This document shows, one piece after another, positions 1-64,000 of a DNA stretch of 64,000 nt. The stretch is taken from the NCBI GenBank assembly GCA_964651965.1, contig CAZYZS010000006.1, forward strand, positions 42 to 64,041, written 5' to 3'. The translations under genes and the position numbers were made by a program. The notes beneath the pieces are model-generated. The model worked only from the letters and a program-made list of their open reading frames with translations, did no database searches and was not told the DNA's origin. Within the stretch, counting starts at the first letter, position 1, and every line of letters starts with the position of its first letter. The DNA is from Candidatus Woesearchaeota archaeon. GTDB lineage: Archaea > Nanobdellota > Nanobdellia > Pacearchaeales > GW2011-AR1.

Positions 1-1832
1 GAGTCAACTGTTATTCCAACGTCTGCAGCTTTTAGTGCAGGAGCGTCATTAACTCCGTCACCCAAAAATCCTACAATGTGGCCCTGCTTGCTTAGAATTT
101 CAACTATTTTGTATTTTTGTTCTGGTGTTATCCTGGCAAAAATATTGCTCTTTCTTATTATACTGCTTAGTTCTTTCTCATTCAATCCATTTAATTCTGA
201 GCCAAGTACAATTTTATTTTTTATTTTTATGCCCACCTGGTTGCATATCTGCTCAGTTACTAGTGAATTATCTCCAGTCAGTATCTTTATTTCAACTCCC
301 AATTTTTGGAAGTGTATAAGGGAATTCTCTGCATCTTTTTTCGGAGGGTCTAAGAAAATCAAGAAACCTAAGAAAACTAAGCTGTTTTCGTCTTTGGTCT
401 CGTACTCTTTTTTCTTTTTTATCTCTTTATATGCAATAGCTATTACGTTGTAACCTTCTCTGCTGAAATCTTCAAACTTTTTTATTAGCTCCTTTTTATA
501 ATGACCGATAGGAAGAATTTTTCCGCCTTTTTTTACCTTGTTGCATACTTCTAAAATAGACTCAGGTGCGCCCTTGGTGGCTAGGTAAAACTTGTTTCCT
601 TTTTTGTATACAATACTCATCCTTCTTCTTTCATGGTCAAATTCTATTTCTTCTATCCTTTCAAAATTTTTTATGCGAATGTTGTTCTTTTTGCAATACT
701 CTAATATTGCCACATCTGCTGCTTTTCCAGTAACGTCTTTGCCAGTAAGTGCAGTATTGCATATGATAGCATTTTCTATTATCTCTTCTTTTTTTGTTCC
801 TTGTATATCTAAGTAATCATATAAGGTTATTTTGTTCTCTGTCAAAGTTCCTGTCTTGTCTGTGCAGAGAACATCTATATTTCCTAAATCTTCTATCGAA
901 GCCAGTTTTTTCACTATTACCTTTTTTTTGGCCAGCTTTATTGCCCCTCTTGAAAGGGTTATTGTTATAATTATTGGCAAAAGCTCCGGAGTTATTCCTA
1001 CTGCAAGGGCTAGGGCAAATAGAAAAGAATCTACAACTCCTTTTCCAAGAACTGCATTGATAAAGAAAACACACAGAGTCAAAATAAGAATTATTTTAAT
1101 CAGGAAATCTCCGAATTTTTTTATGTTTTTCTGGAAATCTGTTGGTGGTTCTTTTGCACTCAGAACAGTGGCTGTTCTTCCAAATTCAGTTTCTGTTCCG
1201 ATTGCTATCACGATACCTTTTCCACACCCTCCTGCCACGCTTGTTCCCATAAAAACAAGGTTTGTTTTCTGGTTTATGGAGAGATTTTTCTCTTTAAGCT
1301 CCTTGAAGTTCTTGTAAACTAGATTAGACTCTCCTGTAAGAACAGATTCGTTCACATTTAGTTCTTGCGCTTCTAGAAGCCTTATGTCAGCAGGGACTAT
1401 GTCTCCGTTATTCAAAAATACAATATCCCCAACTACCAGCTCTTTTGTATTAATTTCTATTTCTTTACCATTTCTTAATACCTTCGCCTTGAATGTAATA
1501 TATCTTTTTAGTTTTAGCAATGCCTTTTCGCTTTTAAATTCCTGATAAAACCCCAGCAAAGAGTTAAGTAAGACTATTCCGAGAATTATAGAAGCATCTG
1601 TGATTTCTCCTAAGAATCCGGCTATTACAGCTGCTATAATCAGGATGAGTATAAGCGGGCTTTTGAACTGAGACAATAATATGGAAAACCCGCCTTTTTT
1701 GTCTTTGGCTACTATTTCATTTGGCCCTGCTTCTTCCAGCCTTTTTTCTGCTTCTTTCTTACTTAATCCTTTTTCAGAAGAGCTTAAAGCAGCCATCAAC
1801 TCTTTTTTATTTAATGCACAGTAATCTTGCAT
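1..1832 (-). CDS. P-type cation-transporting ATPase, MgtA-like (P3B-like); N-terminal ~610 aa, C-terminus lies beyond the left window edge
   Basis: Absent from the ORF track because it runs off the window. Hand translation of the minus strand from ATG (1832-1830) gives MQDYCALNKKELMAALSSSEKGLSKKEAEKRLEEAGPNEI... It contains LTGES, CTDKTGTLTEN (phospho-Asp site), GITPELLPIIITITLSRG (TM4 PExLP as in MgtA, not PEGLP) and FLGDGVNDAPALKAADVGITVD at bases ~1-70. The + strand ORFs listed at 76-1317 are antisense shadows. Confidence 0.85.
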   Translation of the reverse strand, partial: MQDYCALNKKELMAALSSSEKGLSKKEAEKRLEEAGPNEIVAKDKKGGFSILLSQFKSPLILILIIAAVIAGFLGEITDASIILGIVLLNSLLGFYQEFKSEKALLKLKRYITFKAKVLRNGKEIEINTKELVVGDIVFLNNGDIVPADIRLLEAQELNVNESVLTGESNLVYKNFKELKEKNLSINQKTNLVFMGTSVAGGCGKGIVIAIGTETEFGRTATVLSAKEPPTDFQKNIKKFGDFLIKIILILTLCVFFINAVLGKGVVDSFLFALALAVGITPELLPIIITITLSRGAIKLAKKKVIVKKLASIEDLGNIDVLCTDKTGTLTENKITLYDYLDIQGTKKEEIIENAIICNTALTGKDVTGKAADVAILEYCKKNNIRIKNFERIEEIEFDHERRRMSIVYKKGNKFYLATKGAPESILEVCNKVKKGGKILPIGHYKKELIKKFEDFSREGYNVIAIAYKEIKKKKEYETKDENSLVFLGFLIFLDPPKKDAENSLIHFQKLGVEIKILTGDNSLVTEQICNQVGIKIKNKIVLGSELNGLNEKELSSIIRKSNIFARITPEQKYKIVEILSKQGHIVGFLGDGVNDAPALKAADVGITVD

Positions 1833-2041
1833 AATAAAATATATATTTATAGGATTTAAATGTTATTGTCTATAAATAACTATGAGCCACATCAAAATTA
1901 AAGTTTATAATCGATACATTTAATCAGAATAAAACCAATTGAAAATATAAAATAATGAATATTCTTAATTTGGTTATAAAAGCATAGACTTTTAAGTTTG
2001 AATAATCTTAAACTCATAGGGGGCATAAACCGTATTTCACC

Positions 2042-4624
2042 ATGGTTTGGATAAAACGATTTTTTAGAAGAAAAGTAAAAGAAAAAAGTTATATTAATAA
2101 GAAACAAAAGCCCCGTATTTCTAAGAGGAAAATAAAAGCAGATATATTCAAAAGAGAGGCGTCTAAAACTCTTTTAAGAGACCCGAGTATAATGGAGGGG
2201 CTTGACGAGGGGCAAAAAAGAGCAGTTCTTTCTGATAATTCTCGTATATTAGTCCTTGCTGGAGCAGGAGCTGGCAAGACAAAAGTTCTTCTCTCAAGAA
2301 TCTTGCATCTTGTTAAAAACGAAGAAGTCCCATCGGGGAATATACTAGCCGTAACTTTCACTAAAGATGCAACGAATGAAATGAAAAATAGATTGATCGA
2401 ATATTTTGAACCCTCTTTCAATGAAATAGTAAAAGCAGGTTTAGGAAGAGCGGAAATGGATAAAATTCATAGAGAAGTAATGAAAAGACACCCGGAAATT
2501 CGCCATATTTTTATTAGTACAATTCATTCTCTTTGTTACTATATGCTTAAAACAGATGGGGCCAAGGTTTACAATACACATTTTAAGGTAATCAGAAGTG
2601 ATGAACAAAAAACTGAAAGCTATCAAGCGGATTATAGTCAAGACAGTTTAATAAAAAATTTAGTAAAAAAATTGATAAGTGAAGATTCTGAAATATTTGA
2701 AAAAGTTAGAGGGTATCTTCAAAAGTACATTGCTCAAGAACGAAAGAGTACTATAGAACTACTTAATCAAAAACCGATTAGAGAAGAACTGGGATATTGC
2801 ACCATGGACAAAAAGTATAGAGTGAGGTCAAAATCAGAACAGTTCATTGCAAACTTTCTTTATGATAGAGGTATAGTTTATGAATATGAGAAAGAAGCTA
2901 CTTGGATTGAAAAAGAAGACGAGAGTAAATCGTATCATCCGGATTTTTATTTGAGTGATTACGGAATTTACATCGAACATTGGCTTGTTGCTAGCAATAA
3001 AGAAAGATTACTTTACCCCCCTCAAGGATTCGATAAAGAACAGTATTTAAGAGAAAGAAATTGGAAAATTAATCAGTTCAAAAAGCACAATAATGTTTTA
3101 GTTGAAACTTTTGAAAAACAGATGCATGGAGACTTGAACGAATTTTACTCATATTTAGAATCTGAATTAATAAAAAAAACTCATGGAGTTATTAAATTCA
3201 AAGCTATTCAGAACCCTATTGACTTATTAGCACCACTAAATACTGAACTGGGCATACTTGCGACTAGTTTGACTAAAACAATCAATCTTGCAAAGTCAAA
3301 CAGAGTTTCTATTGATACAATTAAGGAGAATCTTGAAGATGAAAAGCATGATGAAATAATTGATTTTTTTGAGATTTTCTTCAAAGTTTTTTCTCAATAT
3401 GAAGAATTCTTAAAAAAGGAGAGTCTAATTGATTTCAATGATATGATTCATAAAGCCATTGACTTATTTAACTTAGATAAGCAAGTTTTGAAAAAATATC
3501 AAGAGCAATTTAAACATATATTAATCGATGAGTATCAAGATGTGTCTGCCGCTCAAGTTGAGCTTATTAAACTGCTTTTAACAAAAGACAATAATCTATT
3601 CGCAGTAGGCGATGACTGGCAAAGTATCTATGGGTTTAGAGGTTCAGAAGTGGAGTACATCTTAAATTTTAAAGAGGAATTCAAGGGTTCTGAGATTATC
3701 CCACTTCCATATAATTATCGTTCTGGAGAAAACATTGTTGGGGCTTCTAAAAAAGTAATTCTAAAGAATCCAAAGCAAATGAAGAAGAATATTTCCGCAA
3801 AAAACAGTTCTTTAACTGAAAAAATCTATCAATTTAATGCATTTAATGAAGTAGACGGCGCAAGATTTATTGTTGAAAAAATAAGAAAACTTCTCTCCGA
3901 AGGCATAAAATCTAATGAGATATTGATTCTTTATCGTAGAACGTCTCACATTAAGCAATATAAAGAATACTTTTCAAAATTCCCAGAAATTAGAGGAATC
4001 TCTCTAAAAACAATTCATGGTTCAAAAGGGTTAGAATCCAGGGTAGTATTTGTAATCGGATTATATAATGGACCTGGAGGATTTCCTTACGTCTGGGAGG
4101 ACGAAAGAATTATTCAGAAGATAAAGAGCACCCCTATAAGCAAGAAAGAGGAAGAAGAAAGGCGCCTGTTTTATGTTGCAATGACTCGTGCTAAGGAAAA
4201 ATTATATTTAATTTCTGAACTTGGCAACGTTTCAGAATATTGCAAAGATATTCCTAAAGAGTATAAAGATGTGCTTTGTTCAAAATCATTCCCTTTAGAG
4301 GATTTGTTTGAAGATTTTAAGAGAGTGCTTGCTCTGTTGCATGAAGGAAAAAGTATATCTGAGATAGCCAAAATAACGGAAACTGATGAAAAGACAGTCG
4401 AACAAAGAATTGCATGGTTAATATTAAAAGGAATTCTGCCTGTTTCGCATTTCGTTGATGATGATACTTATTTATTGATTGCAAGGAGAATAGGCAAAGA
4501 TGCTTCAAAGGTTAAATTGCTGACCCCGCTTAAAAGAGAGCTTCCTCAAAGCGTAGGATATGGGGAGATAAAGTATGTTATCGCAGATTTAAAGAGAAAA
4601 GAAGCTATTGAAGAGTCTCAATAA
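2042..4624 (+). CDS. SF1 UvrD/PcrA-like DNA helicase with inserted PD-(D/E)xK-like nuclease module and C-terminal HTH
   Basis: 860-aa ORF. Helicase motifs: Walker A LAGAGAGKTKVL, AVTFTKDA, STIHSLC, motif II LIDEYQDVS, motif III GDDWQSIYGFRGS, YNYRSG, TIHGSKGLE, FYVAMTRAKEKL. A ~300-aa insertion between TIHS and DEYQD carries SKSEQFIANFLYDRGIVYEYE...YHPDFYL...GIYIEHW. The C-terminus GKSISEIAKITETDEKTVEQRIAWLILKG looks like an HTH. Confidence 0.85.
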   Translation: MVWIKRFFRRKVKEKSYINKKQKPRISKRKIKADIFKREASKTLLRDPSIMEGLDEGQKRAVLSDNSRILVLAGAGAGKTKVLLSRILHLVKNEEVPSGNILAVTFTKDATNEMKNRLIEYFEPSFNEIVKAGLGRAEMDKIHREVMKRHPEIRHIFISTIHSLCYYMLKTDGAKVYNTHFKVIRSDEQKTESYQADYSQDSLIKNLVKKLISEDSEIFEKVRGYLQKYIAQERKSTIELLNQKPIREELGYCTMDKKYRVRSKSEQFIANFLYDRGIVYEYEKEATWIEKEDESKSYHPDFYLSDYGIYIEHWLVASNKERLLYPPQGFDKEQYLRERNWKINQFKKHNNVLVETFEKQMHGDLNEFYSYLESELIKKTHGVIKFKAIQNPIDLLAPLNTELGILATSLTKTINLAKSNRVSIDTIKENLEDEKHDEIIDFFEIFFKVFSQYEEFLKKESLIDFNDMIHKAIDLFNLDKQVLKKYQEQFKHILIDEYQDVSAAQVELIKLLLTKDNNLFAVGDDWQSIYGFRGSEVEYILNFKEEFKGSEIIPLPYNYRSGENIVGASKKVILKNPKQMKKNISAKNSSLTEKIYQFNAFNEVDGARFIVEKIRKLLSEGIKSNEILILYRRTSHIKQYKEYFSKFPEIRGISLKTIHGSKGLESRVVFVIGLYNGPGGFPYVWEDERIIQKIKSTPISKKEEEERRLFYVAMTRAKEKLYLISELGNVSEYCKDIPKEYKDVLCSKSFPLEDLFEDFKRVLALLHEGKSISEIAKITETDEKTVEQRIAWLILKGILPVSHFVDDDTYLLIARRIGKDASKVKLLTPLKRELPQSVGYGEIKYVIADLKRKEAIEESQ

Positions 4625-4690
4625 TCTGCTTTATGCAAACGCCCATACAAAGCCTTAGTTATCTGCATTACGCTTAGCTACATTTATTTT

Positions 4691-4900
4691 CTATAACTGG
4701 CTTATATAACCTTTTGATTCCTGCATGGGTTCTCTAGGTTTATCTTCAAGACGAACTAATTTTTTAATAGAAGAGAGGGGCACTATGACAATTTTCCCAC
4801 TATCTTTATATATGAATGTCTGGTTTTCGAAATCAATTTTCCCTTCGAATTCTCCTTCCATTTCTCTTTCCCCAACAAAGTAAACTTCATATTTTGTCAT
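4691..4900 (-). CDS. hypothetical small protein (69 aa)
   Basis: ORF only. A TATA-like GATATAAATAG lies ~20 nt upstream of its ATG on the minus strand (plus-strand ctatttatatc ~4921-4931). No recognisable motif. Confidence 0.4.
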   Translation of the reverse strand: MTKYEVYFVGEREMEGEFEGKIDFENQTFIYKDSGKIVIVPLSSIKKLVRLEDKPREPMQESKGYISQL

Positions 4901-5024
4901 AATTACATAAGTTAGAGTTACTATTTATATCTTTTGTAATAGAAAGCCATAGCTATCTTTCTTTTTCATTTTAACTCCTGTAAACCCCATACAAGAAGTG
5001 TTGTATTGTAATGCGAAAATCAAA

Positions 5025-5119
5025 CGCCCATGCCAGGAATCGAACCTGGAGGCCCTGACGGGCCGGCCTTTGTGGTTTTTTAGTTCCAGGGCCGTGGAGT
5101 ACCATTGTCCCACATGGGC
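5025..5119 (-). tRNA. tRNA-Ser (anticodon GGA) with a 14-nt intron in the anticodon loop; CCA not encoded
   Basis: Hand-folded from the reverse complement: acceptor GCCCATG/CATGGGC plus discriminator G; 3-bp D stem; anticodon stem CGGCC/GGCCG; loop CTGGAA-[intron]-A with anticodon GGA at 5087-5085. It has a long variable arm GCCC-GTCA-GGGC (class II tRNA, fits Ser) and T arm CCAGG-TTCGATT-CCTGG. ORF 4925-5113 is a shadow over this gene. Confidence 0.85.
5070..5083 (-). other. tRNA intron (CTAAAAAACCACAA) at the canonical 37/38 position
   Basis: There are 21 nt between the two halves of the anticodon stem instead of 7. Intron CCA can pair with anticodon-loop TGG, as expected for a bulge-helix-bulge-like splice substrate. 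Exact boundaries are +/-1 nt by eye. Confidence 0.7.
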
Positions 5120-5120
5120 A

Positions 5121-5807
5121 TTAATAAGTGATTTTACCTAACTTATCTCTTTTATCAGGATGATAGAAGTTTATAAGTTTTTTGTAAACATTTATGTTCT
5201 CTTTCCTTCTAACAAACAACATCCCATATGGGCTATGTTTTTTAATTCTCGGTTTATAAGGGCCATATAAACTGGAGTGAATTCCCAGAAGTTCTAAACT
5301 TTGCTTTATTGATTCTAACCCTAGATAATTGACTGATTTGACTTGTATATATTTATGGGATAAATTAACATAAGCTTCACAATCAAAAAAGCATTTTATC
5401 CATTCTATCAAATGTTTTTTAGGCAATTCTTTGGGAATTGCCCATTTATAATGTCCATACTTGCCAAACGAATAAAGATTTAGGCAGGCGGGCTTATTTT
5501 TTATTTGAACATTAAAGCATCCTCCATAATAGACTATCTTTGGAGAGATATTAAATTCTTTTTCAAACAGATTGACAACTCTTTTTGCAAGAGCTTCATT
5601 ATCCAAGAACACCCTAATTTCATAATGCATATCTTTATTTTTGTCTTCTCTTATAGCTATCCACCCATCTCCGCACAAATACGCATTTATTGCTACCTTT
5701 TCTTTAGAGATAACGTTATTTATTCTTACTTTAGAGTGCTCTTTTTTCCATCTGTTCTCTAATCCAATTTTACTTATCCTTTTGTAGAATTCTGCATCTA
5801 TTTTCAT
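5121..5807 (-). CDS. free-standing LAGLIDADG-type (double-motif) homing-endonuclease-like protein
   Basis: 228 aa. First motif INAYLCGDGWIAI (aa ~40-52) and second motif LIEWIKCFFDCEAYV (aa ~135-149) lie ~95 aa apart, the usual spacing of single-chain LAGLIDADG enzymes. The stop codon (5123-5121) ends 1 nt before tRNA position 1 (5119). Confidence 0.6.
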   Translation of the reverse strand: MKIDAEFYKRISKIGLENRWKKEHSKVRINNVISKEKVAINAYLCGDGWIAIREDKNKDMHYEIRVFLDNEALAKRVVNLFEKEFNISPKIVYYGGCFNVQIKNKPACLNLYSFGKYGHYKWAIPKELPKKHLIEWIKCFFDCEAYVNLSHKYIQVKSVNYLGLESIKQSLELLGIHSSLYGPYKPRIKKHSPYGMLFVRRKENINVYKKLINFYHPDKRDKLGKITY

Positions 5808-5858
5808 AAAAGATTTAACAGACAGAAGTTTATAAGTTTTCCTATAATGCGCAGTACC

Positions 5859-6470
5859 TTAAATCAGTTTTTCAAATTCTTCTGTTATTTGCTTATGTAT
5901 TTCTTCCACTGATTTTGTGCCGTCTATTATAACTATTTTTTCATTTGGAAGATGTTTTAATGTTTCCATGTATTTTTGTCTCACTTTTTCTTGAAATTCT
6001 GTGCTTGCTTCTAGTCTGTGCTTGGTTCTGTTATCTTTATCCATTCTTTCTTGCCCGATTTTTGCAGGAACATCTACAATAAATGTTATGTCTGGAATTG
6101 GCAAGCCATTGTGCATCTCTATTAGCTTGCTTGGCTCTAGGCCTTGTGCAGATTGGTAAGCAATTGTTGATAATTTATACCTGTCAGAAATAACATAATG
6201 ACCTTTTTCTAAGTGAGGCAGAATAATTTCCTGGGTTTGTTCTTTCCTGTCGTTTACAAACAATTCTGCAAGTTTTTCTGATTGCGACTCAGGAGAATCG
6301 TTTGTTTTGAGAAGCTCTCTTATTTCTCTTGCTTTGTAAGGGTTTCGTGTTAAAAGAATATGGTTATATTTGCTTAGTTTAGAAAGATATTCGACAAATT
6401 TAAATATCTGTGTGGATTTTCCGCATCCATCGATTCCTTCAAAAACAATAAACTTTCCTCTTTTGTCCAT
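5859..6470 (-). CDS. tmk: thymidylate kinase
   Basis: KFIVFEGIDGCGKSTQ P-loop, VISDRY motif, ~200 aa length typical of dTMP kinase. Confidence 0.9.
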   Translation of the reverse strand: MDKRGKFIVFEGIDGCGKSTQIFKFVEYLSKLSKYNHILLTRNPYKAREIRELLKTNDSPESQSEKLAELFVNDRKEQTQEIILPHLEKGHYVISDRYKLSTIAYQSAQGLEPSKLIEMHNGLPIPDITFIVDVPAKIGQERMDKDNRTKHRLEASTEFQEKVRQKYMETLKHLPNEKIVIIDGTKSVEEIHKQITEEFEKLI

Positions 6471-6526
6471 GAAATAACTTTATTATTGGAATTTATAAAG
6501 ATATATATTTTTTAGAATATAAATAA

Positions 6527-6835
6527 TTAGTCTTTCATCTCTATCTTAATGTTAATAGAACGAGGTATTGAAAGACGCATAATTGAATGAAGAACTCGGT
6601 CATTAGTTGGCATATCTATAAGCCTTTTATGGATTCGCATCTCAAATCTGTCAAAAGAAGCTTTTCCATCCCCACACGGGCTTTTTCTTGTTGTAACTTT
6701 AAGCTTTCTTGTAGGTAATGGAATTGGGCCGGCTATGGCAATTCCCGCTTGCTTAGCTATATCATTTATTGTTTCACATACTCTATTAAGCTCATCAATA
6801 TCCGAGCTTTGCAGTTTTATTCTTACTTTTGCCAT
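6527..6835 (-). CDS. rps10: 30S ribosomal protein S10 (uS10)
   Basis: 102 aa: MAKVRIKLQSSD...GPIPLPTRKLKVTTRKSPCGDGKASFDRFEMRIHKRLIDM, the classic uS10 pattern. Confidence 0.9.
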   Translation of the reverse strand: MAKVRIKLQSSDIDELNRVCETINDIAKQAGIAIAGPIPLPTRKLKVTTRKSPCGDGKASFDRFEMRIHKRLIDMPTNDRVLHSIMRLSIPRSINIKIEMKD

Positions 6836-6922
6836 TTACCTTATTCAGAAATTCATTTATTAGTCGTTTCTGATGTTCTGATTAGAAAAGGGGCATTTAA
6901 AAAGCTATTGGTATCAATAAGG

Positions 6923-7714
6923 TTAGCCTAGAGTTGTTTCTACAATGCAGGGCAAGTGATCTGATACCTTAACTGAATCTGCAGAATAAAACCTCGTAAT
7001 ATTAAACTCTTTGCTTAAAAGGAGGAGGTCTGTGCTTATTTTGGGGTTCCAGGAAGGATAGGTTTTACAGTTACTTATTTTCTCCAATTTCGTCTTGCCT
7101 ATAATATTTAATTCAGACGCATCAAGGATATTAAAATCTCCTGTTAAGATTATAGAGCCTTGTGTGTTGTTTATTATTTCTGCAATATATTCTAACTGTT
7201 TTTCTCTACTTTTTTTACCAATACTCAGGTGAGTTACAAAAACGCTTACATTAGTACCATTAACATTTAAAACCGCTTCTCCTAAAAATCTTGGTTCTCC
7301 AAAACCTGGAAGCTCATAACTTTTTGTACTTAGAATAGGGAATTTCGTATTAATGGCGTTTCCTTGATTTAGAATCGAACCGATCTTATAAGTGGGAAAA
7401 AATATGCTCTCTTTAAGATTTGTTAAATTAGAAATTAGCTCTGCCTGATTTATATTTTTACTTCTAAAACAACTCCCATCAATTTCTGTAAATGCAATAA
7501 TGTCTACATCTTCAGAATTAATTAATTCTGATGTTTTGGCAATATTTTCTATAGAGTGAGGAAAAAAATATTTCCAGAAAGTAGTCGGGTATTGCCAATA
7601 GCCTTTGGTTGTCCCAACTCCTGATTGCATGTTAAGAGTTGCAATTTTGAGGGCAGATACAGAGCTAACCATAAGAAACAAAACAATTAAAGTTAATAAA
7701 ATTATTCTTTCCAT
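6923..7714 (-). CDS. secreted endonuclease/exonuclease/phosphatase (EEP) family protein
   Basis: N-terminal hydrophobic signal or anchor (MERIILLTLIVLFLMVSSVSA), IATLNMQSG, AFTEID, LTGDFN, SDHLP motifs of the EEP fold. Confidence 0.7.
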   Translation of the reverse strand: MERIILLTLIVLFLMVSSVSALKIATLNMQSGVGTTKGYWQYPTTFWKYFFPHSIENIAKTSELINSEDVDIIAFTEIDGSCFRSKNINQAELISNLTNLKESIFFPTYKIGSILNQGNAINTKFPILSTKSYELPGFGEPRFLGEAVLNVNGTNVSVFVTHLSIGKKSREKQLEYIAEIINNTQGSIILTGDFNILDASELNIIGKTKLEKISNCKTYPSWNPKISTDLLLLSKEFNITRFYSADSVKVSDHLPCIVETTLG

Positions 7715-7800
7715 GTCTTATCTTGTTAATTATTCTATTTATATTTATATCTCATCTTAAACATCCGAAACTTTATATAACATTAACATCTTATTAATCT

Positions 7801-8508
7801 ATGAAAATAAAGAGGATTTTAGCATTTATTGCGGTTGTAATAATTGTTATTAATCTTGCATACTTTTATCCAAGATTGACTGGAAAAGGAGCTTATGAAG
7901 CAGAAACAGTAAGCATGACAAGAGCGATTGACGGAGACACTTTTGAGACAGAAACTTCTGATGTGAGGTTGCTGTGCGTTAATACTCCTGAAAAAAACAA
8001 ACCTTTTTATAATGAAGCAAAGGTAAAGTTATCTGAATTTGAAGGAGAAGAAGTGCAGATTTTAAGAGATAAAGATGATGAGGATCAATATAATAGGAAA
8101 TTAAGATTTGTCTTTTATGGAAACAGGTTTATCAACAAAGAGATTCTTGAGGAAGGTCTGGCTACTTTGTATATGTGTGAAGGGCTTAGATACGAAGCAG
8201 ATATGAAAAAAGCAGAGCAGACTGCGGGAGAGAAGGGAAAAGGAATCTGGAAAAAATCTACAAGCAGGTGTGCCTATTGTCTTGAGCTTGTTAAATTAGA
8301 GCCTGTTTTGGAATATTTTATTTTAAAAAACAAATGTGATTTTAAGTGCGAGGCAGAGGCAAAAGATGAAGGCAATCATTTTTTTGATATTAGCATAGAG
8401 GGCGGCAAGGAAAAAGTTTTTAACAGCAATGGCAAAGTGTGGAACGATGATGGAGATAGATTATTTGTTAGGGATAATGATGGACTATTGGTTTATTATG
8501 AATACTAG
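7801..8508 (+). CDS. membrane-anchored staphylococcal-nuclease (SNase/thermonuclease)-like protein with C-terminal extra domain
   Basis: N-terminal TM. VTRAIDGDTFE...VRLLCVNTPE...DQYNRKLRFV matches SNase catalytic-core spacing (the usual DTPE reads NTPE). The C-terminal ~90 aa is Cys-containing and may be a lamin-tail-like domain (weak). Confidence 0.7.
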   Translation: MKIKRILAFIAVVIIVINLAYFYPRLTGKGAYEAETVSMTRAIDGDTFETETSDVRLLCVNTPEKNKPFYNEAKVKLSEFEGEEVQILRDKDDEDQYNRKLRFVFYGNRFINKEILEEGLATLYMCEGLRYEADMKKAEQTAGEKGKGIWKKSTSRCAYCLELVKLEPVLEYFILKNKCDFKCEAEAKDEGNHFFDISIEGGKEKVFNSNGKVWNDDGDRLFVRDNDGLLVYYEY

Positions 8509-8509
8509 A

Positions 8510-11080
8510 CTATTTTATCTTTACTTTAATTATTTCTAATAAAATGAATGCAGTTATGCACAATCCAATTATCTTTGCCCAGTCTATTAAACCTAAGAAA
8601 GTGAATTTAAAGAAGGTGTTTAATGGCGTGTAGAGAATTGCAAGATGAAGCAGCATGGATAGAGCTATTGCATAAAATACATATCTGTTTAATTTGAATT
8701 TGTAAAATGGCTTTTTTGTCCTGCAATTTAATACCAGAAACATCTGGAATAAGACAGAAGTTGTTACAGCCATTGTCCTTGCTTTATCTATGTTATCAAT
8801 GTAATAATAAAAAGCAATAAAGCATATTAAAAATGCAAGTATTCCGGCCGTTATTATAAACAACATTGAACCTTTTAAAATAGATTCTTTTGCAGGGGTT
8901 CTTTTCATTACATCTTCTTCTGCTTCTTCTCTTGAAAGTGCAACAGCGGGGAAACTGTCTGTAATTAGGTTAATCCAGAGAATCTGCAATGGAAGCATGG
9001 GCAGCAATTCAGGATTTCTGAAAGCGAACATTACAAATAAGATAAGCAGAATTTCGTTGGTATTTGCAGAGAGCATGTATTTGATGAATTTTTTTATGTT
9101 ATCATAAACTCTTCTTCCTTCTCTTACTGCCTTGACAATTGAGGCAAAATTATTGTCTAAAAGTATTATGTCAGAAGAGTCTTTTGCAACATCACTTCCC
9201 CTTCCTACTGCTATTCCAATATCTGCTTTTTTCAGCATAAGAGCATCATTAACCCCATCCCCTGTGACAGCTACTATTTCTCCATTTTTTTTCAGTATTT
9301 CAACAATCCTCAGTTTATCTTCTGGGCTGACCCTTGCAAAAATAAAGGTGGTTTTAAGAGCTTCGCTTAATTCTGAGTCTGACATTTTCCCTAGCTGAGA
9401 AGCTTCAATGACTTCTCCTCTTAATCCGATTTCCTCGCCAACTGCTTTTGCAGTTACTGCAGAGTCTCCTGTTATCATGACAATTTTTATTCCAGCTTCT
9501 TCACATTGCTGGACAGCCAGTTTTACTTCTGGGCGCGGAGGGTCAATCATTCCCTGGAGCCCTACAAATATAAGATTTCTTTCCGCATTCTCTTCATTTA
9601 TTTCTTTTGCTTGTTTAGTAAGTATTTTGTAGGAAAAAGCAAGAACTCTCATTCCTTCTGAGGCAAGTGTTTCATATTCAGCTATTAATTCTTCTTTTCT
9701 TTTTTCATTAATCTTTCTTATCTTTCCGTTATAAAATTCAGCTTCGCATCTTTTTATAATAACTTCTGGAGCTCCTTTTACATAACTGATATAATTTCCT
9801 TTGTTGAGCCTTATTATTGACATCATTTTTCTGTCTGAAGAAAATGGAAATTCTTTTACTCTGGGCTGTTTTTCTGTTTCCTGTTTTTTATCTAAGCCAT
9901 AGTTTTTGGCTGCAGAGAGCAGGGCTTTTTCAGTTGGGTCACCTATTAGATATTCTTCTCTATCTTTTTCTTCTACTCTAGCGTTATTGCATAAAATGCC
10001 CACTTTATACAAGAACTCTGCCTGATTTTCTTTCAGCTTGCTGCTTATTTTTCCGTTTACAAATATTTTTCTCACTTTCATTTTTTCTTCTGTAATTGTT
10101 CCTGTCTTGTCTGTGCAGATATAAGTTGCTCTTCCAAGAGTCTCTGCTGCAGGCAGCTTTCTTATAAGGCTTTTTACTTTTAGCATTCTTTGGGTTGCCA
10201 GAGCAAGAGAGATAGTTATCACAGCGGGCAGGCCTTCTGGAATTGCAGAAACTGCAAGACTTACTGAGGTCATGAACATTTCCAGGGCTTCAAATCCAAT
10301 AAGAATGCCAAGGAATGTTATGGCTACTATAAGAAAAATTGCAAGGAATCCAAGTATCTTTGCAAAGTGATTTATTTTTTCTTTTAAAGGATTTTCTTCT
10401 GGCTGGACTTTTTGCACCATTTCAGCTATTTTTCCAAACTCGGTTCTCATTCCAGTGGCTATGACGATTGCTTTTCCTTTTCCTTTTACTATTTGAGTTC
10501 CTTGATAGAGCAGATTTGTTCTGTCTGCTAGGTCTGTTCTTTCTTTTAATATGCCCGGCATTTTGTCTTCAGGTACGCTTTCTCCAGTAAGCGAGGCTTC
10601 ATTTACCTGCAGGCTTTCTGAAGAAATAATCCGGCAGTCAGCTGAAATGTTATCTCCTTCTTCAAGAATTAAAATATCTCCTGGAACAAGCCCTCTTGCA
10701 TCTATTTCTTCAACTTTTCCATTCCTTATTGCTTTTGCCTTTGGGACAAGCATCTCTTTAAGCTTTTCAATTGCTCTTTCTGCTTTGTATTCTTGATTAA
10801 ATCCAAGGAAACTGTTTATTACTATAACTACTAAGATGACAATAGCATCTGTTGCTTCCCCTGCAATTGCCGAGATAATTGCAGCTATAATGAGTATTAT
10901 AATAAGAAAAGAGGTAAACTGACTAAGTAAAATTTTGAAGGCATTTAATCTCCTTATTTTTTTGAGCTCATTATAACCATAAAGCCCAAGCCTTTTTTCT
11001 GCTTCTCCGCTTGTCAGCCCATTTTTATCGGTTTTTAGCTGCTTAAATAGCTCTTCCTCTTTTATTGCATGGAAATCCAT
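8510..11080 (-). CDS. P-type cation ATPase, type IIA-like (Ca2+/cation)
   Basis: 856 aa: SLTGESVPE, ICTDKTGTITEE, AIPEGLPAVITISLA, MITGDSAVTA, VTGDGVNDALMLKKADIGIAVG; 8-10 TM segments. Confidence 0.9.
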   Translation of the reverse strand: MDFHAIKEEELFKQLKTDKNGLTSGEAEKRLGLYGYNELKKIRRLNAFKILLSQFTSFLIIILIIAAIISAIAGEATDAIVILVVIVINSFLGFNQEYKAERAIEKLKEMLVPKAKAIRNGKVEEIDARGLVPGDILILEEGDNISADCRIISSESLQVNEASLTGESVPEDKMPGILKERTDLADRTNLLYQGTQIVKGKGKAIVIATGMRTEFGKIAEMVQKVQPEENPLKEKINHFAKILGFLAIFLIVAITFLGILIGFEALEMFMTSVSLAVSAIPEGLPAVITISLALATQRMLKVKSLIRKLPAAETLGRATYICTDKTGTITEEKMKVRKIFVNGKISSKLKENQAEFLYKVGILCNNARVEEKDREEYLIGDPTEKALLSAAKNYGLDKKQETEKQPRVKEFPFSSDRKMMSIIRLNKGNYISYVKGAPEVIIKRCEAEFYNGKIRKINEKRKEELIAEYETLASEGMRVLAFSYKILTKQAKEINEENAERNLIFVGLQGMIDPPRPEVKLAVQQCEEAGIKIVMITGDSAVTAKAVGEEIGLRGEVIEASQLGKMSDSELSEALKTTFIFARVSPEDKLRIVEILKKNGEIVAVTGDGVNDALMLKKADIGIAVGRGSDVAKDSSDIILLDNNFASIVKAVREGRRVYDNIKKFIKYMLSANTNEILLILFVMFAFRNPELLPMLPLQILWINLITDSFPAVALSREEAEEDVMKRTPAKESILKGSMLFIITAGILAFLICFIAFYYYIDNIDKARTMAVTTSVLFQMFLVLNCRTKKPFYKFKLNRYVFYAIALSMLLHLAILYTPLNTFFKFTFLGLIDWAKIIGLCITAFILLEIIKVKIK

Positions 11081-11114
11081 TATACAAATAAGAATTAGGG
11101 GTATAAAAAAGTTA

Positions 11115-11543
11115 TTAGATTGTTTGTTTGAACAAATCTAAACATTGATCTCTTAAAAATTCTTTTTTGATGCTGATTTTATTTCCGCTCTTTTCATTTA
11201 ACTCATCTATTTCAATATCTATCTCTTCTGAACCAAAGGCAATAGAATCTTTTAATGTTGCCCCATAAACAATTTCAGGAACATGAGTTATCCATGCCAT
11301 GTAAAAGCACATAGGACAAGGCTCGCATGTGGAGTATAAAGTGCATCCTTCTAAATATTTGCTGTTCAGCTTTTTAGTTGCTTTCAAAATTGCCTTGGTT
11401 TCTGCATGAAATCTTGCATCTCCGGGCGGGCTCTTTCCAGCTTTAGCTATTATTTTGCTGTCTTTTACAACAACTGCCCCATAATGCAAGCCATACTTTT
11501 TAGCATCTTTTATTGCTTCAAGCATAAATTTCTCTTCTTCCAT
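11115..11543 (-). CDS. CMP/dCMP-type zinc deaminase (TadA/guanine-deaminase-like)
   Basis: 142 aa with HAETKAI and CEPCPMC zinc-binding motifs. Confidence 0.8.
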   Translation of the reverse strand: MEEEKFMLEAIKDAKKYGLHYGAVVVKDSKIIAKAGKSPPGDARFHAETKAILKATKKLNSKYLEGCTLYSTCEPCPMCFYMAWITHVPEIVYGATLKDSIAFGSEEIDIEIDELNEKSGNKISIKKEFLRDQCLDLFKQTI

Positions 11544-11598
11544 GTAAAATACAAGAAAAATAGGTTTAAGAATTTTGGGTTTCGCAATTCTCCATAAT

Positions 11599-11606
11599 TT
11601 TATAAA
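11599..11606 (+). promoter_or_regulatory. TATA box TTTATAAA, 22 nt upstream of ATG 11629 (leaderless spacing)
   Basis: Read directly. The same 21-22 nt TATA-to-ATG gap recurs at 15540, 22547, 39221 and 63005. Confidence 0.4.
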
Positions 11607-11628
11607 CTCTATATTCTTTTTCTTATTA

Positions 11629-12429
11629 ATGGTTAAAAAAAAGAAGCAATCACTTGCATGGAGAGCATTTAAACTTCCTTTTATTGGAATTGGAAAGCTG
11701 GCAGCATATACTTATAGGAAGAGCAGGGAGGGAATGAAAAATGCAAAGGAACAAAGAAAGCTTGATAAGTCAGAAGTCTATCGTACAGAGCCTGTTTTTG
11801 AGGAATTTAAAATTATTAAAGAAATAATAGGAGATTATTCTTATACTGAAAAAAGGCTTTTTGAAGATTCTTTAATTGTCTTGATTTTTGGCAAAAGAGG
11901 AAGCGGCAAGAGTGCATTGGGATTTAAATTACTGGAAAATATTCACAGCAGAACAGGAAGGAAATGCTATGCTCTTGATATCCAGCAGGAAAAAATGCCT
12001 GCTTGGATTAAAAGCATAGATGATATCGAAAAAGTGCCTAACGGGGGAGTTATCTTGATTGATGAGGGGGCTATTTCTTTTGGCTCTAGAGACTCTATGT
12101 CATCGAAGAATAAAGAATTAAGCAAGCTGCTTGCTATAGCTAGGCATAAAAATCTTACCTTAATATTTGTAACACAAAATACAGGGCTCATTGATAAAAA
12201 TGTTCTTGCGCTTACTGATACGCTTCTGATAAAAGAAGGAAGCTTGCTTCAGATGGAAATGGAGAGAAAAGAGGTAAGGAAGTTTTATGACAAAGCAAAT
12301 GATTTCCTTAAATTTGTTAAAGGAGACAAAAGAAAATACCTTTACCTTATTGATTCGGATTTTGAAGGCGTTTTAACACATTCTCTTCCAAGCTTTTGGA
12401 CAACTGGGCTGTCTAAGAATCAGGGATAA
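11629..12429 (+). CDS. small P-loop NTPase (Zot / FtsK-HerA-like fold suspected)
   Basis: Track ORF starts at a TTG (11575). I prefer ATG 11629 (MVKKKKQS...) because of the TATA box upstream. Walker A LIFGKRGSGKSALG, Walker B GGVILIDEGA, then AIARHKNLTLIFVTQN (RH...TQ as in small phage/virus assembly ATPases). Confidence 0.6.
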   Translation: MVKKKKQSLAWRAFKLPFIGIGKLAAYTYRKSREGMKNAKEQRKLDKSEVYRTEPVFEEFKIIKEIIGDYSYTEKRLFEDSLIVLIFGKRGSGKSALGFKLLENIHSRTGRKCYALDIQQEKMPAWIKSIDDIEKVPNGGVILIDEGAISFGSRDSMSSKNKELSKLLAIARHKNLTLIFVTQNTGLIDKNVLALTDTLLIKEGSLLQMEMERKEVRKFYDKANDFLKFVKGDKRKYLYLIDSDFEGVLTHSLPSFWTTGLSKNQG

Positions 12430-13848
12430 CTAGTTATTAGATTCCTCTAAATATTTTTCTTTCCAGATTGGCTTTGTTTTTTCTTCTAATTCTTTATCAA
12501 ATTCGTCTAGTGTCTTCTCGTAATCTTTTGATTTCAAAGCTTCTGCTGCAGGGGCATCTTCTGGTTTAGCGTCTTTTGTTAAAATATTATCCTTGAAATT
12601 CTTATAGTGGTCTCTTATTGAACAAGGCATTAGCCAGTTATCAGGGCTATGTATGTGGGATAAGCCATAATCTTCCTGCCATTTTCTCCCGTTTTTGAAG
12701 AATTCTGAATTAAGAGCGTCTGCAAGTTTTTTGCCTTGCTTGTGCAGTTCTAAGATATTGTCAACATAATAGGGAACAAAAACGCATGGCATTATGTTAC
12801 CATTCCAGTCTACATATAAGTAGCCTCCACTTCTTCCATAAGCAATGCATCCATCAGATAAAACTCCGGAATTCCAGAAATCTGCAAGTGCATAGCCTTT
12901 TTCTAACATCTTCTCCCATATTTTATAAAGTTCTACTCGCTGTTCAGGAGTTATCATTAATTCTTTCATGTCTTTTGCCTTTCCTATTGGCATTAGCTGG
13001 AACTCCCACATATAAGAAGCGCCCTGTTCCTCGAATAAAAACTTGTAGAAATTTTCATCTAAAAGCGTATTTATATTTTTGCTTGTTGCAGTTATAGAAA
13101 CGCCAAATGACACGCCTGCTTCTCTTAGGTTTTGGAAGGCTTCAAGAATTTTTTTGTAGATACCTTTTCCTCTTCTTTCATCTGTTTCTTTTTCCCCGCC
13201 TTCTATTGAAATTGCAGGAGTTACATTTCCAAGTTCAGCAAACTTTTTTGCAATTTCTTTTGTTATCAATGTGCTATTAGTGTAAAAAAGGAAAAACATT
13301 TCAGGATATTTTCTCCAGATATCGAATAGAGTTTTGTCTCCATCTTTATATAATAAAGGCTCTCCGCCTGAAATCGTCATAAAACGATTCCCCCATTCGT
13401 TATATACCTCCTCGCAAATCTTATCTACTGTTTCAAAAGGAAGGGTTGGGCAATTTTCATGGGAGGAAGCATAACATCCTTCGCACTTTAAATTGCATTT
13501 TTGCGTAGGAGAAAGAACAATAAAACTAGGAGGGAGTATACCGTACTTTTCTTTGAATTTATCCTTTTTTTCTTTATTTAGGTCTTGGTCTGTAAAACCA
13601 TACTTCACTAAAGTATCCATCACCCTATCAATGAAGTGGTTAGAAACATAACCCTTGTCTAGATTCCTTTTAGTAGATTCTAACAAAGCGACTAAGAAAT
13701 GATATTTTTTTAGCTGAACCGCTTTTGGGGACGTGGTGTTATCTTCTACCACTGCTTTATATATTTTCTTCTTGTAATTTTCTAGCAGGGCATCCCTTCC
13801 TACTTTTGTATGTAACACCTGTTTTAATATAGTTAAATATATTGACAT
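12430..13848 (-). CDS. radical SAM enzyme with C-terminal SPASM/twitch-like Cys-rich domain
   Basis: 472 aa: PTQKCNLKCEGCY (CxxxCxxC), ISGGEPL; C-terminal CIAYGRSGGYLYVDWNGNIMPCVFVP and LMPCSIRDH; ~110-aa helical N-terminal extension. Confidence 0.8.
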   Translation of the reverse strand: MSIYLTILKQVLHTKVGRDALLENYKKKIYKAVVEDNTTSPKAVQLKKYHFLVALLESTKRNLDKGYVSNHFIDRVMDTLVKYGFTDQDLNKEKKDKFKEKYGILPPSFIVLSPTQKCNLKCEGCYASSHENCPTLPFETVDKICEEVYNEWGNRFMTISGGEPLLYKDGDKTLFDIWRKYPEMFFLFYTNSTLITKEIAKKFAELGNVTPAISIEGGEKETDERRGKGIYKKILEAFQNLREAGVSFGVSITATSKNINTLLDENFYKFLFEEQGASYMWEFQLMPIGKAKDMKELMITPEQRVELYKIWEKMLEKGYALADFWNSGVLSDGCIAYGRSGGYLYVDWNGNIMPCVFVPYYVDNILELHKQGKKLADALNSEFFKNGRKWQEDYGLSHIHSPDNWLMPCSIRDHYKNFKDNILTKDAKPEDAPAAEALKSKDYEKTLDEFDKELEEKTKPIWKEKYLEESNN

Positions 13849-14011
13849 ACCTAAAAAGTAAATTATATAGAGTATAAAAATCTTGCTATTTTTGACTGGT
13901 AGAATTTATGTATAATCTGTCTATAATCTATGGATTAAGAAGTTAGGGTGGAGAATAGGGAAAACTTTATAAATTAATGTATATTTTAAGTTATATATAA
14001 AAGAGGAAAAA

Positions 14012-14272
14012 ATGAACTTAAAACCTACTTTGTGGAAAACTATACTGCCTATTGTTATCGGGTTGGTGGTTTTTATTTATTTAGCTGAAAGCTTGGGTTG
14101 TGACGGGAAGTGTTCTTACGGTACAGAGTTTAATATAGGGCTCCTTTTGGCAATAGCCATTTATCTTGTAATCAGCCTCTTCCAGAAAAAGAGGGAGAGG
14201 GGCCTGCCGAAAGAAAATAAAAAAGCAAACAGACCTAAAAGAAGGAAGAAGGCTAAAAAGAGGAAGAGATAA
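14012..14272 (+). CDS. small two-TM hairpin membrane protein with CxxxC loop and Lys/Arg tail (86 aa)
   Basis: AAAGAGG Shine-Dalgarno 6 nt upstream. TM1, loop SLGCDGKCSYG, TM2, tail KKANRPKRRKKAKKRKR. Long ORFs are unlikely by chance in AT-rich DNA. Confidence 0.55.
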   Translation: MNLKPTLWKTILPIVIGLVVFIYLAESLGCDGKCSYGTEFNIGLLLAIAIYLVISLFQKKRERGLPKENKKANRPKRRKKAKKRKR

Positions 14273-14275
14273 ACC

Positions 14276-14530
14276 ATGAACTTTAGACTTACAAAGAAGA
14301 AAACAATAGTATGTATACTATTCTTTATAGTGTCTACATTCTTAATCGATTGGATCATTGTAGCCGGGATGTTATGTGATTGTCCTTTTTCACAATTTTT
14401 GTTTCAGAGCACAATAGCCGGATTAGTATTAACAATCGTATTATTTATACTTTGGAGTTTGGCACAGGAAAATAAGAAAATAAAAAAACAACTTCCAATT
14501 AAATCCAAATCCAAAAAGAGGAAGAAATAA
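14276..14530 (+). CDS. small two-TM hairpin membrane protein with CxC loop and Lys tail (84 aa)
   Basis: Starts 3 nt after the previous stop and ends 2 nt before the gap ATG. Loop MLCDCPF; tail KSKSKKRKK, whose codons AAGAGGAAG form the SD of gap. Confidence 0.55.
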   Translation: MNFRLTKKKTIVCILFFIVSTFLIDWIIVAGMLCDCPFSQFLFQSTIAGLVLTIVLFILWSLAQENKKIKKQLPIKSKSKKRKK

Positions 14531-14532
14531 AC

Positions 14533-15522
14533 ATGAGAGTAGCAATTAACGGTTTGGGAAGGATAGGAAGACCTGTATTGAAATTATGCCTGCAGAACCG
14601 AATTAAGGTGGTGGCAGTTAATGATTTAACAAGCCCGGAGGTTCTTGCTTATTTGTTAAAGTACGATTCTATTTATGGAAGATATAATGAAAAAGTAACT
14701 TATGGAGAGAACTACATTAAAATTGGCAAGAGAAAGATAAGAGTTTATTCTGAAACTGACCCTGAGAAACTTCCGTGGGAGAGACTAAGAGTTGATGCAG
14801 TTGTCGAATCCACTGGAAAGTTTAAGATGAGAGAAGAAGCTTATAAACATATTTTGGCAGGTGCTAAGAAAGTTGTTATTTCTGCGCCTTCTCCAAATCC
14901 GGATGTCACAATTGTTCCCGGAGTTAACGATAAAGATTATAACAACGTGTATGAAATTTTTTCACTTGGTTCATGCACTACTAATTGTTTAGCGCCTGTT
15001 GCAAAGGTGTTGGATGACGAGTTTGGCATAACAAAAGGTTTTATGACAACAGCGCATGCTTATACTAATGACCAGAATATTTTGGATTTGCCGCATAAAA
15101 AACTCAGGAGGACAAGGGCGGCAGCGATTAACATAGTTCCAACAACGAGCGGGGCTACAGAATCGGTTGTTGCAGTTTTGCCTCAGTTAAAAGGAAGATT
15201 AGACGGCTTAGCTCTAAGAGTGCCTGTTGCATGCGGGAGCATAGTAGATTTTGTTTGCCAACTTCAAAATCCTGCCACTATCAAAAGAATAAACAATGCC
15301 TTTGAACGCGTTTCTAGGAAAGAGATGAAAGGAATTCTTCAATATAACGAAGACGAAATAGTTAGTTCAGATATTATAGGAAATCCCCATTCTTCTATTT
15401 TTGATTCGACATTAACACAAGTAATTGGAAAAGAGGGGCATTTAATCAAAGTACTTTCTTGGTATGACAACGAGTTCGGATATAGCAACAGAATGGTTGA
15501 TTTCTTGAAAAAACTTAGGTAA
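14533..15522 (+). CDS. gap: glyceraldehyde-3-phosphate dehydrogenase, type I (bacterial/eukaryotic class)
   Basis: MRVAINGLGRIGR, active site SLGSCTTNCLAP, WYDNEFGYSNR C-terminus. Confidence 0.9.
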   Translation: MRVAINGLGRIGRPVLKLCLQNRIKVVAVNDLTSPEVLAYLLKYDSIYGRYNEKVTYGENYIKIGKRKIRVYSETDPEKLPWERLRVDAVVESTGKFKMREEAYKHILAGAKKVVISAPSPNPDVTIVPGVNDKDYNNVYEIFSLGSCTTNCLAPVAKVLDDEFGITKGFMTTAHAYTNDQNILDLPHKKLRRTRAAAINIVPTTSGATESVVAVLPQLKGRLDGLALRVPVACGSIVDFVCQLQNPATIKRINNAFERVSRKEMKGILQYNEDEIVSSDIIGNPHSSIFDSTLTQVIGKEGHLIKVLSWYDNEFGYSNRMVDFLKKLR

Positions 15523-15535
15523 AAAAACAATAAGG
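15522..15535 (+). repeat. 14-nt intergenic motif AAAAAACAATAAGG, copy 1
   Basis: Identical 14-mer at 15991-16004. Both copies sit just after a stop codon and just upstream of a TATA box. Confidence 0.6.
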
Positions 15536-15539
15536 AACA

Positions 15540-15547
15540 TTTATATA
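15540..15547 (+). promoter_or_regulatory. TATA box TTTATATA, 21 nt upstream of ATG 15569
   Basis: Read directly; leaderless spacing. Confidence 0.4.
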
Positions 15548-15568
15548 ATTTATAGGAACCATATTCTT

Positions 15569-15988
15569 ATGGATACTTTTGAAAGAAAGTACGGGATTAA
15601 GGAAGATGAAAAAACCAAAAGGTTTCATGAAAGCAGGAGAATGTTTTGTATTTATCAAGGCAAATTAGTTATTGCAGAGCCTAACTTACCTTATTCACAT
15701 GCTGTTTGGTTTCAAAAGAATGGGTGGATGTCTGAGCAGGAGGATAACCTTATGAACGAGATTGTTAGGGGATGTATAGACAAGGAAGGAAACGTTTATT
15801 TTTATGCGGGATATGACTTCCAAATAAATAATCAGATTGAACTTATTCTTTTCAGTCACTTGAGCGAATTAGTTGAAATACTTAAATTAAGGCCAGATGC
15901 CAAAATATTTGGAGGTTCGATAAACCAAAAAGCAGGTGCAAAATGGCTTCCTAGAAAAGAGTACGGGAAGATTAAAGATAATTTATGA
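15569..15988 (+). CDS. hypothetical protein (139 aa)
   Basis: ORF plus promoter spacing; no motif I recognise. Confidence 0.5.
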   Translation: MDTFERKYGIKEDEKTKRFHESRRMFCIYQGKLVIAEPNLPYSHAVWFQKNGWMSEQEDNLMNEIVRGCIDKEGNVYFYAGYDFQINNQIELILFSHLSELVEILKLRPDAKIFGGSINQKAGAKWLPRKEYGKIKDNL

Positions 15989-15990
15989 AT

Positions 15991-16004
15991 AAAAAACAAT
16001 AAGG
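15991..16004 (+). repeat. 14-nt intergenic motif AAAAAACAATAAGG, copy 2
   Basis: Directly abuts TTTATAAT (16005-16012) upstream of trxB. Confidence 0.6.
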
Positions 16005-16054
16005 TTTATAATATATCTTTTATTCCTTATTTTATAAAAAGGTGAAGATAAAAA

Positions 16055-16972
16055 ATGCTATATGATTTAATAATTATTGGTGGCGGTCCTGCAGGCATGA
16101 CTGCTGCAATTTATGCGGCAAGGCAGAAAATAAAGTTCATGATTATAAGCATGGATGTTGGCGGGCAGATGGGCTGGAGTTCTAAAGTTGAAAATTATCC
16201 AGGAGTTCCTGATAAAAGCGGGATTGCGCTCGTTGAGAGATTCCAGAAGCATATGCAGGATTATAAAATAAAAATAAAACAGGAAGAAATCTTAAAATTA
16301 GAGAAGAATAAAAATATATGCGTTGTAAGGACAAAGAAAAATTTTTATGAGAGCAAAGCTGTGATAATTGCTGCTGGGAAAAAGCCTAGAAAATTAAATG
16401 TGCCAGGAGAAGATAAATTTACAGGGTTGGGAGTTAATTACTGTGCTGTATGCGATGCTCCGCTTTTTAAGGATAAAATCTGTGCGGTAGTTGGAGGAGG
16501 AAATTCAGGAATGGACGCTGCTTTGTTCCTTTCAAAATATGCAAAAAAGGTTTATATTTTGGAATATTTGCCCAAGTTAGGTGGAGATAACTTTCTAAGA
16601 GAAAAAGTCCTTAATGAGAAAAAGATAACAGTAATTACAGGAGCTAAGATGAAGGAGATTATTGGAAATAAAATTGTTGAAAAAATAAAATATGAGAAAG
16701 AGGGAAACGAAAATGAATTGCCTATCGATGGAGTTTTTGTTGAAATAGGGCTTATAAGCCAGTATGATTTTACAGATGTCCAGAAAAACAAGTGGGGGGA
16801 GATAATGATATTTAGAAGCACTATAAGCCATGAGGAGAATATGACTGACATACCTGGAATTTTTGCAGCAGGCGACTGTACGGACATCCCTTCTAAACAA
16901 ATAATCGTAGCAGCAGGCGAAGGTGCGAAAGCAGCTCTCGCTTCTTTTAACTATATTAACAGGTGGAAATAA
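16055..16972 (+). CDS. trxB: thioredoxin-disulfide reductase (low-Mr NTR type)
   Basis: YDLIIIGGGPAGMTAAIYAAR (FAD), redox CAVC in NYCAVCDAPLF, VVGGGNSGMD (NADPH), AAGDC. Confidence 0.9.
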   Translation: MLYDLIIIGGGPAGMTAAIYAARQKIKFMIISMDVGGQMGWSSKVENYPGVPDKSGIALVERFQKHMQDYKIKIKQEEILKLEKNKNICVVRTKKNFYESKAVIIAAGKKPRKLNVPGEDKFTGLGVNYCAVCDAPLFKDKICAVVGGGNSGMDAALFLSKYAKKVYILEYLPKLGGDNFLREKVLNEKKITVITGAKMKEIIGNKIVEKIKYEKEGNENELPIDGVFVEIGLISQYDFTDVQKNKWGEIMIFRSTISHEENMTDIPGIFAAGDCTDIPSKQIIVAAGEGAKAALASFNYINRWK

Positions 16973-16981
16973 TTTGATAAG

Positions 16982-17632
16982 ATGGACTTGTCTATTTTCT
17001 CAAGTATAACAGAATATCTAAAGGTTTTAATAACCTTTAATCTGTATCTTGGAGCCTTTTTAGCGGCCATTATAGAGACTATTTTATTTTCGTTAGTTCC
17101 AGGCGAGGTTGTAATGCCTTTGGCAGGTTACTTGGCCTCTTTGAACAATTATGGATATCTGGGTTTGCTCGGTGTTACTTTGTGTGCTACATTAGGGGCT
17201 ACAATTGGAGCAGTGCTTATTTATTACATTTCCTTAAAGCTCGGCAGGCCGGTTATTTTAAAATACGGAAAATATTTTTTTATAACTGAAGAGAAGCTTT
17301 CTAGTGCAGAAAAATGGTTTGAGAAATATGGCACAAAGGCTGTTTTTTTCGGAAGAATGGCCCCTGCAATTAGAGAGTTGGTCTCCATACCTGCAGGCTT
17401 TTCAAAAATGGATCTTAAGAAATATATTTTCTACACTTTTCTCGGAACTTTTTTATGGACTCTTTTTTTAATTTCTCTTGGATTTTTTCTTGGAGCTTAT
17501 GTTGAAACATTAAACCTATCTGGGATATTTGAGAAAACTGGTGTTTTTATAATTCTGCTCATTGCAGTTTATATTATTTTTAAAATACTTAACAAGAAAT
17601 TTAAAAAGAAACAGCTAAGTGCCATCCAATAG
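16982..17632 (+). CDS. DedA/SNARE-associated family membrane protein
   Basis: 216 aa, multi-TM, FFGRMAPAIRELVSIPAG signature. Confidence 0.8.
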   Translation: MDLSIFSSITEYLKVLITFNLYLGAFLAAIIETILFSLVPGEVVMPLAGYLASLNNYGYLGLLGVTLCATLGATIGAVLIYYISLKLGRPVILKYGKYFFITEEKLSSAEKWFEKYGTKAVFFGRMAPAIRELVSIPAGFSKMDLKKYIFYTFLGTFLWTLFLISLGFFLGAYVETLNLSGIFEKTGVFIILLIAVYIIFKILNKKFKKKQLSAIQ

Positions 17633-17667
17633 GTTTAAAAGGCATTTTTTCTTAAATTGTAATAAAG

Positions 17668-17985
17668 ATGGTGAATAAAGAAACAAATAAGGTCTGGAAT
17701 TTTTTTAAGCCAAGCATATTGAAAGTAGTTATAACTGTAGTTATATTCTTATTTTTTGTGCCTTTTGTCAGTATAGACTCAGGAGTTAGATGTGTTACAG
17801 AGCCGTGTGAATCTGAATCTACTGTTTCTCTTCTTATATATATTATTTCGGTGTTTGAAGGAGAGGTGACTGTTTATGACTTTTTTTATACAAATATTTT
17901 ATTGGGGATTGTTGCTTCCTATGTTTCGTCCTGCATAGTTGTGGTTTTAGTTGCTTATTTGAAAAATAAAGCCAAAGATATTTAA
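17668..17985 (+). CDS. small two-TM membrane protein with CxxxxC loop (105 aa)
   Basis: TM1, loop GVRCVTEPCESES, TM2, tail KNKAKDI. The stop lies 1 nt before the pgk ATG. Confidence 0.5.
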   Translation: MVNKETNKVWNFFKPSILKVVITVVIFLFFVPFVSIDSGVRCVTEPCESESTVSLLIYIISVFEGEVTVYDFFYTNILLGIVASYVSSCIVVVLVAYLKNKAKDI

Positions 17986-17986
17986 T

Positions 17987-19126
17987 ATGAGAACTTTGTC
18001 TGATTTTGATTTCAGGGGAAAGATAGTTTTGCTAAGGGCAGATTTGAATTCTGATGTTGTTGGAGGGAAGGTTTTGATGAGTGAGAGAATAAAAGAGTCT
18101 GCTGTAACAATAAACGAGCTAAAACAGAAAAGAGCTAAAGTTGTTGTGATAGCACATCAGGGAAGAAAAGGAGATTCTGATTTCACTTCTTTAAAGCAAC
18201 ATTCTGCACTTTTGAATAAGTTTACAAAAATAAAATTTGTTGATGAGGTTAGTGGTGAAAAAGCAAGGAAGGCCATAAAAGGGATGAAAGAGGGAGAAGC
18301 CATCCTTTTAGAAAATATTAGAAATATAGACGATGAGCTTAAGCCCGAAAAAGGAGAAGAAAATGAAATAGTCAAATTCTTTGTCCCGCTTGTTAATGCC
18401 TATGTTAATGATTCTTTTTCTGTCTGTCATAGAGAGCAGGCTTCAATTACTCTGCTGCCAAAATACATCCCTTGTTTTGCAGGGAGGCTGCTTGAAAAAG
18501 AAGTCAATGCCTTGAAGAAAATAAAAATGAAAGAATGTTTGTACATATTAGGGGGGGCAAAGCCAGAAGACAACTTAAAATTGTTGCGTGGAAATAAGGT
18601 CTTAGCTTGCGGGCTGTTTGGGCAATTGTGCTTAATTGCGATGGGAAAAGGTTTAGGAGCCCAGAATAAATATCTCGAGGGGCAGATTAAAGATTTTGAT
18701 AGAGTGGTAGAGGAGCTAAAAGGAAAACTAAAAAATGTGCAAACTCCTATTGATTTTGCAGTTAAGAAAAATGGAAAAAGAGAGGAAATCTTACTGGAGA
18801 ATTTTCCTAGTGAATATGAAATTTTTGATATAGGCGAGAAAACCCAGAAAAAATACATTGAACAGATTAAAAAGGCAAAATCCATTTATATGAAAGGCCC
18901 TGCTGGATTTTGTGGAGAGGAGCCGTTTTCAAAGGGCACCATTGCCATTTTAAAGGCAGTTTCAGAGAGCAAGGGCTTTACATTGATAGGAGGAGGACAT
19001 CTTTCTGACGCAATTGAAATGTCTAAAATACCGAAGGAAGAGTTTGGGCATATAAGCCTTTCTGGAGGTGCATTATTAAGCTACGTCGCAGGGGAGAAAT
19101 TGCCAGGGTTAGAAGCATTGGGATGA
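17987..19126 (+). CDS. pgk: phosphoglycerate kinase (archaeal type)
   Basis: GKIVLLRADLNSDV, VVIAHQGRKG, GGAK, GGGHLS motifs; 379 aa. Confidence 0.85.
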   Translation: MRTLSDFDFRGKIVLLRADLNSDVVGGKVLMSERIKESAVTINELKQKRAKVVVIAHQGRKGDSDFTSLKQHSALLNKFTKIKFVDEVSGEKARKAIKGMKEGEAILLENIRNIDDELKPEKGEENEIVKFFVPLVNAYVNDSFSVCHREQASITLLPKYIPCFAGRLLEKEVNALKKIKMKECLYILGGAKPEDNLKLLRGNKVLACGLFGQLCLIAMGKGLGAQNKYLEGQIKDFDRVVEELKGKLKNVQTPIDFAVKKNGKREEILLENFPSEYEIFDIGEKTQKKYIEQIKKAKSIYMKGPAGFCGEEPFSKGTIAILKAVSESKGFTLIGGGHLSDAIEMSKIPKEEFGHISLSGGALLSYVAGEKLPGLEALG

Positions 19127-19183
19127 CTTAATGATAAACTTTAAAACCCCTTTTTTCTTTATATATAAACAAAAGAGGAGAAA

Positions 19184-19447
19184 ATGAGGAAGGTTAAAAC
19201 AGAAAAGATTAAGGTAAGTTTCTTTAGGCTTACTAAAGTAAAGCTTTTACTCATAATTGTCTTTTTCGCGCTGATTGTGTATCTAGCAGGGATTCCTGTG
19301 AGGATTGTTCCAGAAGTTACCCTTTCTATAAAAAGCCTGCCTTCAGTGATTATCCTTATTTTACTGGAGCTTATTATAAGCTATATAATAGCCTGCATTG
19401 TTGTTTTTTTATTTCATAAGCACTGGAGAAGACAAAGAAAAATTTAA
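19184..19447 (+). CDS. small two-TM hairpin membrane protein with basic tail (87 aa)
   Basis: AGAGGAG SD upstream; two hydrophobic helices; tail HKHWRRQRKI. The stop lies 6 nt before the next ATG. Confidence 0.5.
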   Translation: MRKVKTEKIKVSFFRLTKVKLLLIIVFFALIVYLAGIPVRIVPEVTLSIKSLPSVIILILLELIISYIIACIVVFLFHKHWRRQRKI

Positions 19448-19453
19448 GGTAAG

Positions 19454-20392
19454 ATGGAACTCTGCAATTGGATACTAGGATTTCCTGAAAGAATCAGGGA
19501 CTCGTACGATATAAGCGTATGTAAGTTGAAAAGGGTATTTGATAATATTGTCTTTATCGGCATGGGCGGAAGCTATATCGCTGGATTGACTTTTAAAAGC
19601 ATGTATCAGGAAGAAATGAAAATGCCTATTGAGGTAAGGCATTCTGTGAATTATACCAATAGCCATACTCTTTATGTTCTTGTGAGCTATTCTGGAAATG
19701 CAGCAGAAGTTCTGCAGGCACTTGAAAAACTGAAAAAAGTGCATAGCGATAATATTCTAGTTATAACTTCAGGAGGAAAACTCTTGAGAGAGGCAAGAAA
19801 AAGAAAAATAGGATGCATAAAGGTAAAGCCTGGGCTTCATCAAAGATTTACTTTTGCCGAGTTGTTTTTTCCTATTGTAAAAGTTTTTGAGAAAGCAGGC
19901 TACTTGGAGAGTAAGAGAAAGCAAGTTCATCAAATTGTAAAGACACTACAAGAAAGTGCAGATAGGTTGGACAAAAATGCCAGGCTTCTAGCTGGAAAAA
20001 TTAGGGAAGATACCCCTATTTTTTACGCATCTGAATATTTTTATCCTGTAGCATACAGGCTTCAGACCTCTATGGAAGAAGACGCAAAAATAATCTGTCA
20101 TGCTAACCAGATACCTGAGATGTTTCACAATGAACTGGAAGCTTTGCCTGCCAGTTATTTTATTCCTATACTGATTATTGATAGGAAAGAAACAAGAGAG
20201 TACAAAAGGAGGATAAAATTCTTCAAGAAGCATGCTAGGTTTTTTTATGAGCTTGGCGGAGAAAAGTACAGCAGAGAAGAAAGAATGTTCCTTTTGTTTT
20301 ATTTTGCTGATTTTTTAGGATATTATCTTGCAGAATTAAAAGACAGCGATTTTGGAGATACTCCGATATCCGATACAATTAAAAAATATTAA
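19454..20392 (+). CDS. SIS-domain bifunctional phosphoglucose/phosphomannose isomerase-like protein
   Basis: FIGMGGSYIAG and VLVSYSGNAAEVL SIS motifs; ~310 aa, as in crenarchaeal-type PGI/PMI. Confidence 0.7.
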   Translation: MELCNWILGFPERIRDSYDISVCKLKRVFDNIVFIGMGGSYIAGLTFKSMYQEEMKMPIEVRHSVNYTNSHTLYVLVSYSGNAAEVLQALEKLKKVHSDNILVITSGGKLLREARKRKIGCIKVKPGLHQRFTFAELFFPIVKVFEKAGYLESKRKQVHQIVKTLQESADRLDKNARLLAGKIREDTPIFYASEYFYPVAYRLQTSMEEDAKIICHANQIPEMFHNELEALPASYFIPILIIDRKETREYKRRIKFFKKHARFFYELGGEKYSREERMFLLFYFADFLGYYLAELKDSDFGDTPISDTIKKY

Positions 20393-20471
20393 ATTTCTTT
20401 TATAGTAACCTATATAAATCTTGATTTTCTTATAATAATTAAAGCTTTAAAGAGAGAAAAAAAGGTGAAAG

Positions 20472-21605
20472 ATGGCTGAAGAAAAAATAGAAGAAATACA
20501 TAACTTGACCGATAAAGCCTACGAAAGAGCAGTGGAAGTTATAAATCAGTGCTCTAGTGAATATGGACTTTTTGCTTCTGGAGGCAAAAAAGGATATAAA
20601 GGAGTTTGGAGCAGAGATAGTTTTATAACTTTTCTTGGGGCAAGCCTTGTAAAAGATAGGGATTTCAAGAAGACTTTCAAGAAAAGCCTGGAAATTCTTG
20701 GAGACTATCAAAGTAAAAAAGGACAGATACCTAATGCTGTTTTAAATTTTGACAGAAAAACTCCGCAAGTTGACTATTTGTCAATTGATTCCAGCTTGTG
20801 GTTTATAATCGGACATTATATCTATAAAAAAAGATACAAAGATGAGGCGGTGTTCCATAAATACAAGGAGCATATAGATAATGCATTAACTTGGCTTTCT
20901 TATCAGGATATTAGCGAGGATATAATGCTGGACCAGTTGCCTACTACGGACTGGCAGGATGCATTTCCGCAAAGATACGGGCAGACAATAAATACCCAGG
21001 CTCTTTATTATTATGTTTTAAAGCTAGTCGGAAAGAAAGAACTTGCAAAAAAACTGAAGTTTAATGTTAACCGGAAAAAAGGGCTTAGATTATGGAACGG
21101 AGAACATTACTGGGCTTACAGATGGAAAAATCATAATAAATACAAGGAAATAGGAGATTGGTTTGACTCGCTTGGCAATCTACTGGCAATTGTTTTCGGG
21201 CTTGCTTCTAAGGGCATGTCGGAAAAAATACTCGCTTATATAAAAAGCCAGAGGATAGACTATCCTTTCCCAGTTAAGTCAATACATCCTGTTATCACAA
21301 AAAGAAGCGAGTACTGGGAAGACTATTATATGGATTGCGAGGCTGGAAAGCCCCATCATTATTTAAACGGGGGAATTTGGCCGTATATTGGAGGGTTTTA
21401 TGTTCTGGCTTTAATTAAGATGAAGAAATTTGAGGAAGCTAAAGAGCAGCTGGATAAACTTGCAGAGTCTAACTTAAGGGGGAATACTTTTCCAGAATGG
21501 ATTGACCCTATTAGATGGAAAACTCATGGAAGATTCCAGGCATGGAGTGCAGGGCTTTATATCTTAGCCCATCAGTCACTGAAAGCAAAAAAAGTGCTAA
21601 TATAA
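20472..21605 (+). CDS. (alpha/alpha)6-barrel glycoside hydrolase-like protein (GDE_C / GH100-like)
   Basis: GYKGVWSRDSFITFLGA, TTDWQDAFP, GGIWPYIGGFY; the family assignment is approximate. Confidence 0.55.
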   Translation: MAEEKIEEIHNLTDKAYERAVEVINQCSSEYGLFASGGKKGYKGVWSRDSFITFLGASLVKDRDFKKTFKKSLEILGDYQSKKGQIPNAVLNFDRKTPQVDYLSIDSSLWFIIGHYIYKKRYKDEAVFHKYKEHIDNALTWLSYQDISEDIMLDQLPTTDWQDAFPQRYGQTINTQALYYYVLKLVGKKELAKKLKFNVNRKKGLRLWNGEHYWAYRWKNHNKYKEIGDWFDSLGNLLAIVFGLASKGMSEKILAYIKSQRIDYPFPVKSIHPVITKRSEYWEDYYMDCEAGKPHHYLNGGIWPYIGGFYVLALIKMKKFEEAKEQLDKLAESNLRGNTFPEWIDPIRWKTHGRFQAWSAGLYILAHQSLKAKKVLI

Positions 21606-21633
21606 GGAAGAATTATTATTTATAATATTTCTG

Positions 21634-22455
21634 CTAATGTCCCCTTCCACCAATAGTCTCTGAAATAAATTTAGTTCGAGCTTCCATTTCATACGCCAAA
21701 TTTCTAAATGGATTTCTGGTGTATTCCAGTAGAGGAACTTTCCCCCCTAATTTAGTTCCAAATTTCTTTCCCAGTTTATTAGCATAATACCCTACATAAC
21801 CCCCAGCAATACAACCAATACCCAAAGAAGAGGCGGCGGTTAAACCAGGGGGTAATCTGGCGAAACATCCAAGTAAAAGGCCTCCTACTACAGTTGTTAA
21901 ACCTGCTCCCACCCCCAATGGAAAACCTAGTATTAATCCCCATTTCTCTTTTAATTCTTCTTCCCTTTTAGCAGACTCGATAAGATATACATCTTTTCCT
22001 TTAAATCTTAAATGTCCAGAATTTAGTATTGGTGTGTTTTCTAAGCCTAGATTTGTTAAATGATATTTTAATCGAGTTGTGTCATCTGCGCTAAAAAACT
22101 TATTTGGGTCATATGTGGTTGTTTTGTCTCTTCTAACTTCTTCATCAATAGAAATTAATCTAGACGCATAAACCTTGGTGTTTGAACTAATTAAAGGAAG
22201 TTCCTCTCTTGCATTATTTAATGCGGCATCCATAGATTCAACTCCTGCTTCTAATCCTCTAATATTTTCTCTTGCATCATTTGTATCTTCAGGAAGAGCA
22301 CACGTAAGATTATTTTTACCTTCTCTGCATTCTTGCTTAAAGCACGCAAGAGCATAAGCGCTCATTTCAGCAAAGTCTATTTCTTCTGAATAGTAGCATC
22401 CTGAAGGACACCCAGTCCTTCTCATAACTTTTACTTTTTGTGTTTCGTTTGTCAT
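21634..22455 (-). CDS. hypothetical protein with C-terminal glycine-zipper membrane segments
   Basis: 273 aa. N-terminal Cys-containing soluble part, then GFPLGVGAGLTTVVGGLLLG and SLGIGCIAGGYVGYY glycine-zipper-like helices. Confidence 0.5.
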   Translation of the reverse strand: MTNETQKVKVMRRTGCPSGCYYSEEIDFAEMSAYALACFKQECREGKNNLTCALPEDTNDARENIRGLEAGVESMDAALNNAREELPLISSNTKVYASRLISIDEEVRRDKTTTYDPNKFFSADDTTRLKYHLTNLGLENTPILNSGHLRFKGKDVYLIESAKREEELKEKWGLILGFPLGVGAGLTTVVGGLLLGCFARLPPGLTAASSLGIGCIAGGYVGYYANKLGKKFGTKLGGKVPLLEYTRNPFRNLAYEMEARTKFISETIGGRGH

Positions 22456-22527
22456 TTTATTGTTTTATTTTGTTTATTTATTTACTTTATAGTAGTATCT
22501 AATTTAGGGCATATTTATATTTTATTC

Positions 22528-22542
22528 ACTCCCTTAGGGAGT
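22528..22542. promoter_or_regulatory. perfect 7-1-7 palindrome ACTCCCT-T-AGGGAGT; candidate operator
   Basis: Read directly. It lies 4 nt upstream of TATA box 22547-22554 in the divergent intergenic region next to the TrmB-family gene. Confidence 0.4.
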
Positions 22543-22546
22543 TAAG

Positions 22547-22554
22547 TTTAAATA
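22547..22554 (+). promoter_or_regulatory. TATA box TTTAAATA, 21 nt upstream of ATG 22576
   Basis: Read directly. Confidence 0.4.
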
Positions 22555-22575
22555 GATGTTAAAGCATTAAATGTT

Positions 22576-23331
22576 ATGAATATATCATTACTCGAAGAGA
22601 TAGGGCTTACAAAAACAGAGATTAAGCTTTACCTAGCCTTGCTCAAACTGGGAGAAAGCTCAACAACTGCAATCATGCAGGAATCTCAGGTTCCAGCTTC
22701 AAAAGTGTATGAATTCTTAGACAAATTGATAAAAAAAGGGCTTGTCAGCTATATAATAAAGAACAATAAAAAATATTTCAGGGCTGAAAACCCAGAAAAC
22801 CTCAAAAATTATTTAGAAGGAAAAAAGGATAAGGTAGACAAACAAATATTACAGGTGAACTCTTTGATTCCAGAGCTTAATTCAATTAGATCTGCTAAAG
22901 AAGAGGAGATTGAAGCATCAGTATATGAAGGTTTAGATGGATTAAAAGCTCTTTATGAAAAAAATTTTAAAGTATTAGAAAAAGGGGATACTCATTATAT
23001 TATTGGTGCACCAAGGATAGGCAATGAAAAGCTTGAAGGCTATTTATTAGATTGGCATAAAAGGAGAATAAAAAAAGGAGTAAAATGCAAATACATTTAT
23101 GATTCTGATGCTAAAGAATACGGGAAAGTAAGAGAAAAAATGCCTTTAACAGAAGTAAAATATCTATCAAAAAATATTGTTTCTCCTGTTTGGATAGAAA
23201 TATTTGGAAATTATGTTGTTACAGGCCATATTACAGAAAAAGGGGCAGTTGCTTTCTTGATAAAAGATAAAGAAATAGCAAAGAAATATCTGCATTATTT
23301 TGAGGTTATCTGGAAAAATGCTAAATCCTAA
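22576..23331 (+). CDS. TrmB-family sugar-responsive transcriptional regulator
   Basis: N-terminal wHTH LLEEIGLTKTEIKLYLALLKLGESSTTAIMQESQVPASKVYEFLDKLIKKGLVSY, plus a C-terminal effector-like domain. Confidence 0.8.
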   Translation: MNISLLEEIGLTKTEIKLYLALLKLGESSTTAIMQESQVPASKVYEFLDKLIKKGLVSYIIKNNKKYFRAENPENLKNYLEGKKDKVDKQILQVNSLIPELNSIRSAKEEEIEASVYEGLDGLKALYEKNFKVLEKGDTHYIIGAPRIGNEKLEGYLLDWHKRRIKKGVKCKYIYDSDAKEYGKVREKMPLTEVKYLSKNIVSPVWIEIFGNYVVTGHITEKGAVAFLIKDKEIAKKYLHYFEVIWKNAKS

Positions 23332-23409
23332 CTACCTTTAATAACAAGAAAACATTTAATAATCCACAATCCAGTTACGTACTATTCATTAATAAAAAAG
23401 AGGTATAAA

Positions 23410-24540
23410 ATGTTAAATGATATAAAAGACAAAATTTTATTGAAGCCAGAAGATTTTAAGCCTTCTTCAGATAAGTTCGAGGTTCTTGGAGTTCTAAATC
23501 CGGGAGCCGGCTGCTTGAAAAATGGAAACATTGTTTTATATGTAAGAATTATAGAACAGCTGATTAAAAATCGGGATTCAGAATATTTTTATTCTCCAAG
23601 ATTTGTGGGAGAAGAGAGGTTCAGCATAAAAATTGACAAATTTAAGAAAGAGCTAGTTACAAGTTGTACTAATATCGATTTTTGTTTTGAGGATGGAACT
23701 AGAAGACTTACTTATATCTCTCATTTAAGAAGAGTTATTTTGGATAAAGATGGAATTAAAATTTTGAAGATTGAGCAAAAGCCAAGCTTTTATGGGCTTT
23801 CTTGGGATGCTGAGCTGGGAGTCGAAGACCCGAGAATAACTAAAATAGGCGATGTGTATTCTATGACTTATGTGGCATTATCAAGAAAAGAAAATATTTC
23901 AACTAGCTTGGCATTATCTAACGATGGTATCAACTGGTATAGAAGAGGAATTATCTTTGAGGAACAGAATAAAGATGTTGTCTTGTTCCCCAATAAGATA
24001 AATGGCAGGTTTGTAGCATTTGGAAGGCCTGAGGGGAGTTTTATATTTACTACCCCTCATATATGGGTAGCTTATTCTAAAGACTTAGAATATTGGGGGA
24101 AGCCTAAAGCGCTCTCTTTTTTAGAAAAAGAGGTTGCTTTTGCTAGGAGTGGAGCCGGCCCTCCACCTATAAAGACTAAAGATGGATGGCTGCTGATTTT
24201 TCATGCAGTTACAGAAAAATATAAGAGAGGTTTTATTACGTCTTTTAAGAAAATTTTTGGATTCAAAAATAAGCCTTATTGTTCCTACAGCGTCTGGGCT
24301 GCTTTATTTGATTTAAAAAATCCCGAAAAGCTGATTGCTTTATCTTCAGGTCCGATTATTTCTCCTAAAGGAAGAAAGGCAAAGTCTTTTGAAGATAAAC
24401 TAGTTATCTTTCCTACCGGACTTATTGAATGCGCAGATAATCAGGAAATTTTGTTGTACTCTGGGATTGGAGATAGGTTTATAGGAGTTAACAGGCTGAA
24501 AATAGACGAGATTATAAAATCGCTGGAAAAAGTGAGATAA
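23410..24540 (+). CDS. GH130-family glycosidase / mannoside phosphorylase-like
   Basis: GVLNPGA, GVEDPRITKIGDVYSMTYVA, GAGPPPIKT, beta-propeller-type repeats. Confidence 0.75.
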   Translation: MLNDIKDKILLKPEDFKPSSDKFEVLGVLNPGAGCLKNGNIVLYVRIIEQLIKNRDSEYFYSPRFVGEERFSIKIDKFKKELVTSCTNIDFCFEDGTRRLTYISHLRRVILDKDGIKILKIEQKPSFYGLSWDAELGVEDPRITKIGDVYSMTYVALSRKENISTSLALSNDGINWYRRGIIFEEQNKDVVLFPNKINGRFVAFGRPEGSFIFTTPHIWVAYSKDLEYWGKPKALSFLEKEVAFARSGAGPPPIKTKDGWLLIFHAVTEKYKRGFITSFKKIFGFKNKPYCSYSVWAALFDLKNPEKLIALSSGPIISPKGRKAKSFEDKLVIFPTGLIECADNQEILLYSGIGDRFIGVNRLKIDEIIKSLEKVR

Positions 24541-24552
24541 AAAAGAAAACAA

Positions 24553-25698
24553 ATGAAAGAAGGAAATCTTAAAGGGCGCGTGATGCTTTATGTTAATCAG
24601 GTACTTAGAACAGCCGGCTTCTCTTTTATTTCTTTATTTATACCTATTTATCTTTTGACTCTTGGATACAGTTTGAATTTCATATTTTTATATACCCTAT
24701 TTTATTATATTTTTGTCTTTGTTTTTTCTATAGTTGCAGTTTATATGGGGAATAAAATTGGATATAGAAGGTTATTCATACTAAATATCTTCGTAGTTAT
24801 TTTTTGGATGTTTTATCTTTCTGTTTTAAAAGATTTTCCGTTATCTATTTATCCCATTTTTTTTATGGGTTTATTGGGGGGGATTGAAGGCGCATTTTTT
24901 TGGACGCCTTTTAATATTCTCTTTGCAAAGTTTGGGAATGAGGGGAGAAGGGGAAGCCAGGTAGGCTTCTTAAGCATCTTTAATCAGCTTAGTTCAATAA
25001 TTGGTCCGGTTATAGGAGCATATCTTGCAGTTACAAGCGGGTTTAGCGAACTAATCTACTTTGCAACTTTTTTCTTTTTCTTATCCCTGCTCCCATTATT
25101 TTTCCTTGAGAATATTAAGCTGAAAACAACAGTTTCTTTAACAGGTCTGAAGAAATTCTACACTTTTCATAAGAGCTTTGCTTATGGTAATGTCTTTCAA
25201 AATATATTCGGGGAGGTACAGGGCATCATCTGGCCGATTTTTATATACCTGATGTTTAATAACAACCTCCTACATGTCGGCTATATTGGAAGTATTATAG
25301 CTGTTGGAACAATCGTCTTCACAGCAATCGTGGGAAAACTCAGCGATAGAATAGATAAACACATTTTGATAAAAATTGGGGGTTTAGCTTTTGCTCTGCT
25401 TTGGGTATTGGTTCTATTTTTTCAGCAGCCGATTTATTTGTACATAATCAGCGCCCTTTTTGGATTTGCAAGCCTCATGATCGCTCTGCCGTTTTCAACT
25501 ATAACTTATAGCAAGGCAGCAAAAGAAGAGGATATAGGGGAGTTTATTGTTTGGACCGAGGCTGCTTCGTTAGTTGGAAGACTGATTTTTATTGCTATAA
25601 TTCTGATTGCCCCTAACAAATTTTCTGCTAGCTTTATAATAGCTTCGTTATCTTGCTTGTACTTTGCAATAGCCAGATTTGAGAAGAAAACTAAGTGA
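24553..25698 (+). CDS. MFS transporter
   Basis: ~10-12 TM; MFS motif-A-like GNKIGYRRLF and GKLSDRIDKH in the two halves. Confidence 0.7.
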   Translation: MKEGNLKGRVMLYVNQVLRTAGFSFISLFIPIYLLTLGYSLNFIFLYTLFYYIFVFVFSIVAVYMGNKIGYRRLFILNIFVVIFWMFYLSVLKDFPLSIYPIFFMGLLGGIEGAFFWTPFNILFAKFGNEGRRGSQVGFLSIFNQLSSIIGPVIGAYLAVTSGFSELIYFATFFFFLSLLPLFFLENIKLKTTVSLTGLKKFYTFHKSFAYGNVFQNIFGEVQGIIWPIFIYLMFNNNLLHVGYIGSIIAVGTIVFTAIVGKLSDRIDKHILIKIGGLAFALLWVLVLFFQQPIYLYIISALFGFASLMIALPFSTITYSKAAKEEDIGEFIVWTEAASLVGRLIFIAIILIAPNKFSASFIIASLSCLYFAIARFEKKTK

Positions 25699-26740
25699 AA
25701 TTAGTTTCTATATATTTCTTTAGTTCTTTCATATTTATTTTATATGCTCTTACAAAAGAATCATCAACATGGCAGTATAAAATGCCCTCATCTTTGGATG
25801 TTTGCACAAATTCGCTTGCAAAAGTTATGCTTTTTGCATCAGGGTCTTCAAATAAAGGCTCTTTTGCTATCCAGGGGATTTCCCCTGTTTTAGTATTGAA
25901 AAGAATTAGACCAGGTTTATAATCTCCACGAACTTCTTTGTTATCCATTTTCTTCTTTGGTTCTCTTCCATTGACAATTACTACTAGGCAATCTCCAAAG
26001 TCTACCATCTCTTTTGGAATGAATCTGCAAGGGGATAATTCTTCTTTGCACCAGTGATAACCTTTTTCTTTTAGGTCAAAAAACGATTTAAGATTCCATG
26101 GCTTTCCCATGTCTTCTGCTTCAACAACTGCAATTGTTTGAAGACTATGCCCGTCTTCCTTTAACTTCCAGGACTCTGTTAAGTTCAGCCTTTTTCCTTT
26201 AGTGGCTATTGGAGAGATTGCCGCTTCTTTAAACCCTCTTATCTTTTGGGATGTCGGACCGAGGATTGGAGGAGTTGCTTTTAGGGTTTCAAGGGTTTTT
26301 CCCTGTGCGTGGCCTAAGTAGATATCAAGCCCGTGCTCGTTTTTATATTTTAAGGCAATTGTAAAATAAATATGTTTTATCTCCTTTTCGTCTGTCCAGA
26401 TATCTGGGTCTTCTAATCCCATTAAAACCTTATCTTTGCCTGCAAGCTTGCTGATTATTTTGTCTATTCCTTTAATTTTCAAATCTGCTACTTTTTTCCA
26501 TTGTAGGCCATTATCGCTTTCAACAATAATTAGCTTGCTTTCATCTGTATTCCCGTAGATTCTGGGATCGTTTTGATTACTCCTTAAGATTTCACGAGCC
26601 AGTCCTTTTACTGGATTATTTGAATTTTTGTCTATTGAAAGAGCCATAACCCTGTGTTCAGCGCTGACTGTTCCGAAAACCGGCTCTTCGTACATTGAAA
26701 CAGCAGAATTAATTTTTTTCCAGCCCATAATAAGATACAT
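25691..26740 (-). CDS. divergent GH130-like beta-propeller protein
   Basis: GLEDPDIW (compare GxEDPR of GH130), repeated beta-strand-rich segments. Weak call. Confidence 0.45.
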   Translation of the reverse strand: MYLIMGWKKINSAVSMYEEPVFGTVSAEHRVMALSIDKNSNNPVKGLAREILRSNQNDPRIYGNTDESKLIIVESDNGLQWKKVADLKIKGIDKIISKLAGKDKVLMGLEDPDIWTDEKEIKHIYFTIALKYKNEHGLDIYLGHAQGKTLETLKATPPILGPTSQKIRGFKEAAISPIATKGKRLNLTESWKLKEDGHSLQTIAVVEAEDMGKPWNLKSFFDLKEKGYHWCKEELSPCRFIPKEMVDFGDCLVVIVNGREPKKKMDNKEVRGDYKPGLILFNTKTGEIPWIAKEPLFEDPDAKSITFASEFVQTSKDEGILYCHVDDSFVRAYKINMKELKKYIETNFT

Positions 26741-26760
26741 TGAAAGAATTATATAAACTT

Positions 26761-27900
26761 TTACTTCAAGTCAAGCCTGTCTTTGGTGATATTAACTATC
26801 TGCTGAGCAATATGCCTGTAATCTAAGTTGTCTAGAACGTGTCTTCTTGCTTGCTTGCCTAGTTTTTCTCTTAGTTGGTCATCTGTTAACAGCTGAAGAG
26901 TGTATTTCCTTAAATCTTCTATATCTGCCCGGTAAGCTAGGGTTTTTGGAGTATCAAACTTTATTTTCTTTTTTTCTTTGAAGCCCATCCAAGGGTAAAT
27001 CCATTCGCTCTTTAGCTGTATCTCTTGAGCCACTTTAGCCAAGAAGCCTGTCTTTCCGTGAATTATAGTCTCTCCTGGCCCCATTTTGTCTATGGATACT
27101 ACCGGCTTTCCGCACGCCATTGCCTCTACTTGCACCATTCCGTAGCCCTCCAGCCTTGAAGGGGCTGCATAGACATCTGAAGCGTTTAACAAATCAGCCA
27201 TGAATTCAGGAGAAAATTCATCATCAATAAAAATTATTTTGTCTCCTATGCCCAGCTCGTCTGCAAGTTGTATTTCAGTGTCTCTCCAGCCATCTGCGCA
27301 CTCACTTGGCCAGGATTTGCAGACGTACTTCCAATCTTTGAACTCTTCATCTATCTGTGCCAATGCCCTAATCATTTCTTGAGCTCCTTTGGATGTGACA
27401 TCTCCACCAACTGTAAGTATCATCTTTTCCTTGTCTTTCACACCAATCATGTCTCTTACTGCCTTTCTTAATCTCTCATCTTTTTTTGGATAAAATTCAT
27501 CTGTGTCAACTCCGATGTGCATTGGGACAATCTTATCTACATCGATTCCATCTCTTTTGTAGACACTTTTCACCCAATCGCTGGTTGTGAACATAAGCTT
27601 AAGCTTGTTGAACTCTTTCTGGTAATTTGCGACCCATCCATCAGAATTAAACCATGGCACTGGAGTGACCCCATGTTTCATCGGCTCTATAACAATGTCT
27701 GGAACGTTTCCCCAGAATCCGATTCCATAAGAAACATCTGGCTTTATATGTTTGAGGTAGAATTCTTTCTGAATGCTCTCTTTAAAATGACAAGGCATCG
27801 CCTGTTCATTGGCATTCAATATCCCCTTGTAAAGCAAATGCCCCTGCAGACTTTGTCCGTCAGGTTCAGGGGGGTAAGCATAAAGCACTAAGCACTTCAT
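26761..27900 (-). CDS. GT4-family glycosyltransferase
   Basis: PSRLEGYGMVQVEAMACGKPVV (E-x7-E region), GT-B length. Confidence 0.85.
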   Translation of the reverse strand: MKCLVLYAYPPEPDGQSLQGHLLYKGILNANEQAMPCHFKESIQKEFYLKHIKPDVSYGIGFWGNVPDIVIEPMKHGVTPVPWFNSDGWVANYQKEFNKLKLMFTTSDWVKSVYKRDGIDVDKIVPMHIGVDTDEFYPKKDERLRKAVRDMIGVKDKEKMILTVGGDVTSKGAQEMIRALAQIDEEFKDWKYVCKSWPSECADGWRDTEIQLADELGIGDKIIFIDDEFSPEFMADLLNASDVYAAPSRLEGYGMVQVEAMACGKPVVSIDKMGPGETIIHGKTGFLAKVAQEIQLKSEWIYPWMGFKEKKKIKFDTPKTLAYRADIEDLRKYTLQLLTDDQLREKLGKQARRHVLDNLDYRHIAQQIVNITKDRLDLK

Positions 27901-28508
27901 ATTTTTTTATACTTTTTAAAAGCTTCTGTTCCTCTTGAACAGTTCACCTCAAAGCTTTTCCCGTCGAATCCGTAAAAACCTTTGATGAGCTCTTTTTTTC
28001 TTACTAAATGAACATCTCTTAAGTTTATAAACTTATCTGAAATTTTGTTTGCGCAGCAGAGCGCTCTCTTTTTTCTATAGTCAAAAAAAAGTAATTTTTC
28101 CGTCGACAATTCATTATTGCTCACCATTTCAACAACTGTGCGGTGGACTTCCTTGTGTCTTATGTGCCCATACTCCCCATTTTCTCCATGAGTGAAGACG
28201 CGGTTGTACTTCTTGTGCCTCACAATTTTTTTTACCCTTTTTTTAATATCCTCCGTCGAGACCTCTTTAAAATATCCATTTTCGCTGTCATCTAGATCCG
28301 AAATGAAGCAAGTTGCGTTGTAGAATTTGCAGACCTTTTTGAATTTTGGCATTCTATCTTTGTCATTTTTTCTGCAGAGGCTGATGATTGTAACATCCCA
28401 TTTGTCTTTGTTAGCAAGAAGCGTTCCGCCCATCCAAATAGTCTCATCATCGGGGTGCGCTACAATAACCAAAACTTTTTTCTTTTTTATGTTTTTCATA
28501 CTGAGCAA
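27897..28508 (-). CDS. PIG-L/LmbE-family N-acetylglucosaminyl deacetylase
   Basis: VLVIVAHPDDETIWMGG plus downstream His motif GHIRHKEVH. The stop overlaps the GT4 start by 4 nt. Confidence 0.85.
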   Translation of the reverse strand: MLSMKNIKKKKVLVIVAHPDDETIWMGGTLLANKDKWDVTIISLCRKNDKDRMPKFKKVCKFYNATCFISDLDDSENGYFKEVSTEDIKKRVKKIVRHKKYNRVFTHGENGEYGHIRHKEVHRTVVEMVSNNELSTEKLLFFDYRKKRALCCANKISDKFINLRDVHLVRKKELIKGFYGFDGKSFEVNCSRGTEAFKKYKKI

Positions 28509-28562
28509 AAGGTTTTTAACTAATTAAATCTTTCTTTATGCATCAAAAAAGAGGAATCAAAA

Positions 28563-28820
28563 ATGGGAAAGATAACTACAGGAGGAATTGTTACAACTTC
28601 TATAATCAGCGCGTTCACAATAGCTGCTGCTTTGATATGGAAAGATGTTATAGATGGCGTGATAAAACTTATTTTTCCTGCAGACCAGCTTCTACTCAAG
28701 TTTATTGCAGCTATCTTAGCTACCATTCTGGTTGTTGTATTCATCTATATTATACTAATGGCTGAATCTGAGACTAAAATTGTTTTGAGAAAATTTAAAT
28801 TGGGCAAGAGGAAAAAATGA
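28563..28820 (+). CDS. small two-TM membrane protein with basic tail (85 aa)
   Basis: AAGAGGA SD upstream; two helices; tail RKFKLGKRKK. ATGA overlap with the pfkB-family start; the tail codons AAGAGGAAA are the SD of the next gene. Confidence 0.5.
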   Translation: MGKITTGGIVTTSIISAFTIAAALIWKDVIDGVIKLIFPADQLLLKFIAAILATILVVVFIYIILMAESETKIVLRKFKLGKRKK

Positions 28821-29734
28821 AATTTGATGTTGTAACCTTTGGTTCTGCAGTTAAGGATGTTTTTGTAGTAACTGATTTAGCTGACAGGGGAAAGTTCATT
28901 GCTTATCCTATTGGAGCCAAGATTCTTATTAAAGAGCTAAGATATGACATCGGTGGAGGGGGAACAAACACCGCAGTTGCATTTTCTAGACTGGGGCTTA
29001 AGACCGGATTCATTGGTAAGGTTGGAAAGGACGGGACCGGGTATGAAATTTTAGATATGCTTAAGAGAGAAAATGTGAAATTCCTTGGCAAGATGGAGAA
29101 AAAAGGGCTTACTGGATTTTCTATTATCCTAGACAGCCAGGAGAACGATAGGACGATTTTAACTTATAAAGGCATTAATGATACAATTAGCATGAGAGAC
29201 ATAAAGTTAAGAAAATTAAAAACTAAATGGCTATATCTTTCTTCTTTGCTTGGGGAGAGTCTTGAAACTCAAATTACCCTTGCGAGAGCGTTAAAAAAAC
29301 GCGGCGTTAAAATAGTATTTAATCCGAGTTCTTATCTTACCGAGAGAAAAGAGTTAATAGAGCACTTATTGATGGTTTCTGATATACTCGTTCTGAATAA
29401 AGAAGAGTCGCAAATGCTTACAAGCAGAAGGGATCTGCTTAAGGGGCTGCATGACCTGACTGGCGGGATTGTTGTAATAACCGACAGGGATAAAAAAATT
29501 TCTGCATTTGATGGAGCAAGAAAATATTATTTAGCGCCTAATAAGATAAAAGTTAGAGAAAGGACGGGGGCTGGAGACGCTTTTGCTTCAGGTTTTGTTG
29601 CAGGGCAGATAGTTGGAATGAATATGGAGGAAAGTCTAAAACTGGGGTTAAGGGAGTCTGAATCAGTTATAAAATATTTTGGAGCTAAAAATAACCTTTT
29701 AAGGATAAACCTCCGTGAAGTTTGGAAGGGTTAA
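28817..29734 (+). CDS. PfkB/ribokinase-family sugar (phosphate) kinase
   Basis: GGGGTNTA, C-terminal TGAGDAFASGF. Position just upstream of fba suggests a phosphofructokinase-like role (inference). Confidence 0.85.
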   Translation: MKFDVVTFGSAVKDVFVVTDLADRGKFIAYPIGAKILIKELRYDIGGGGTNTAVAFSRLGLKTGFIGKVGKDGTGYEILDMLKRENVKFLGKMEKKGLTGFSIILDSQENDRTILTYKGINDTISMRDIKLRKLKTKWLYLSSLLGESLETQITLARALKKRGVKIVFNPSSYLTERKELIEHLLMVSDILVLNKEESQMLTSRRDLLKGLHDLTGGIVVITDRDKKISAFDGARKYYLAPNKIKVRERTGAGDAFASGFVAGQIVGMNMEESLKLGLRESESVIKYFGAKNNLLRINLREVWKG

Positions 29735-29782
29735 ATTTATAAAAGGCGTTTTGCTTGATAGTTCATAAAAGAGGAAAAAAGA

Positions 29783-30538
29783 ATGAAGCGAGTCAATTTA
29801 AAAGATATAACGCGCCAAGGCAAAGCAATTTTCTTGGCTTATGACCAGGGCTTAGAGCACGGTCCGAGCGATTTTAACGATAGAAATGTTGATCCTCTGT
29901 ATATAATTGACTTGGCTAAAAGAGGGGGATTTACTTCTCTTGTTCTTCAAAAAGGAATTGTTGAAAAGTATATAGAGGAGATAAGAAAATCCGGTGTGCC
30001 TTTGCTAATGAAGCTCAATGGCAAGACTGATTTGTTTAGGGGAGACCCTATTTCAAGCCAGATATGCACTGTCAAAGAGGCTATTGACTTTGGAGCAAAA
30101 GCAGTAGGGTTTACAATCTATATTGGCAGCCAGCATGAAGGGAAGATGATTGAGCAATTCGAAGCAATTGAAAGAGAGGCTCACGCTAAGGGCCTGCCGG
30201 TTATAGCCTGGATTTATGCAAGAGGTAGCTCAGTAAGAGTAAGGTCGAGCAGCGAACTTATGGCTTATGCCACTAGAACTGGTTTGGAGACTGGAGCAGA
30301 CATTGTCAAGATCAAGTACGATGGGGATGCAAAAGGGCTTAAATGGGCAATAAAATCTGCTGGCAGGACAAAAGTAGTAATCGCTGGTGGGATGAAAAAA
30401 GATGAAGGCCTATTCTTAACCCAAGTTAAAGAGATTATGGATGCAGGAGCAATTGGGCTTGCTGTTGGCAGAAATATATGGCAGCATAAAGATCCTATGT
30501 TGATTACAAGAAAGGTAAAGAAGATGTTATGGGGTTAG
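29783..30538 (+). CDS. fba: class I (archaeal DhnA/FbaB-type) fructose-bisphosphate aldolase
   Basis: 251 aa TIM barrel: FLAYDQGLEHGP, LMKLNGKT, ADIVKIKY (Schiff-base Lys region), VIAGG, AVGRNIWQ. Confidence 0.8.
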   Translation: MKRVNLKDITRQGKAIFLAYDQGLEHGPSDFNDRNVDPLYIIDLAKRGGFTSLVLQKGIVEKYIEEIRKSGVPLLMKLNGKTDLFRGDPISSQICTVKEAIDFGAKAVGFTIYIGSQHEGKMIEQFEAIEREAHAKGLPVIAWIYARGSSVRVRSSSELMAYATRTGLETGADIVKIKYDGDAKGLKWAIKSAGRTKVVIAGGMKKDEGLFLTQVKEIMDAGAIGLAVGRNIWQHKDPMLITRKVKKMLWG

Positions 30539-30539
30539 A

Positions 30540-30764
30540 ATGGAGAACCTCTTCTTGTTAAACTGGAAGAAATTTTTATTATTGGTTCTGTTTTTTATCA
30601 TAACCTCCTTGATATATATAGCTATGAGCTCTTTGAGGGATACAGAAGAATCTGGATTCTTATTATTTGCCTTGATACTTATTCCTGTGTATTTTGCAGT
30701 TGCTATATTCTACTCTTTAGTTTACATTATAATTAGGAAAAGAAAAGGAAAAGAGCCAGAATAG
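30540..30764 (+). CDS. small two-TM hairpin membrane protein with basic tail (74 aa)
   Basis: Starts 1 nt after the fba stop; two helices; tail RKRKGKEPE. Confidence 0.5.
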   Translation: MENLFLLNWKKFLLLVLFFIITSLIYIAMSSLRDTEESGFLLFALILIPVYFAVAIFYSLVYIIIRKRKGKEPE

Positions 30765-30767
30765 AAA

Positions 30768-31403
30768 ATGAACCGAAAATTTATTATGCTTGCCTCTATT
30801 TGCGGTATAATTGCCCCAATACTTTCTTTTGGATTGATAATCCTTTTTGGCTATCTTACTCCAGGTTACAATCCCATTTCAGACTTTATAAGCAGTATTT
30901 GGAGTGTTGGTAGCAGATTTCAATGGGCTTCATTGGCATTCCTTGTTTTGGCGGGAGCCTTATTCATGATTTTTTCCATAGGCCTTTATTTGGCAATTGA
31001 TGAGGATAAATTCTCTAACTACAATTTTATTTTGCTTACTGTATTTTCATTTAGCTTAATATTTTTAGGAATTTTTCCTTGTGAATCTACCTACTGCAAT
31101 GCACAGGGATTCACCCTTCACTTATTTTTCACTATGATCGCATGTGCATCCTTGGGCTTTTCCCCTCTTTTATTATTTTTTGTTACCTATAAAGATAAAA
31201 AATGGAAAAACTTTGAAAAAAATAATCTAGTATTCTTCTTCTCGTCTGTTTTTTTCCTGGCACTCTATGGTCTTTTTTACGATGAATATAAGGGATTTTT
31301 TCAAAGGGCCTATTTTTTTATTTGTTTTTTATGGGTTGAGAGAGTGAGCATAAAATTATTTAAACTATCTATGACTAGTAAAAACATAAAAAAGAGGAAA
31401 TAA
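30768..31403 (+). CDS. DUF998-like polytopic membrane protein
   Basis: 211 aa, ~6 TM, TPGYNPISDFIS motif. The tail KNIKKRK encodes the SD for tpiA. Confidence 0.55.
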   Translation: MNRKFIMLASICGIIAPILSFGLIILFGYLTPGYNPISDFISSIWSVGSRFQWASLAFLVLAGALFMIFSIGLYLAIDEDKFSNYNFILLTVFSFSLIFLGIFPCESTYCNAQGFTLHLFFTMIACASLGFSPLLLFFVTYKDKKWKNFEKNNLVFFFSSVFFLALYGLFYDEYKGFFQRAYFFICFLWVERVSIKLFKLSMTSKNIKKRK

Positions 31404-31408
31404 GGAAG

Positions 31409-32035
31409 ATGAGACCAATAGTTATTGTTAACTTTAAGACTTATCAGCAGGGAAAGGCCGCGGTTACCTTGGCTAAAAAGCTGCAGAAAGTTGATAAGAA
31501 CATTATAGTTGGAGTAGAGGCAACTGATGTTTATGAAATTGTGAAGAAAACGAAATTAAGGGTTTATGCGCAGCATGTAGATTATTTTGAGCCTGGAAGG
31601 TATACCGGATTTATTTTACCAGAAGCTGTCAAGGAAGATGGGGCAGAAGGTACTTTCTTAAATCATTCAGAACACAGATTAAAAAGAAGAGTTATAAGAA
31701 AGACAATAAAAAGATGCAGGCGAGTTGGATTGAAAACAGCTGTTTTTGCAGTTTCGCTTAGGGAAGCAAAGAAAATAAGGAGAATGAAACCAGATTATCT
31801 TATAATTGAGCCTCCTGAGCTTGTTGCAGGGGATATTTCTGTTTCAAAGGCAAAGCCAGAGCTTATTGAAACAATAGCAAGAAAATTAAAATATCCGTTC
31901 TTGGTAGGGGCGGGAATAAAAAACAAAAATGATGTTAAAATTGCAATGAAACTAGGAGCATCTGGAATTGCAGTAAGCTCTGCAATAACAACAGCAAAAA
32001 ATCCTGGAAAAAAATTAAGAGAGCTGATAAAATAG
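31409..32035 (+). CDS. tpiA: triosephosphate isomerase (short archaeal type)
   Basis: IVIVNFKTY, LNHSEHR, IIEPPELV, GAGI; 208 aa. Confidence 0.8.
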   Translation: MRPIVIVNFKTYQQGKAAVTLAKKLQKVDKNIIVGVEATDVYEIVKKTKLRVYAQHVDYFEPGRYTGFILPEAVKEDGAEGTFLNHSEHRLKRRVIRKTIKRCRRVGLKTAVFAVSLREAKKIRRMKPDYLIIEPPELVAGDISVSKAKPELIETIARKLKYPFLVGAGIKNKNDVKIAMKLGASGIAVSSAITTAKNPGKKLRELIK

Positions 32036-32037
32036 GC

Positions 32038-32583
32038 ATGAATAACAAAAAGAAAAAACAGAGATTAGTGGTACTTCAAAAAGAGAAATGCGAACAAAAA
32101 GAGGAGAAAGAGAGCGTAGAGGAATACTTCTTCAAGTATGCTTTCCCTTGTGCGCAAGTTAAAGTGAAGCTTGGGAGCTTGAAAAAAGAAGATTATGATA
32201 AGCTTAAAGAAACTTTTCTTGCTGGAGAGTGTCCGGACAAAGAAAATTTAGAGAAGGTTTTTCCTCCGGCTTTTAGACGACTGAACAAACTGGCAGAGAG
32301 AATGAAAAAAGAGGTTTGGGATTTAGAAGTATTAAGAGAGTATTGGGAGAAAAACCATAACGAAGTAATTAATGAGGGAGAGGGGATGTATGGAACAGCT
32401 TCTGAAGGATTTAAAGAGCTATGCAAGGTTCATGAAGCGGAAGTTGTAGAAAAACATAAAGATGCTTTAATTGTCAAATACTGTGGGAAAAAAAGAGCAG
32501 TTTCTAATTTTCTTGTTCCGGATGCAGAGGTTGGAGACAAAGTAAGAATTCATTTTGCTTATGCTGTTGAGAAAGTCAAATAA
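32038..32583 (+). CDS. protein with C-terminal HypC/HybG/HupF-like domain behind a ~125-aa N-terminal extension
   Basis: The C-terminal LCKVHEAEVVEKHKDALIVKYCGKKRAVSNFLVPDAEVGDKVRIHFAYAVEKV aligns by eye to HypC (MCIGVPGQI...A.V.vCGi.R.V...LV....vGqwVLVHvGFAm). The N-terminal part is unknown. Confidence 0.55.
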   Translation: MNNKKKKQRLVVLQKEKCEQKEEKESVEEYFFKYAFPCAQVKVKLGSLKKEDYDKLKETFLAGECPDKENLEKVFPPAFRRLNKLAERMKKEVWDLEVLREYWEKNHNEVINEGEGMYGTASEGFKELCKVHEAEVVEKHKDALIVKYCGKKRAVSNFLVPDAEVGDKVRIHFAYAVEKVK

Positions 32584-33492
32584 TTATCTTCTTCTTTCGC
32601 TTTTTGTTCTTGCCACAAAATAAGTGCCAATTAGAATCAGCATGCTGCCAACTAGTTGCAATGCAAAAACTTGTTCATTAAGCCAGACAGCCCCTAGGAC
32701 TAGGGAAATTACAGGAGCGAGTAAAAGAACTGTGGAAGCTTTTGATAAATTGATGTACTTTAATCCCCAGTAGAAAGTCAAGACATAAAAAAACAACAAT
32801 ACTCCTGAGACAATTATATATAGCCATTGCTCAGAGTTCAGAGAAAATAATAGAGAGGTTTTTCCTAGAAGAAAGATTATTGCGAATAGCAACAATGCTC
32901 CAAAAAACATTCTTGAGAATGTAACAACCCAGTTGCTCTCTTTTTCTAGCATTACTTTCTTTGAGATAGTAGTCTCAATTGCCCAGAGGACAGTAGCAGA
33001 TAAAATAAGCAAATCCCCTAATTGCATATCATTCGAGATGTTTGTTAGCTCTATTAAAACTAATCCCGCAAGCATAACTGCCAATGCGATTAGTTGTTTT
33101 CTGGTTATTTTTTCTTTGAGAAATATTATAGCTAGAAGGGTTGCATATATTGGAAGAGTTTTATGAATAAAAGCCGCTCTTCCTGAAGTTGTAAGCTTTA
33201 GTCCTGAAAAGAAAAGCCAGAAAGCAATTCCCCCGCCTATAATCCCTATCAAAATCAAATAGCTCCACGATACTTTTTTGAATTTCTTGGTTTTTCCTGA
33301 AAAATATAAAGAGATAAAAAAGAAAACTATTCCTATGACTAATGCCCTCGTGGCAGTAAGGACTAATGGATCAACTGCTGTAACAAAAAATTTGTTGATG
33401 ACAACTGAAACTCCCGAGATAATTGCAGTCAATAGGATTAATAGAGTGCCTCTTATTTCACCTAAATTCTCTTTTCTTGCCTCTTTTTTCAT
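32584..33492 (-). CDS. EamA/DMT-family transporter
   Basis: 302 aa, ~10 TM, duplicated EamA-like halves. Confidence 0.8.
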   Translation of the reverse strand: MKKEARKENLGEIRGTLLILLTAIISGVSVVINKFFVTAVDPLVLTATRALVIGIVFFFISLYFSGKTKKFKKVSWSYLILIGIIGGGIAFWLFFSGLKLTTSGRAAFIHKTLPIYATLLAIIFLKEKITRKQLIALAVMLAGLVLIELTNISNDMQLGDLLILSATVLWAIETTISKKVMLEKESNWVVTFSRMFFGALLLFAIIFLLGKTSLLFSLNSEQWLYIIVSGVLLFFYVLTFYWGLKYINLSKASTVLLLAPVISLVLGAVWLNEQVFALQLVGSMLILIGTYFVARTKSERRR

Positions 33493-33542
33493 TTAATTAA
33501 TAATAAAGGAATGTTTTTAAGGTTTTCCTGCTATCTAATTGT

Positions 33543-33923
33543 ATGAGAATTTTAGTTTTTGGCAATATCTTAGAAGAAAAAGATAATTTAGCCTTGAAGC
33601 TTCTTCCCAGATTAAGAAAAGAATTTCCAAAAACTGAATTCAAGGAGTTTGACCCAAATGAAAATCTTGAAGCAGAGGTTGAAAATGGAAAGCTCTTTAT
33701 CTTGGATGTTGTTGAAGGGATAGATAAAGTTGTAATAATCAAAGATATTGAACAGCTAAAAACAGATAAGATTTATTCTATGCATGATTTTGACTTGGGA
33801 TTTAATTTAAAACTTCTTAATAAGATTGGAAAATTAAAGGAAATTGAAATTATTGGACTTCCGCAGGAGATGAATGAAGAAGAGGCGATTTTAGAGATTA
33901 AGAAGATAATTAAGTTTTTATAA
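33543..33923 (+). CDS. [NiFe]-hydrogenase maturation endopeptidase (HycI/HybD-like)
   Basis: MRILVFGNILEEKDNLA (compare VGNxxxGDDGxG), FILDVVEG (metal-ligand Asp), YSMHDFDL (ligand His); 126 aa. Confidence 0.7.
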   Translation: MRILVFGNILEEKDNLALKLLPRLRKEFPKTEFKEFDPNENLEAEVENGKLFILDVVEGIDKVVIIKDIEQLKTDKIYSMHDFDLGFNLKLLNKIGKLKEIEIIGLPQEMNEEEAILEIKKIIKFL

Positions 33924-33943
33924 TCCTTTTATCTCTAACAGCC

Positions 33944-34702
33944 ATGAAAATAATCTCGTGGAATGTGGCCGGAATTAATGCTTGTATAAAAAAAGGTTTG
34001 ATGGGATTTATAAAAAAAGAAAATGCAGATATCTATTGTTTTCAGGAAGTTAAAGCATCGCAATTAAATTTTCCAAAAGAATTGGAAAATCTTGAGGGAT
34101 ATAATAGCTACCATACTTTTGCAGTTAAGAAAGGCTATAGCGGGGTTTCTATATTCTCAAAAATTAAACCCTTGAAAGTAATAAGCGGACTTGGAAAAGA
34201 AGAATTTGATAAAGAAGGGAGGGTTTTAGCATTAGAATTTGATAAGTTTTACTTGATTAATGTGTATTTTCCTCATTCACATAGAGAATTGATTAGGTTG
34301 GATTTCAAATTAAATTTCGATAAAGAATTTTTAGAATTCTGTAATGAGTTAGAAAAAAATAAACCATTAATAATAGCATCAGACTTCAATGTTGCTCATC
34401 AGGAAATCGATTTAAAAAATCCAAAACAAAATAAAAATAATGCTGGATTCACCCAGCAAGAAAGAGAGTGGTTTGATTCTTTTCTTAAACAAGGATTTAT
34501 CGATACGTTCAGAGAATTTGATAAAGAAGGAGGGAATTATACCTGGTGGGCTTATAGAAATAAGGCCAGAGAAAGGAATATTGGATGGAGAATTGATTAT
34601 TTTATAACAAGCAGAAAATTAAGAGACGATTTAATAAAAAGCGAGATATTAAAGGAAGTTCTTGGCTCTGATCATTGTCCAATTTGTCTAGAGATAAAAT
34701 AG
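33944..34702 (+). CDS. xth: exodeoxyribonuclease III (AP endonuclease)
   Basis: MKIISWNVAGINAC, CFQEVK, SDFNVAH, WWAYR, GSDHCPI. Confidence 0.9.
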   Translation: MKIISWNVAGINACIKKGLMGFIKKENADIYCFQEVKASQLNFPKELENLEGYNSYHTFAVKKGYSGVSIFSKIKPLKVISGLGKEEFDKEGRVLALEFDKFYLINVYFPHSHRELIRLDFKLNFDKEFLEFCNELEKNKPLIIASDFNVAHQEIDLKNPKQNKNNAGFTQQEREWFDSFLKQGFIDTFREFDKEGGNYTWWAYRNKARERNIGWRIDYFITSRKLRDDLIKSEILKEVLGSDHCPICLEIK

Positions 34703-34727
34703 TTAATGCCATTAGAAAAACCTTGAG

Positions 34728-34922
34728 CTATGAATCAAAAAACCTCTGTATAAAATTTTCCTTGCATGGTTCGCTAGGCTTTTGTGAGGATGGAAAGCCA
34801 TGTTTTGTCCATTTTCCATCTTGACAAATCCAAGAATCTTCTCCGGTGGCTAATCTTGCAACTGCGAGAGCTATAATAATTAAAATTGCGATAATTATGA
34901 TTATTTTCCATGCTTTTTTCAT
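34728..34922 (-). CDS. small N-terminally anchored secreted protein with 2 Cys (64 aa)
   Basis: MKKAWKIIIIIAILIIIALAVA anchor, then WICQDGKW...EPCKENF. Last gene on the hydrogenase strand. Confidence 0.45.
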   Translation of the reverse strand: MKKAWKIIIIIAILIIIALAVARLATGEDSWICQDGKWTKHGFPSSQKPSEPCKENFIQRFFDS

Positions 34923-34971
34923 AGAAATTTAACAAAAGGGCAGTTTAAGAAGATTGTGAAGGATAAATAGT

Positions 34972-36264
34972 TTACATCCAATTAATTTTTAAGAAATGCG
35001 TGGCGCAGGACATACATGGGTCATAGGCTCTTATCATTTTTTCTGCTTCGAATGCAATTTCATCTTTGCTTTTCCCTTCTCCTAATAGGAAAGTTACATA
35101 TTTTGCAAGGTCTTTTTGTAGGTGCATTATATTTTGTTGCGTTGGGATGCATAAATCAGCAAAATTAACAATACCTTGGTTGTCAAAAGCGAGATGATAA
35201 TATAAAGTGCCTCTTGGAGCTTCAACAACTCCGATTCCTACCGATTCTCTTGGCTTGACTTTTATGATTTTTTCTGGTTTTATTGTATCTTTAAGCTCAT
35301 TTAGAATAGAAAGAGAGTTGTCTACTTCATGAAGCATCTCAATTGCCTGTGCTGTATTATTGTTGAAAACACAGCTATTTGGAAAAATATCTAAGAACTT
35401 TCCCGCATCCTTCCTCGTTCTTTTGTTTAAATGATGGTGATTCAAGTTCATTCTTGCCAAAGCTCCTACCATGAAGTCCTCTGATTCCCAGGTGAAAGAG
35501 GCGGCAGTTGAGTATGGGAGAACAACTCTTTCTAAATGCAGCCCGTATTTTTCTTCGGGGATATTGGAGCCATAAGCGGTTCTTATAATCCCCTTAAGAT
35601 AGTTATAATCGTCGTTGCATAAGGCAACATAATTAGTTTTTCTTTTGAAAGTTGTCTTATCATCATAAAATACCTTTATTATTTTTAAGATTCTTTCTCT
35701 TGTATCTTCTAGCTTTTTTATTGCCTCTTCCAGTTCTTGCTTTTTTGGGAACTTTGTAAATCCGCCTATAGCCGCATTTGGGGGATGAATTGCCCTGCCT
35801 CCAATTATTGTTGATAAGAAATTGCCAGCATCTTTAATATGGAGAGCATCGTGAATCCACTCTTTTTCCTCTCCTGTAAAGTCAAGAGCAGAATCTTTTC
35901 CTAAAATATCTGGAAGACAGAAAAAATAGAGATGCATTGCATGGTCTCTTAAATGAGAGCTATAAGAGAGAAGATTTCTCAGCTTAAATGTTTGTTCAGT
36001 TACATTTAATCCAAAGGCTTTTTCTATTGCTTCTATTGAACATAAAACATGGGAAGAAGAGCAAGTTCCACAAATTCTCGACATTGTTGTAGGGACAGCC
36101 AGATAATTTTGCCCAAGGGCAGCTGTCCTAAAAAAACGTTTGTTTTCGCTTACTTTTAATTTGCATTTCTCGGCCTTATTGTTCCTTACAATAATATCCA
36201 AGTGAGTATGCCCTTCTATCTTGGAGATGTTTCTTATTGTTAGATCGAAGTCTTGTGAATGCAT
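34972..36264 (-). CDS. [NiFe]-hydrogenase large subunit (small cytoplasmic, group-3-like)
   Basis: 430 aa. N-terminal RICGTCSSSH (RxCGxCxxxH) and C-terminal DPCMSCATH (DPCxxCxxH) followed by the 7-aa tail FLKINWM. Confidence 0.9.
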   Translation of the reverse strand: MHSQDFDLTIRNISKIEGHTHLDIIVRNNKAEKCKLKVSENKRFFRTAALGQNYLAVPTTMSRICGTCSSSHVLCSIEAIEKAFGLNVTEQTFKLRNLLSYSSHLRDHAMHLYFFCLPDILGKDSALDFTGEEKEWIHDALHIKDAGNFLSTIIGGRAIHPPNAAIGGFTKFPKKQELEEAIKKLEDTRERILKIIKVFYDDKTTFKRKTNYVALCNDDYNYLKGIIRTAYGSNIPEEKYGLHLERVVLPYSTAASFTWESEDFMVGALARMNLNHHHLNKRTRKDAGKFLDIFPNSCVFNNNTAQAIEMLHEVDNSLSILNELKDTIKPEKIIKVKPRESVGIGVVEAPRGTLYYHLAFDNQGIVNFADLCIPTQQNIMHLQKDLAKYVTFLLGEGKSKDEIAFEAEKMIRAYDPCMSCATHFLKINWM

Positions 36265-36277
36265 GTTATTTTTTATT

Positions 36278-36541
36278 TCAAATATTCCTCCCGTATATAA
36301 ACCATCCTATGTCTACTAATAAAACGCCAATAACTCCAATAGTATTAGAGAGGATTAATGGAAAACTTTTTATTTCTATTCCATAAAGTACCCACATTAT
36401 TGCCCCAATTGTGAGGATAGAGCAAGTTATTATCGATATATCTTTGGCGGATTTCTTCTTGAAAATCTTATAGGCTTGCGGTAAATTAGCCAAGGCCATT
36501 AAAGTTCCGAATATTGTTGCTAGAGATGAGATAATTGTCAT
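36278..36541 (-). CDS. SemiSWEET / PQ-loop (MtN3) 3-TM transporter
   Basis: 87 aa, three TM, LANLPQAYKIFKKKSAKDISIITCSILTIGAIMWVLYGI matches the bacterial SemiSWEET pattern (PQ motif, basic loop, WxxYG). The start overlaps the small-subunit stop as ATGA. Confidence 0.8.
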   Translation of the reverse strand: MTIISSLATIFGTLMALANLPQAYKIFKKKSAKDISIITCSILTIGAIMWVLYGIEIKSFPLILSNTIGVIGVLLVDIGWFIYGRNI

Positions 36542-37029
36542 TTTAGATATTCCTCCATTTTTTTCATCATATCTTTTTCTTCTACAGGGCAGCCGTTTAT
36601 TTCGTCATCTACCTTTACATAAGTTTTTAATGGTTCTATTGTTGGCTTTTGCCTAAATCTAACTAGCAAGGGCTGGATGCTCCTCTTTTTTGCATCATCA
36701 AATTTATTTCTTTGATTGGATGGATAGCCATTTGCAGCTCCGCTGCCCAATGCCACAAGGAATTTTGCTTTTTGTCTTATTTCCTTTAATTTTTTTATCT
36801 CACTGTCTATCGAGATTGCGCCTTCTACAAATGCAATATCCATTCTGTGAATTTTATCCTCTTTTTTTAATGCCCTGAAATTAACTATTTTTATTTTGCT
36901 CATGTAATCTTCGAACTTAGTGTTTAATGTTTCAATGAAACTTATAGAACAGCCTTCACAGCAAGTAAATGAGAAAAATCCCACCCTTTTCTTCATCCCA
37001 AATAAATCTCTGAAAAAGCTCATTTTCAC
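36538..37029 (-). CDS. [NiFe]-hydrogenase small subunit (proximal-cluster-only, group-3-like)
   Basis: 163 aa: FTCCEGCSISF, VEGAIS, LVALGSGAANG, INGCPV. No Tat signal and no medial/distal cluster domain. Confidence 0.8.
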   Translation of the reverse strand: MKMSFFRDLFGMKKRVGFFSFTCCEGCSISFIETLNTKFEDYMSKIKIVNFRALKKEDKIHRMDIAFVEGAISIDSEIKKLKEIRQKAKFLVALGSGAANGYPSNQRNKFDDAKKRSIQPLLVRFRQKPTIEPLKTYVKVDDEINGCPVEEKDMMKKMEEYLK

Positions 37030-37035
37030 CTATTT

Positions 37036-38235
37036 TTATTTGATTCTCTTTAATTTAATATCTTGTTCTTTGAGTTTAAATATTATTGGGTTTATTATAA
37101 GAATTATTCCTAATACAATAAAAGCATAGCTCAAATTTTTATCTGCTAAAACTCCTATGATTGGCTGGATTATGATTACAATTAAGCTATAGAACATGGA
37201 AATGATTGAAAATACTGTTGCTCTACTGTAAGATTTAATATGCTGATTTTTATAATCTGTAAATAATGGATCTCTTACTTGAAGTAGAATGTTTGAAATA
37301 AACAAGCCAAGAATTGCTAAGTATAAATTAGTAAATAAGGCCATTAAAATAAAAAATATTCCGGGAAAGAAAGATGTAAAGAATGCTGTATTCTTGAATC
37401 CCAAATATTTTTCTATATGTGCTACATTTCTATACAAAAAGAAAAGAAGGATATTTGAGACGGCAAAAATCCATCCAAAAAATTCAATTGGAATACCTGA
37501 TTTCTGGAAATAAGGCTGCCATAGTAAAGAAAGAAAGATAAGAATGCCTGCAAAACTTAACCCCTGATTAAAAGATAATTTTAATAAAGATTTATTAAAC
37601 ATTAACTGATGAAAACTTTCTTTCAATAGACTAAATTTCTTGCCTTCTTTTTTTGATATGCCTGGCTCTTGAAGTGTAAATGCGATAATTAATGCAAGTA
37701 TGTACCCAATCAGATTAATTCCCAGTAAAATCATAAACTGATAATTTAACAGGTCTTTAGCAATGTAACTTGCTAAAGGGGGGATAAAAACAGCCCCGAT
37801 AACCCATGCAGATCTCAAATTTCCTAAATGTTTTTTTGCGGTCTCTTCTTTTTTAATAATTTTTAATGAGTCATAAACCATCGCAGTAATGCAACCTGAA
37901 AATAAAGCCATAGCTATCGCAAAAAACATTATTCCTACAACAAAAGTAAAAAAGTTATGTGCAAACAAATAAATCAGCCCATAAAGGATTAAAGAAAATA
38001 GGCCAAGAATAATTGTTTTTTTCCTTCCGATTATGTCAGAGAGCATTCCTGTTGGTATTTCAAGAAGGATAATCAACAGGGATACTATCGCCCCAAGAAA
38101 AGATATCTGAGCCAGATTCAATCCGCGATAGAAATAAAAGAGGGTTATTACAGCAGTTAAAGCAGATAGATTATATAGAACACTCATCCAAAAAAGTTTT
38201 TTAGGATTTTCCTCAAACTTCCTTAAATCTTTCAT
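37036..38235 (-). CDS. MFS transporter
   Basis: 399 aa, ~12 TM, GMLSDIIGRKKTI motif A. Ends 6 nt upstream of the hydrogenase small-subunit ATG. Confidence 0.7.
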   Translation of the reverse strand: MKDLRKFEENPKKLFWMSVLYNLSALTAVITLFYFYRGLNLAQISFLGAIVSLLIILLEIPTGMLSDIIGRKKTIILGLFSLILYGLIYLFAHNFFTFVVGIMFFAIAMALFSGCITAMVYDSLKIIKKEETAKKHLGNLRSAWVIGAVFIPPLASYIAKDLLNYQFMILLGINLIGYILALIIAFTLQEPGISKKEGKKFSLLKESFHQLMFNKSLLKLSFNQGLSFAGILIFLSLLWQPYFQKSGIPIEFFGWIFAVSNILLFFLYRNVAHIEKYLGFKNTAFFTSFFPGIFFILMALFTNLYLAILGLFISNILLQVRDPLFTDYKNQHIKSYSRATVFSIISMFYSLIVIIIQPIIGVLADKNLSYAFIVLGIILIINPIIFKLKEQDIKLKRIK

Positions 38236-38291
38236 CTTCCTCTTTTTTTATGAACTATTGTACAATTGTTAATTTAAATACCTTTTCAATC

Positions 38292-39149
38292 CTATTCAAT
38301 CTCAGAAATTATTGACTTATTTATCTGCTTTGCCATTAATATGTCTTTTATAACTGTTAGTTGAATATTTACTTTTTTATTGACAATATCAGAAAGCTCT
38401 GATAAATCTAATTCATCGATGCTTTTGTTCTTTTTGAAAAATTCATCAAGTTCCTTAACAAGCTCTTCTGGATATCTTGCCTGGATTACTATTTCTCCCA
38501 ATGTTGCTACATAGTAGCTTTTATCGAATGAAGAAGTAGATGGGCTAAAACCAACCTTTATGCCTGTTTTTGCATAGAATCTCCAGATATATTTGTCTAA
38601 AGGAGTTTTTCCTATACTTAAAGCGTATGATTTGATACCTTTATTTTTTAATCTTGTCATCATTATTCTTTCTTTATCTGCATACATCAATCCTTCCCAG
38701 CAGTGAGCTCCCTGAAAAGCGTTTATGTTTGGATCGCCTTTTTTGAGATTATCAAACCAATCATCGATTATGCTTTGCCAGAATTTCATCATCTCGCTTA
38801 AAGAATTAAATGTAAAAACAGAAATTTGCCCTTTTATCGAATCAAGATTCCTTGGCTTTGAAATTGGCTGTGTCAGGCTTAAATAGAGATTATCTAATTC
38901 TTTTTTTGATTCTATCACCCAATCTTTATTTATTAGGAATCTTTTATTTTCCTGCAGCAATACATTTTCTTTCTTAAGTTCAAGCACTGCTTTTCTTACA
39001 GCCTGAAATGTAACTGATTTTCCATATCGCTTCTTTATAAGGCTCATTAAATCGATTATCCTTAAGGGATATTCTGCCGAAAGTATTGTAAAAACTAAAT
39101 CTTTTACATTATCTTTATTTCCAAATGGAAGCGATATTCTAAGCGCCAT
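38292..39149 (-). CDS. putative winged-helix transcriptional regulator with C-terminal sensor-like domain
   Basis: N-terminal LVFTILSAEYPLRIIDLMSLIKKRYGKSVTFQAVRKAVLELKKENVLLQ resembles a wHTH. The remainder is unknown. Confidence 0.5.
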   Translation of the reverse strand: MALRISLPFGNKDNVKDLVFTILSAEYPLRIIDLMSLIKKRYGKSVTFQAVRKAVLELKKENVLLQENKRFLINKDWVIESKKELDNLYLSLTQPISKPRNLDSIKGQISVFTFNSLSEMMKFWQSIIDDWFDNLKKGDPNINAFQGAHCWEGLMYADKERIMMTRLKNKGIKSYALSIGKTPLDKYIWRFYAKTGIKVGFSPSTSSFDKSYYVATLGEIVIQARYPEELVKELDEFFKKNKSIDELDLSELSDIVNKKVNIQLTVIKDILMAKQINKSIISEIE

Positions 39150-39196
39150 TGTATATTGATTATACCCTTTAGTTTAACTATATTTTTAAACTTTTT

Positions 39197-39216
39197 GGTT
39201 CAATTTTTATTGAACC
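39197..39216. promoter_or_regulatory. 8-bp perfect inverted repeat GGTTCAAT-TTTT-ATTGAACC; candidate operator
   Basis: Read directly. It lies in the divergent intergenic region between the wHTH gene and the SDR-like gene, 4 nt upstream of the TATA at 39221. Confidence 0.4.
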
Positions 39217-39220
39217 TAAT

Positions 39221-39228
39221 AAATATAA
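39221..39228 (+). promoter_or_regulatory. TATA box AAATATAA, 22 nt upstream of ATG 39251
   Basis: Read directly. Confidence 0.35.
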
Positions 39229-39250
39229 GATAATATGTTGTTACTTAATC

Positions 39251-40066
39251 ATGACAAATAATATAACTAATGTGGCAAATAGAAAGGCGATTGTTATTGC
39301 CGGGATAACTGGAGATATAGGAAGTGAGTTCGCGAAAGTTTTGACAAGTCATGGAGAAGTGTATGGTCTATCAAGGCATCTTAATACTTCGGGTTTAGAA
39401 CACAAGCATATATCTGCAGATTTGCTTAAGAGAGAAGAAGTTGACTCTGCTTTTCAAAATGTCGGTCCTGCAGACGAATTAATTTATCTGCACCTAGTAG
39501 GAAAATTTAGGTTCGAAGATGCAAATCATCCAATTAGAGATGAGAACGAAGATGGAATTGATGACCTTATTTATGAGTCCAATGTTACCACCTTTAGGAA
39601 TGTTAAACCCTGCCTAGTAGACTATTTAAGAAGAAACCCCTCTGCAAGATTAAAAATTGTTGCTATAGGCTCAGCCAGTGATTTATATAATATCCCATAT
39701 TGGCAATCTTTTACACGTGCAAAATATGAACTAAGGGAAGAGTTTAGGGAGATGTATGGTGACTCAGAAACTTTCGGGAGAGTAAGTGCTTTATTCATCA
39801 ATGTAAGCACTGTAGCGGGTAAACAGCTCTCAGCTGAAAGGCCTTTTATCTCTAAAGAGTTTTGCTTATCTCCAAAAGAGGTTGTGGAACAGTCCCTTCC
39901 TTATGTTTTGGATGAAAAGCCCGGGTGCTTGGAAATTACTGTTATTAAGCCGAATCCCAATTTCTCAACAGACTGGAGAGTTTCTAATGAAAATATTCGT
40001 AGAAGATGGTATCAGGATATGTATGGACGTTCAGCAGAAGAAAAACTGAAAGGAGGTTTAGAATAA
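39251..40066 (+). CDS. NAD(P)-binding Rossmann (atypical SDR-like) protein
   Basis: KAIVIAGITGDIGSEFAKVL (TGxxxGxG). The expected YxxxK reads FTRAK, so it is atypical. Confidence 0.55.
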   Translation: MTNNITNVANRKAIVIAGITGDIGSEFAKVLTSHGEVYGLSRHLNTSGLEHKHISADLLKREEVDSAFQNVGPADELIYLHLVGKFRFEDANHPIRDENEDGIDDLIYESNVTTFRNVKPCLVDYLRRNPSARLKIVAIGSASDLYNIPYWQSFTRAKYELREEFREMYGDSETFGRVSALFINVSTVAGKQLSAERPFISKEFCLSPKEVVEQSLPYVLDEKPGCLEITVIKPNPNFSTDWRVSNENIRRRWYQDMYGRSAEEKLKGGLE

Positions 40067-40067
40067 A

Positions 40068-40361
40068 ATGAAAAGATCAAGATTAAGCAAAGAAGCAATA
40101 GTTTTTGGAGCTTCTGCTATAGCTTTTCAATTGGGATTGATAGGATATGCAGTAAATGATACTATTCAATTCGAAAGAGCAGATAGAACTGCAAGAGCCG
40201 CTGCAATGAGATTTTATGAGCCTGTTGAACATGGCGGAGTGCCAATGACTCCTCAAAGAGCAGAGATGTATAAGAAAATGCAAAAAGCATACGAAGGGGC
40301 AATGGGCAAAAACTATGATCTAGACAGAGATCCGTATATGCATCTTACAAGATACAGATAA
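40068..40361 (+). CDS. hypothetical small protein with one N-terminal hydrophobic helix (97 aa)
   Basis: Starts 1 nt after the previous stop. AIVFGASAIAFQLGLIGYAV helix; Ala/Arg-rich composition unlike neighbouring genes. Confidence 0.45.
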   Translation: MKRSRLSKEAIVFGASAIAFQLGLIGYAVNDTIQFERADRTARAAAMRFYEPVEHGGVPMTPQRAEMYKKMQKAYEGAMGKNYDLDRDPYMHLTRYR

Positions 40362-40395
40362 ATTCATTTAGTGTTTTCATTATAACAATGCTTTT

Positions 40396-40417
40396 ATAAC
40401 CTCCTTTCAGAGGTTAT
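40396..40417 (+). promoter_or_regulatory. hairpin ATAACCTC-CTTTCA-GAGGTTAT that sequesters the GAGGT Shine-Dalgarno of the next gene
   Basis: Perfect 8-bp stem read directly. The right arm contains GAGGT 6 nt upstream of ATG 40421 and is followed by TTT. Confidence 0.5.
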
Positions 40418-40420
40418 TTT

Positions 40421-42376
40421 ATGCTAGAGACCCTCGTTAACTTATTTGATGAGGCCGTGGCAAAGTACAGCAAAAGAGTCGCCGTTAAAAGTGAAATTAC
40501 TGGTGAAAGCTGGACATACGAACAAACAAGGGTAAATGCCTACAGAGTAAGCGGAAGCCTTCTTGAACACAAGATAGGAAAAGGGGATTATGTTTTTTTA
40601 ATTTCTGATAATACTCCTGATTTCGTATTTGCTAATTATGGAATATTATATACTGGCGCTACTGCTGTTCCTGTTGACGAGAAATTAAATCCAGAAGACC
40701 TTTACGGAAAATATTTTGAACATGTAAAACCAGCTGAAGGAAGAAAAAAGGTAATACTTGTAGATGAGAAGCATGCGGATAAAATAAGGCAATATGCAAA
40801 AGATGTGGGAATCATGGATGCTGAAATAATAATTTTAGAAGATGCTTTAGAAGGCACGCCAAATCGGCCGAAAGTGAAAATAAATGAAGATGATACTGCT
40901 GTTATGATGTATTCTTCAGGTACCACTTCTGATTCAGAAAGGTCATTTAAGTTACCTGAACTAACACAAAAGAATGTAGCATCAAATATTGTAGACACAA
41001 AAAGGCTTCCAAGATTGACTGAGGATGAGGATAAACAAGGACAGGGAGTTTATTTAGCAGGAATAGGAAAACAATGGCATTCTTTTGAATATATGATGTT
41101 ACAGGCACTTTTATATGGTGGTTGTATGTTACACTATACTAATCGAGCAACTTTTGAGAGAGTAATGAAGCCAAGGATGAAAGAAGTTGCAGCGAGGACA
41201 GCAAGAGAAAAAAGAACTGTATTAAAAATGGGTACAAGGAAAGAGGAAGAACCTAAGTTAGGCATAGAGCCGGATTATATGTTAATGATTCCATTAGTAG
41301 CAGATGGTTTAATGAATCAAATAAAAAGCAATGTAGCAAAACAGGCGCCAATAACCAGAAAAGATATGGAAAGAAAATATGCAAAATTGCCGTTTGTAAA
41401 ATGGGCAATGAATAAGTTTACTTTTGATTATTGTCTTAATAATTCAATGGAATACCATTATCAATGGACAAATAATGGAAGATTTGGCTTGAAAAGATTT
41501 TTAATCGATCAGATAGGAGAACGTTTGTATTATCAAAAAATAAGGGCAGGATTAAAAGCAAAACTTGGGAATGATAAACCTTATTTTATTGGAGGATCTG
41601 CTCCATTAGCTGTAGAAACAGGAAAATTCTTTGGGGCAATAAGGATGTTAATATACCAGGGATACGGGCAGACTGAAACAAGCCCGGTTATATGTGTTAA
41701 TCTCCCCGATGCTTATTGTTATGGCTCTTCTGGACCAGTTATAAAAAGAGATAAAGTACTAATTGTAGATGCAGAAGAACTAGAAAATGGGAGAATAAAA
41801 GAGGTTGAAAAAGGAAAAGAGGGGGTTATTTTAGTTAATGGCCCTAATGTTTTTAAGGGATATCATAATGATGAAAGAAAAACACAAGAAGTATTCATAA
41901 ATTATATGGGTGCTAGATGGCTTAATACAGGAGATATTGGATCAATTACTTCTCATAGATGGGCGAGACATTTATTTAAAAGAAGAGAGTACTTGAATGT
42001 TTTAGGAAGAATTGGAGACTTAATATGTTTAAAAACTGGCGAAAAAAAACTAGCTACCCCTATTGAAGCATATTATAAGGCAAAGAAGACGGATTGCATT
42101 ATGGTAGGCAATAATCAAGAAGAATTTGGTTTGCTTGTTATAGCTGAAGATAGTGTTATAGATGAAGTGCAGGAGGCCGATCTTATAAGGCAATATTGTG
42201 AAAGATTTGCAGATTCGTCAAAAAGATTTGGAGTCAAGTTTTCCAGCCGCAATGTTCGCTTTATTAGAAAAAGCGAATTTGATTCTCATCCAGAATTTGT
42301 GACTAATACAATGAAAAGGAGAAGAAGGATAATTGAAAAACACTACGATGCATTAATAAGAGAAGCCTGCAATTAA
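40421..42376 (+). CDS. AMP-forming acyl-CoA synthetase / acyl-AMP ligase (long-chain type, divergent P-loop)
   Basis: 651 aa: MMYSSGTTSDSERSFK (variant of SSGTTGxPKG), QGYGQTETS, NTGDIG, long insertion typical of long-chain ligases. Confidence 0.8.
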   Translation: MLETLVNLFDEAVAKYSKRVAVKSEITGESWTYEQTRVNAYRVSGSLLEHKIGKGDYVFLISDNTPDFVFANYGILYTGATAVPVDEKLNPEDLYGKYFEHVKPAEGRKKVILVDEKHADKIRQYAKDVGIMDAEIIILEDALEGTPNRPKVKINEDDTAVMMYSSGTTSDSERSFKLPELTQKNVASNIVDTKRLPRLTEDEDKQGQGVYLAGIGKQWHSFEYMMLQALLYGGCMLHYTNRATFERVMKPRMKEVAARTAREKRTVLKMGTRKEEEPKLGIEPDYMLMIPLVADGLMNQIKSNVAKQAPITRKDMERKYAKLPFVKWAMNKFTFDYCLNNSMEYHYQWTNNGRFGLKRFLIDQIGERLYYQKIRAGLKAKLGNDKPYFIGGSAPLAVETGKFFGAIRMLIYQGYGQTETSPVICVNLPDAYCYGSSGPVIKRDKVLIVDAEELENGRIKEVEKGKEGVILVNGPNVFKGYHNDERKTQEVFINYMGARWLNTGDIGSITSHRWARHLFKRREYLNVLGRIGDLICLKTGEKKLATPIEAYYKAKKTDCIMVGNNQEEFGLLVIAEDSVIDEVQEADLIRQYCERFADSSKRFGVKFSSRNVRFIRKSEFDSHPEFVTNTMKRRRRIIEKHYDALIREACN

Positions 42377-42453
42377 AAAATATTATAGTAAGATATTTAA
42401 ATGCTTGCTCATTTTTTATTTAAATTAAGTAATAAAAAGAGGTAAATAAAGAG

Positions 42454-42789
42454 ATGAAAATAGTTAAGAGGCCTTGGGGGCATTTTAATCAGTTTGTCAA
42501 GAATAAAAAATGCACTGTTAAGATACTTGAAATCCGGCCAAAACAAGAGTTGAGTCTGCAGTATCATCGAAAACGCAAAGAAATGTGGTATTTCTTGACA
42601 GATGGATATGTCCAAATAGGCTTGGAAAAAAAGAAAGTTAAAAAAGGAGAGCTAGTTGTTATTAAAAAAAGAAGGGCTCACAGAGTATTTTCTAAAGACA
42701 AGAAAATTGTTTGGCTGGAGATATCTGTTGGGAAGTTTAAAGAAGGAGATGAGGTAAGAATAGAGGATAAATACGGGAGGGCTGCATGA
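42454..42789 (+). CDS. cupin-type mannose-6-phosphate isomerase-like protein
   Basis: KRPWGHFNQF...VKILEIRPKQELSLQYHRKRKEMWYFL matches the type-II PMI cupin core. Confidence 0.7.
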   Translation: MKIVKRPWGHFNQFVKNKKCTVKILEIRPKQELSLQYHRKRKEMWYFLTDGYVQIGLEKKKVKKGELVVIKKRRAHRVFSKDKKIVWLEISVGKFKEGDEVRIEDKYGRAA

Positions 42790-43598
42790 AAGGAGACAAA
42801 ATAGCAATTGATTTAGGGGGAACTCATCTAAGAACAGCTTTAGTAAGAAATAATAAAGTTATAAAATACCTTAGGAAAGACACTCCCAAGGAAAAAAATT
42901 CCCTTGTACGAGAGATAGCTGAGTCTATATCCAAGTTAATGAACGAAGATATTATTGGGATAGGTGTCGCGAGCCCAGGCCCATTAAAAAATGGAGTTAT
43001 CTTAAATCCGCCTAATCTTCCTTTAAAATATTTTAATTTGAAAAGATTCTTGATAAAGAAGTTCAGCGTTCCTGTAGAAATAGAGAATGATGCTAAATGT
43101 GTGGCAATCGCAGAAGCTAAATTAGGATGCAGGAAAAAGCATTTTTTTATTTTAACTTTGGGAACAGGTATTGGAGGGGGGGTAATAATAAACAATGATT
43201 TATATCTTGGATCTGATTATGGGGCCGAGTTAGGAGGGATTGTTGTTGATAAAGGTAGAAGTCTAGAGGATTTGTGGAAAGACCATAGAAGACTGTCTGA
43301 AAAATATTTTGGAAAAGTCATACTAATGACTGACTTATTAAAAATGAAAGATCCAAGAGCTAAACAAATTGTGGCAGACACAACAATGTATCTTGGGCAA
43401 GGGATCGCAAGTTTAATTAATGTTTTTGACCCTGAAATTGTTATTTTATCTGGAGGCGTAAAGGAAAGTGGAAGGAGATTTCTTAAGATGGTTAAGAAGA
43501 ACGTATATCCTTATGTAATGTTGCCAAAAAAGACAAAGATAAAATGGACAAGACTCGACCACCCAGGAGTTTTAGGAGCGAGTTTGTTGATACAATAA
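42786..43598 (+). CDS. ROK-family sugar kinase (glucokinase-like)
   Basis: IAIDLGGTHLRTAL, ENDAKCVAIAE, LTLGTGIGGG. ATGA overlap with the cupin gene. Confidence 0.85.
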   Translation: MKGDKIAIDLGGTHLRTALVRNNKVIKYLRKDTPKEKNSLVREIAESISKLMNEDIIGIGVASPGPLKNGVILNPPNLPLKYFNLKRFLIKKFSVPVEIENDAKCVAIAEAKLGCRKKHFFILTLGTGIGGGVIINNDLYLGSDYGAELGGIVVDKGRSLEDLWKDHRRLSEKYFGKVILMTDLLKMKDPRAKQIVADTTMYLGQGIASLINVFDPEIVILSGGVKESGRRFLKMVKKNVYPYVMLPKKTKIKWTRLDHPGVLGASLLIQ

Positions 43599-43617
43599 AA
43601 AGAGGAAAAAATAGAAG

Positions 43618-44487
43618 ATGAAAAATCACGCTGAAATTAAAAGAGTAAGGGCGCCTGTAAGGATTGATTTTGGCGGAGGAACAACTGATATTTATCCGTT
43701 TACGCATCTTTATGGAGGGGCTGTTTTAAATGCGGCGATTGATAGGTATGTTGTTGGAAGGATAGTAAGGTCCGATAAGGAAGTTGGATTGCAGTATCAT
43801 GCTGCTATTCCTACATCTTCGGGACTAGGGACTTCGGGAGCAATGACTCTTGTATGGCTGGCTTTAATCTCCAAGCTGAAAGAATTTACAAGAGAAGATA
43901 AAATGAGGCTGGCAGAGCATGTTTATGTTCTTGAAAAGACTTTTGGAGGGTGTAATGGAAAACAAGACCAGTATGCCGCTGCAATGGGCGGAATAAACTT
44001 CATGGAATTTCACAACGATAGGGTAAAAGTTACTCCCATAAAACTGCCGCATAAAGTGGTTAGAAAGCTGGAAGACAACTTGGTTTTGGTTTATACAGGA
44101 AAACCGCATTTAGCGGGTAGCTCTAATAAACATGCTATTGATAATTTAGTTAAGGGGAAAAATAATGATAACCTTCTTAGGCTGAAACATATTGCAGAAA
44201 ATATGAAAGAGGCGCTTATTAAAAGAGATTTAGGGAAATTTGCAGAGCTTATGAATAAAGAAACAGAAGAAAGAAAACTTCTAAGCAAGGCAACTATCCC
44301 TGGAAAGATAAGAAGAATCATTAAATCAGGTATAGAGCATGGTGCAGTAGGGGCGAAGGTTTGCGGAAGTGGAGGGGGAGGAAGTATTTTGTTTTATGGA
44401 GATAAAGTAAGATTAAAAGAGAGGTTTGGAAGTAAAGTGATTAATTTTAAGTTTGATTTTGAAGGGTTAAAGGCTATTAAAGACTAA
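43618..44487 (+). CDS. GHMP-family sugar kinase
   Basis: RAPVRIDFGGGTTDI, AIPTSSGLGTSGA (GHMP motif II), KVCGSGGGGS (motif III). Confidence 0.75.
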   Translation: MKNHAEIKRVRAPVRIDFGGGTTDIYPFTHLYGGAVLNAAIDRYVVGRIVRSDKEVGLQYHAAIPTSSGLGTSGAMTLVWLALISKLKEFTREDKMRLAEHVYVLEKTFGGCNGKQDQYAAAMGGINFMEFHNDRVKVTPIKLPHKVVRKLEDNLVLVYTGKPHLAGSSNKHAIDNLVKGKNNDNLLRLKHIAENMKEALIKRDLGKFAELMNKETEERKLLSKATIPGKIRRIIKSGIEHGAVGAKVCGSGGGGSILFYGDKVRLKERFGSKVINFKFDFEGLKAIKD

Positions 44488-44562
44488 ACTGGTTAATTTA
44501 ATTTATCAAAATGTTTAAATATGCTATTTTGTTAATGTATCAATTAGAAAAGAGGGCTAATT

Positions 44563-47500
44563 ATGGCAAAAAAAAAGAGTAATAAAAACATAAAAGAGAA
44601 CATACCTTTTTTTACTAAACCCTTCAAGGAAAAAGGTAAGGGCAAGAAAAGTCTAAGGAAAAAAAGTTCCATCTTCAAGAAGATAGACCAAAAAGAAGAA
44701 GATATAATCGCCGGAGCTTTTAAGAACAAGCTTTCTAAGCCCAAGGCCAAGTCCAAACCAGAAAAAGAGAAAGTTATAGTTGCTCCTTCCAAGCCAAAGA
44801 GCAAGAATAAAAACCTCTATCTGATTATAATCCTAGTGGCTATATTGTTGCTAATTGTATTTTTCTTTCTAATCTACTTGCTTTATCCTTATTTAGAAAG
44901 ACCGAGAGATAGAAATCTTGAAGCAGGAGAGAATGTCGAGACTGCAGTTGTTAGAGCAGACTCTACTTTAGATGTACACCTCAAAGATTTTAATCCTGAT
45001 ACTCTTTTATCTGTGAAATTTATCCTTCTAGGAAATGCAGAATATTACTACGAAACTAGCGGTATAAAACAGGACTATACTTTCTATCCTTCTGACTTTG
45101 GAATAAACAATTTTGATTCGGTAGTTAAAGCAAGCGCGGTTTTCACCTATAAAACCGAGCCAGTTCCTCCTGGAGGCGGAACTACTCCTCCTACTCAAAC
45201 AAAACCTAACTGCACCGATGGAAAAAAGAATGGCGGTGAAACAGGGGTAGATTGCGGAGGGAGTTGCAAGGCATGTAGTCCTCCGGGTGGAGGTGGAGGA
45301 AGCCCAGGGGGTGGAAGCGAAACTCCTTGTACACCTAAAACCTGCGCAGATTATGCTGGAAAGTGCGGGAGTTTTTCTAATGGTTGTCCTGGAGGGACAT
45401 TAACCTGCACGTGCAGCGAGGGATTTTATTGTTATACAGGAGCAGGGGCTTCATCAAGTGTTTGTGTTAATAATTCTTTTAGCTGTGTTGATTCTGATGG
45501 AGGAAAAGATTACTATACCAAAGGAAATGTAACTGTCAATAATTCTAATACGATTATATCTAAAGAAGATACTTGTTTTGGCAGTTTAACTGAGTTTTTT
45601 TGCTATTATAATGGAAGTGTTTTTGAAGCAAGAAACGAGAGCTATAAATGCCCTTACAGATGTAAACTTACAGGAGGAGCATGCGAGAGACTTCTATGTG
45701 AGGCAGATGCCAACTGCACAACTTTAAACCTCCCTAAAATAGAATCATGTACTAATATTCCTGATAGCAATCCTTTTACCTGGGATTATAGGAATGAGTT
45801 CATTAGCACTTGTGTAAGCAAGGAATGTACCTATGGAGACGAAAGCGTAAGCAGCAAATGCATTAACACTAAATGTGGAGCAGAGTGCAACGATGGAGAT
45901 ACTCAAGAATCTGCAAATACCTATTGTTTAAACAACGATCTTTATAGATTTGTTTATGAGTGCAACAGCACATGCAGGCTTTCTAATTTAAGCACTGCAA
46001 ATGATATTCTTTCGGATAATTGTGTGAGAACCTGCAATCCAAGCGGATGCAACTTCACCACTAGAAAATATGTCACTTATAATGCGAGTTCTGATTTATG
46101 CCCAAACAACAGGTGCGTAGAGCCTGCTAACTGCACTACGCCTATTTCATCAGTTTGCGATAAAGATTGCGGAGCAGAGTGCGAAAATGATGATAACTGT
46201 ATAGGTGAAAAAGTGTGTGATAGCAACTGTAATTGTCAGGGATTTGAATGTACCAGCCATGTTAGCTGTGGAGCAGGCAAATACTGCGATTCATCTGGAG
46301 TATGCCAACCTAGATTAAACGAAGGAACAGACTGCGGAGGAGTGGAACATCCTGTCTGGCCAGGGCAGTCTACAGATTATGTTTGTTCTGGGCAATGCAA
46401 GGCAGACTATGATGGAGACGGAAAATACTGCGTAGCACTCGCTTCTTCTTGTACTCATAATGCAGTAACTTATCTTGATGGTTCACGCGCTCCTGATTGT
46501 CTTAGCTCAACTAACGAGAGAAAATGTATGATTGGGATATGGACATCTGGAACAACTTGCGAGGATGCTGACAAGTGCAATGGCATTTCGGAGTGTGAAG
46601 ATGGGGCATGCCAACCAGGCACCTCTCTTATTTGCAATGATAATAACGCATGTAATGGTCTAGAAACTTGCAGTCCTGCTTCTGGATGTGTTGATGGGAT
46701 CGCTCCTAATTGCAATGATTTGGTTGGTTGCACTGAAGATAGCTGCCACCCTCTTTCAGGATGCATGAATCTTCTTAACGATAGCAAATGTGAAGTCTGG
46801 GAGTCTTGCACTTCTCCTGGTGGATGTGTTCAAAGTTCATGTTCTGGTTGCACTGATTGCAATGTATGGAATAAAACTGCCGAACCTTGCGATTATAATA
46901 AATGTCATAATAAATGCAATAAAATAGGAAGCTGCTACTTCTCTGGGAATGTCCTTGGACCTTGCGTTTCTTTAACCACTGCATGCTCTTCGATAACTGC
47001 CTGCGCGGATTATTCACAGGCTGAATGCGAAAATGACCCCTGTGGGAAATCTGATACCGGTTGCATATGGGATGCAGATACTTGCATAGTAAAACCGGTA
47101 TGCGGAAATAATGTTCTAGAAAGAACAGAGGTTTGCGATAACTCCCAATTGGGTGGAAAAACATGTGGGAGTTTCTTTGATCATGCAAGTCCAATACCGG
47201 GCGCGGAAACATTAAGATGTTGCAGTTCTACGAGTCCTCCTAATTGCAGCAGTTTTGACTTTTCCTCCTGCAAAAATAAGACTTATACTTCTTGTAGTGA
47301 TAGCGATGGAGGACTAGATTACTATACTTACGGAAGACTGAGCAGTCTTCAATATACTTTTAATTATGGGGCCGATTGTAGTGGAGCCATAAGGTATGGT
47401 GGTGTAGGATCAGAGATTGGCGGCTATAATGATTATTGTGTTGGCGAAAATACTTTAAGAGAGTATTACTGTGACGCAGATAAATCGCCGCATTATGTGG

Positions 47501-47643
47501 ACTATTCTTGCGGTGCTGGGCACAATCTATGCAATAATAGGCGTGGAGTGTGTGTCGGTGGCTACCTGCCTTCATTGAGCATATGGGAAAGCATAAAGCA
47601 GTTTTTTAGCAACTTATTCCAAATGATCTTGGGTCTATTTTAA
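44563..47643 (+). CDS. giant cysteine-rich type-II-anchored surface protein (1026 aa)
   Basis: Lys-rich ~95-aa N-terminus, a single TM (LYLIIILVAILLLIVFFFLIYLLY), then a ~900-aa ectodomain with ~95 Cys by hand count, Gly/Pro linkers (PPGGGGGSPGGGSETP), the motif NCTDGKKNGGETGVDCGGSCKAC and a repeated C-x-DSDGG-x-DYYT-x-G...EYYC module. AAAGAGGG SD upstream. Confidence 0.85.
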   Translation: MAKKKSNKNIKENIPFFTKPFKEKGKGKKSLRKKSSIFKKIDQKEEDIIAGAFKNKLSKPKAKSKPEKEKVIVAPSKPKSKNKNLYLIIILVAILLLIVFFFLIYLLYPYLERPRDRNLEAGENVETAVVRADSTLDVHLKDFNPDTLLSVKFILLGNAEYYYETSGIKQDYTFYPSDFGINNFDSVVKASAVFTYKTEPVPPGGGTTPPTQTKPNCTDGKKNGGETGVDCGGSCKACSPPGGGGGSPGGGSETPCTPKTCADYAGKCGSFSNGCPGGTLTCTCSEGFYCYTGAGASSSVCVNNSFSCVDSDGGKDYYTKGNVTVNNSNTIISKEDTCFGSLTEFFCYYNGSVFEARNESYKCPYRCKLTGGACERLLCEADANCTTLNLPKIESCTNIPDSNPFTWDYRNEFISTCVSKECTYGDESVSSKCINTKCGAECNDGDTQESANTYCLNNDLYRFVYECNSTCRLSNLSTANDILSDNCVRTCNPSGCNFTTRKYVTYNASSDLCPNNRCVEPANCTTPISSVCDKDCGAECENDDNCIGEKVCDSNCNCQGFECTSHVSCGAGKYCDSSGVCQPRLNEGTDCGGVEHPVWPGQSTDYVCSGQCKADYDGDGKYCVALASSCTHNAVTYLDGSRAPDCLSSTNERKCMIGIWTSGTTCEDADKCNGISECEDGACQPGTSLICNDNNACNGLETCSPASGCVDGIAPNCNDLVGCTEDSCHPLSGCMNLLNDSKCEVWESCTSPGGCVQSSCSGCTDCNVWNKTAEPCDYNKCHNKCNKIGSCYFSGNVLGPCVSLTTACSSITACADYSQAECENDPCGKSDTGCIWDADTCIVKPVCGNNVLERTEVCDNSQLGGKTCGSFFDHASPIPGAETLRCCSSTSPPNCSSFDFSSCKNKTYTSCSDSDGGLDYYTYGRLSSLQYTFNYGADCSGAIRYGGVGSEIGGYNDYCVGENTLREYYCDADKSPHYVDYSCGAGHNLCNNRRGVCVGGYLPSLSIWESIKQFFSNLFQMILGLF

Positions 47644-47676
47644 ATTAAAGAACTCTACAAATAGGTTTATTGGATT

Positions 47677-48474
47677 ATGGCTCACTATTTAAGAAATCTA
47701 AAGCAAGTAAGTAAAGTAGATTGTTCTTGTGGTTGGAGTAGGAGGCCATTTGCTGACCATCCGGCGTATGCTATCGCAAGCTTACATGGAACTATTTTCA
47801 CAGCTGAAAAAGAGGCATTTCCCCATTTTCATGTTCCAGTAGGCGATAGGAGGGCTACACACGAAACTTATCTAGTAACTTCTGAAAATACAAGAAGGGG
47901 CGCTCTAATTTATCTGGGAAAGATGGCAGTCGAAGCAAAACCCGGAATTGTTGTTTATGTTCATCCAAACACAGTTCACGGGGGTATCGGCAATTTTACA
48001 GCTTTAATCTTGGGTTCTCCTGGTTTTTCGAAAGAGGGTAATGTCGAAATTGATGACACTGAAAGCAAAGATACAATCATACTTAGGAGTAAGGGAAATA
48101 TAATTACACCCTCAGAGTACAAAGAGGGACTTGTTTTGCTAACTGCTAAGAAACCTACATTATCCTTTTCACATTTTTATGGTAAAGAAGGAATAGCTTT
48201 ATTATTAACCCAAACAGTTGAGAATAGACTATATTGCGCAGCAGTTCCGTATGATAGATTAGATTGGGACGCTTTTCAAAGAGCAAATGGTCCTACCTAT
48301 GTAACTGTGCTTGGTGGAGAAGGAAGTATTCATATCGAAGGTGGAGAGACAGCAGTTAGAGAACTAGATACTTTATTATTAGAGCAAGGAACAAGCTTCT
48401 CGTTAGAGGGGGGCTTGTCAACGGCTATTATGGTCTTACATCCACAAAACGTAGAAAAATTGATAAGACATTAG
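47677..48474 (+). CDS. hypothetical cupin-like protein
   Basis: FPHFHVPVGDRRATHETYLV...VVYVHPNTVHG resembles a cupin metal motif. The C-terminal half may be a second beta-barrel. Ala/Gly/Arg-richer composition than neighbouring genes. Confidence 0.45.
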   Translation: MAHYLRNLKQVSKVDCSCGWSRRPFADHPAYAIASLHGTIFTAEKEAFPHFHVPVGDRRATHETYLVTSENTRRGALIYLGKMAVEAKPGIVVYVHPNTVHGGIGNFTALILGSPGFSKEGNVEIDDTESKDTIILRSKGNIITPSEYKEGLVLLTAKKPTLSFSHFYGKEGIALLLTQTVENRLYCAAVPYDRLDWDAFQRANGPTYVTVLGGEGSIHIEGGETAVRELDTLLLEQGTSFSLEGGLSTAIMVLHPQNVEKLIRH

Positions 48475-48480
48475 ATAAGT

Positions 48481-49614
48481 TTACCAGTATTTTTCATAGA
48501 TATTAAAGGTTTTTTTGGCTATTATGTTCCAGCCAGAAACATTTTTCACATATGCTAGGGCATTTCTGCTGTATTTTTCTCTTAGTTTTTTGTCTGCTAA
48601 AAGCCTGTTTATTGCTCTCCAGAAATGCCTTCTGTTTTTTACTGCTATTCCTGCATGGCTGTTCCTTATCTCTGCCCCAAGCCCTTCAATATCAGTTACA
48701 ATTGAAGGAGCTCCAACTGAGAATCCGTGAGCTAAAACTCCTGACTGACTTTCACTTTTATAAGGAAGAATATGAATATCAAAACTTGCCAGCCTTCTAT
48801 AAAATTCTATTTCGCTATAATTCTTCACACTAAATTCAATGTTTTTCATTACAGGGGAGGCTAAGATAGCCTCTAGGACTTTATCAATATACAACCGAGT
48901 TTCAATTACAGATTCTGGCTTTAATTCAAGGGCCAAAATGGCATTTGGAAACCTTTTTACTACCCTTGGCCACTGCTTAATCAGTGTTCTGAATCCTTTT
49001 CTCTCGCTTGCCAATCCAGCTGTTCCTACTACCAAGTCTTTGTCTGTATAACCAAAAGCTTTTCTGACCTCTTCTTTGTTTATTTTGACATCTTCTCTTG
49101 AACCATGGGGGAGGATATACACATTTTTAGGCGCCCATCCTATATTCTTTTTCAAGTTGTCTTTTTGATATTGTTCATGTAGAATTCCTGCATCAAGTTT
49201 TTTCAGAGACTCGCTTACAAAGTAGGAAAAATCAGGATTAAGCTCTGCATAAACGCTATGATAAGTCATAACAACAGGAATGCCGAGTTCTTTAATCATT
49301 CCGATAAGTTCAAGTACTCTTTTATTTTTATCCTGCTCTGTTTCGTACAAGCCATATTCATGCTGTATATGTACTATCGAGGGTTTTTCTTTTTTAATAA
49401 CGGCAAGAACTTTATAATGCCATTCTTTATCATTTTTATTGTAGATAACTTGATAATCTGCCATCTCTGCATCGGTATGCGCAATTATCTTAAACTGTAT
49501 TTTCTTTCCTGTTTTTTTGGCATATTTTTTTATTGAAGAAATATAATTTTCTGAATAGAAAGCAATACCACACTGCCTAGGCAAGTAACTTGAAATCCAT
49601 ACCACTTTTTTCAT
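48481..49614 (-). CDS. GT4-family glycosyltransferase
   Basis: GT-B length; GTAGLASERKGF, ILPYKSESQSGVLAHGFSVGAPSIVTD. Confidence 0.75.
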   Translation of the reverse strand: MKKVVWISSYLPRQCGIAFYSENYISSIKKYAKKTGKKIQFKIIAHTDAEMADYQVIYNKNDKEWHYKVLAVIKKEKPSIVHIQHEYGLYETEQDKNKRVLELIGMIKELGIPVVMTYHSVYAELNPDFSYFVSESLKKLDAGILHEQYQKDNLKKNIGWAPKNVYILPHGSREDVKINKEEVRKAFGYTDKDLVVGTAGLASERKGFRTLIKQWPRVVKRFPNAILALELKPESVIETRLYIDKVLEAILASPVMKNIEFSVKNYSEIEFYRRLASFDIHILPYKSESQSGVLAHGFSVGAPSIVTDIEGLGAEIRNSHAGIAVKNRRHFWRAINRLLADKKLREKYSRNALAYVKNVSGWNIIAKKTFNIYEKYW

Positions 49615-49663
49615 GCATAAAAAAAGAAAGGCGGCTTTAAATAGGTTTTGATTTATTTGTTTT

Positions 49664-51913
49664 TTACTTCTTCTCTCTCTTCAATTCTTCCAAGAAAAGT
49701 CTTGCAGTAAGATAAGAGATAGTAGATTCTGCGCCCTGGTTTAGGTTTACAGTGTGCCTTCCTAGTCCATCATAACATCCACCCGTTGCCTCGTCGTACA
49801 TCATCTGCTTTAAATGATTTTTTCCTAAGAACCAGTTAAAAGCTAACACCGCCTTATCGTAGAAATCTTTTTCTTTGGTTATTTTGTAGGCTGTTAAGTA
49901 TGTTAAAACAAGTCCAGAAACATCTAAAGGTTGTTGGTCAAAGAAAGCCCGCTCTCCATGCCTATTATACCATCCATTTTGCCCAATTGGACAGAATTCT
50001 CCATCTATAAGAGTAAGATTTGTTAGAAAGTCAAGAGTTTTTCTTGCAACTTCTAAGTATTGCTTATCTCCAGTTAAGCTATGAGCGAAAAATAGAGATT
50101 CTGGAAGAGTGGAATTGGAGTAAGTTAAAATAGCCTCGAACCAGTGCCATTCCTTTGAAGACTCTCTTTTATAGAGGCTTGTTAAATCGTTTGCAAGCTT
50201 CCTTAATTTGGATAGGGTTTCTATGTTCCCTTGGCTTTGGTAATAATGGCCTAACCCAAGGATGCAAGAAGCTTTTGCCCTTGGGGATGTTATATTGTCG
50301 ATATGGCTAATAGACCTATCAAACAATAGCTTTGCCTTTTCTTTAATTTCAGGGTCATTGGAGTTATTTATGGCAAAGCCCAAAGCCCAGATTGCCCTTC
50401 CAAAGGAATCCTGGCTATGCGGATTAGTCAGCTCTTCTTCGTTGCCTAAATTGTTTTTGAAGTTTCCATCTTGCTCCTGGGCTTTTTCTAAAAATTGAAG
50501 GTAAGTTTTTGATAGTTTTGAGGAAAGGTCTGAAGAAGGGCTATCGTACATTTTAGAGTGCTGAACCGCAAAAATCAGCGCTCTAGCATTATCGTCTAAA
50601 GTATATCCAGAGCTTTTGTCAGGAGCAGAGTGCCTGCAGAATTGTATCATTCCCACTTCGTCAGTTAGATTCCTTAGATGGTTTAGCTTAATCTTAGGGA
50701 ACTTTTCAATAGTTTCTTCTCTAAGCTTTACTATTTCATTAAATATTCTAAGATACTGTATGGCTACGTTTCTCCAGGTCATTTGCCTTGAGAAAGCGTA
50801 AGCTAACCTCTCCATCTCTTTTTTCATTTCTGGATTGGAAAGTATTTTGTCAATGGCTCTTGCAAAAGCGTCTGGATTCTTGAACTCTGCTAGCATTCCT
50901 CTTCCGTCGGCTAGGAGCTCTTCTGCGCAAAAACTCGGGGTGGCGACAACTGCTCTTCCCCCATAACCAATAGCTTCTGCAATAGGCCCGCTGGACATCT
51001 GATTCCTCTCTAAATTTGTTCCGATATAGATATCTGCAGCAAGCATATATTGAATCCATTCTTCATCACTCACATACTTATTGTAGAACTTGACATGCTT
51101 GTCCACACCTAATTTTTTGGAGAGATTTATAAGCTCGTTTCTATAGCTTTCTCCTTCGTGCTTTCTTACAGCAGGATGAGTTTCTCCAACCACTAGATAA
51201 AGCAGCTCAGGATATTTCTTGACTAGTTTGGGCAGGGCCTGAATCATATATTCTATGCCTTTTCCTCTGCTAACAAGCCCGATGGTAAGCAGGACTGTCT
51301 TTCCACTTAAGCCGAGCTTCTTTTTGGCATTTTCAGTTCCTTGGAAAGGAACATTTTCAATTCCGTGATAGACAACGCGAATCTTTTCTCTCTCAATTCC
51401 GTAATCTTTGACAAGTATATCTGCAGCAGCATTTGCCAGGACAATAAGAGCTGAAGAGCGCTTGGCAATTGATTGAACTACTCTTTTCATTTGGTCGTCG
51501 GGGTCTGGAAGTACCGTATGAAAAGTAACCACGACTGGCTTTTGCAGGGCTTCTAGAAATGGAACAATATAACTCCCATACTCCCCTCCAAAAATTCCAA
51601 ATTCGTGCTGGACGCATATAATCTTTAGGTCCTCTGACTCGTTGATTCTTTTTGCTATTTCTATATAACTCTCTATATCATTTTTGGAGACTTGGTGAAT
51701 TACCCTGTTACTATAATCATAAAAGCTCTCTTCGTCATTTATTGCTATAACCTTAGACTTCACCTTAGGATTCCATTGCTTATCCATAGCAGATGACAGA
51801 TGCTTGCTAAAAGTGGCTATCCCGCATTCTTTAGGCGGAAAATTGCTAAAAAAACAAACTTTGGAATTTGGAAGACAATCAGAGAGGTCATCTTCCTCGT
51901 CTTTAATTTTCAT
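49664..51913 (-). CDS. GT4 glycosyltransferase fused to a C-terminal (alpha/alpha)-barrel-like domain
   Basis: 749 aa. The N-terminal ~390 aa is GT4 (LLTIGLVSRGKGI, GTNLERNQMSSGPIAEAIGYGGRAVV). The C-terminal ~350 aa is helical-repeat rich (DDNARALIF, GRAIWALGF, FDQQPLDVSG, GGCYDGLG). Confidence 0.7.
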   Translation of the reverse strand: MKIKDEEDDLSDCLPNSKVCFFSNFPPKECGIATFSKHLSSAMDKQWNPKVKSKVIAINDEESFYDYSNRVIHQVSKNDIESYIEIAKRINESEDLKIICVQHEFGIFGGEYGSYIVPFLEALQKPVVVTFHTVLPDPDDQMKRVVQSIAKRSSALIVLANAAADILVKDYGIEREKIRVVYHGIENVPFQGTENAKKKLGLSGKTVLLTIGLVSRGKGIEYMIQALPKLVKKYPELLYLVVGETHPAVRKHEGESYRNELINLSKKLGVDKHVKFYNKYVSDEEWIQYMLAADIYIGTNLERNQMSSGPIAEAIGYGGRAVVATPSFCAEELLADGRGMLAEFKNPDAFARAIDKILSNPEMKKEMERLAYAFSRQMTWRNVAIQYLRIFNEIVKLREETIEKFPKIKLNHLRNLTDEVGMIQFCRHSAPDKSSGYTLDDNARALIFAVQHSKMYDSPSSDLSSKLSKTYLQFLEKAQEQDGNFKNNLGNEEELTNPHSQDSFGRAIWALGFAINNSNDPEIKEKAKLLFDRSISHIDNITSPRAKASCILGLGHYYQSQGNIETLSKLRKLANDLTSLYKRESSKEWHWFEAILTYSNSTLPESLFFAHSLTGDKQYLEVARKTLDFLTNLTLIDGEFCPIGQNGWYNRHGERAFFDQQPLDVSGLVLTYLTAYKITKEKDFYDKAVLAFNWFLGKNHLKQMMYDEATGGCYDGLGRHTVNLNQGAESTISYLTARLFLEELKREKK

Positions 51914-52085
51914 TTTTCCCTTTTTATTATTTGGACTAACAGCTAGAAGTTTTTAAACTCTTCTATATTGCAGTTATAACTCTAAAGTGGGAAAAGTTTT
52001 TTGGGGCTTTTGTTAGTATCAATCTAAGGATAAATGTATTCTGAAAGATAATAATATTTTTAAAGGAAAATTGTATGAGTTATTT

Positions 52086-52496
52086 ATGGCAGAACACAAT
52101 TATAAACTTACAGGGTCTGGAAGGACTGTTAGAGAGGCAGATAGGTCATTGGGACAACAGAGAAGGGATTTGATGGCAAAGATGAAATCAAGAGGAGCCA
52201 ATCAAGAATTTAATGTGGCTTCTACTGAATATCATGCAGCCTATACCCTTAAACCTGGTAGAAAGGCAGGAGAGCATCCAAGCATGTTTAAGCAGGATAG
52301 TCCTGATGGATGGGCTGCTTTAAGAACTAATGCGGCAAAGGTTGTTCCTTTAGGGAATTACGGCGTAAGTTATGCAGTTGACCAGTTTTTAAACCTGACA
52401 GCTGAACAGATAGCTGCAACACAAGCAAAACAGTCTCCTGCAGGAAGACCTTACGAAAGACCTTCTGCTTTAGATAGACTAGAAGAAGTCAGGTAA
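52086..52496 (+). CDS. hypothetical soluble protein (136 aa from ATG 52086)
   Basis: Track ORF starts at TTG 52071; ATG 52086 (MAEHNYKL) is more likely. No TM and no motif recognised. Ala/Arg/Gln-rich. Confidence 0.5.
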   Translation: MAEHNYKLTGSGRTVREADRSLGQQRRDLMAKMKSRGANQEFNVASTEYHAAYTLKPGRKAGEHPSMFKQDSPDGWAALRTNAAKVVPLGNYGVSYAVDQFLNLTAEQIAATQAKQSPAGRPYERPSALDRLEEVR

Positions 52497-52543
52497 AATT
52501 TTTTGGCAGATAATTAATGTTCATTTAGTTAGAGGTTGATAGC

Positions 52544-52560
52544 CTCAGATGATTTCTGAG
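52544..52560 (+). terminator. hairpin CTCAGA-TGATT-TCTGAG followed by TTTTATT
   Basis: Read directly; sits between 52496 and 52571. Confidence 0.35.
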
Positions 52561-52570
52561 TTTTATTAAA

Positions 52571-54199
52571 ATGGAATTTCCTGAAGAATCTGTAAGACAA
52601 GCAAGATGGATAGTTGGAAAGTACAGGAAAAAAACTAGCTCAAAATATACCCTTGCGGCCATGATTTTTGACAAGAATTTTCTAGAGATAGATTATGGGT
52701 TTAGCGAAGCTATAAGAAAAGGGAATTGCGGTTTGTACCTTCATGAGATAGATGACAAATGTGACTGTTTTACACATTTGGGAGTTAATTATCTGGTCGC
52801 CAGAGAAGCTGGGCTTAATCCTAGAATATGGGATGGCAAAGGAATGAGGGATGTTCCTGAAGGGCTGAGTTTAGAAGATGTTGAAAGTTATGACCATGGT
52901 TTTGTCACAGTCGAGGTTGGAAAAGGTAAGACAATTATGATGGATACTCAAATGGGGCGGTGGGGATATGCAAAATTTGACGAAGAGAATCATGTTATAG
53001 AAATTTATAACAGGGGTGACAGGAAGATAATCTATCGCCACTATAACGCTTTATTCCAGCTTTCAGAAGAAGAATATCTAAAGAGACTAGAGAGCAATAG
53101 GAGCCCTGAAGGCGGAAGGAGAGTTCTTGAAACCACCCAGAGAATTGAGGGCGCTGGAAACAGACAGGTTTATCTTAGCTATTCTCCAGAAAGTAGCGAG
53201 CTAAAATCTTCTATTAGATGGCCTATGTGCTTATTAGGGCCTGAAAATTATTCGAAGGAGCTAGTAACAGACTTAGTTACACAAGTAGAGGAAGATGGAA
53301 GTTATAATTTTAATCACGGGGAATTAAGATTTTATAATGTTTCTAGATCTGGTTGGGCAGAACATGAGAATCCGCAGGTTCCTCTAATTATCCCTGTTGC
53401 AGATGCACGGCTAGTTTGGAGGGTTTTTGAGGAAACGGCTAAGGAGGCTGGAAGAAAATCTCCAGTGAATAGAATGAATTATTTTAATTTAGAGCAGCTC
53501 TTAAGGAGATGGGGCTTTTCTGATGACCTTACAGTAAAGCCAGACTCTCCTGCATCAAGGGTTATTGAAAGAGGTTTGGCAGGAGATTTAGAAAAGTTTA
53601 GAGAAGTTCAACAAAGGTTGATAGAGGACTATCTTGCCCGAGCAAAAAAACATACCATAACTTACAAGTCTCTTTTGCGTCATGCAGGTTATATTAAATT
53701 GTCTGATGCGGCAAAAAGCGAAGATAATCCTTATGGACTCATTTCTACAGAGAATGAGAGAGAAGAGATGGTCAGGCGATCTTTTGAAGGATATAAAAGT
53801 ATTTCTAGAGGAATATTTGAAACAAATCTTGAGTCAGCAAGAATTTCTGCAAGATTAAAGAAAGGGAGTGATTACGCATCAGATAGGCTTTGGCAAAGAA
53901 CGTTTCAAAGAGCCAGGAAAGATTCAGAATGTTTTGACAGCATCCGCGCACTTAGAAGAGCGCCTTATCCTTTTATTTTTCCAATAACTGCGGATTGGGA
54001 AATGTATAGAATGAGCCACAATATTGATAGACTATCAGTGGCGAAGTTAGAAGAAGGTTTGACTGAAGCGGATATAATAAGAGGAACACAACAAAGACTT
54101 TTTTCTAGACTTGTTTCTGCATTAACCTTGAGAGAAGCGCTTTTTCTGGCATCTTACAAGCCCGGATTAAAGAAGATATTAGATAGAAGAGGCGATTAG
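52571..54199 (+). CDS. transglutaminase-like cysteine-protease-fold protein with large unknown C-terminal region
   Basis: 542 aa. DKCDCFTHLGVNYLVAREAGLNPRIWDG ... YDHGFVTVEVG fits the transglutaminase-core pattern (Cys ... GIPAR-like ... H-x-W/F-x-E-V). Confidence 0.5.
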   Translation: MEFPEESVRQARWIVGKYRKKTSSKYTLAAMIFDKNFLEIDYGFSEAIRKGNCGLYLHEIDDKCDCFTHLGVNYLVAREAGLNPRIWDGKGMRDVPEGLSLEDVESYDHGFVTVEVGKGKTIMMDTQMGRWGYAKFDEENHVIEIYNRGDRKIIYRHYNALFQLSEEEYLKRLESNRSPEGGRRVLETTQRIEGAGNRQVYLSYSPESSELKSSIRWPMCLLGPENYSKELVTDLVTQVEEDGSYNFNHGELRFYNVSRSGWAEHENPQVPLIIPVADARLVWRVFEETAKEAGRKSPVNRMNYFNLEQLLRRWGFSDDLTVKPDSPASRVIERGLAGDLEKFREVQQRLIEDYLARAKKHTITYKSLLRHAGYIKLSDAAKSEDNPYGLISTENEREEMVRRSFEGYKSISRGIFETNLESARISARLKKGSDYASDRLWQRTFQRARKDSECFDSIRALRRAPYPFIFPITADWEMYRMSHNIDRLSVAKLEEGLTEADIIRGTQQRLFSRLVSALTLREALFLASYKPGLKKILDRRGD

Positions 54200-55359
54200 T
54201 AAGTAACTTCTACATTTATTCCAGCCATTGCTTCTTTTATCTCTTTTTTTGCCTCTTCTAAGCTTTCTTGAAGCTTTTTAAGCCTTTTTTCTTCTGTTGC
54301 CTTTTCTTCATTGAGGGACTCTATTTTTAAAAGCAACTCTTTTATCCCTTTTTCTATATCTTCAATGCCCGTTTCTTCGATTACTATACCTTGAATTTCC
54401 TTCTCTTTTTCTTCTATTTCCCGCATCTTATTTGTGATATCTGCGGTTTCAAGCTTGGCTTCTTTAAGTAGAACTATTAAATCTTGCCCTTTTGTTTTGC
54501 TAAAAGTGTTTCCGAAATTTTCTCTGTACTGTTTTATTAAAGTCATCTCTTTCTCAAAGATGTGATAGAAACCAGCCAGAGCCTTGAAGTCAACTATCGC
54601 CCGTAAATTAGATATTTCTTTTTCTAGCTCTTCTTTTTTGGCATTAAGATGCTCTCTTTTTTTATTTTCAGCTAGGAATTTTTCAGAGGCTTTAATTTTT
54701 TCAATCTCTTCTTCTTTTGTTTTAATCTGGCTTTTGAAATTGCTTATTTTTTCTTCTTGTTCCCCCATGTTTTTCTTAATTTCTAGCCCATTTTTCTCTA
54801 GTTCATAAAACCTTTTTATTTTTATTTCTGTTAAGGAGATTGCCTTTAATTTTTCAATTGTGCCTTTGTTTTCTTCTAAAATTCTTTTTAAACCCCTTAG
54901 GAAATTGTTTATGCTTTCTTTAACTTCGCCTAGCTCTTTGCCTATGAGGAAAGTTGCTTTCTCGAAGCTTAATCTTGATTTCCTCTCAAAATCAGAAAAA
55001 ATAGAGTTTATTTTTTCTACAAATTCCTTATCTGGCTCTTCTTCTCTCTTAGTTATTTCTTTTAGGTTTTCTGCTAATTTTTCCAGTTGATAAATATAAT
55101 TTTCTAAGTTCTCTTTAACCACCAGTTTTATTTTATCTTCGGCTTTCTTCCCTTCTACGTTTACTCTCTTAAGAACACTTATTTCTTTTTCTAGCTCTTC
55201 TGTAAGCTGCAGCAGCCTATCCCGGATTTCTTTTAGAAACAGCTGTTCTTGTTTTTTTGCCTCTTGTTTTTTTGCCTGAAGCCAGCCATCTAGTTTGGCA
55301 AAGCTTACGCTCTCTTTCTCTACTGGTTTGCTTTTTTTAAAAAAGTCCCAAAATCCCAT
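54196..55359 (-). CDS. Glu/Lys-rich coiled-coil protein (387 aa)
   Basis: Near-continuous heptad-like E/K/L/I repeats; no enzymatic motif. Confidence 0.6.
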   Translation of the reverse strand: MGFWDFFKKSKPVEKESVSFAKLDGWLQAKKQEAKKQEQLFLKEIRDRLLQLTEELEKEISVLKRVNVEGKKAEDKIKLVVKENLENYIYQLEKLAENLKEITKREEEPDKEFVEKINSIFSDFERKSRLSFEKATFLIGKELGEVKESINNFLRGLKRILEENKGTIEKLKAISLTEIKIKRFYELEKNGLEIKKNMGEQEEKISNFKSQIKTKEEEIEKIKASEKFLAENKKREHLNAKKEELEKEISNLRAIVDFKALAGFYHIFEKEMTLIKQYRENFGNTFSKTKGQDLIVLLKEAKLETADITNKMREIEEKEKEIQGIVIEETGIEDIEKGIKELLLKIESLNEEKATEEKRLKKLQESLEEAKKEIKEAMAGINVEVTY

Positions 55360-55407
55360 TACCTACACAATAAAAAGGTATTTAAATAAGCTTTTCTTTG
55401 CCTTACA

Positions 55408-55755
55408 ATGGAAAAAAAGATGGGTGGAATAGGCACAGTATCAATTGTTCTTATAGTGGTTGTTTTAGCCTTAATAGCAAGCAACATTTTCTTTTGGGTT
55501 TCTCTCGATAAAGCAAATAAGTCTATCACTCAATTAGCCAGTGTTTCTAAGATAGTTGAAGGAGAAGGGGCTAAAGAACTCAGGGTTTATTTTACAGAAG
55601 AGGAAAGAGAAGTAAAAGAATTTAATACCGATGAATTCTGCACTAAAATATGCAGCGATAGAAAATACGATGGTTATTCAACAGGAGAAGCTATTAATTT
55701 AGGTTCCTCTTACAAATACGAATGCAAGTGTTATATGATTGTTAGAGCAGCATAA
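55408..55755 (+). CDS. small N-terminally anchored secreted protein with 4 Cys (115 aa)
   Basis: TM IGTVSIVLIVVVLALIASNIFFWV, then ...EFCTKICSD...YECKCY. Confidence 0.45.
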   Translation: MEKKMGGIGTVSIVLIVVVLALIASNIFFWVSLDKANKSITQLASVSKIVEGEGAKELRVYFTEEEREVKEFNTDEFCTKICSDRKYDGYSTGEAINLGSSYKYECKCYMIVRAA

Positions 55756-55780
55756 ATCTTATCTTTTTATTTTTTGAGAA

Positions 55781-57220
55781 TCAATACCTTCTTGGGCCAT
55801 CGTATCTTTGATGGCGTCGGTTATCCCTTCTATTATCCCGCCTTCCGTAACCTCTACTTCTGTTATTTCCATATCTTCTCCCTCCGCCGTCTCCAGCATC
55901 TCTGCTATCTTCATGTCTTCTAGGACCATATCCCTGGCTTCTTTGACCATACCTGGAGCTTGTTCTTCCTCTGTTATCTCCGTAGCTGCTTCTTCCACCT
56001 CTAAACCCGCTTCTTCCCTCTCTAAATCCGCCCCCGCCGCTTCTAAATCCGCTGCGCCCCCCTCTAAAGTCTCTTCTTCCAGCAGAAGCCATTCTTATCA
56101 TTATTCTTGTGATAAAAGGTGTTTTTTCTTCAGCTATTTTTAATTCTTCTTCGCTATTTATTATATTGTTAAAGTTTTCATAATCGCGGCTTGCAAGAAG
56201 GTTTATTACTTTTCCTTCTTCGCCCGCTCTTGCAGTTCTGCCTATTCTATGGATATATTCTTTTGCAGTTGGAGGAAGGTCATAATTGTATATATGGCTC
56301 ACGCCTTTTATGTCCAACCCTCTTGCTGCAACGTCAGTTGCTACAAGAACATGCACTTTTTCTGAATGGAAAAGTTCCATTATACGGTTTCTTTTATCTT
56401 GAGAGTAACCTCCATGTATTGGAACTGCTTCTATTCCTGCTTGGTTAAGGTTGCTAGATATAAAATCTACGTTTCTTCTGGTGTTGCAGAAAATCATTAC
56501 GAGTTTTGCTTTTTCGTGCTGTAGAAGGTGGATTAATAGCGAGTATTTCATTCCATCCTGAACATCATAAAATACCTGATGCAGTTTCTTTGGGTCAACT
56601 TGCGGCTCTGCAGAAACTTCTACTGGATTTTTCATGTACCTTTGTGCCATTATTGCAATATCGCTAGATATTGTTGCGGAAAAAAGCATAGTCTGCCTGT
56701 TTTTATTGCAATGGTTAATTATCTTTTCAACATCATCTACAAACCCCATATCCAGCATCCTGTCTGCTTCGTCTAACACAAGGGTGTTTATTTTTGTAAG
56801 CTCAAAAGACCTCCTTGTTAGATGGTCTAGAATCCTTCCAGGCGTGCCTACGACGATATCCGCATACTCAAATCCCCTTATCTGATTTGTTATTGATACT
56901 CCTCCATAAACTGCTATTACGTGGAGATCTTTATACTTAGCGAAATCTAAGAGTTGGGTGGTTATCTGCTCTGCAAGCTCTCTTGTAGGAGTTAACACCA
57001 ATCCTTGGATTCCATGCCCCTTTTTTATATTATTTATTAAACCTGCTGCGAATGCTAGGGTCTTTCCTGAACCAGTTGAGGCTCCAGCTATAACATCGTG
57101 CCCTTTAAGAATTAAAGGTATTGATTTTTCCTGTATTTCTGAAGGAGTTTCAAAACCCCTGTCTTCAATTGATTTGAATAAAGGGTTTTCTTTCCCAAGT
57201 AAGTTTTCAAAGGTTTCCAT
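55781..57220 (-). CDS. DEAD-box ATP-dependent RNA helicase with ~100-aa RGG/RS-rich C-terminal tail
   Basis: Q-motif FETPSEIQ, AGASTGSGKT, PTRELA, VLDEADRMLDMGF, SAT, HGGYSQDKR, YIHRIGRTARAG. Tail RRDFRGGRSGFRSGGGGFREGRSGFRGGRS... Confidence 0.9.
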   Translation of the reverse strand: METFENLLGKENPLFKSIEDRGFETPSEIQEKSIPLILKGHDVIAGASTGSGKTLAFAAGLINNIKKGHGIQGLVLTPTRELAEQITTQLLDFAKYKDLHVIAVYGGVSITNQIRGFEYADIVVGTPGRILDHLTRRSFELTKINTLVLDEADRMLDMGFVDDVEKIINHCNKNRQTMLFSATISSDIAIMAQRYMKNPVEVSAEPQVDPKKLHQVFYDVQDGMKYSLLIHLLQHEKAKLVMIFCNTRRNVDFISSNLNQAGIEAVPIHGGYSQDKRNRIMELFHSEKVHVLVATDVAARGLDIKGVSHIYNYDLPPTAKEYIHRIGRTARAGEEGKVINLLASRDYENFNNIINSEEELKIAEEKTPFITRIMIRMASAGRRDFRGGRSGFRSGGGGFREGRSGFRGGRSSYGDNRGRTSSRYGQRSQGYGPRRHEDSRDAGDGGGRRYGNNRSRGYGRRDNRRDNRRHQRYDGPRRY

Positions 57221-57251
57221 ATCTAAAATACACCATATTTAAACAATAGAG

Positions 57252-57279
57252 TTAAGAAATAGCTTAAAGTATTTCTTAA
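57252..57279. promoter_or_regulatory. 10-bp perfect inverted repeat TTAAGAAATA-N8-TATTTCTTAA
   Basis: Read directly. It starts 32 nt upstream of the DEAD-box helicase ATG (57220, minus strand), in the divergent region shared with the DUF192 gene. Confidence 0.4.
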
Positions 57280-57366
57280 ACAGTTAAATAATTTAATATG
57301 CTGCTTATTTACTACCTATTGATTAAAAAAAACTGGGTTTATAAATGTATGCTCCTTTAGTTTTAG

Positions 57367-57825
57367 ATGAAAAAAAGAAAGACAATCATTATTTTAATGA
57401 GTATGTTAGTTATTATTCTAGCCTTATTTGTAGTAATAATTTCAAAAAATAGTGAGGATAAAAAAGAAAATATAGTTATAAAATTTCAAACTGCAGAAAT
57501 AAATGCAGAAGTTGCAGATACTCAAGAAAAAATAGAGAGGGGATTGATGCATAGGGAGAGTTTATGCGAAGATTGTGGCATGATTTTTGTATTTGATAAG
57601 GAAAAAGAAACTAATTTTTGGATGAAAAACACTTTGATTCCCTTAGATATAATTTTTTTGGATGAAAATAAAGAAATAGTGAATATTGCTGAAAATGCTG
57701 TGCCATGCAAAACAGAAGAATGTGCTTTGTATCCCTCGCAATTTCCTGTAAAATATGCTATAGAAGTAAATGCAGGCTTTGTTGATAAAAAGGGGATAAA
57801 ACTCGGGGAGAAAGCGGAGTTTTAA
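57367..57825 (+). CDS. DUF192-family protein with N-terminal anchor
   Basis: AEVADTQEKIERGLMHRE...GMIFVF...FWMKNTLIPLDIIFLD is the DUF192 signature. Confidence 0.75.
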   Translation: MKKRKTIIILMSMLVIILALFVVIISKNSEDKKENIVIKFQTAEINAEVADTQEKIERGLMHRESLCEDCGMIFVFDKEKETNFWMKNTLIPLDIIFLDENKEIVNIAENAVPCKTEECALYPSQFPVKYAIEVNAGFVDKKGIKLGEKAEF

Positions 57826-57869
57826 AACATTCTAATTAAATTTAAATAGTATTCTTTAGTTTTCTTATT

Positions 57870-58118
57870 ATGAACTTATTAAAAAAATGGTGGTTTTGGG
57901 CAATTTTAATAGTTGTTTTGATAGTCATTGTTGCTTTTATCTATCTGTACACTGATGGAAAAGATGGTGAAATTAACGAAGATAAATGCACTTCCCAAGG
58001 ATGCGAAAAATGCGGTAACAGCTGTATACCTTGGGAACTTGCAATTAGAGCCTCTTGTTTGGCTCCCGGTGAAGAATTCGAATGCGAATGTGTTGATGAA
58101 AGATGTGTAAAGAAATAA
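57870..58118 (+). CDS. small N-terminally anchored Cys-rich secreted protein (82 aa, 9 Cys)
   Basis: TM WWFWAILIVVLIVIVAFIYLY, then DKCTSQGCEKCGNSCIPW...SCLAPGEEFECECVDERC. Confidence 0.45.
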   Translation: MNLLKKWWFWAILIVVLIVIVAFIYLYTDGKDGEINEDKCTSQGCEKCGNSCIPWELAIRASCLAPGEEFECECVDERCVKK

Positions 58119-58123
58119 ACTGA

Positions 58124-58858
58124 TTAAAAGCGAACTTGTTTTGCCTGTTTCCAAATCTCAAAGAAATGCTGGCGCAGGATATTTGCAAAATGAGCATTTT
58201 CTACCCATAAAATAATAACTTTCTTTTCTGTAATTCTTAATTGAACATATTTTTTATCAAAAATACTGTATCCTGCTCCCTGAATAGGATAGTGTCTTAT
58301 TTTTACCCCTAATTTTGCAAATTTTTTGGCATAGGGCTTTGTTTCCTCGTTTATATCTCCAATAAAATAGAATTGGATCCCTCTTTTAATGCATTTTTTG
58401 ACCATTTTTAAATTTTCAGGTCTCGCCACCCAAATATCAATAAAACCTATTGATTCTTCTTTTATCTTTGGCAAGGTTTCAACTATTTTGTTTACCATAG
58501 AATCTACTCCTTCCATGACCCAAAAAGCCTGCTCGTACATCTGATTATTAGAGATACTCTTGAATAACTCTTCTACCTCTTTACTAACTTTATCCAGATT
58601 CTTTCTCTTTTCCTCTAATCGGTCTTTAAGAACCTGTTTTAAGTTAACTAAGCTATATTTTTTCGGTTTTTCTGGCAAAAGCTGAACTATGCCTCTTCTT
58701 TGAAAATCTTCAAGAATCTCGTATATTTTATTAACCGGGACCAAGGAGTCTTCTTTAATCTCTTTTGCCGTAGCTGATTTTAATTTAGACAAAGAAAATA
58801 AAATTTTTGACTCGTAGACATTAAATCCAAACTGCATTAAGGTTTCTATATTTTTCAT
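58124..58858 (-). CDS. TrmB-family transcriptional regulator
   Basis: Track ORF begins at 58930. I prefer ATG 58858 (MKNIETLMQFGFNVYESKILFSLSKLKSATAKEIKEDSLVPVNKIYEILEDFQRRGIV) because it matches the TrmB N-terminus and leaves a promoter region. Confidence 0.7.
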   Translation of the reverse strand: MKNIETLMQFGFNVYESKILFSLSKLKSATAKEIKEDSLVPVNKIYEILEDFQRRGIVQLLPEKPKKYSLVNLKQVLKDRLEEKRKNLDKVSKEVEELFKSISNNQMYEQAFWVMEGVDSMVNKIVETLPKIKEESIGFIDIWVARPENLKMVKKCIKRGIQFYFIGDINEETKPYAKKFAKLGVKIRHYPIQGAGYSIFDKKYVQLRITEKKVIILWVENAHFANILRQHFFEIWKQAKQVRF

Positions 58859-58937
58859 TTTTAGTACTGATAGCAGTCCTATATATTTAAATATTGTTAT
58901 TTTAATTTTATCATTAAATAGTAAATACATTTATAGC

Positions 58938-60002
58938 ATGAAAATGAAACCCCAATATAAACAACCTATTGCAGAAAGTAGAAGGATACCTTCCTTGAGG
59001 ATAGCTGTAACTGGCGATTGCAACCTTAGATGCAGTTACTGCCCTGTTAATGGCGATAATTACTTATTGCATGGAAGAAGACTCTTAGATGAAAAAGAGT
59101 TTTCTCATATCACTTTAATGGCAAATGAAACAGGGTTTAGACATTTCAGCATAACTGGAGGGGAGCCATTAACTGTTCCTGATACAACTTTTGCTGTAGC
59201 AGAAACAATATCAAAATTCCAAAACTTAGGGTATCTTAGATTAAATACAAATGGTTTAGCTGTAAAAGATTATGCAGACAGGATAAAGGATGCAGGATTT
59301 CACCTTATTAAGATAAGCATTGATAGTCTGAGAACAGGTAAATATCAATTGCCTGGGTCTAAAGGACCTGCTGTGGATTATGTTCCAAATGTTTTAGAAG
59401 GAATTGAAGCGCTGAAAAAAAGAAACATTCCTATTAGAATTAATATGGTTGTAGGTAAATATAATACTAATGAGATAGCTGAAATGATGGATTTTTGCAA
59501 AGTTAATGAGTTAGAACTAAAATTATTTGATATTACTTATTACAGAGATGCTTTAGCAAACGACCCTCGCTTTTGGAGAGATAATTATTTTTCATTGGTG
59601 CCTCTTTCCCAAAAGCTTCAAAGAGAATTTGGAGCTCCAAAAATAGTTTATTCTGTAGGGGGTTTTGGGAATCCAATGCAAGTATTTAAGCCAGACTCTT
59701 TATCTCCTATTAGATTAAGAATCAGTGAGAATTCTGCTATGTATGATGATAGATGCCCTTCATGTCCAGATTATCTATGCCAGGATGGTTTTTGCAACTT
59801 AACTCTGACTACTGAAGGAGATTTGAAAACATGCAGGCCAGAAGGCTTAGACTCTGATTTAAGTTTAGTGAATCCTCATGGAAAATTATTTCCTGACAAC
59901 ATAATTAAAGAAAAATTTGATAGAGCCATAGCTTTATTTCAAGAGGTTATAGAGAAACAAAGAGGGCTTGAAGAGATAACTGAAAGTTGGAAATCGCACT
60001 AA
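58938..60002 (+). CDS. radical SAM enzyme (MoaA/twitch-like) with C-terminal Cys cluster
   Basis: LRIAVTGDCNLRCSYCP, SITGGEPL, C-terminal CPSCPDYLCQDGFCNLTLTTEGDLKTC. Confidence 0.8.
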   Translation: MKMKPQYKQPIAESRRIPSLRIAVTGDCNLRCSYCPVNGDNYLLHGRRLLDEKEFSHITLMANETGFRHFSITGGEPLTVPDTTFAVAETISKFQNLGYLRLNTNGLAVKDYADRIKDAGFHLIKISIDSLRTGKYQLPGSKGPAVDYVPNVLEGIEALKKRNIPIRINMVVGKYNTNEIAEMMDFCKVNELELKLFDITYYRDALANDPRFWRDNYFSLVPLSQKLQREFGAPKIVYSVGGFGNPMQVFKPDSLSPIRLRISENSAMYDDRCPSCPDYLCQDGFCNLTLTTEGDLKTCRPEGLDSDLSLVNPHGKLFPDNIIKEKFDRAIALFQEVIEKQRGLEEITESWKSH

Positions 60003-60013
60003 AGAATATTTTT

Positions 60014-60307
60014 TTAGCCTTTTATAAATAAAGAGCACCAGCATTCCCCTTTTTCTCTCCAGGTTTTTTGGCTTTTAAAATTGCATGGGCAGACTAGCTT
60101 TTTATCAGCTTCCCTGTCTCCTAGAGTCATTCTGCATGGGCAGAATTTCAATCCTTTGTTTTTTTCGTTGGTTAAAACTCCCTGCGCAAGAAGTCTTACT
60201 GTTTCTTGATTGGGATTTAAATGGAATTTGTTGCCTTCTGGCTGCCTTGCTGTGAATTCTCTCCAGATTTTAATCTGGCTTTCTATTTCTTTTTCTCCTA
60301 TTTCCAT
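60014..60307 (-). CDS. ferredoxin:thioredoxin reductase catalytic-subunit-like protein (FTRc)
   Basis: FCPCRMTLG...LVCPCNF...ECWCSLF (CPC...CPC...CxC pattern of FTR beta). The track start is a GTG at 60325. ATG 60307 is preceded by GGAGGA 8 nt upstream, so I use that. Confidence 0.8.
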   Translation of the reverse strand: MEIGEKEIESQIKIWREFTARQPEGNKFHLNPNQETVRLLAQGVLTNEKNKGLKFCPCRMTLGDREADKKLVCPCNFKSQKTWREKGECWCSLFIKG

Positions 60308-60309
60308 TT

Positions 60310-60579
60310 TTATTCCTCCAGCCACTCTTTCAATTCCTCGTAGCTACATTCTCCACAGATTGCTTTTCTTTTTTCTTTGTCAACAAAAGCAGGAACTCCT
60401 AATCCATCTCCACAGGAAGGGGTTATTATATCTCTTAAACTTCTCATTTCTTTTGCATTATCTTCGTTATTCCAGACCTCTTTTTTTTCTATTTTGAATC
60501 CCTCTTTTATCAGCCTGTCTACTACGGGCATCATGTGATGGCAGTGAGGACAAGATGCTCCGTGAAACATAATTACCAT
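60310..60579 (-). CDS. small thioredoxin/glutaredoxin-fold protein (CPHC)
   Basis: 89 aa. MVIMFHGASCPHCHHMMPVV is an N-terminal CxxC in the thioredoxin-fold position. Confidence 0.75.
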   Translation of the reverse strand: MVIMFHGASCPHCHHMMPVVDRLIKEGFKIEKKEVWNNEDNAKEMRSLRDIITPSCGDGLGVPAFVDKEKRKAICGECSYEELKEWLEE

Positions 60580-60589
60580 ATTATCCTCA

Positions 60590-60847
60590 TCATTTTGTCA
60601 TCTCCAAAAATTCTTTTTTGTTTATTTCAACATAAGCTTCTTCTACAAAACAAGTGGGGCATATTTTAGGGGGAATTTCTCCTATATGCAAATCATTACA
60701 TACATTGCATCTCCATAATTTTTTATTCCCAAGATTTTCAAGAATTACACTAACCTCGCTATTTTCTATTTTTACTGGAGAGAAGCCTTCTTCTGCAAGA
60801 TTTCCAAAATGAATTTCTCCATTTTCTGATTTGAAAAATTGTTTCAT
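60590..60847 (-). CDS. rubredoxin-type zinc/iron-ribbon protein (85 aa)
   Basis: WRCNVCNDLHIGEIPPKICPTCFV is a CxxC...CxxC knuckle pair, as in rubredoxin or the rubrerythrin C-terminus. Confidence 0.6.
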   Translation of the reverse strand: MKQFFKSENGEIHFGNLAEEGFSPVKIENSEVSVILENLGNKKLWRCNVCNDLHIGEIPPKICPTCFVEEAYVEINKKEFLEMTK

Positions 60848-60854
60848 GAATAAC

Positions 60855-61712
60855 TTAAGACCTAAGTGTATTTAATTTTATGGATGATAGCTTTATTTTT
60901 CCTTCCTGCCAGTCCCTTAATATCTTCCTGGCAGTCCTATCAGTATCTACTATCCCTCCTTTTTTCAGATAGCTGAGCCTTTTCCCAAGTTCTTCAATTA
61001 GTATTTCAGAATCTCCCCCTGCCTGAATATCGTAGTAGGCTTCTAAAACTCCGGGATAGTCTCCTAATATCTTGTGCACAACCATTTCTGGCTCTTTGGT
61101 CTTGTCCCAGCTTTTTGCGCCAATTTCCGAATGCTTTATTAAATAAGCGGGGTTTTGTTTCAATCTTTCATTTATTGGAATAATGCCCGGAGTGTCAATT
61201 AGATAAATTCCTTCTGAGAGCTTTACTTTTTGTATCCCTCTTGTGAACCCTGCCTGCGAGGAGGTTTTTGCTGCGGATTTTCCTGAAAGCATATTGATTA
61301 TGGAGCTCTTGCCTGTGTTTGGATAGCCAACAATTCCCAAATTTACCGCTTCGTTGCATAGCCCTTCTGATTCTTTCCTGATAAACTCTTTTAGATTGCC
61401 TTTTCCCATCTGGTTTTTGCAGGAAAAAAAGACATAAGGCTTTAATTTGTGAAGCTCTACTTCTCTGGTTATGGTATCTATATCAGCCAGGTCTGCCTTG
61501 TTTAATATGAATATAAGCTTCTTTCCAAGCTGCCTTACTCTTTTTTCAATTCTTGGGTTTCTTGTTTGTTCGATAAACCGTGCATCCAAAACCTCAAGTA
61601 TTATATCTGCCCCGCAGATTAGCTTGTCTATTAGTTCAGGAATCCTATATCTGTGCATATTAGTATCATTTCTCTTGCTTTTCTTTTTTATTGAGAGTCC
61701 TTTTTCTACCAT
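60855..61712 (-). CDS. circularly permuted GTPase (YlqF/RbgA/YawG family, ribosome biogenesis)
   Basis: Motif order G4 then G1 then G3: ILNKADL, then GIVGYPNTGKSSIIN, then LIDTPGI. Confidence 0.8.
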   Translation of the reverse strand: MVEKGLSIKKKSKRNDTNMHRYRIPELIDKLICGADIILEVLDARFIEQTRNPRIEKRVRQLGKKLIFILNKADLADIDTITREVELHKLKPYVFFSCKNQMGKGNLKEFIRKESEGLCNEAVNLGIVGYPNTGKSSIINMLSGKSAAKTSSQAGFTRGIQKVKLSEGIYLIDTPGIIPINERLKQNPAYLIKHSEIGAKSWDKTKEPEMVVHKILGDYPGVLEAYYDIQAGGDSEILIEELGKRLSYLKKGGIVDTDRTARKILRDWQEGKIKLSSIKLNTLRS

Positions 61713-61783
61713 TCTATTCCTTGGGGACTACGGTTTATTAATTCTTGGGATAGATTTATAAATAATGTTTTATTAATTGTTTT

Positions 61784-62032
61784 ATGAAAAAAGACTATAA
61801 GATGTATGGGTTTGCAGCTGCTGCGATACTGTTCATTTTTGGGATTTATTTATTGGGACATGCTGGAGCTAATTTTCTCCAGTCAGATGAAACTCCAATC
61901 GAGGAGTCTGGAACATTATTATCGGTTCAAAGTACTGCAATGATTCAACTAATCTTCGGGATTGTTATTACAGTTGTTGGTATTTTGGTTTATTTAGTAT
62001 TTCTTAAAAAAAGATTTGAAGACGAAATTTAA
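61784..62032 (+). CDS. small two-TM hairpin membrane protein (82 aa)
   Basis: Two helices separated by QSDETPIEESG; tail KKRFEDEI. Confidence 0.45.
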   Translation: MKKDYKMYGFAAAAILFIFGIYLLGHAGANFLQSDETPIEESGTLLSVQSTAMIQLIFGIVITVVGILVYLVFLKKRFEDEI

Positions 62033-62055
62033 TTCTTGTAATTCTAGTTCTAAAC

Positions 62056-62817
62056 TTACCAAAATATGAATCTTAATATTAATATTATTCCTAAAATAAG
62101 ATTATAGATTCCAAACAAGTAAAATTTATCATGCCTGACAATTCTTACAAGCAACACGATAGTCAATAAGCTGGTAAGAAGAGTTATTGTAAAAGAAGTC
62201 AGCAGGACATAAAATGGCAGCGCCATATTTGATATTGCACTTGATTCCAATATTGCTGCTCCAAAAATAATGGGGATAGCCAGAATAAAAGAGAATTTGA
62301 TAGCTTCATCTTTTTTTAATCCTAAAATCAAGCCAGAACCTGTTGCCATGCCGCTTCTGGATATGCCTGGAAATATTGCAAGTACCTGCGAGAGGCCTAT
62401 AAAAAGTGAATCGGAAATTGAAAGCTTGGTTTTTCTTTCTTTTGCATATTTTGTAGAGTAAATAAAAACCCCGCAAACAACAAAGAATACGCCTATGAAA
62501 AACAAGTTGTTAAAAGTATCTTCCACGTATTTTTTAAGAAAGATGCCTGCAATTGCTATTGGAATTAATGAAAGAATCACTCTTGAGATATATTTCATGT
62601 CCTTGCTTGTAAAAAGCTTAATGATATCTTTCCAAAAATAAACTACCACGCTAAGTGCGCTTGCAAAATGAAGATAAACCACAAACCCCAAAAAGCCTTG
62701 CGGGTCTACATGAAGAATTTCCTTGAATATAGCTAAATGCCCTGAGCTGCTTATTGCAAACCATTCAGTTAATCCTTCGATAAAACTCAAGATTATTGCC
62801 TGTATAAACGTTACCAT
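62056..62817 (-). CDS. uppP: undecaprenyl/polyprenyl-diphosphatase
   Basis: EGLTEWFAISSSGHL, PGISRSGMATG; 8 TM. Confidence 0.9.
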   Translation of the reverse strand: MVTFIQAIILSFIEGLTEWFAISSSGHLAIFKEILHVDPQGFLGFVVYLHFASALSVVVYFWKDIIKLFTSKDMKYISRVILSLIPIAIAGIFLKKYVEDTFNNLFFIGVFFVVCGVFIYSTKYAKERKTKLSISDSLFIGLSQVLAIFPGISRSGMATGSGLILGLKKDEAIKFSFILAIPIIFGAAILESSAISNMALPFYVLLTSFTITLLTSLLTIVLLVRIVRHDKFYLFGIYNLILGIILILRFIFW

Positions 62818-63004
62818 TTTTTACGATAGATATAGAAAAAATTGGTTTAAAAAGTTTAATGTCTATTGAAAGAGAGTAACAAAAAGATTATAGCAAGATT
62901 TATGTGTAACTTATGGAAGAAATTTTGAGCCTCCTAGGGGCTATAGTGCAGAAGATTTGATGTGGGAAGCTCGTAATGCAGCCTAGATTTTAAAAAAAGA
63001 GAGA

Positions 63005-63012
63005 TTTATATA
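63005..63012 (+). promoter_or_regulatory. TATA box TTTATATA, 21 nt upstream of ATG 63034
   Basis: Read directly. The spacing matches the other leaderless starts. Confidence 0.35.
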
Positions 63013-63033
63013 CTACTTAATCCTGGTAAATAA

Positions 63034-63180
63034 ATGACTAAGGGCGAATTAGAACAACGACACTTGCAAAAAGGCTGTTATGGAACATCCGAATGGTCAG
63101 AAAATTCCGGCATTTGCAGAAGATGCAAGTGGAAGGAAGATTGCGGCAAAATTGAAAAGACTAGAGCTTCAAAAATGTAA
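63034..63180 (+). CDS. possible 48-aa four-Cys protein (not in ORF track)
   Basis: Hand translation: MTKGELEQRHLQKGCYGTSEWSENSGICRRCKWKEDCGKIEKTRASKM. Supported only by promoter spacing and Cys pattern. Confidence 0.35.
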   Translation: MTKGELEQRHLQKGCYGTSEWSENSGICRRCKWKEDCGKIEKTRASKM

Positions 63181-63204
63181 TTTAATGGATTCTATCAAGC
63201 TGCT

Positions 63205-63570
63205 TTATAAAGTTTTTTGAGAATCATTTAGAGAGTCATCTCTTTTTCTTGATTTTTCTCCCCTCTCTTTTTCTTTTTCCTGTCTAGATTCCTCTGATTT
63301 ATCTTCTTTTTTCTCCCAGCAGTCTTTACAGAAATAATTGCCCTTATCCATATACGAATCCCAAAATCTTATTTTCTTCCTACAACTACTGCAAGAGTTC
63401 ATTTTTTCTTTCACTTTTTCCATAACCGGGGTATTAAGCTGCTCCTGCCAGCAATCAAAATGAAAACAGATAAACTCCAGGATTTTGCCTTTCTTCTTTA
63501 TTATCATCATTACATAGGGGTCTTTTCCTTCTTCATTTATCGGCTTATCACATTTAAGGCATATTTTCAT
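63205..63570 (-). CDS. zinc-ribbon protein with acidic/basic low-complexity tail (121 aa)
   Basis: CLKCDKP...CFHFDCW and CSSCRKK...FCKDCW pairs; tail EDKSEESRQEKEKERGEKSRKRDD. Confidence 0.5.
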   Translation of the reverse strand: MKICLKCDKPINEEGKDPYVMMIIKKKGKILEFICFHFDCWQEQLNTPVMEKVKEKMNSCSSCRKKIRFWDSYMDKGNYFCKDCWEKKEDKSEESRQEKEKERGEKSRKRDDSLNDSQKTL

Positions 63571-63579
63571 TTTATTTAT

Positions 63580-63633
63580 AAGGCAACAGTAAGATTTAAA
63601 TCTTGCTTAAGGGCAATAGTTAAGTTTAAATCT
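63580..63633. repeat. two imperfect ~24-nt tandem repeats, each containing TTTAAAT
   Basis: AAGGCAACAGTAAGATTTAAATCT (63580-63603) and AAGGGCAATAGTTAAGTTTAAATCT (63609-63633). TATA-like cores lie at 63595-63601 and 63625-63631. Confidence 0.5.
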
Positions 63634-63664
63634 ACCGAATTAGTGATTAAACAGAGGAATAAAC

Positions 63665-63718
63665 ATGGGAAAACAAAGACGAAGAAGAGCGGGAAAAGGA
63701 TATAAGACTAAAAGATAA
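63665..63718 (+). CDS. possible 17-aa Arg/Lys-rich micro-ORF (MGKQRRRRAGKGYKTKR)
   Basis: Hand translation. AGAGGA lies 7 nt upstream of the ATG. Very speculative. Confidence 0.2.
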   Translation: MGKQRRRRAGKGYKTKR

Positions 63719-63754
63719 AATTTTATTTCTTTATTTTTTAATTTCAGAAGATTA

Positions 63755-64000
63755 TCAGTTTATCCTGTCCATTTCTTCTTTAACTCTTTCATATAAGCCT
63801 TGCATTTCTTCTTTTGTTCCTGGGAGTGTCAGTTTCTTCCAAGTAGAATCTAGCTTCTCTAAAAGCCATCTTTTTGTTTTACTTTCGTCCCTGCCATTTG
63901 TAGAGTAACATATTGAAAACTGATATACCCATCTTTCAAAAATGGCAATAGCGTCTGCATTTTGAATTACTTTTGACTCTAGTGATGTAGGCCTGCGCCC
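63755..64000 (-). CDS. C-terminal fragment of a protein, possibly HD-domain phosphohydrolase; N-terminus beyond the right edge
   Basis: Hand translation of the minus strand from 64000: GRRPTSLESKVIQNADAIAIFERWVYQFSICYSTNGRDESKTKRWLLEKLDSTWKKLTLPGTKEEMQGLYERVKEEMDRIN-stop. QNADAIA resembles the second Asp region of HD proteins (weak). Confidence 0.4.
   Translation of the reverse strand, partial: GRRPTSLESKVIQNADAIAIFERWVYQFSICYSTNGRDESKTKRWLLEKLDSTWKKLTLPGTKEEMQGLYERVKEEMDRIN

Follow-up and report, generated by a model that had tools for sequence, protein, structure and literature searches.

Why should the gene for a SemiSWEET, a transporter of the sugar-uniporter type, lie between the two structural genes of a [NiFe]-hydrogenase? 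The arrangement was found in a 64-kb stretch of archaeal DNA (hereafter the window), and an initial annotation had offered three readings of it: a membrane anchor for a soluble enzyme, sugar uptake coupled to fermentative H2 handling, or an H2-sensing module.

Reading of the ORFs and their junctions confirmed the four-gene set as first described, with its coordinates, overlaps, tight packing and both Ni-Fe ligand motifs. The genes for an MFS transporter, the hydrogenase small subunit, the SemiSWEET and the large subunit follow one another as four minus-strand ORFs, each matching its annotated boundaries exactly (Table 1). The junction sequence shows an ATGA overlap between the small-subunit and SemiSWEET genes, and 13 nt separate the SemiSWEET stop from the ATG of the large subunit. 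The 6-nt gap given between the MFS and small-subunit genes holds if translation starts at the GTG at 37029 and becomes 12 nt with the ATG at 37023. The latter is the likelier start, yielding a protein of 161 aa, because relatives begin with MSFF and GGTGA stands before this ATG. A 56-nt spacer precedes the MFS gene; within it, the TATA-like element TATTTAAA is placed 38–45 nt before the MFS ATG and is followed by AAGAGGAAG. No minus-strand terminator-like site was detected within 34972–38235. Judged by their spacing and by the TATA-like element, the four genes are probably transcribed together.

Table 1 Features of the hydrogenase locus and its flanks (positions are those of the window).
Feature	Position	Strand	Evidence or remark
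PfkB kinase, DeoC/LacD-type aldolase, DUF998, triosephosphate isomerase	28817..32035	+	Pfam; glycolytic flank, other side
Accessory protein, 181 aa, short DUF6390 relative	32038..32583	+	hhalign against DUF6390 cluster, 97.9 % probability, E 5e-13
EamA/DMT-family transporter	32584..33492	-	Pfam EamA, 171 bits
HybD/HycI-type maturation endopeptidase, 126 aa, divergent sequence	33543..33923	+	Fold; convergent with large subunit
Single-pass membrane protein, 64 aa, two Cys	34728..34922	-	49 nt downstream of large subunit, same strand
[NiFe]-hydrogenase large subunit, 430 aa, 3b-related	34972..36264	-	Pfam NiFeSe_Hases, 109.5 bits (cut-off 25.8)
SemiSWEET, 87 aa, PQ-loop/MtN3	36278..36541	-	Pfam MtN3_slv 42.0 (cut-off 23.7); PQ-loop 38.2 (cut-off 22)
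Truncated [NiFe]-hydrogenase small subunit, 163 aa from GTG	36538..37029	-	Oxidored_q6, 70 bits
MFS transporter, 399 aa	37036..38235	-	Pfam MFS_1, 88 bits; first gene of putative four-gene transcript
TATA-like element TATTTAAA	38273..38280	-	Sequence read; putative operon promoter
AMP-dependent ligase, 651 aa	40421..42376	+	Pfam AMP-binding, 140 bits
Mannose-6-P-isomerase-type cupin, ROK kinase, GHMP kinase	42454..44487	+	Pfam

The large subunit contains the motifs RICGTCSSSH and DPCMSCATH, with all four Ni-Fe cysteines, together with EGH and PRG. Across 15 homologues, E17, G18, H19, R63, C65, C68, H72, R351, C417, C420 and H423 are invariant. The C-terminal tail after the His comprises 7 residues (FLKINWM). 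Its best NCBIfam models were ShyA (266 bits) and HydA (234 bits), whose equivalog cut-offs of 700 and 880 were not reached, and its best PDB matches were HyhL (5yxy) and SHI alpha (9nez), at E 1e-62. For the small subunit, the best NCBIfam model was HydD, the match being confined to the N-terminal 152 of 261 positions (profile 5–152); the protein also aligns to residues 3–147 of the 261-aa delta subunit of P. furiosus SHI. The proximal Fe-S cluster domain is its sole cluster domain. In a ligand table of 66 homologues, the window's protein has Gly where the proximal cluster canonically has its third Cys, an additional Cys23 and exactly four cysteines. Lengths in this family are mostly 151–183 aa.

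A HycI-like protease had been proposed nearby. The sequence of the 126-aa candidate is divergent: it scored 21.8 bits against Pfam HycI, just below the cut-off of 23, 13 of 16 family members match weakly, and a PDB profile search reached HybD only at E about 1. Its AF2 model (pLDDT 87) was then compared with known structures using Foldseek, and the top four matches were HybD (1cfz and 2kml), T. kodakarensis HybD (5ija) and HycI (2e85), each with a probability of 1.00. The predicted structure thus confirms a HybD/HycI protease fold for this gene product. Residues G7, N8, D14, D55 and H81 are invariant in the family, and we take D14, D55 and H81 to be equivalent to the metal ligands of HybD (an acidic/acidic/His triad). 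Of 89 loci, 76 have the protease gene next to that of the large subunit. Together, the motifs and the adjacent gene bear out the earlier view of an intact Ni-Fe site with a protease at hand, and the hydrogenase may be active.

The second gene thought to serve maturation, that of a 181-aa protein, had been called HypC-like, which is only partly correct. Its C-terminal ~45 aa (residues 134–180) do resemble the HypC fold, with a HupF_HypC score of 27.4 against a cut-off of 28.5. A canonical HypC was rejected, since the protein lacks the N-terminal Cys, scores below the cut-off and groups with DUF6390, of which it is a short relative. In locus L009, the homologue has a canonical HypC domain (MCYAIPG) fused to its N-terminus. 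Two related clusters, which include the DUF6390-like/HypC-like family, occur jointly in 37 of the 89 loci.

Both the PQ-loop and the MtN3 models of Pfam matched the 87-aa ORF above their cut-offs, in agreement with the initial annotation, and by its sequence the protein is a genuine SemiSWEET. The best PDB match was the SemiSWEET 4rng (E 4e-13 over a 78-residue alignment), with which it shares the PQ motif (LPQAYKIF), Trp50 and Asn66; the latter two are presumably the substrate-pocket residues. The score for the NCBIfam subfamily SemiSWEET_2 was 62.2, below the cut-off of 80. Homologues 59–84 % identical were found in unrelated gene contexts. The MFS protein was rejected as a sugar porter: it matches generic MFS_1 and, weakly, efflux-type NCBIfam models only, with no Sugar_tr or sugar-porter match. 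No MFS homologue was detected by tblastn in the other loci (~100 related loci), so the MFS gene is unique to the window's contig.

Motif, Pfam and homologue searches within the 64 kb also upheld the reported absence of a partner subunit beside the hydrogenase. No ferredoxin-type, Hyp A–F, FNR-like or other partner motif was found across the window, and no beta or gamma subunits were present among the neighbouring genes scanned with Pfam; because these subunits are missing, the window contains neither an NAD(P)H nor a sulfur-reductase module.

To place the arrangement in a broader context, we compared related loci. In ~90 DPANN and CPR loci the same core recurs, with the small-subunit gene followed by that of the large subunit and then by a convergent HybD/HycI-type protease. 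The window itself is Pacearchaeota-like, 92 % identical to RBG_13_36_9. With every filter disabled, an HMM search located a SemiSWEET gene ahead of the large-subunit gene in only five lineages, all within one Pacearchaeota/Woesearchaeota subclade and represented beyond the window by L102, L104, L085 and L087/L101. L102 has the identical small–SemiSWEET–large order with the same ATGA overlap, whereas a methyltransferase gene stands between SemiSWEET and large subunit in L087/L101. The gap is 1–28 nt in four of the five lineages, whose large subunits have diverged to 70–76 % identity. The adjacency is therefore not a one-off accident. Conservation of the order among relatives, which the initial annotation had proposed to check, holds to this extent but not further: the SemiSWEET is absent from relatives 92–94 % identical, from other clades and, in total, from every other locus (~85) of the same enzyme type. 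It is thus lineage-specific, neither unique to the window nor a general or required part of the hydrogenase.

The small/large junction itself is variable. Unrelated genes break it in 17 of 90 loci, and interrupted junctions are the norm within the window's subclade. Besides the SemiSWEET, the subclade has an AMP-ligase, a 224-aa family, a methyltransferase or toxin-antitoxin-like genes there, and NYN, Bro-N and cupin genes are also seen in other lineages. In the 92–94 % identical relatives this position is taken by an AMP-ligase or by an accessory block of 4.6 kb, and in some relatives at 71–85 % identity the subunit genes are directly adjacent. An orthologue of the window's AMP-ligase occupies the junction, on the opposite strand, in L002, L003, L083, L084, L090, L099, L101 and L104. 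In L101, 38 nt from the 3' end of the small-subunit gene are directly repeated on either side of the inserted block, a duplication scar. These interruptions, the scar, the closest relatives without a SemiSWEET, and a SemiSWEET tree in which unlinked homologues are nested among linked ones would all be compatible with neutral hitch-hiking, whereby the gene landed in a permissive junction and was inherited with it, functionally unrelated to H2 metabolism. We consider this explanation possible, though unlikely. In five lineages the SemiSWEET gene has kept its place immediately before the large-subunit gene as other occupants of the junction have changed, roughly half of the SemiSWEETs with readable context are hydrogenase-linked, and the sugar-metabolism flanks offer a plausible motive for co-expression. 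The very tight SemiSWEET–large junction kept in five lineages exceeds what simple neutrality predicts, so that a closer functional link is conceivable.

Those flanks recur elsewhere. The cupin, ROK and GHMP kinase genes also flank the hydrogenase in L099, L100, L101 and L104 (neighbour clusters 10, 12 and 13), and the order PfkB, aldolase, DUF998 and triosephosphate isomerase is repeated in L099. The EamA transporter repeatedly accompanies hydrogenases of this type in DPANN and CPR (28 of 89 loci). The 64-aa membrane protein, which has no Pfam match, has tblastn matches at 58–83 % identity that are adjacent in L083 and L085 and nearby in L082, L002 and L084.

We find it moderately probable that the locus as a whole encodes a hyd2-type heterodimer with a SemiSWEET in a variable junction, co-regulated within a sugar-fermentation neighbourhood and forming no new complex. 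The hydrogenase would be a cytoplasmic, 3b-derived [NiFe] enzyme of hyd2 type, in which a large subunit with full Ni-Fe ligands is paired with a small subunit pared to the proximal Fe-S domain. The adjacent HybD/HycI-type endopeptidase, together with the DUF6390/HypC-like accessory protein, may mature the large subunit. In one Pacearchaeota/Woesearchaeota subclade, the small/large junction appears to act as a recombination-tolerant slot; in the window's lineage this would have been filled by a SemiSWEET gene whose translation is coupled to that of the small subunit and which adjoins the large-subunit gene, and the MFS gene would have been added in front of the small subunit. The SemiSWEET most likely works alone in the membrane as a uniporter of sugar or another small solute. 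Its linkage to the hydrogenase would reflect co-regulation because solute taken up in this way would feed the flanking sugar kinase and glycolysis genes, and the earlier suggestion that sugar uptake is coupled to fermentative H2 handling agrees with these neighbours as identified with Pfam. H2 turnover, in whichever direction, would dispose of or recover reducing equivalents via a soluble carrier, ferredoxin being our guess. Two observations weigh against this reading: the proximal cluster lacks its third Cys, and neither an electron partner nor any hypA–F gene was found in the 64 kb.

Two further explanations fared worse. A role of the module in H2 sensing, or as a degenerate and non-catalytic hydrogenase-like protein, seems very improbable. 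Such a role would suit a small subunit that has neither medial nor distal cluster and whose proximal cluster is short of the canonical third Cys, and a window from which an electron acceptor and hyp genes are absent. However, the Ni-Fe ligands, EGH and PRG are invariant across the family, and at least four Cys/Asp candidate ligands are kept in every clade variant of the small subunit. Moreover, the predicted cleavable tail and the HybD/HycI-fold protease are conserved, and no conserved kinase or regulator was found beside the module among the neighbour clusters of the 89 loci. In group 2b H2-sensing hydrogenases, the large subunit is without C-terminal extension or protease and a kinase or regulator is associated; to our knowledge, regulatory hydrogenases have neither a cleavable tail nor a dedicated protease. 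A group 2b regulatory hydrogenase was rejected on these grounds, and the tail with its dedicated protease contradicts the H2-sensing module initially suggested.

Also very improbable is a SemiSWEET dedicated to the hydrogenase, either tethering the soluble heterodimer to the membrane or coupling solute flux to redox state: the ATGA translational coupling and 13-nt gap, shared with L102, the recurrence of the pair in five lineages and the lack of any other partner encoded in the 64-kb window speak for it, but the pair is missing from the 92–94 % identical relatives and the ~85 other loci, the methyltransferase gene intervenes in L087/L101, the small subunit shows no Tat or membrane-targeting features, and the SemiSWEETs of 85–87 aa are bare three-helix units that keep the canonical PQ/Trp/Asn transport residues and have no extension able to act as a docking surface, which leaves the membrane-anchor reading without support.

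Among known SemiSWEETs, the window's protein resembles 4rng (Thermodesulfovibrio yellowstonii) and 4qnc (Leptospira biflexa) in its three-helix PQ-loop unit, PQ motif and Trp/Asn pocket. It differs from bacterial SemiSWEETs in falling under the NCBIfam subfamily cut-off and in its gene position; a full-text literature search returned no paper describing a SemiSWEET gene between the structural genes of a hydrogenase, consistent with the initial statement that known operons lack one.

The small subunit is like HoxY (group 3d) and NuoB-like proteins (group 4, complex I) in having ~150–190 aa, an Oxidored_q6 domain and the proximal cluster alone. The 3d chains 5xf9_C and 7t2r_E match it weakly, and tandem Cys-Cys ligation is also found in NuoB. 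HoxY/NuoB-like enzymes hand electrons to defined partners (HoxFU, membrane modules), whereas the window encodes none. The best match for both subunits is group 3b (P. furiosus SHI, 9nez/9e15; T. kodakarensis HyhL, 5yxy), with E values of 1e-62 and 1e-19. The large subunit shares with this group its Ni-Fe motifs and a short C-terminal tail; in contrast, the ~110 C-terminal aa bearing the medial and distal clusters are missing from the small subunit. A canonical group 3b tetramer was rejected on the basis of model scores far below the equivalog cut-offs (266/234 bits vs 700/880), a small subunit of 161–163 aa vs a delta subunit of ~260 aa, and the lack of adjacent beta/gamma genes.

Nor is a minimal two-subunit hydrogenase novel in itself, given the wide distribution of its core. 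The hyd2 enzymes, a 3b-related [NiFe] type of CPR bacteria, combine a small subunit that is consistently cut short (mean 164 aa) with a hypC-like family in their neighbourhood, lack beta/gamma subunits at the same locus, and were not assigned a function (Jaffe et al. 2020, BMC Biol 18:69; PMC7304191). In these features, the window's hydrogenase matches the described type: its large subunit is 3b-related, its small subunit is truncated to a similar length, no beta/gamma genes lie beside it and a DUF6390-like/HypC-like gene is close by. It departs from CPR hyd2 in being archaeal, in the proximal-cluster Cys pattern of its clade, in structural genes split by a SemiSWEET and in the MFS gene in front. 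Two loci from genomes in the Jaffe et al. set, L046 (Azambacteria) and L073 (Sungbacteria), encode large subunits 48–49 % identical to that of the window and share the same small/large/protease core.

The six-frame ORF list confirmed the four minus-strand genes that the initial annotation had described as a minimal two-subunit [NiFe]-hydrogenase operon led by an MFS gene and split by a SemiSWEET gene, together with both motifs, RICGTCSSSH and DPCMSCATH, and a tail of seven residues. The SemiSWEET ORF passed both family models, and direct reading of the DNA verified the ATGA overlap between the small-subunit and SemiSWEET genes and the 13-nt spacer leading to the large subunit. Small-subunit relatives begin with MSFF..., and the ATG at 37023 has a GGTGA in front of it; a product of 161 aa is therefore likelier than one of 163 aa. 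The TATTTAAA element lies 38–45 nt upstream of the MFS start, inside a 56-nt spacer, and we infer that a single transcript may plausibly start there. A sigma-70 and terminator scan, which is not informative for an archaeon, stayed at background level. No counterpart of the MFS gene was found by tblastn in any compared locus from genomes or metagenomes (L numbers below denote these hydrogenase loci of relatives), and the 285-aa ORF directly upstream of it has neither a Pfam match nor a homologue in related loci. A single-pass membrane protein of 64 aa, which has two Cys and no Pfam match, is encoded 49 nt downstream of the large-subunit gene and is kept at or near the same place in L083, L085, L082, L002 and L084. 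Elsewhere in the window, large ORFs without a Pfam match adjoin a cluster of family-4 glycosyltransferases, one of them encoding a 1026-aa Cys-rich protein; neither the tRNA scan nor the Rfam scan of the window gave a hit.

Features of the window and of related hydrogenase loci
Feature	Locus	Coordinates	Strand	Remarks
Large ORF	Window	25691-26740	-	No Pfam match
Accessory gene, 181 aa	Window	32038-32583		HypC likeness in last ~45 residues only; no N-terminal Cys
EamA/DMT transporter	Window	32584-33492	-
HybD/HycI-type protease, 126 aa	Window	33543-33923		Pfam HycI just below cut-off
Membrane protein, 64 aa	Window	34728-34922	-
Hydrogenase large subunit	Window	34972-36264	-	NiFeSe_Hases; best models ShyA, HydA of group 3b
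SemiSWEET	Window	36278-36541	-	MtN3_slv 42 bits, PQ-loop 38 bits
Hydrogenase small subunit	Window	36538-37029	-	Oxidored_q6; best NCBIfam model sulfhydrogenase delta (HydD), positions 5-152 of 261 only
MFS transporter	Window	37036-38235	-	MFS_1, 88 bits
ORF, 285 aa	Window	38292-39149	-
AMP-ligase orthologue	Window	40421-42376
Large ORF	Window	44563-47643	+	No Pfam match
Large ORF	Window	47677-48474	+	No Pfam match
Large ORF	Window	52571-54199	+	No Pfam match
Large ORF	Window	54196-55359	-	No Pfam match
DUF6390-like homologue	L009	13160-13825	-	HypC domain fused
FNR-like protein, 234 aa	L033	6686-7390	-	Micrarchaeota
~224-aa family	L082	5325-5999
~224-aa family	L099	5235-5999
~224-aa family	L101	1737-2410		Frameshifted
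~224-aa family	L092	546-878
Direct repeat, 38 nt	L101	1703-1745; 4639-4680		One mismatch

In the NCBIfam search, the large subunit fell far under the equivalog cut-offs of ShyA and HydA, and among solved structures it comes closest to T. kodakarensis HyhL and P. furiosus SHI alpha (E about 1e-62). The small subunit is closest to SHI delta, aligning to residues 3–147 of 261 only, which indicates that it lacks the domain for the medial and distal clusters. Partner and maturation genes were searched for in the window by Pfam on 30 neighbouring proteins and by regular expressions for HypA–F, ferredoxin and 2Fe-2S motifs. The whole 64 kb yielded neither a beta nor a gamma subunit, and no ferredoxin motif, FNR-like protein or hypA–F signature; tblastn of the window with the FNR-like, DUF6390 and thioredoxin-like companions from Micrarchaeota also gave no match. 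In 11 Micrarchaeota loci (e.g., L033, L025, L042 and L060), the neighbourhood of the hydrogenase encodes a 234-aa FNR-like FAD/NAD-binding protein in company with SufS/SufC/IscU and thioredoxin/DsbA-like genes; this protein may act there as a diaphorase partner.

Comparison of the small subunits of the window and L002–L092 showed that the proximal-cluster ligands vary by clade, with at least four Cys/Asp kept in each variant. The window's clade has C-C-E-G-C, G-S-G-A and GCP; the canonical third Cys is lost (GSGA, not GxCA) and an extra Cys23 is present (TCCEGC). Micrarchaeota display C-C-E-D-S/N, with the second Cys lost and the third present, and in many CPR small subunits Asp replaces the first Cys (C-D-E-G-C). 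The window's small subunit contains exactly four Cys, with Cys23/24/27/147 as candidate ligands of a [4Fe-4S] cluster, and its ligand pattern suggests a retained cluster with shifted ligation. The tandem Cys-Cys may resemble that of NuoB.

The nearby gene previously noted as HycI-like gave a PDB sequence-profile match to HybD at E about 1 only. Its AlphaFold2 model from 35 homologues (pLDDT 87) had as its four best PDB fold matches hydrogenase maturation endopeptidases throughout: HybD (1cfz/2kml), T. kodakarensis HybD (5ija) and HycI (2e85). Residues G7, N8, D14, D55 and H81 are invariant in the family. By predicted structure and fold search, the 126-aa gene product is thus a hydrogenase maturation protease, in agreement with the earlier assignment. 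The 181-aa gene, proposed before as HypC-like, fared differently. The likeness exists at its C-terminus, but an identity as HypC was rejected given that restriction, the missing N-terminal Cys and the grouping of the protein with DUF6390 by profile comparison (97.9 % probability). In one Pacearchaeota genome (L009), a DUF6390-like homologue carries a canonical MCYAIPG HypC domain fused at its N-terminus; this fusion ties the 181-aa DUF6390-like family to Ni-Fe cofactor insertion, and the protein is probably maturation-related.

A scan with one genome per species returned >560 relatives, and the best 80 span Pacearchaeota, Woesearchaeota, Nanoarchaeota, Aenigmatarchaeota, Micrarchaeota and several CPR phyla. 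Among named genomes, Pacearchaeota RBG_13_36_9 stands closest (92 % large-subunit identity). According to tblastn and ORF clustering of the loci, the conserved core consists of a small subunit of ~150–180 aa, the large subunit and a convergent protease, the last present in 76 of 89 loci. The EamA/DMT transporter gene neighbours this type of hydrogenase in 28 of the 89, in both DPANN and CPR, a wider distribution than that of the SemiSWEET link.

SemiSWEET was absent from the best 80 of >560 genome loci by tblastn, and also by the family HMM with all filters off, with which every collected locus was scanned. The idea, drawn from those 80, that the gene is unique to the window's contig was dropped when loci from metagenomes and the contexts of SemiSWEET homologues yielded five linked lineages, window included, among roughly fifteen in its Pacearchaeota/Woesearchaeota subclade. 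In the four further lineages SemiSWEET adjoins the large subunit upstream. L102 reproduces the small-ATGA-SemiSWEET order exactly and leaves 1 nt to the large subunit; L085 has SemiSWEET, 28 nt and the large subunit; in L104 the small subunit is followed by an opposite-strand AMP-ligase and then by SemiSWEET and the large subunit; and in L087/L101 a methyltransferase gene stands between SemiSWEET and the large subunit. Identities to the window are 64–86 % for SemiSWEET and 70–76 % for the large subunit. Other homologues at 59–84 % identity occur in unrelated contexts, and a neighbour-joining tree intersperses them with the linked ones. On these sequence comparisons, the linkage fits one that would be old in the subclade and repeatedly lost. 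Judged by eye, a protein encoded convergent to an unlinked SemiSWEET copy in L103 resembles TrmB. The literature searched contained no SemiSWEET between hydrogenase structural genes. Collectively, SemiSWEET in the operon is a real and recurrent variant, but a lineage-restricted one, missing from relatives of 92–94 % identity as well as from the 80 genome loci, and there is no evidence that it alters how the enzyme works.

The junction between the small- and large-subunit genes is itself variable. Over 90 loci the gap is ≤60 nt in 63 and >250 nt in 17, and an interrupted junction is the rule in the window's subclade. Among relatives of 92–94 % identity, L002, L083 and L084 have an AMP-ligase gene between the subunit genes and L082 has a 4.6-kb block with nucleotidyltransferase/HEPN-like and other genes; the subunit genes are directly adjacent in L098, L100 and L004 (71–85 % identity). 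The AMP-ligase occupies the junction on the opposite strand in eight loci (also L003, L090, L099, L101 and L104), and the window's orthologue lies outside it, 3.4 kb away. Where this gene intervenes there can be no shared transcript, and the subunits are transcribed separately; strict subunit co-translation is therefore not required in the clade. Other inserts include a methyltransferase, cupins (L029, L061), NYN (L010), Bro-N (L076), a 23S-IVP protein (L039) and a ~224-aa family without a Pfam match, one of whose four loci is just 43 % identical in the large subunit. In L101, two copies of the small-subunit 3' end bracket 2.9 kb containing a 224-family pseudogene, the AMP-ligase and SemiSWEET, and this direct repeat is the scar of a rearrangement. 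The small-subunit gene end "…GGGTATTTrAAATGA" precedes different genes by lineage in WIN (the window)/L102, L082 and L087/L101 (ATGA overlap). Structural genes in one archaeal subclade thus need not adjoin, nor sit in one transcription unit.

Between them, the two flanks of the window locus encode, by Pfam, a PfkB kinase, a DeoC/LacD aldolase, TIM, a mannose-6-P-isomerase-type cupin, a ROK kinase and a GHMP kinase, and the same sugar/glycolysis synteny is found in L099, L100, L101 and L104. In the window's SemiSWEET, the PQ motif and the Trp/Asn pocket residues match those of solved SemiSWEETs; a role as nickel transporter was rejected, as His is absent and the sugar-pocket residues are kept. 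Its recurrence beside the large subunit in a sugar-catabolism neighbourhood points to fermentative H2 metabolism and a co-expression hypothesis. Most likely, and with modest confidence, we favour a cytoplasmic heterodimer co-expressed with an independent SemiSWEET uniporter and, here, the MFS transporter. Solute uptake would then be induced together with glycolysis and H2-linked redox balancing, with ferredoxin as a conjectural electron carrier. Purely neutral hitch-hiking of SemiSWEET in a permissive junction is a less likely but serious alternative. That the module is a sensor or an inactive protein seems very unlikely, because the catalytic motifs are invariant and the tail-plus-protease system is conserved. 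Least probable is a true physical or functional partnership confined to one subclade, in which SemiSWEET might anchor the soluble heterodimer to the membrane or couple solute uptake with the redox state of the cell: it would explain why the SemiSWEET-large pair stays 1–28 nt apart in five diverged lineages while the rest of the junction turns over, but the gene is missing in near-identical relatives and the protein is a bare three-helix unit. The observation made in the initial annotation was confirmed and its interpretation upheld in part; an effect of SemiSWEET on the enzyme is unsupported, and the locus does not establish a new SemiSWEET role.

The enzyme type, too, is already known. In CPR bacteria, 'hyd2' pairs a large subunit related to 3b with a small one that is consistently truncated, to ~164 aa; co-located beta and gamma subunits are absent, a hypC-like family lies nearby, and the function is uncertain (Jaffe et al. 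2020, BMC Biol 18:69, PMC7304191). Two CPR genomes with the conserved core, Azambacteria and Sungbacteria (RIFCSPLOWO2), belong to the genome set of that study, beyond which no later work on hyd2 was found in the literature searched. A two-subunit 3b-derived hydrogenase is widespread in DPANN archaea and CPR bacteria; ultra-small lineages of both domains share the type, along with its conserved protease and an accessory gene resembling DUF6390. The window's hydrogenase, two-subunit and partner-less as first described, shares with hyd2 the same combination of 3b-related large subunit, cut-down small subunit and missing beta and gamma; it is an archaeal addition to a described type and gives no grounds for a new hydrogenase class.

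What the first reader, a model, noticed from the sequence alone, without database searches (positions are those of the whole stretch)
44563..47643. 1026-aa cysteine-rich, probably glycosylated, membrane-anchored surface protein with internal repeated modules
The architecture has three parts. First comes a ~95-aa Lys-rich cytoplasmic N-terminus. Then a single TM. Then a ~900-aa ectodomain with ~95 Cys by hand count. The ectodomain contains Gly/Pro linkers and a compact NCTDGKKNGGETGVDCGGSCKAC motif. It has two copies of a C-x-DSDGG-x-DYYT-x-G ... L-x-E-(F/Y)-(F/Y)-C module, near aa 305-345 and aa 905-975. A run of C-x-D-x-N-x-C-N-G-x-E-x-C type repeats (CNDNNACNGLETC, CEDADKCNGISEC) is reminiscent of the cysteine-rich repeats of Myxococcales and DUF4215 proteins. 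There are at least a dozen N-x-S/T sequons (NVT, NNS, NGS, NES, NCT, NST, NLS, NFT, NAS, NDS, NKT, NCS). In an episymbiotic small-genome archaeon such a protein is a prime candidate for host attachment. Disulfide-rich ectodomains of this size are unusual for archaea.
Basis: partly seen in the sequence, partly recalled or inferred. Interest (0 to 1): 0.7.

Follow-up and report, generated by a model that had tools for sequence, protein, structure and literature searches.

The report
Fast-evolving cysteine-rich archaeal surface protein
This is a real 1026-residue membrane-anchored, cysteine-packed surface protein of a Pacearchaeota (DPANN) archaeon; it belongs to an undescribed family that hangs swappable modules between a conserved membrane-proximal domain and a conserved C-terminal amphipathic tag, and it evolves far faster than its neighbouring genes.

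Summary
ORF 44563-47643 (+) encodes 1026 aa: a Lys-rich tail, one TM (aa 86-108) and an ectodomain with 96 Cys and 16 sequons. Both DSDGG-DYYT modules and the NCTDGKKNGGETGVDCGGSCKAC motif are present. Pfam, NCBIfam and PDB give no significant hit.

Relatives are Pacearchaeota and Woesearchaeota proteins that share a chassis:
- a cytoplasmic tail and a TM;
- a Cys-free beta-sandwich, "domain A";
- a Cys-rich stem plus a DSD module;
- variable cargo (LamG, beta-helix, subtilase, or only Cys modules as here);
- a ~20-aa amphipathic tag at the extreme C-terminus.

All 25 C-terminally complete members have the tag, including 9 not used to define it. No unrelated ORF has it. Two 275-297-aa members are just tail, TM, domain A and tag.

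The positional orthologue in Pacearchaeota RBG_13_36_9 is 610 aa. It is 50% identical at the N-terminal end, while flanking genes are 84-92% identical, and its central modules are different.

Aa 661-745 resemble Dicty_CTDC repeats but score below threshold; there is no DUF4215 or Myxococcus-repeat hit. Sequons are not enriched (P=0.17), though four sit at family-conserved positions.

Best reading: a displayed, disulfide-stabilised interaction protein. Host attachment is plausible but untested.

The parts
44514..44556 (+). Putative expression signals: a TATA-like TTTAAATAT (44514-44522) and an SD-like GAGGG (44552-44556, 7-11 nt before the ATG).
   Evidence: Read by eye. This is inference only; the promoter scan tool models sigma-70 promoters and was not used.
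44563..44817 (+). Cytoplasmic N-terminal tail, aa 1-85. It is Lys-rich with net charge +21. It contains the motif KEEDIIAGAFKNKL (aa 44-57, nt 44692-44733).
   Evidence: The tail is 50% identical to that of orthologue P0002. Similar EEDIAEVIRKKL-type motifs occur in the tails of paralogue arrays L003 and L014.
44818..44886 (+). Single transmembrane helix (signal anchor), aa 86-108.
   Evidence: It is the only Kyte-Doolittle window above 1.6. AF2 models a helix at aa 83-111 with pLDDT >90.
44890..45159 (+). Domain A, aa 110-199: a Cys-free membrane-proximal beta-sandwich that is the hallmark of the family.
   Evidence: An HMM from 29 members scores the target at 83 bits and hits no other ORF of the window. 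AF2 models 6 strands plus a short helix at pLDDT ~90. The best Foldseek matches are FN3/Ig-like but weak (E 0.09, TMt 0.54). Pfam gives no hit.
45160..45207 (+). Pro/Gly/Thr linker, aa 200-215.
   Evidence: Sequence. pLDDT <50.
45208..45276 (+). Four-Cys mini-module NCTDGKKNGGETGVDCGGSCKAC, aa 216-238.
   Evidence: The same module occurs in 23 of the 167 fetched proteins (184 copies, up to 32 per protein). These include T9SS-tailed metalloproteases (Pfam PF18962 tail), presumably bacterial. No Pfam or NCBIfam model covers it.
45277..45321 (+). Gly-rich linker, aa 239-253.
   Evidence: pLDDT <50.
45322..45477 (+). Cys 'stem' module, aa 254-305 (CTPKTCADYxGxCG...YCYxGxG).
   Evidence: Alignment A2 has invariant Cys columns across 12 members. 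AF2 pLDDT is 84-90.
45478..45687 (+). DSD module 1, aa 306-375 (C-V-DSDGGKDYYTKGNVT ... LTEFFCYYNGSVFEARNESYKC). It carries the family-conserved sequons N322, N350 and N358; N303 lies just upstream.
   Evidence: AF2 shows a beta-rich fold at pLDDT 86-90. It is 44% identical to modules in the non-family protein P0009.
45688..45972 (+). 'PDSNPFTWDY' Cys module, aa 376-470.
   Evidence: It is shared with P0003, P0015, P0053, P0100, P0026 and the 954-aa ORF of L014.
45973..46542 (+). Central Cys-rich region, aa 471-660. Only one relative, P0026, has a homologous stretch.
   Evidence: P0026 matches target aa 345-861 at 37% identity. The region is absent from the positional orthologue P0002.
46543..46797 (+). 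Dicty_CTDC-like repeats, aa 661-745 (CEDADKCNGISEC, CNDNNACNGLETC ...).
   Evidence: This is the region matched by most of the best 150 of 1686 hits. Sampled hits are Pfam PF00526 proteins. The target itself scores 17.4 bits, E=0.004, below the cutoff of 27.
46798..47097 (+). Further Cys-rich modules, aa 746-845.
   Evidence: Sequence. Similar stretches appear in P0051 and P0026 (by eye).
47098..47277 (+). 'CGNNVLExxEVCD' module, aa 846-905.
   Evidence: Alignment A3 with P0002, P0075, P0090 and P0091 shows invariant C-G-N ... E-x-C-D. There is no TIGR02232 or DUF4215 hit.
47278..47562 (+). DSD module 2, aa 906-1000 (CSDSDGGLDYYTYG ... LREYYC).
   Evidence: AF2 pLDDT is only 48-82 by 10-residue block, mostly about 70-80 in the C-terminal half.
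47563..47640 (+). C-terminal amphipathic tag, aa 1001-1026 (YLPSLSIWESIKQFFSNLFQMILGLF), followed by the stop codon at 47641-47643.
   Evidence: The tag HMM scores 29 bits here and hits nothing else in the window. The tag is present in all complete family members, including 9 independent ones. Hydrophobic moment is 0.62 against a background of 0.28. AF2 models a helix at aa 1007-1025. No NCBIfam sorting-signal model matches.

Best explanation
The gene encodes a bitopic type II (N-in/C-out) cell-surface protein of a Pacearchaeota archaeon. It belongs to an uncurated family found in Pacearchaeota and Woesearchaeota that works as a display chassis.

Chassis layout:
- The Lys-rich tail stays in the cytoplasm.
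- One TM helix anchors the protein.
- A Cys-free beta-sandwich (domain A) sits on the membrane.
- Flexible Gly/Pro/Thr linkers follow.
- A rigid stalk of small Cys-rich modules (stem, DSD, PDSNPF, Dicty_CTDC-like, CGNN) projects outward.
- A ~20-residue aromatic amphipathic helix ends the chain.

In other members the stalk carries LamG lectin-like, beta-helix, subtilase or phosphoesterase heads. In this protein the cargo is Cys modules only, ending in a second DSD module.

Inferred, not shown:
- The 96 Cys form about 48 disulfides that stiffen the stalk.
- Conserved sequons in DSD module 1 are N-glycosylated.
- The protein mediates contact with other cells or surfaces.
- The C-terminal helix acts as a second attachment point. 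It could lie in the membrane interface or dock onto a partner such as domain A.

Shown:
- the anatomy of the protein;
- family membership;
- strict co-occurrence of domain A and the tag;
- module swapping between positional orthologues;
- much faster divergence than the neighbouring genes.
For: Anatomy:
- AF2 gives a confident TM helix, domain A sandwich and stem plus DSD module.
- Most tails carry a net positive charge, which fits N-in topology.

Family:
- 29 proteins share domain A directly after the TM.
- 12 share the stem plus DSD module, with 14 invariant Cys.
- Cargo varies: LamG, beta-helix, S8 protease, metallophosphatase.

The tag:
- It is present in every C-terminally complete member.
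- Nine members not used to build the HMM score 7-29 bits. All unrelated ORFs of the same loci score <=0.6.
- The tag also occurs on Cys-free or Cys-poor members.
- Minimal members consist of tail, TM, domain A and tag only.
- The tags are amphipathic: mean hydrophobic moment 0.59 against 0.31 for background. AF2 predicts a helix.

Rapid evolution:
- The orthologue P0002 lies in conserved synteny.
- It is 50% identical over aa 15-305, and its central modules are different.
- Flanking genes are 84-92% identical.

Supporting context:
- Relatives are strongly enriched in sequons (z=3-7), and four target sequons sit at conserved sequon columns.
- Glycan-related genes flank the target: ROK and GHMP sugar kinases upstream, two GT4 glycosyltransferases downstream.
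- In Nanoarchaeota, hypothetical proteins with a single N-terminal TM carry the highest non-synonymous SNP densities (PMC6142677).
Against: - No experiment or homologue of known function ties the protein to adhesion.
- The target has no recognisable lectin or enzyme head.
- Its own sequon count is not enriched (P=0.17).
- Disulfide formation by a probably anaerobic organism (a NiFe hydrogenase is in the window) needs an oxidant and an oxidoreductase. None was found in the 64 kb; only a cytoplasmic-type pyridine nucleotide-disulfide oxidoreductase is present.
- The role of the tag is pure inference.
- The AF2 model of the C-terminal part is poor (mean pLDDT 54.6).
- The family census is small (~30 proteins), because the profile searches were limited by word filters.
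Confidence: 0.6

Rival explanations
1. The C-terminal tag is a true sorting signal. An unknown enzyme or machinery recognises it and removes or modifies it. The mature protein is then released, or covalently or lipid-attached, by analogy with PGF-CTERM/archaeosortase, PEP-CTERM/exosortase, LPXTG/sortase or T9SS C-terminal domains.
For: - The tag sits at the extreme C-terminus on proteins with very different cargo.
- A small conserved motif (LPSLS, SLSPF) precedes the helix.
- The tag is absent from other exported proteins of the window, such as the nucleases at 6923-7714 and 7801-8508. It therefore marks a specific subset.
Against: - No curated sorting-signal model matches the tags.
- The segment after the motif is too short and too polar to be the TM helix plus basic tail that sortase- or exosortase-type signals have. 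P0002 has only about 12 residues there. No second hydrophobic window above KD 1.6 exists in the target.
- The proteins already have an N-terminal anchor with a conserved cytoplasmic tail.
- No candidate processing enzyme was seen in the window.
Confidence: 0.15
2. It is a structural envelope or S-layer component. Domain A and the tag mediate head-to-tail or lateral self-assembly into a surface lattice, and the Cys modules act as spacers.
For: - Domain A and the tag are conserved together, and minimal members consist of little else.
- Relatives are rich in sequons, as archaeal S-layer glycoproteins are (the S-layer comparison is my knowledge).
- The tags are amphipathic helices of roughly 14-19 residues, which might also pack as short bundles.
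Against: - Genomes carry several paralogues with enzymatic or lectin heads. S-layers normally use one or two proteins (PMC5744192 abstract).
- The positional orthologue differs by 416 aa and has different modules. That is hard to reconcile with a conserved lattice.
- Pfam scans of the whole protein and of nine segments returned no S-layer family, or any family above its cutoff.
Confidence: 0.12
3. The Cys-rich ectodomain binds metals or metal clusters (metal sequestration or redox) rather than forming disulfides.
For: - Cys content is very high (9.4%), with CxxC-like spacings such as CSGCTDC and CDKDCGAEC.
- The organism probably lives anaerobically (a hydrogenase is in the window; synteny).
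Against: - The Cys positions follow small-module patterns typical of extracellular disulfide knots, such as Dicty_CTDC relatives.
- The total Cys count is even (96), and there are 14 invariant Cys in the stem plus DSD module.
- No His/Cys metal-site family or Fe-S family was hit.
Confidence: 0.05
4. It is a non-functional accretion or pseudogene of shuffled Cys-repeat DNA.
For: The central ~530 aa have no counterpart in the closest orthologue.
Against: - The 3081-nt frame is uninterrupted in AT-rich DNA.
- An identical protein is recorded on two contigs from NCBI and JGI.
- The central part is 37% identical to P0026 over aa 345-861, with Cys positions kept.
- Both chassis ends are conserved.
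- Plausible TATA-like and SD-like signals precede the start.
Confidence: 0.02

Closest known systems
Pfam PF00526 Dicty_CTDC ('Dictyostelium (slime mold) repeat') proteins
   Same: Aa 661-745 carry C-x-D-x-N-x-C-(N/T)-G-x-E-x-C units. Most of the best 150 of 1686 representative hits align only to this stretch, and the sampled ones are PF00526 proteins.
   Different: The target's own repeats score 17.4 bits against a cutoff of 27. They make up only ~8% of the protein. PF00526 proteins lack domain A and the C-tag.
Archaeosortase/PGF-CTERM and related C-terminal sorting signals (Haft et al. 2012; my knowledge)
   Same: A short conserved signature sits at the extreme C-terminus of a subset of surface proteins with diverse cargo.
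   Different: There is no TM helix plus basic cluster after the motif. No NCBIfam model matches. The proteins keep an N-terminal TM anchor.
C-terminal amphipathic-helix membrane anchors such as E. coli PBP5/PBP6 (my knowledge)
   Same: A terminal amphipathic helix of about 14-19 residues with an aromatic or hydrophobic face lies on the outer side of the cytoplasmic membrane.
   Different: There is no sequence relationship. In the target the helix adds to a true TM anchor at the other end. Membrane binding was not tested.
Fast-evolving 'hypothetical external' proteins of Nanoarchaeota (PMC6142677) and SPEARE proteins of Ca. Nanohaloarchaeum antarcticus (PMC6642349, title and abstract only)
   Same: These are DPANN surface proteins with an N-terminal TM. 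They diversify quickly and are proposed to mediate host contact.
   Different: No sequence homology was detected. Those proteins are not reported as Cys-rich, and no shared chassis or tag is described for them.
Uncurated 'C-x-DG-x-x-NG-x-ETG-(V/I)-DCGG-x-C-x-x-C' mini-module of T9SS-tailed metalloproteases (presumably Bacteroidota)
   Same: Target aa 216-238 are 62-78% identical to single units of these arrays.
   Different: The target has a single copy used as a linker element. Those proteins carry up to 32 tandem copies and have protease or T9SS domains.

Membership tests
Pacearchaeota/Woesearchaeota 'domain A ... C-tag' chassis family (uncurated, defined here) | A single N-terminal TM helix immediately followed by domain A. 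| tested here: met
   The TM is at aa 86-108. The domain A HMM scores 83 bits at aa 110-199.
Pacearchaeota/Woesearchaeota 'domain A ... C-tag' chassis family (uncurated, defined here) | An amphipathic tag at the extreme C-terminus. | tested here: met
   The tag HMM scores 29 bits at aa 1000-1022. Hydrophobic moment is 0.62. AF2 models a helix.
Pacearchaeota/Woesearchaeota 'domain A ... C-tag' chassis family (uncurated, defined here) | A Cys stem plus DSD module with 14 invariant Cys (the Cys-rich subgroup). | tested here: met
   Alignment A2: the target is 33-43% identical to the other members, and all invariant Cys are present.
Pfam PF00526 Dicty_CTDC | HMM score at or above the gathering cutoff of 27 bits. 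| tested here: not met
   17.4 bits, E=0.004 on segment aa 646-760. There is no hit on the whole protein.
Myxococcus cysteine-rich repeat (TIGR02232) / DUF4215 (PF13948) | A match to the family HMM. | tested here: not met
   No hit in NCBIfam at E<=0.01. No hit in Pfam at E<=10 on nine segments.
Archaeosortase-type C-terminal sorting domains (PGF-, PEF-, PIP-CTERM and similar) | A signature motif followed by a TM helix and a basic cluster, with a match to the curated model. | tested here: not met
   NCBIfam at E<=10 on eight tags gives no sorting model. There is no second hydrophobic window above KD 1.6.
Sortase LPXTG substrates | LPXTG followed by a hydrophobic segment and a positively charged tail. 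| tested here: not met
   The motif is LPSLS, SLSPF or variants. P0002 has only ~12 residues after it and no basic tail.
Archaeal S-layer protein families | A match to S-layer domain models, and a single dominant conserved gene. | tested here: not met
   Pfam and NCBIfam returned no family above its curated cutoff, so no S-layer model. There are several paralogues with different heads, and the orthologue is 416 aa shorter.
FN3/Ig-like beta-sandwich (fold of domain A) | A significant structural match. | tested here: inconclusive
   The best Foldseek PDB hits are FN3 scaffolds, but with E=0.09-0.4 and TMt ~0.5.
N-glycosylated archaeal surface glycoprotein | Sequons enriched and/or conserved; an AglB oligosaccharyltransferase present; glycans detected. 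| tested here: inconclusive
   The target is not enriched (P=0.17). Four sequons lie at columns where 8-11 of 12 members have a sequon, and relatives show z=3-7. No AglB is in the window. Glycans cannot be tested here.
Diversity-generating retroelement (DGR) target protein | A template/variable repeat pair and a nearby reverse transcriptase. | tested here: not met
   The window has no direct repeat of >=40 nt apart from the 43-nt DSD motif pair and one chance pair. No reverse transcriptase appeared among the 35 window ORFs scanned; about 14 ORFs of >=150 aa were not scanned.
Disulfide-bonded extracellular protein | Cys paired in disulfides, and an oxidoreductase system present. | not testable with these tools
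   Only indirect evidence is available: an even Cys count (96), invariant Cys columns, and no Cys in the tail, TM, domain A or tag.

The most novel reading that the evidence does not exclude
Domain A and the C-terminal amphipathic tag are the two ends of a lineage-specific surface-display system of Pacearchaeota and Woesearchaeota.

Any cargo inserted between them is exported, held at the envelope at both ends (or closed or polymerised by tag-domain A docking), and can be exchanged by module shuffling. Cargo seen so far: lectin, protease, polysaccharide-lyase-like beta-helix, or bare Cys-knot stalks.

The tag would then be a new kind of archaeal C-terminal anchoring or sorting signal. It would also be a sequence handle that picks out the host-interaction repertoire of these uncultivated episymbionts directly from genomes.
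Probability: 0.3. Interest if true: 0.75.

Novelty: new variant of a known kind. Interest (0 to 1): 0.55.

Why it matters
Pacearchaeota and Woesearchaeota are abundant, uncultivated, small-genome archaea. How they contact other cells is unknown.

This protein and its relatives give:
- a concrete, recognisable class of rapidly diversifying surface proteins;
- a simple two-part signature (domain A after the TM, plus the C-terminal amphipathic tag) that could be used to list the whole displayed repertoire of a genome;
- a possible new C-terminal anchoring signal in archaea;
- several Cys-rich modules with no solved structure and no curated model.

It also raises the question of how an apparently anaerobic archaeon oxidises ~48 disulfides outside the cell.

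Tried and rejected
Searches that found nothing:
- Pfam on the whole protein and on nine segments, and NCBIfam: nothing above cutoff.
- PDB sequence search with the protein and with profiles A2 and A3: only chance hits with E>0.5.
- Foldseek of the aa 82-380 model against PDB and BFVD: no hit at E<=1e-3.
- NCBIfam on eight C-terminal tags: no sorting-signal model, only sub-threshold bacteriocin-like noise.
- Viral contigs: no relative.
- Rfam and tRNA scans of the window: empty, so there is no rRNA-based taxonomy.
- Literature searches: no description of the family or the tag.

Searches limited by the tools:
- Profile searches with A2 and A4 in the word-indexed protein database returned only 1 and 2 proteins. 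The family census therefore rests on the representative search, one genome scan and one metagenome scan.
- An exact look-up of the target's own contig failed.
- The AF2 model of aa 840-1026 was poor and was not used for fold search.

Ideas rejected:
- DGR target: no template/variable repeats.
- Tandem DNA repeats: none of note.
- Sequon enrichment in the target: P=0.17.
- Internal repeats other than the DSD pair: not significant.
- AMP-binding gene as a synteny marker: only 38% identical, probably a paralogue.

Full report
**1. Observation**

The ORF at 44563..47643 (+) is real and encodes 1026 aa.

Composition:
- 96 Cys (9.4%), all between aa 217 and 997.
- 28 Lys in the first 94 residues.
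- One hydrophobic segment, aa ~86-108.
- 16 N-x-S/T sequons.

The other 48 ORFs of >=150 aa in the window contain 0-3.0% Cys, so the protein is a clear outlier.

Motifs and repeats:
- NCTDGKKNGGETGVDCGGSCKAC is at aa 216-238.
- The two DSDGG-DYYT modules start at aa 308 and 911. The protein self-match has E=7e-7. A 43-nt DNA repeat at 45484-45526 and 47293-47335 is 77% identical.
- CEDADKCNGISEC and CNDNNACNGLETC are at aa 666 and 691.
- No other internal repeat is significant.

Upstream of the ATG there is a TATA-like TTTAAATAT and a GAGGG (read by eye).

**2. What the standard libraries say**

- Pfam on the whole protein and on nine sub-segments, and NCBIfam, give nothing above threshold. 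The only lead is Dicty_CTDC (PF00526) at 17.4 bits against a cutoff of 27, E=0.004.
- PDB sequence and profile searches give nothing.

**3. Organism**

- The closest named relative of the protein is from Candidatus Pacearchaeota archaeon RBG_13_36_9.
- That gene (P0002) sits in the same gene order as in the window: NiFe hydrogenase, Oxidored_q6, AMP-binding, ROK kinase, GHMP kinase, then the surface protein.
- The flanking proteins are 84-92% identical between the two organisms.
- The window therefore comes from a close relative of that Pacearchaeota MAG.
- No rRNA or tRNA gene lies in the window.

**4. Three classes of relatives**

A full HMMER scan of 1.84 billion representatives found 1686 hits at E<=1e-3, 82 of them at E<=1e-30. 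They fall into three classes.

(i) Most align only to aa ~660-745.
- These are often giant proteins with up to 62 matched stretches.
- Those sampled are Pfam Dicty_CTDC proteins.

(ii) A second class aligns only to aa ~211-240.
- This is a four-Cys mini-module found in tandem arrays, up to 32 copies, in T9SS-tailed metalloproteases and others.
- No Pfam or NCBIfam model covers it.

(iii) About 20 proteins share the overall architecture.

One genome scan and one metagenome scan using the conserved E(Y/F)(Y/F)CY(Y/F)NG peptide added loci from Pacearchaeota RBG_13_36_9 (a second paralogue), a Woesearchaeota MAG and JGI metagenomes. No relative was found in viral contigs.

**5. The family chassis**

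Comparison of these proteins shows a fixed frame with variable content.

From N to C:
- A cytoplasmic tail of 2-148 aa, usually net positive.
- One TM helix.
- A Cys-free domain of ~90-120 aa, called domain A here.
- A Gly/Thr/Pro linker.
- In the Cys-rich subgroup, a 'stem' (CTPKTCxDYxGxCG...YCYxGEG) and a DSD module (C-x-DSD...YY-x-KGNVT...NLTEYYCYYNGSxFEARNESYxC). Together they have 14 invariant Cys.
- Variable modules and heads: LamG, parallel beta-helix, S8 subtilase, metallophosphatase.
- At the very end, a ~20-residue tag with consensus roughly (L/V)PSLS(I/P)(W/F)xxIxxF(F/L)KxLFGF.

Domain A:
- An HMM of domain A built from 29 members hits the target at aa 110-199 (83 bits).
- It hits no other ORF of the window and none of the ~140 non-family proteins fetched.

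The tag:
- A tag HMM likewise hits only family members.
- As an independent test, nine ORFs from loci L003, L012, L014 and L015 were not used to build the tag HMM. They score 7-29 bits in their last 35 residues. Every unrelated ORF of the same loci scores <=0.6.
- All 25 C-terminally complete members carry the tag. In a few (P0004, P0006, P0111) an extension or a second copy follows it.

Breadth of the chassis:
- The tag is also present on Cys-poor LamG proteins.
- It is present on two minimal proteins of 275 and 297 aa that consist only of tail, TM, domain A, a ~20-aa linker and the tag.
- The Cys-rich part is therefore cargo, not the defining feature.

**6. Structure**

AF2 on aa 82-380 with 12 aligned sequences gave mean pLDDT 78:
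- a TM helix at aa 83-111;
- a beta-sandwich of six strands plus a short helix for domain A (pLDDT ~90);
- disordered linkers including the mini-module (<50);
- a beta-rich stem plus DSD module (84-90).

Foldseek against PDB found no hit at E<=1e-3. The best hits were FN3/Ig-like scaffolds (E 0.09, TMt 0.54), presumably to domain A. BFVD gave nothing.

AF2 on aa 840-1026 was poor (mean 54.6), but it modelled the tag as a helix at aa 1007-1025.

Hydrophobic-moment analysis shows the tags are strongly amphipathic: mean 0.59 against ~0.31 for random ectodomain windows, and the target's tag scores 0.62. The non-polar face is rich in Trp and Phe.

**7. Evolution**

- P0002 is the positional orthologue, but it is 610 aa long.
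- Aa 15-305 of the target (tail, TM, domain A, mini-module) are 50% identical to it.
- The C-terminal CGNN-DSD2-tag block also aligns (32% identity over the whole second BLAST segment, aa 601-1015).
- The ~530 central residues have no counterpart. P0002 has other Cys modules there, which it shares with P0003 and P0006.
- The target's central part is instead 37% identical to P0026 over aa 345-861.
- With neighbours at 84-92% identity, the surface protein diverges far faster than its surroundings and exchanges modules.
- Elsewhere the family occurs as tandem arrays: five chassis genes in L003 and four in L014.
- No DGR-type repeat explains the variation here.

**8. Glycosylation**

- The target's 16 sequons do not exceed the composition-matched expectation of 12.5+-3.2 (P=0.17).
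- Relatives are strongly enriched (z=3-7).
- The target's N303, N322, N350 and N358 fall on alignment columns where 8-11 of 12 members have a sequon.
- The gene lies among sugar kinases and GT4 glycosyltransferases.
- Glycosylation is plausible but unproven.

**9. Mechanism**

Shown:
- a type II single-pass topology is the only one consistent with the sequence;
- there is a conserved membrane-proximal domain and a conserved terminal amphipathic helix;
- the cargo is modular and fast-evolving.

Inferred:
- The Cys modules form a disulfide-stiffened stalk.
- The protein mediates contacts with other cells or surfaces, as proposed for fast-evolving N-terminally anchored proteins of Nanoarchaeota (PMC6142677).
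- The tag is a second attachment point, either in-plane membrane binding or docking to domain A or a partner.

I put 0.6 on this overall reading. I put much less on any specific role for the tag.

Rivals:
- a processed sorting signal (0.15);
- a structural or S-layer-like assembly (0.12);
- metal binding (0.05);
- a non-functional accretion (0.02).

**10. Comparison with known systems**

- The protein is not a member of Dicty_CTDC (below cutoff).
- It is not a member of DUF4215 or the Myxococcus repeats (no hit).
- Its tag does not match any curated C-terminal sorting family.
- It did not match any S-layer family.
- It resembles modular adhesin-like surface proteins in general.
- Its tag resembles C-terminal amphipathic anchors such as that of PBP5, by analogy only (my knowledge).
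- Seven literature searches found no description of this family or of the tag.

**11. Verdict**

- The protein is a member of an uncurated, lineage-restricted display family, which makes it a new variant of a known kind of system.
- The most interesting product of the follow-up is the two-part chassis signature: domain A plus the amphipathic tag at the extreme C-terminus.
- Interest: 0.55.

Noticed in passing
L003 16938-22525 and L014 ~10200-14448: In two metagenome loci a tandem array of chassis-family genes is followed by a run of small ORFs and an ~810-830-aa DUF87/HerA-VirB4-like ATPase. The two ATPases have near-identical C-termini. This could be a dedicated export or assembly machine, or a mobile element. 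The two loci are orthologous, so they count as one observation.
   Followed up: partly
window 44692-44733 (aa 44-57), and the N-terminal tails of ORFs in L003 and L014: The cytoplasmic tails carry a loosely conserved acidic-then-basic motif. It reads KEEDIIAGAFKNKL in the target, KDEEIITGSLKNKL in P0002 and EEDIAEVIRKKL in the arrays. This hints at a cytoplasmic partner.
   Followed up: partly
window 47677-48474 (+): A 265-aa ORF lies 33 nt downstream of the target on the same strand. It has no family hit above threshold, only weak cupin-like matches at E~0.02. It is Arg/His-rich, unlike its Lys-rich neighbours, and is not in the same position in the RBG_13_36_9 orthologous locus.
   Followed up: partly
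window 6923-7714 (-) and 7801-8508 (+): Two adjacent exported nucleases: an Exo_endo_phos protein with a signal-like N-terminus and a staphylococcal-nuclease homologue with an N-terminal TM. They would fit nucleotide scavenging by a reduced-genome archaeon. Neither has the C-tag.
   Followed up: no
window 5121-5807 (-): A free-standing LAGLIDADG homing-endonuclease-like ORF lies next to thymidylate kinase. A LAGLIDADG_3 gene is also present in L003.
   Followed up: no
window 34972-37029 (-): NiFe hydrogenase large subunit and an Oxidored_q6 subunit. They are 92% and 87.5% identical to those of Pacearchaeota RBG_13_36_9, which implies an anaerobic, H2-linked metabolism. That sharpens the question of how extracellular disulfides are formed.
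   Followed up: partly
window 19454-27900 and 48481-51913: The window is dense in carbohydrate genes: a PGI-like SIS protein, a GDE_C/GH100-like protein, a TrmB regulator, a GH130 phosphorylase, an MFS transporter and three GT4 glycosyltransferases (one of them 749 aa). The target sits in a glycan-metabolism neighbourhood.
   Followed up: no
window 45484-45507 and 47293-47316 (aa 308-315 and 911-918): The DSDGG(K/L)DY core of the DSD modules fits the DxDxDG calcium-binding loop pattern (my knowledge; not tested). Similar modules occur in the non-family protein P0009, which also has CARDB and Big_7 domains.
   Followed up: no
window 11575-12429 (+): A 284-aa Zot/nSTAND-like P-loop NTPase with an N-terminal hydrophobic segment. 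Its function is unknown.
   Followed up: no
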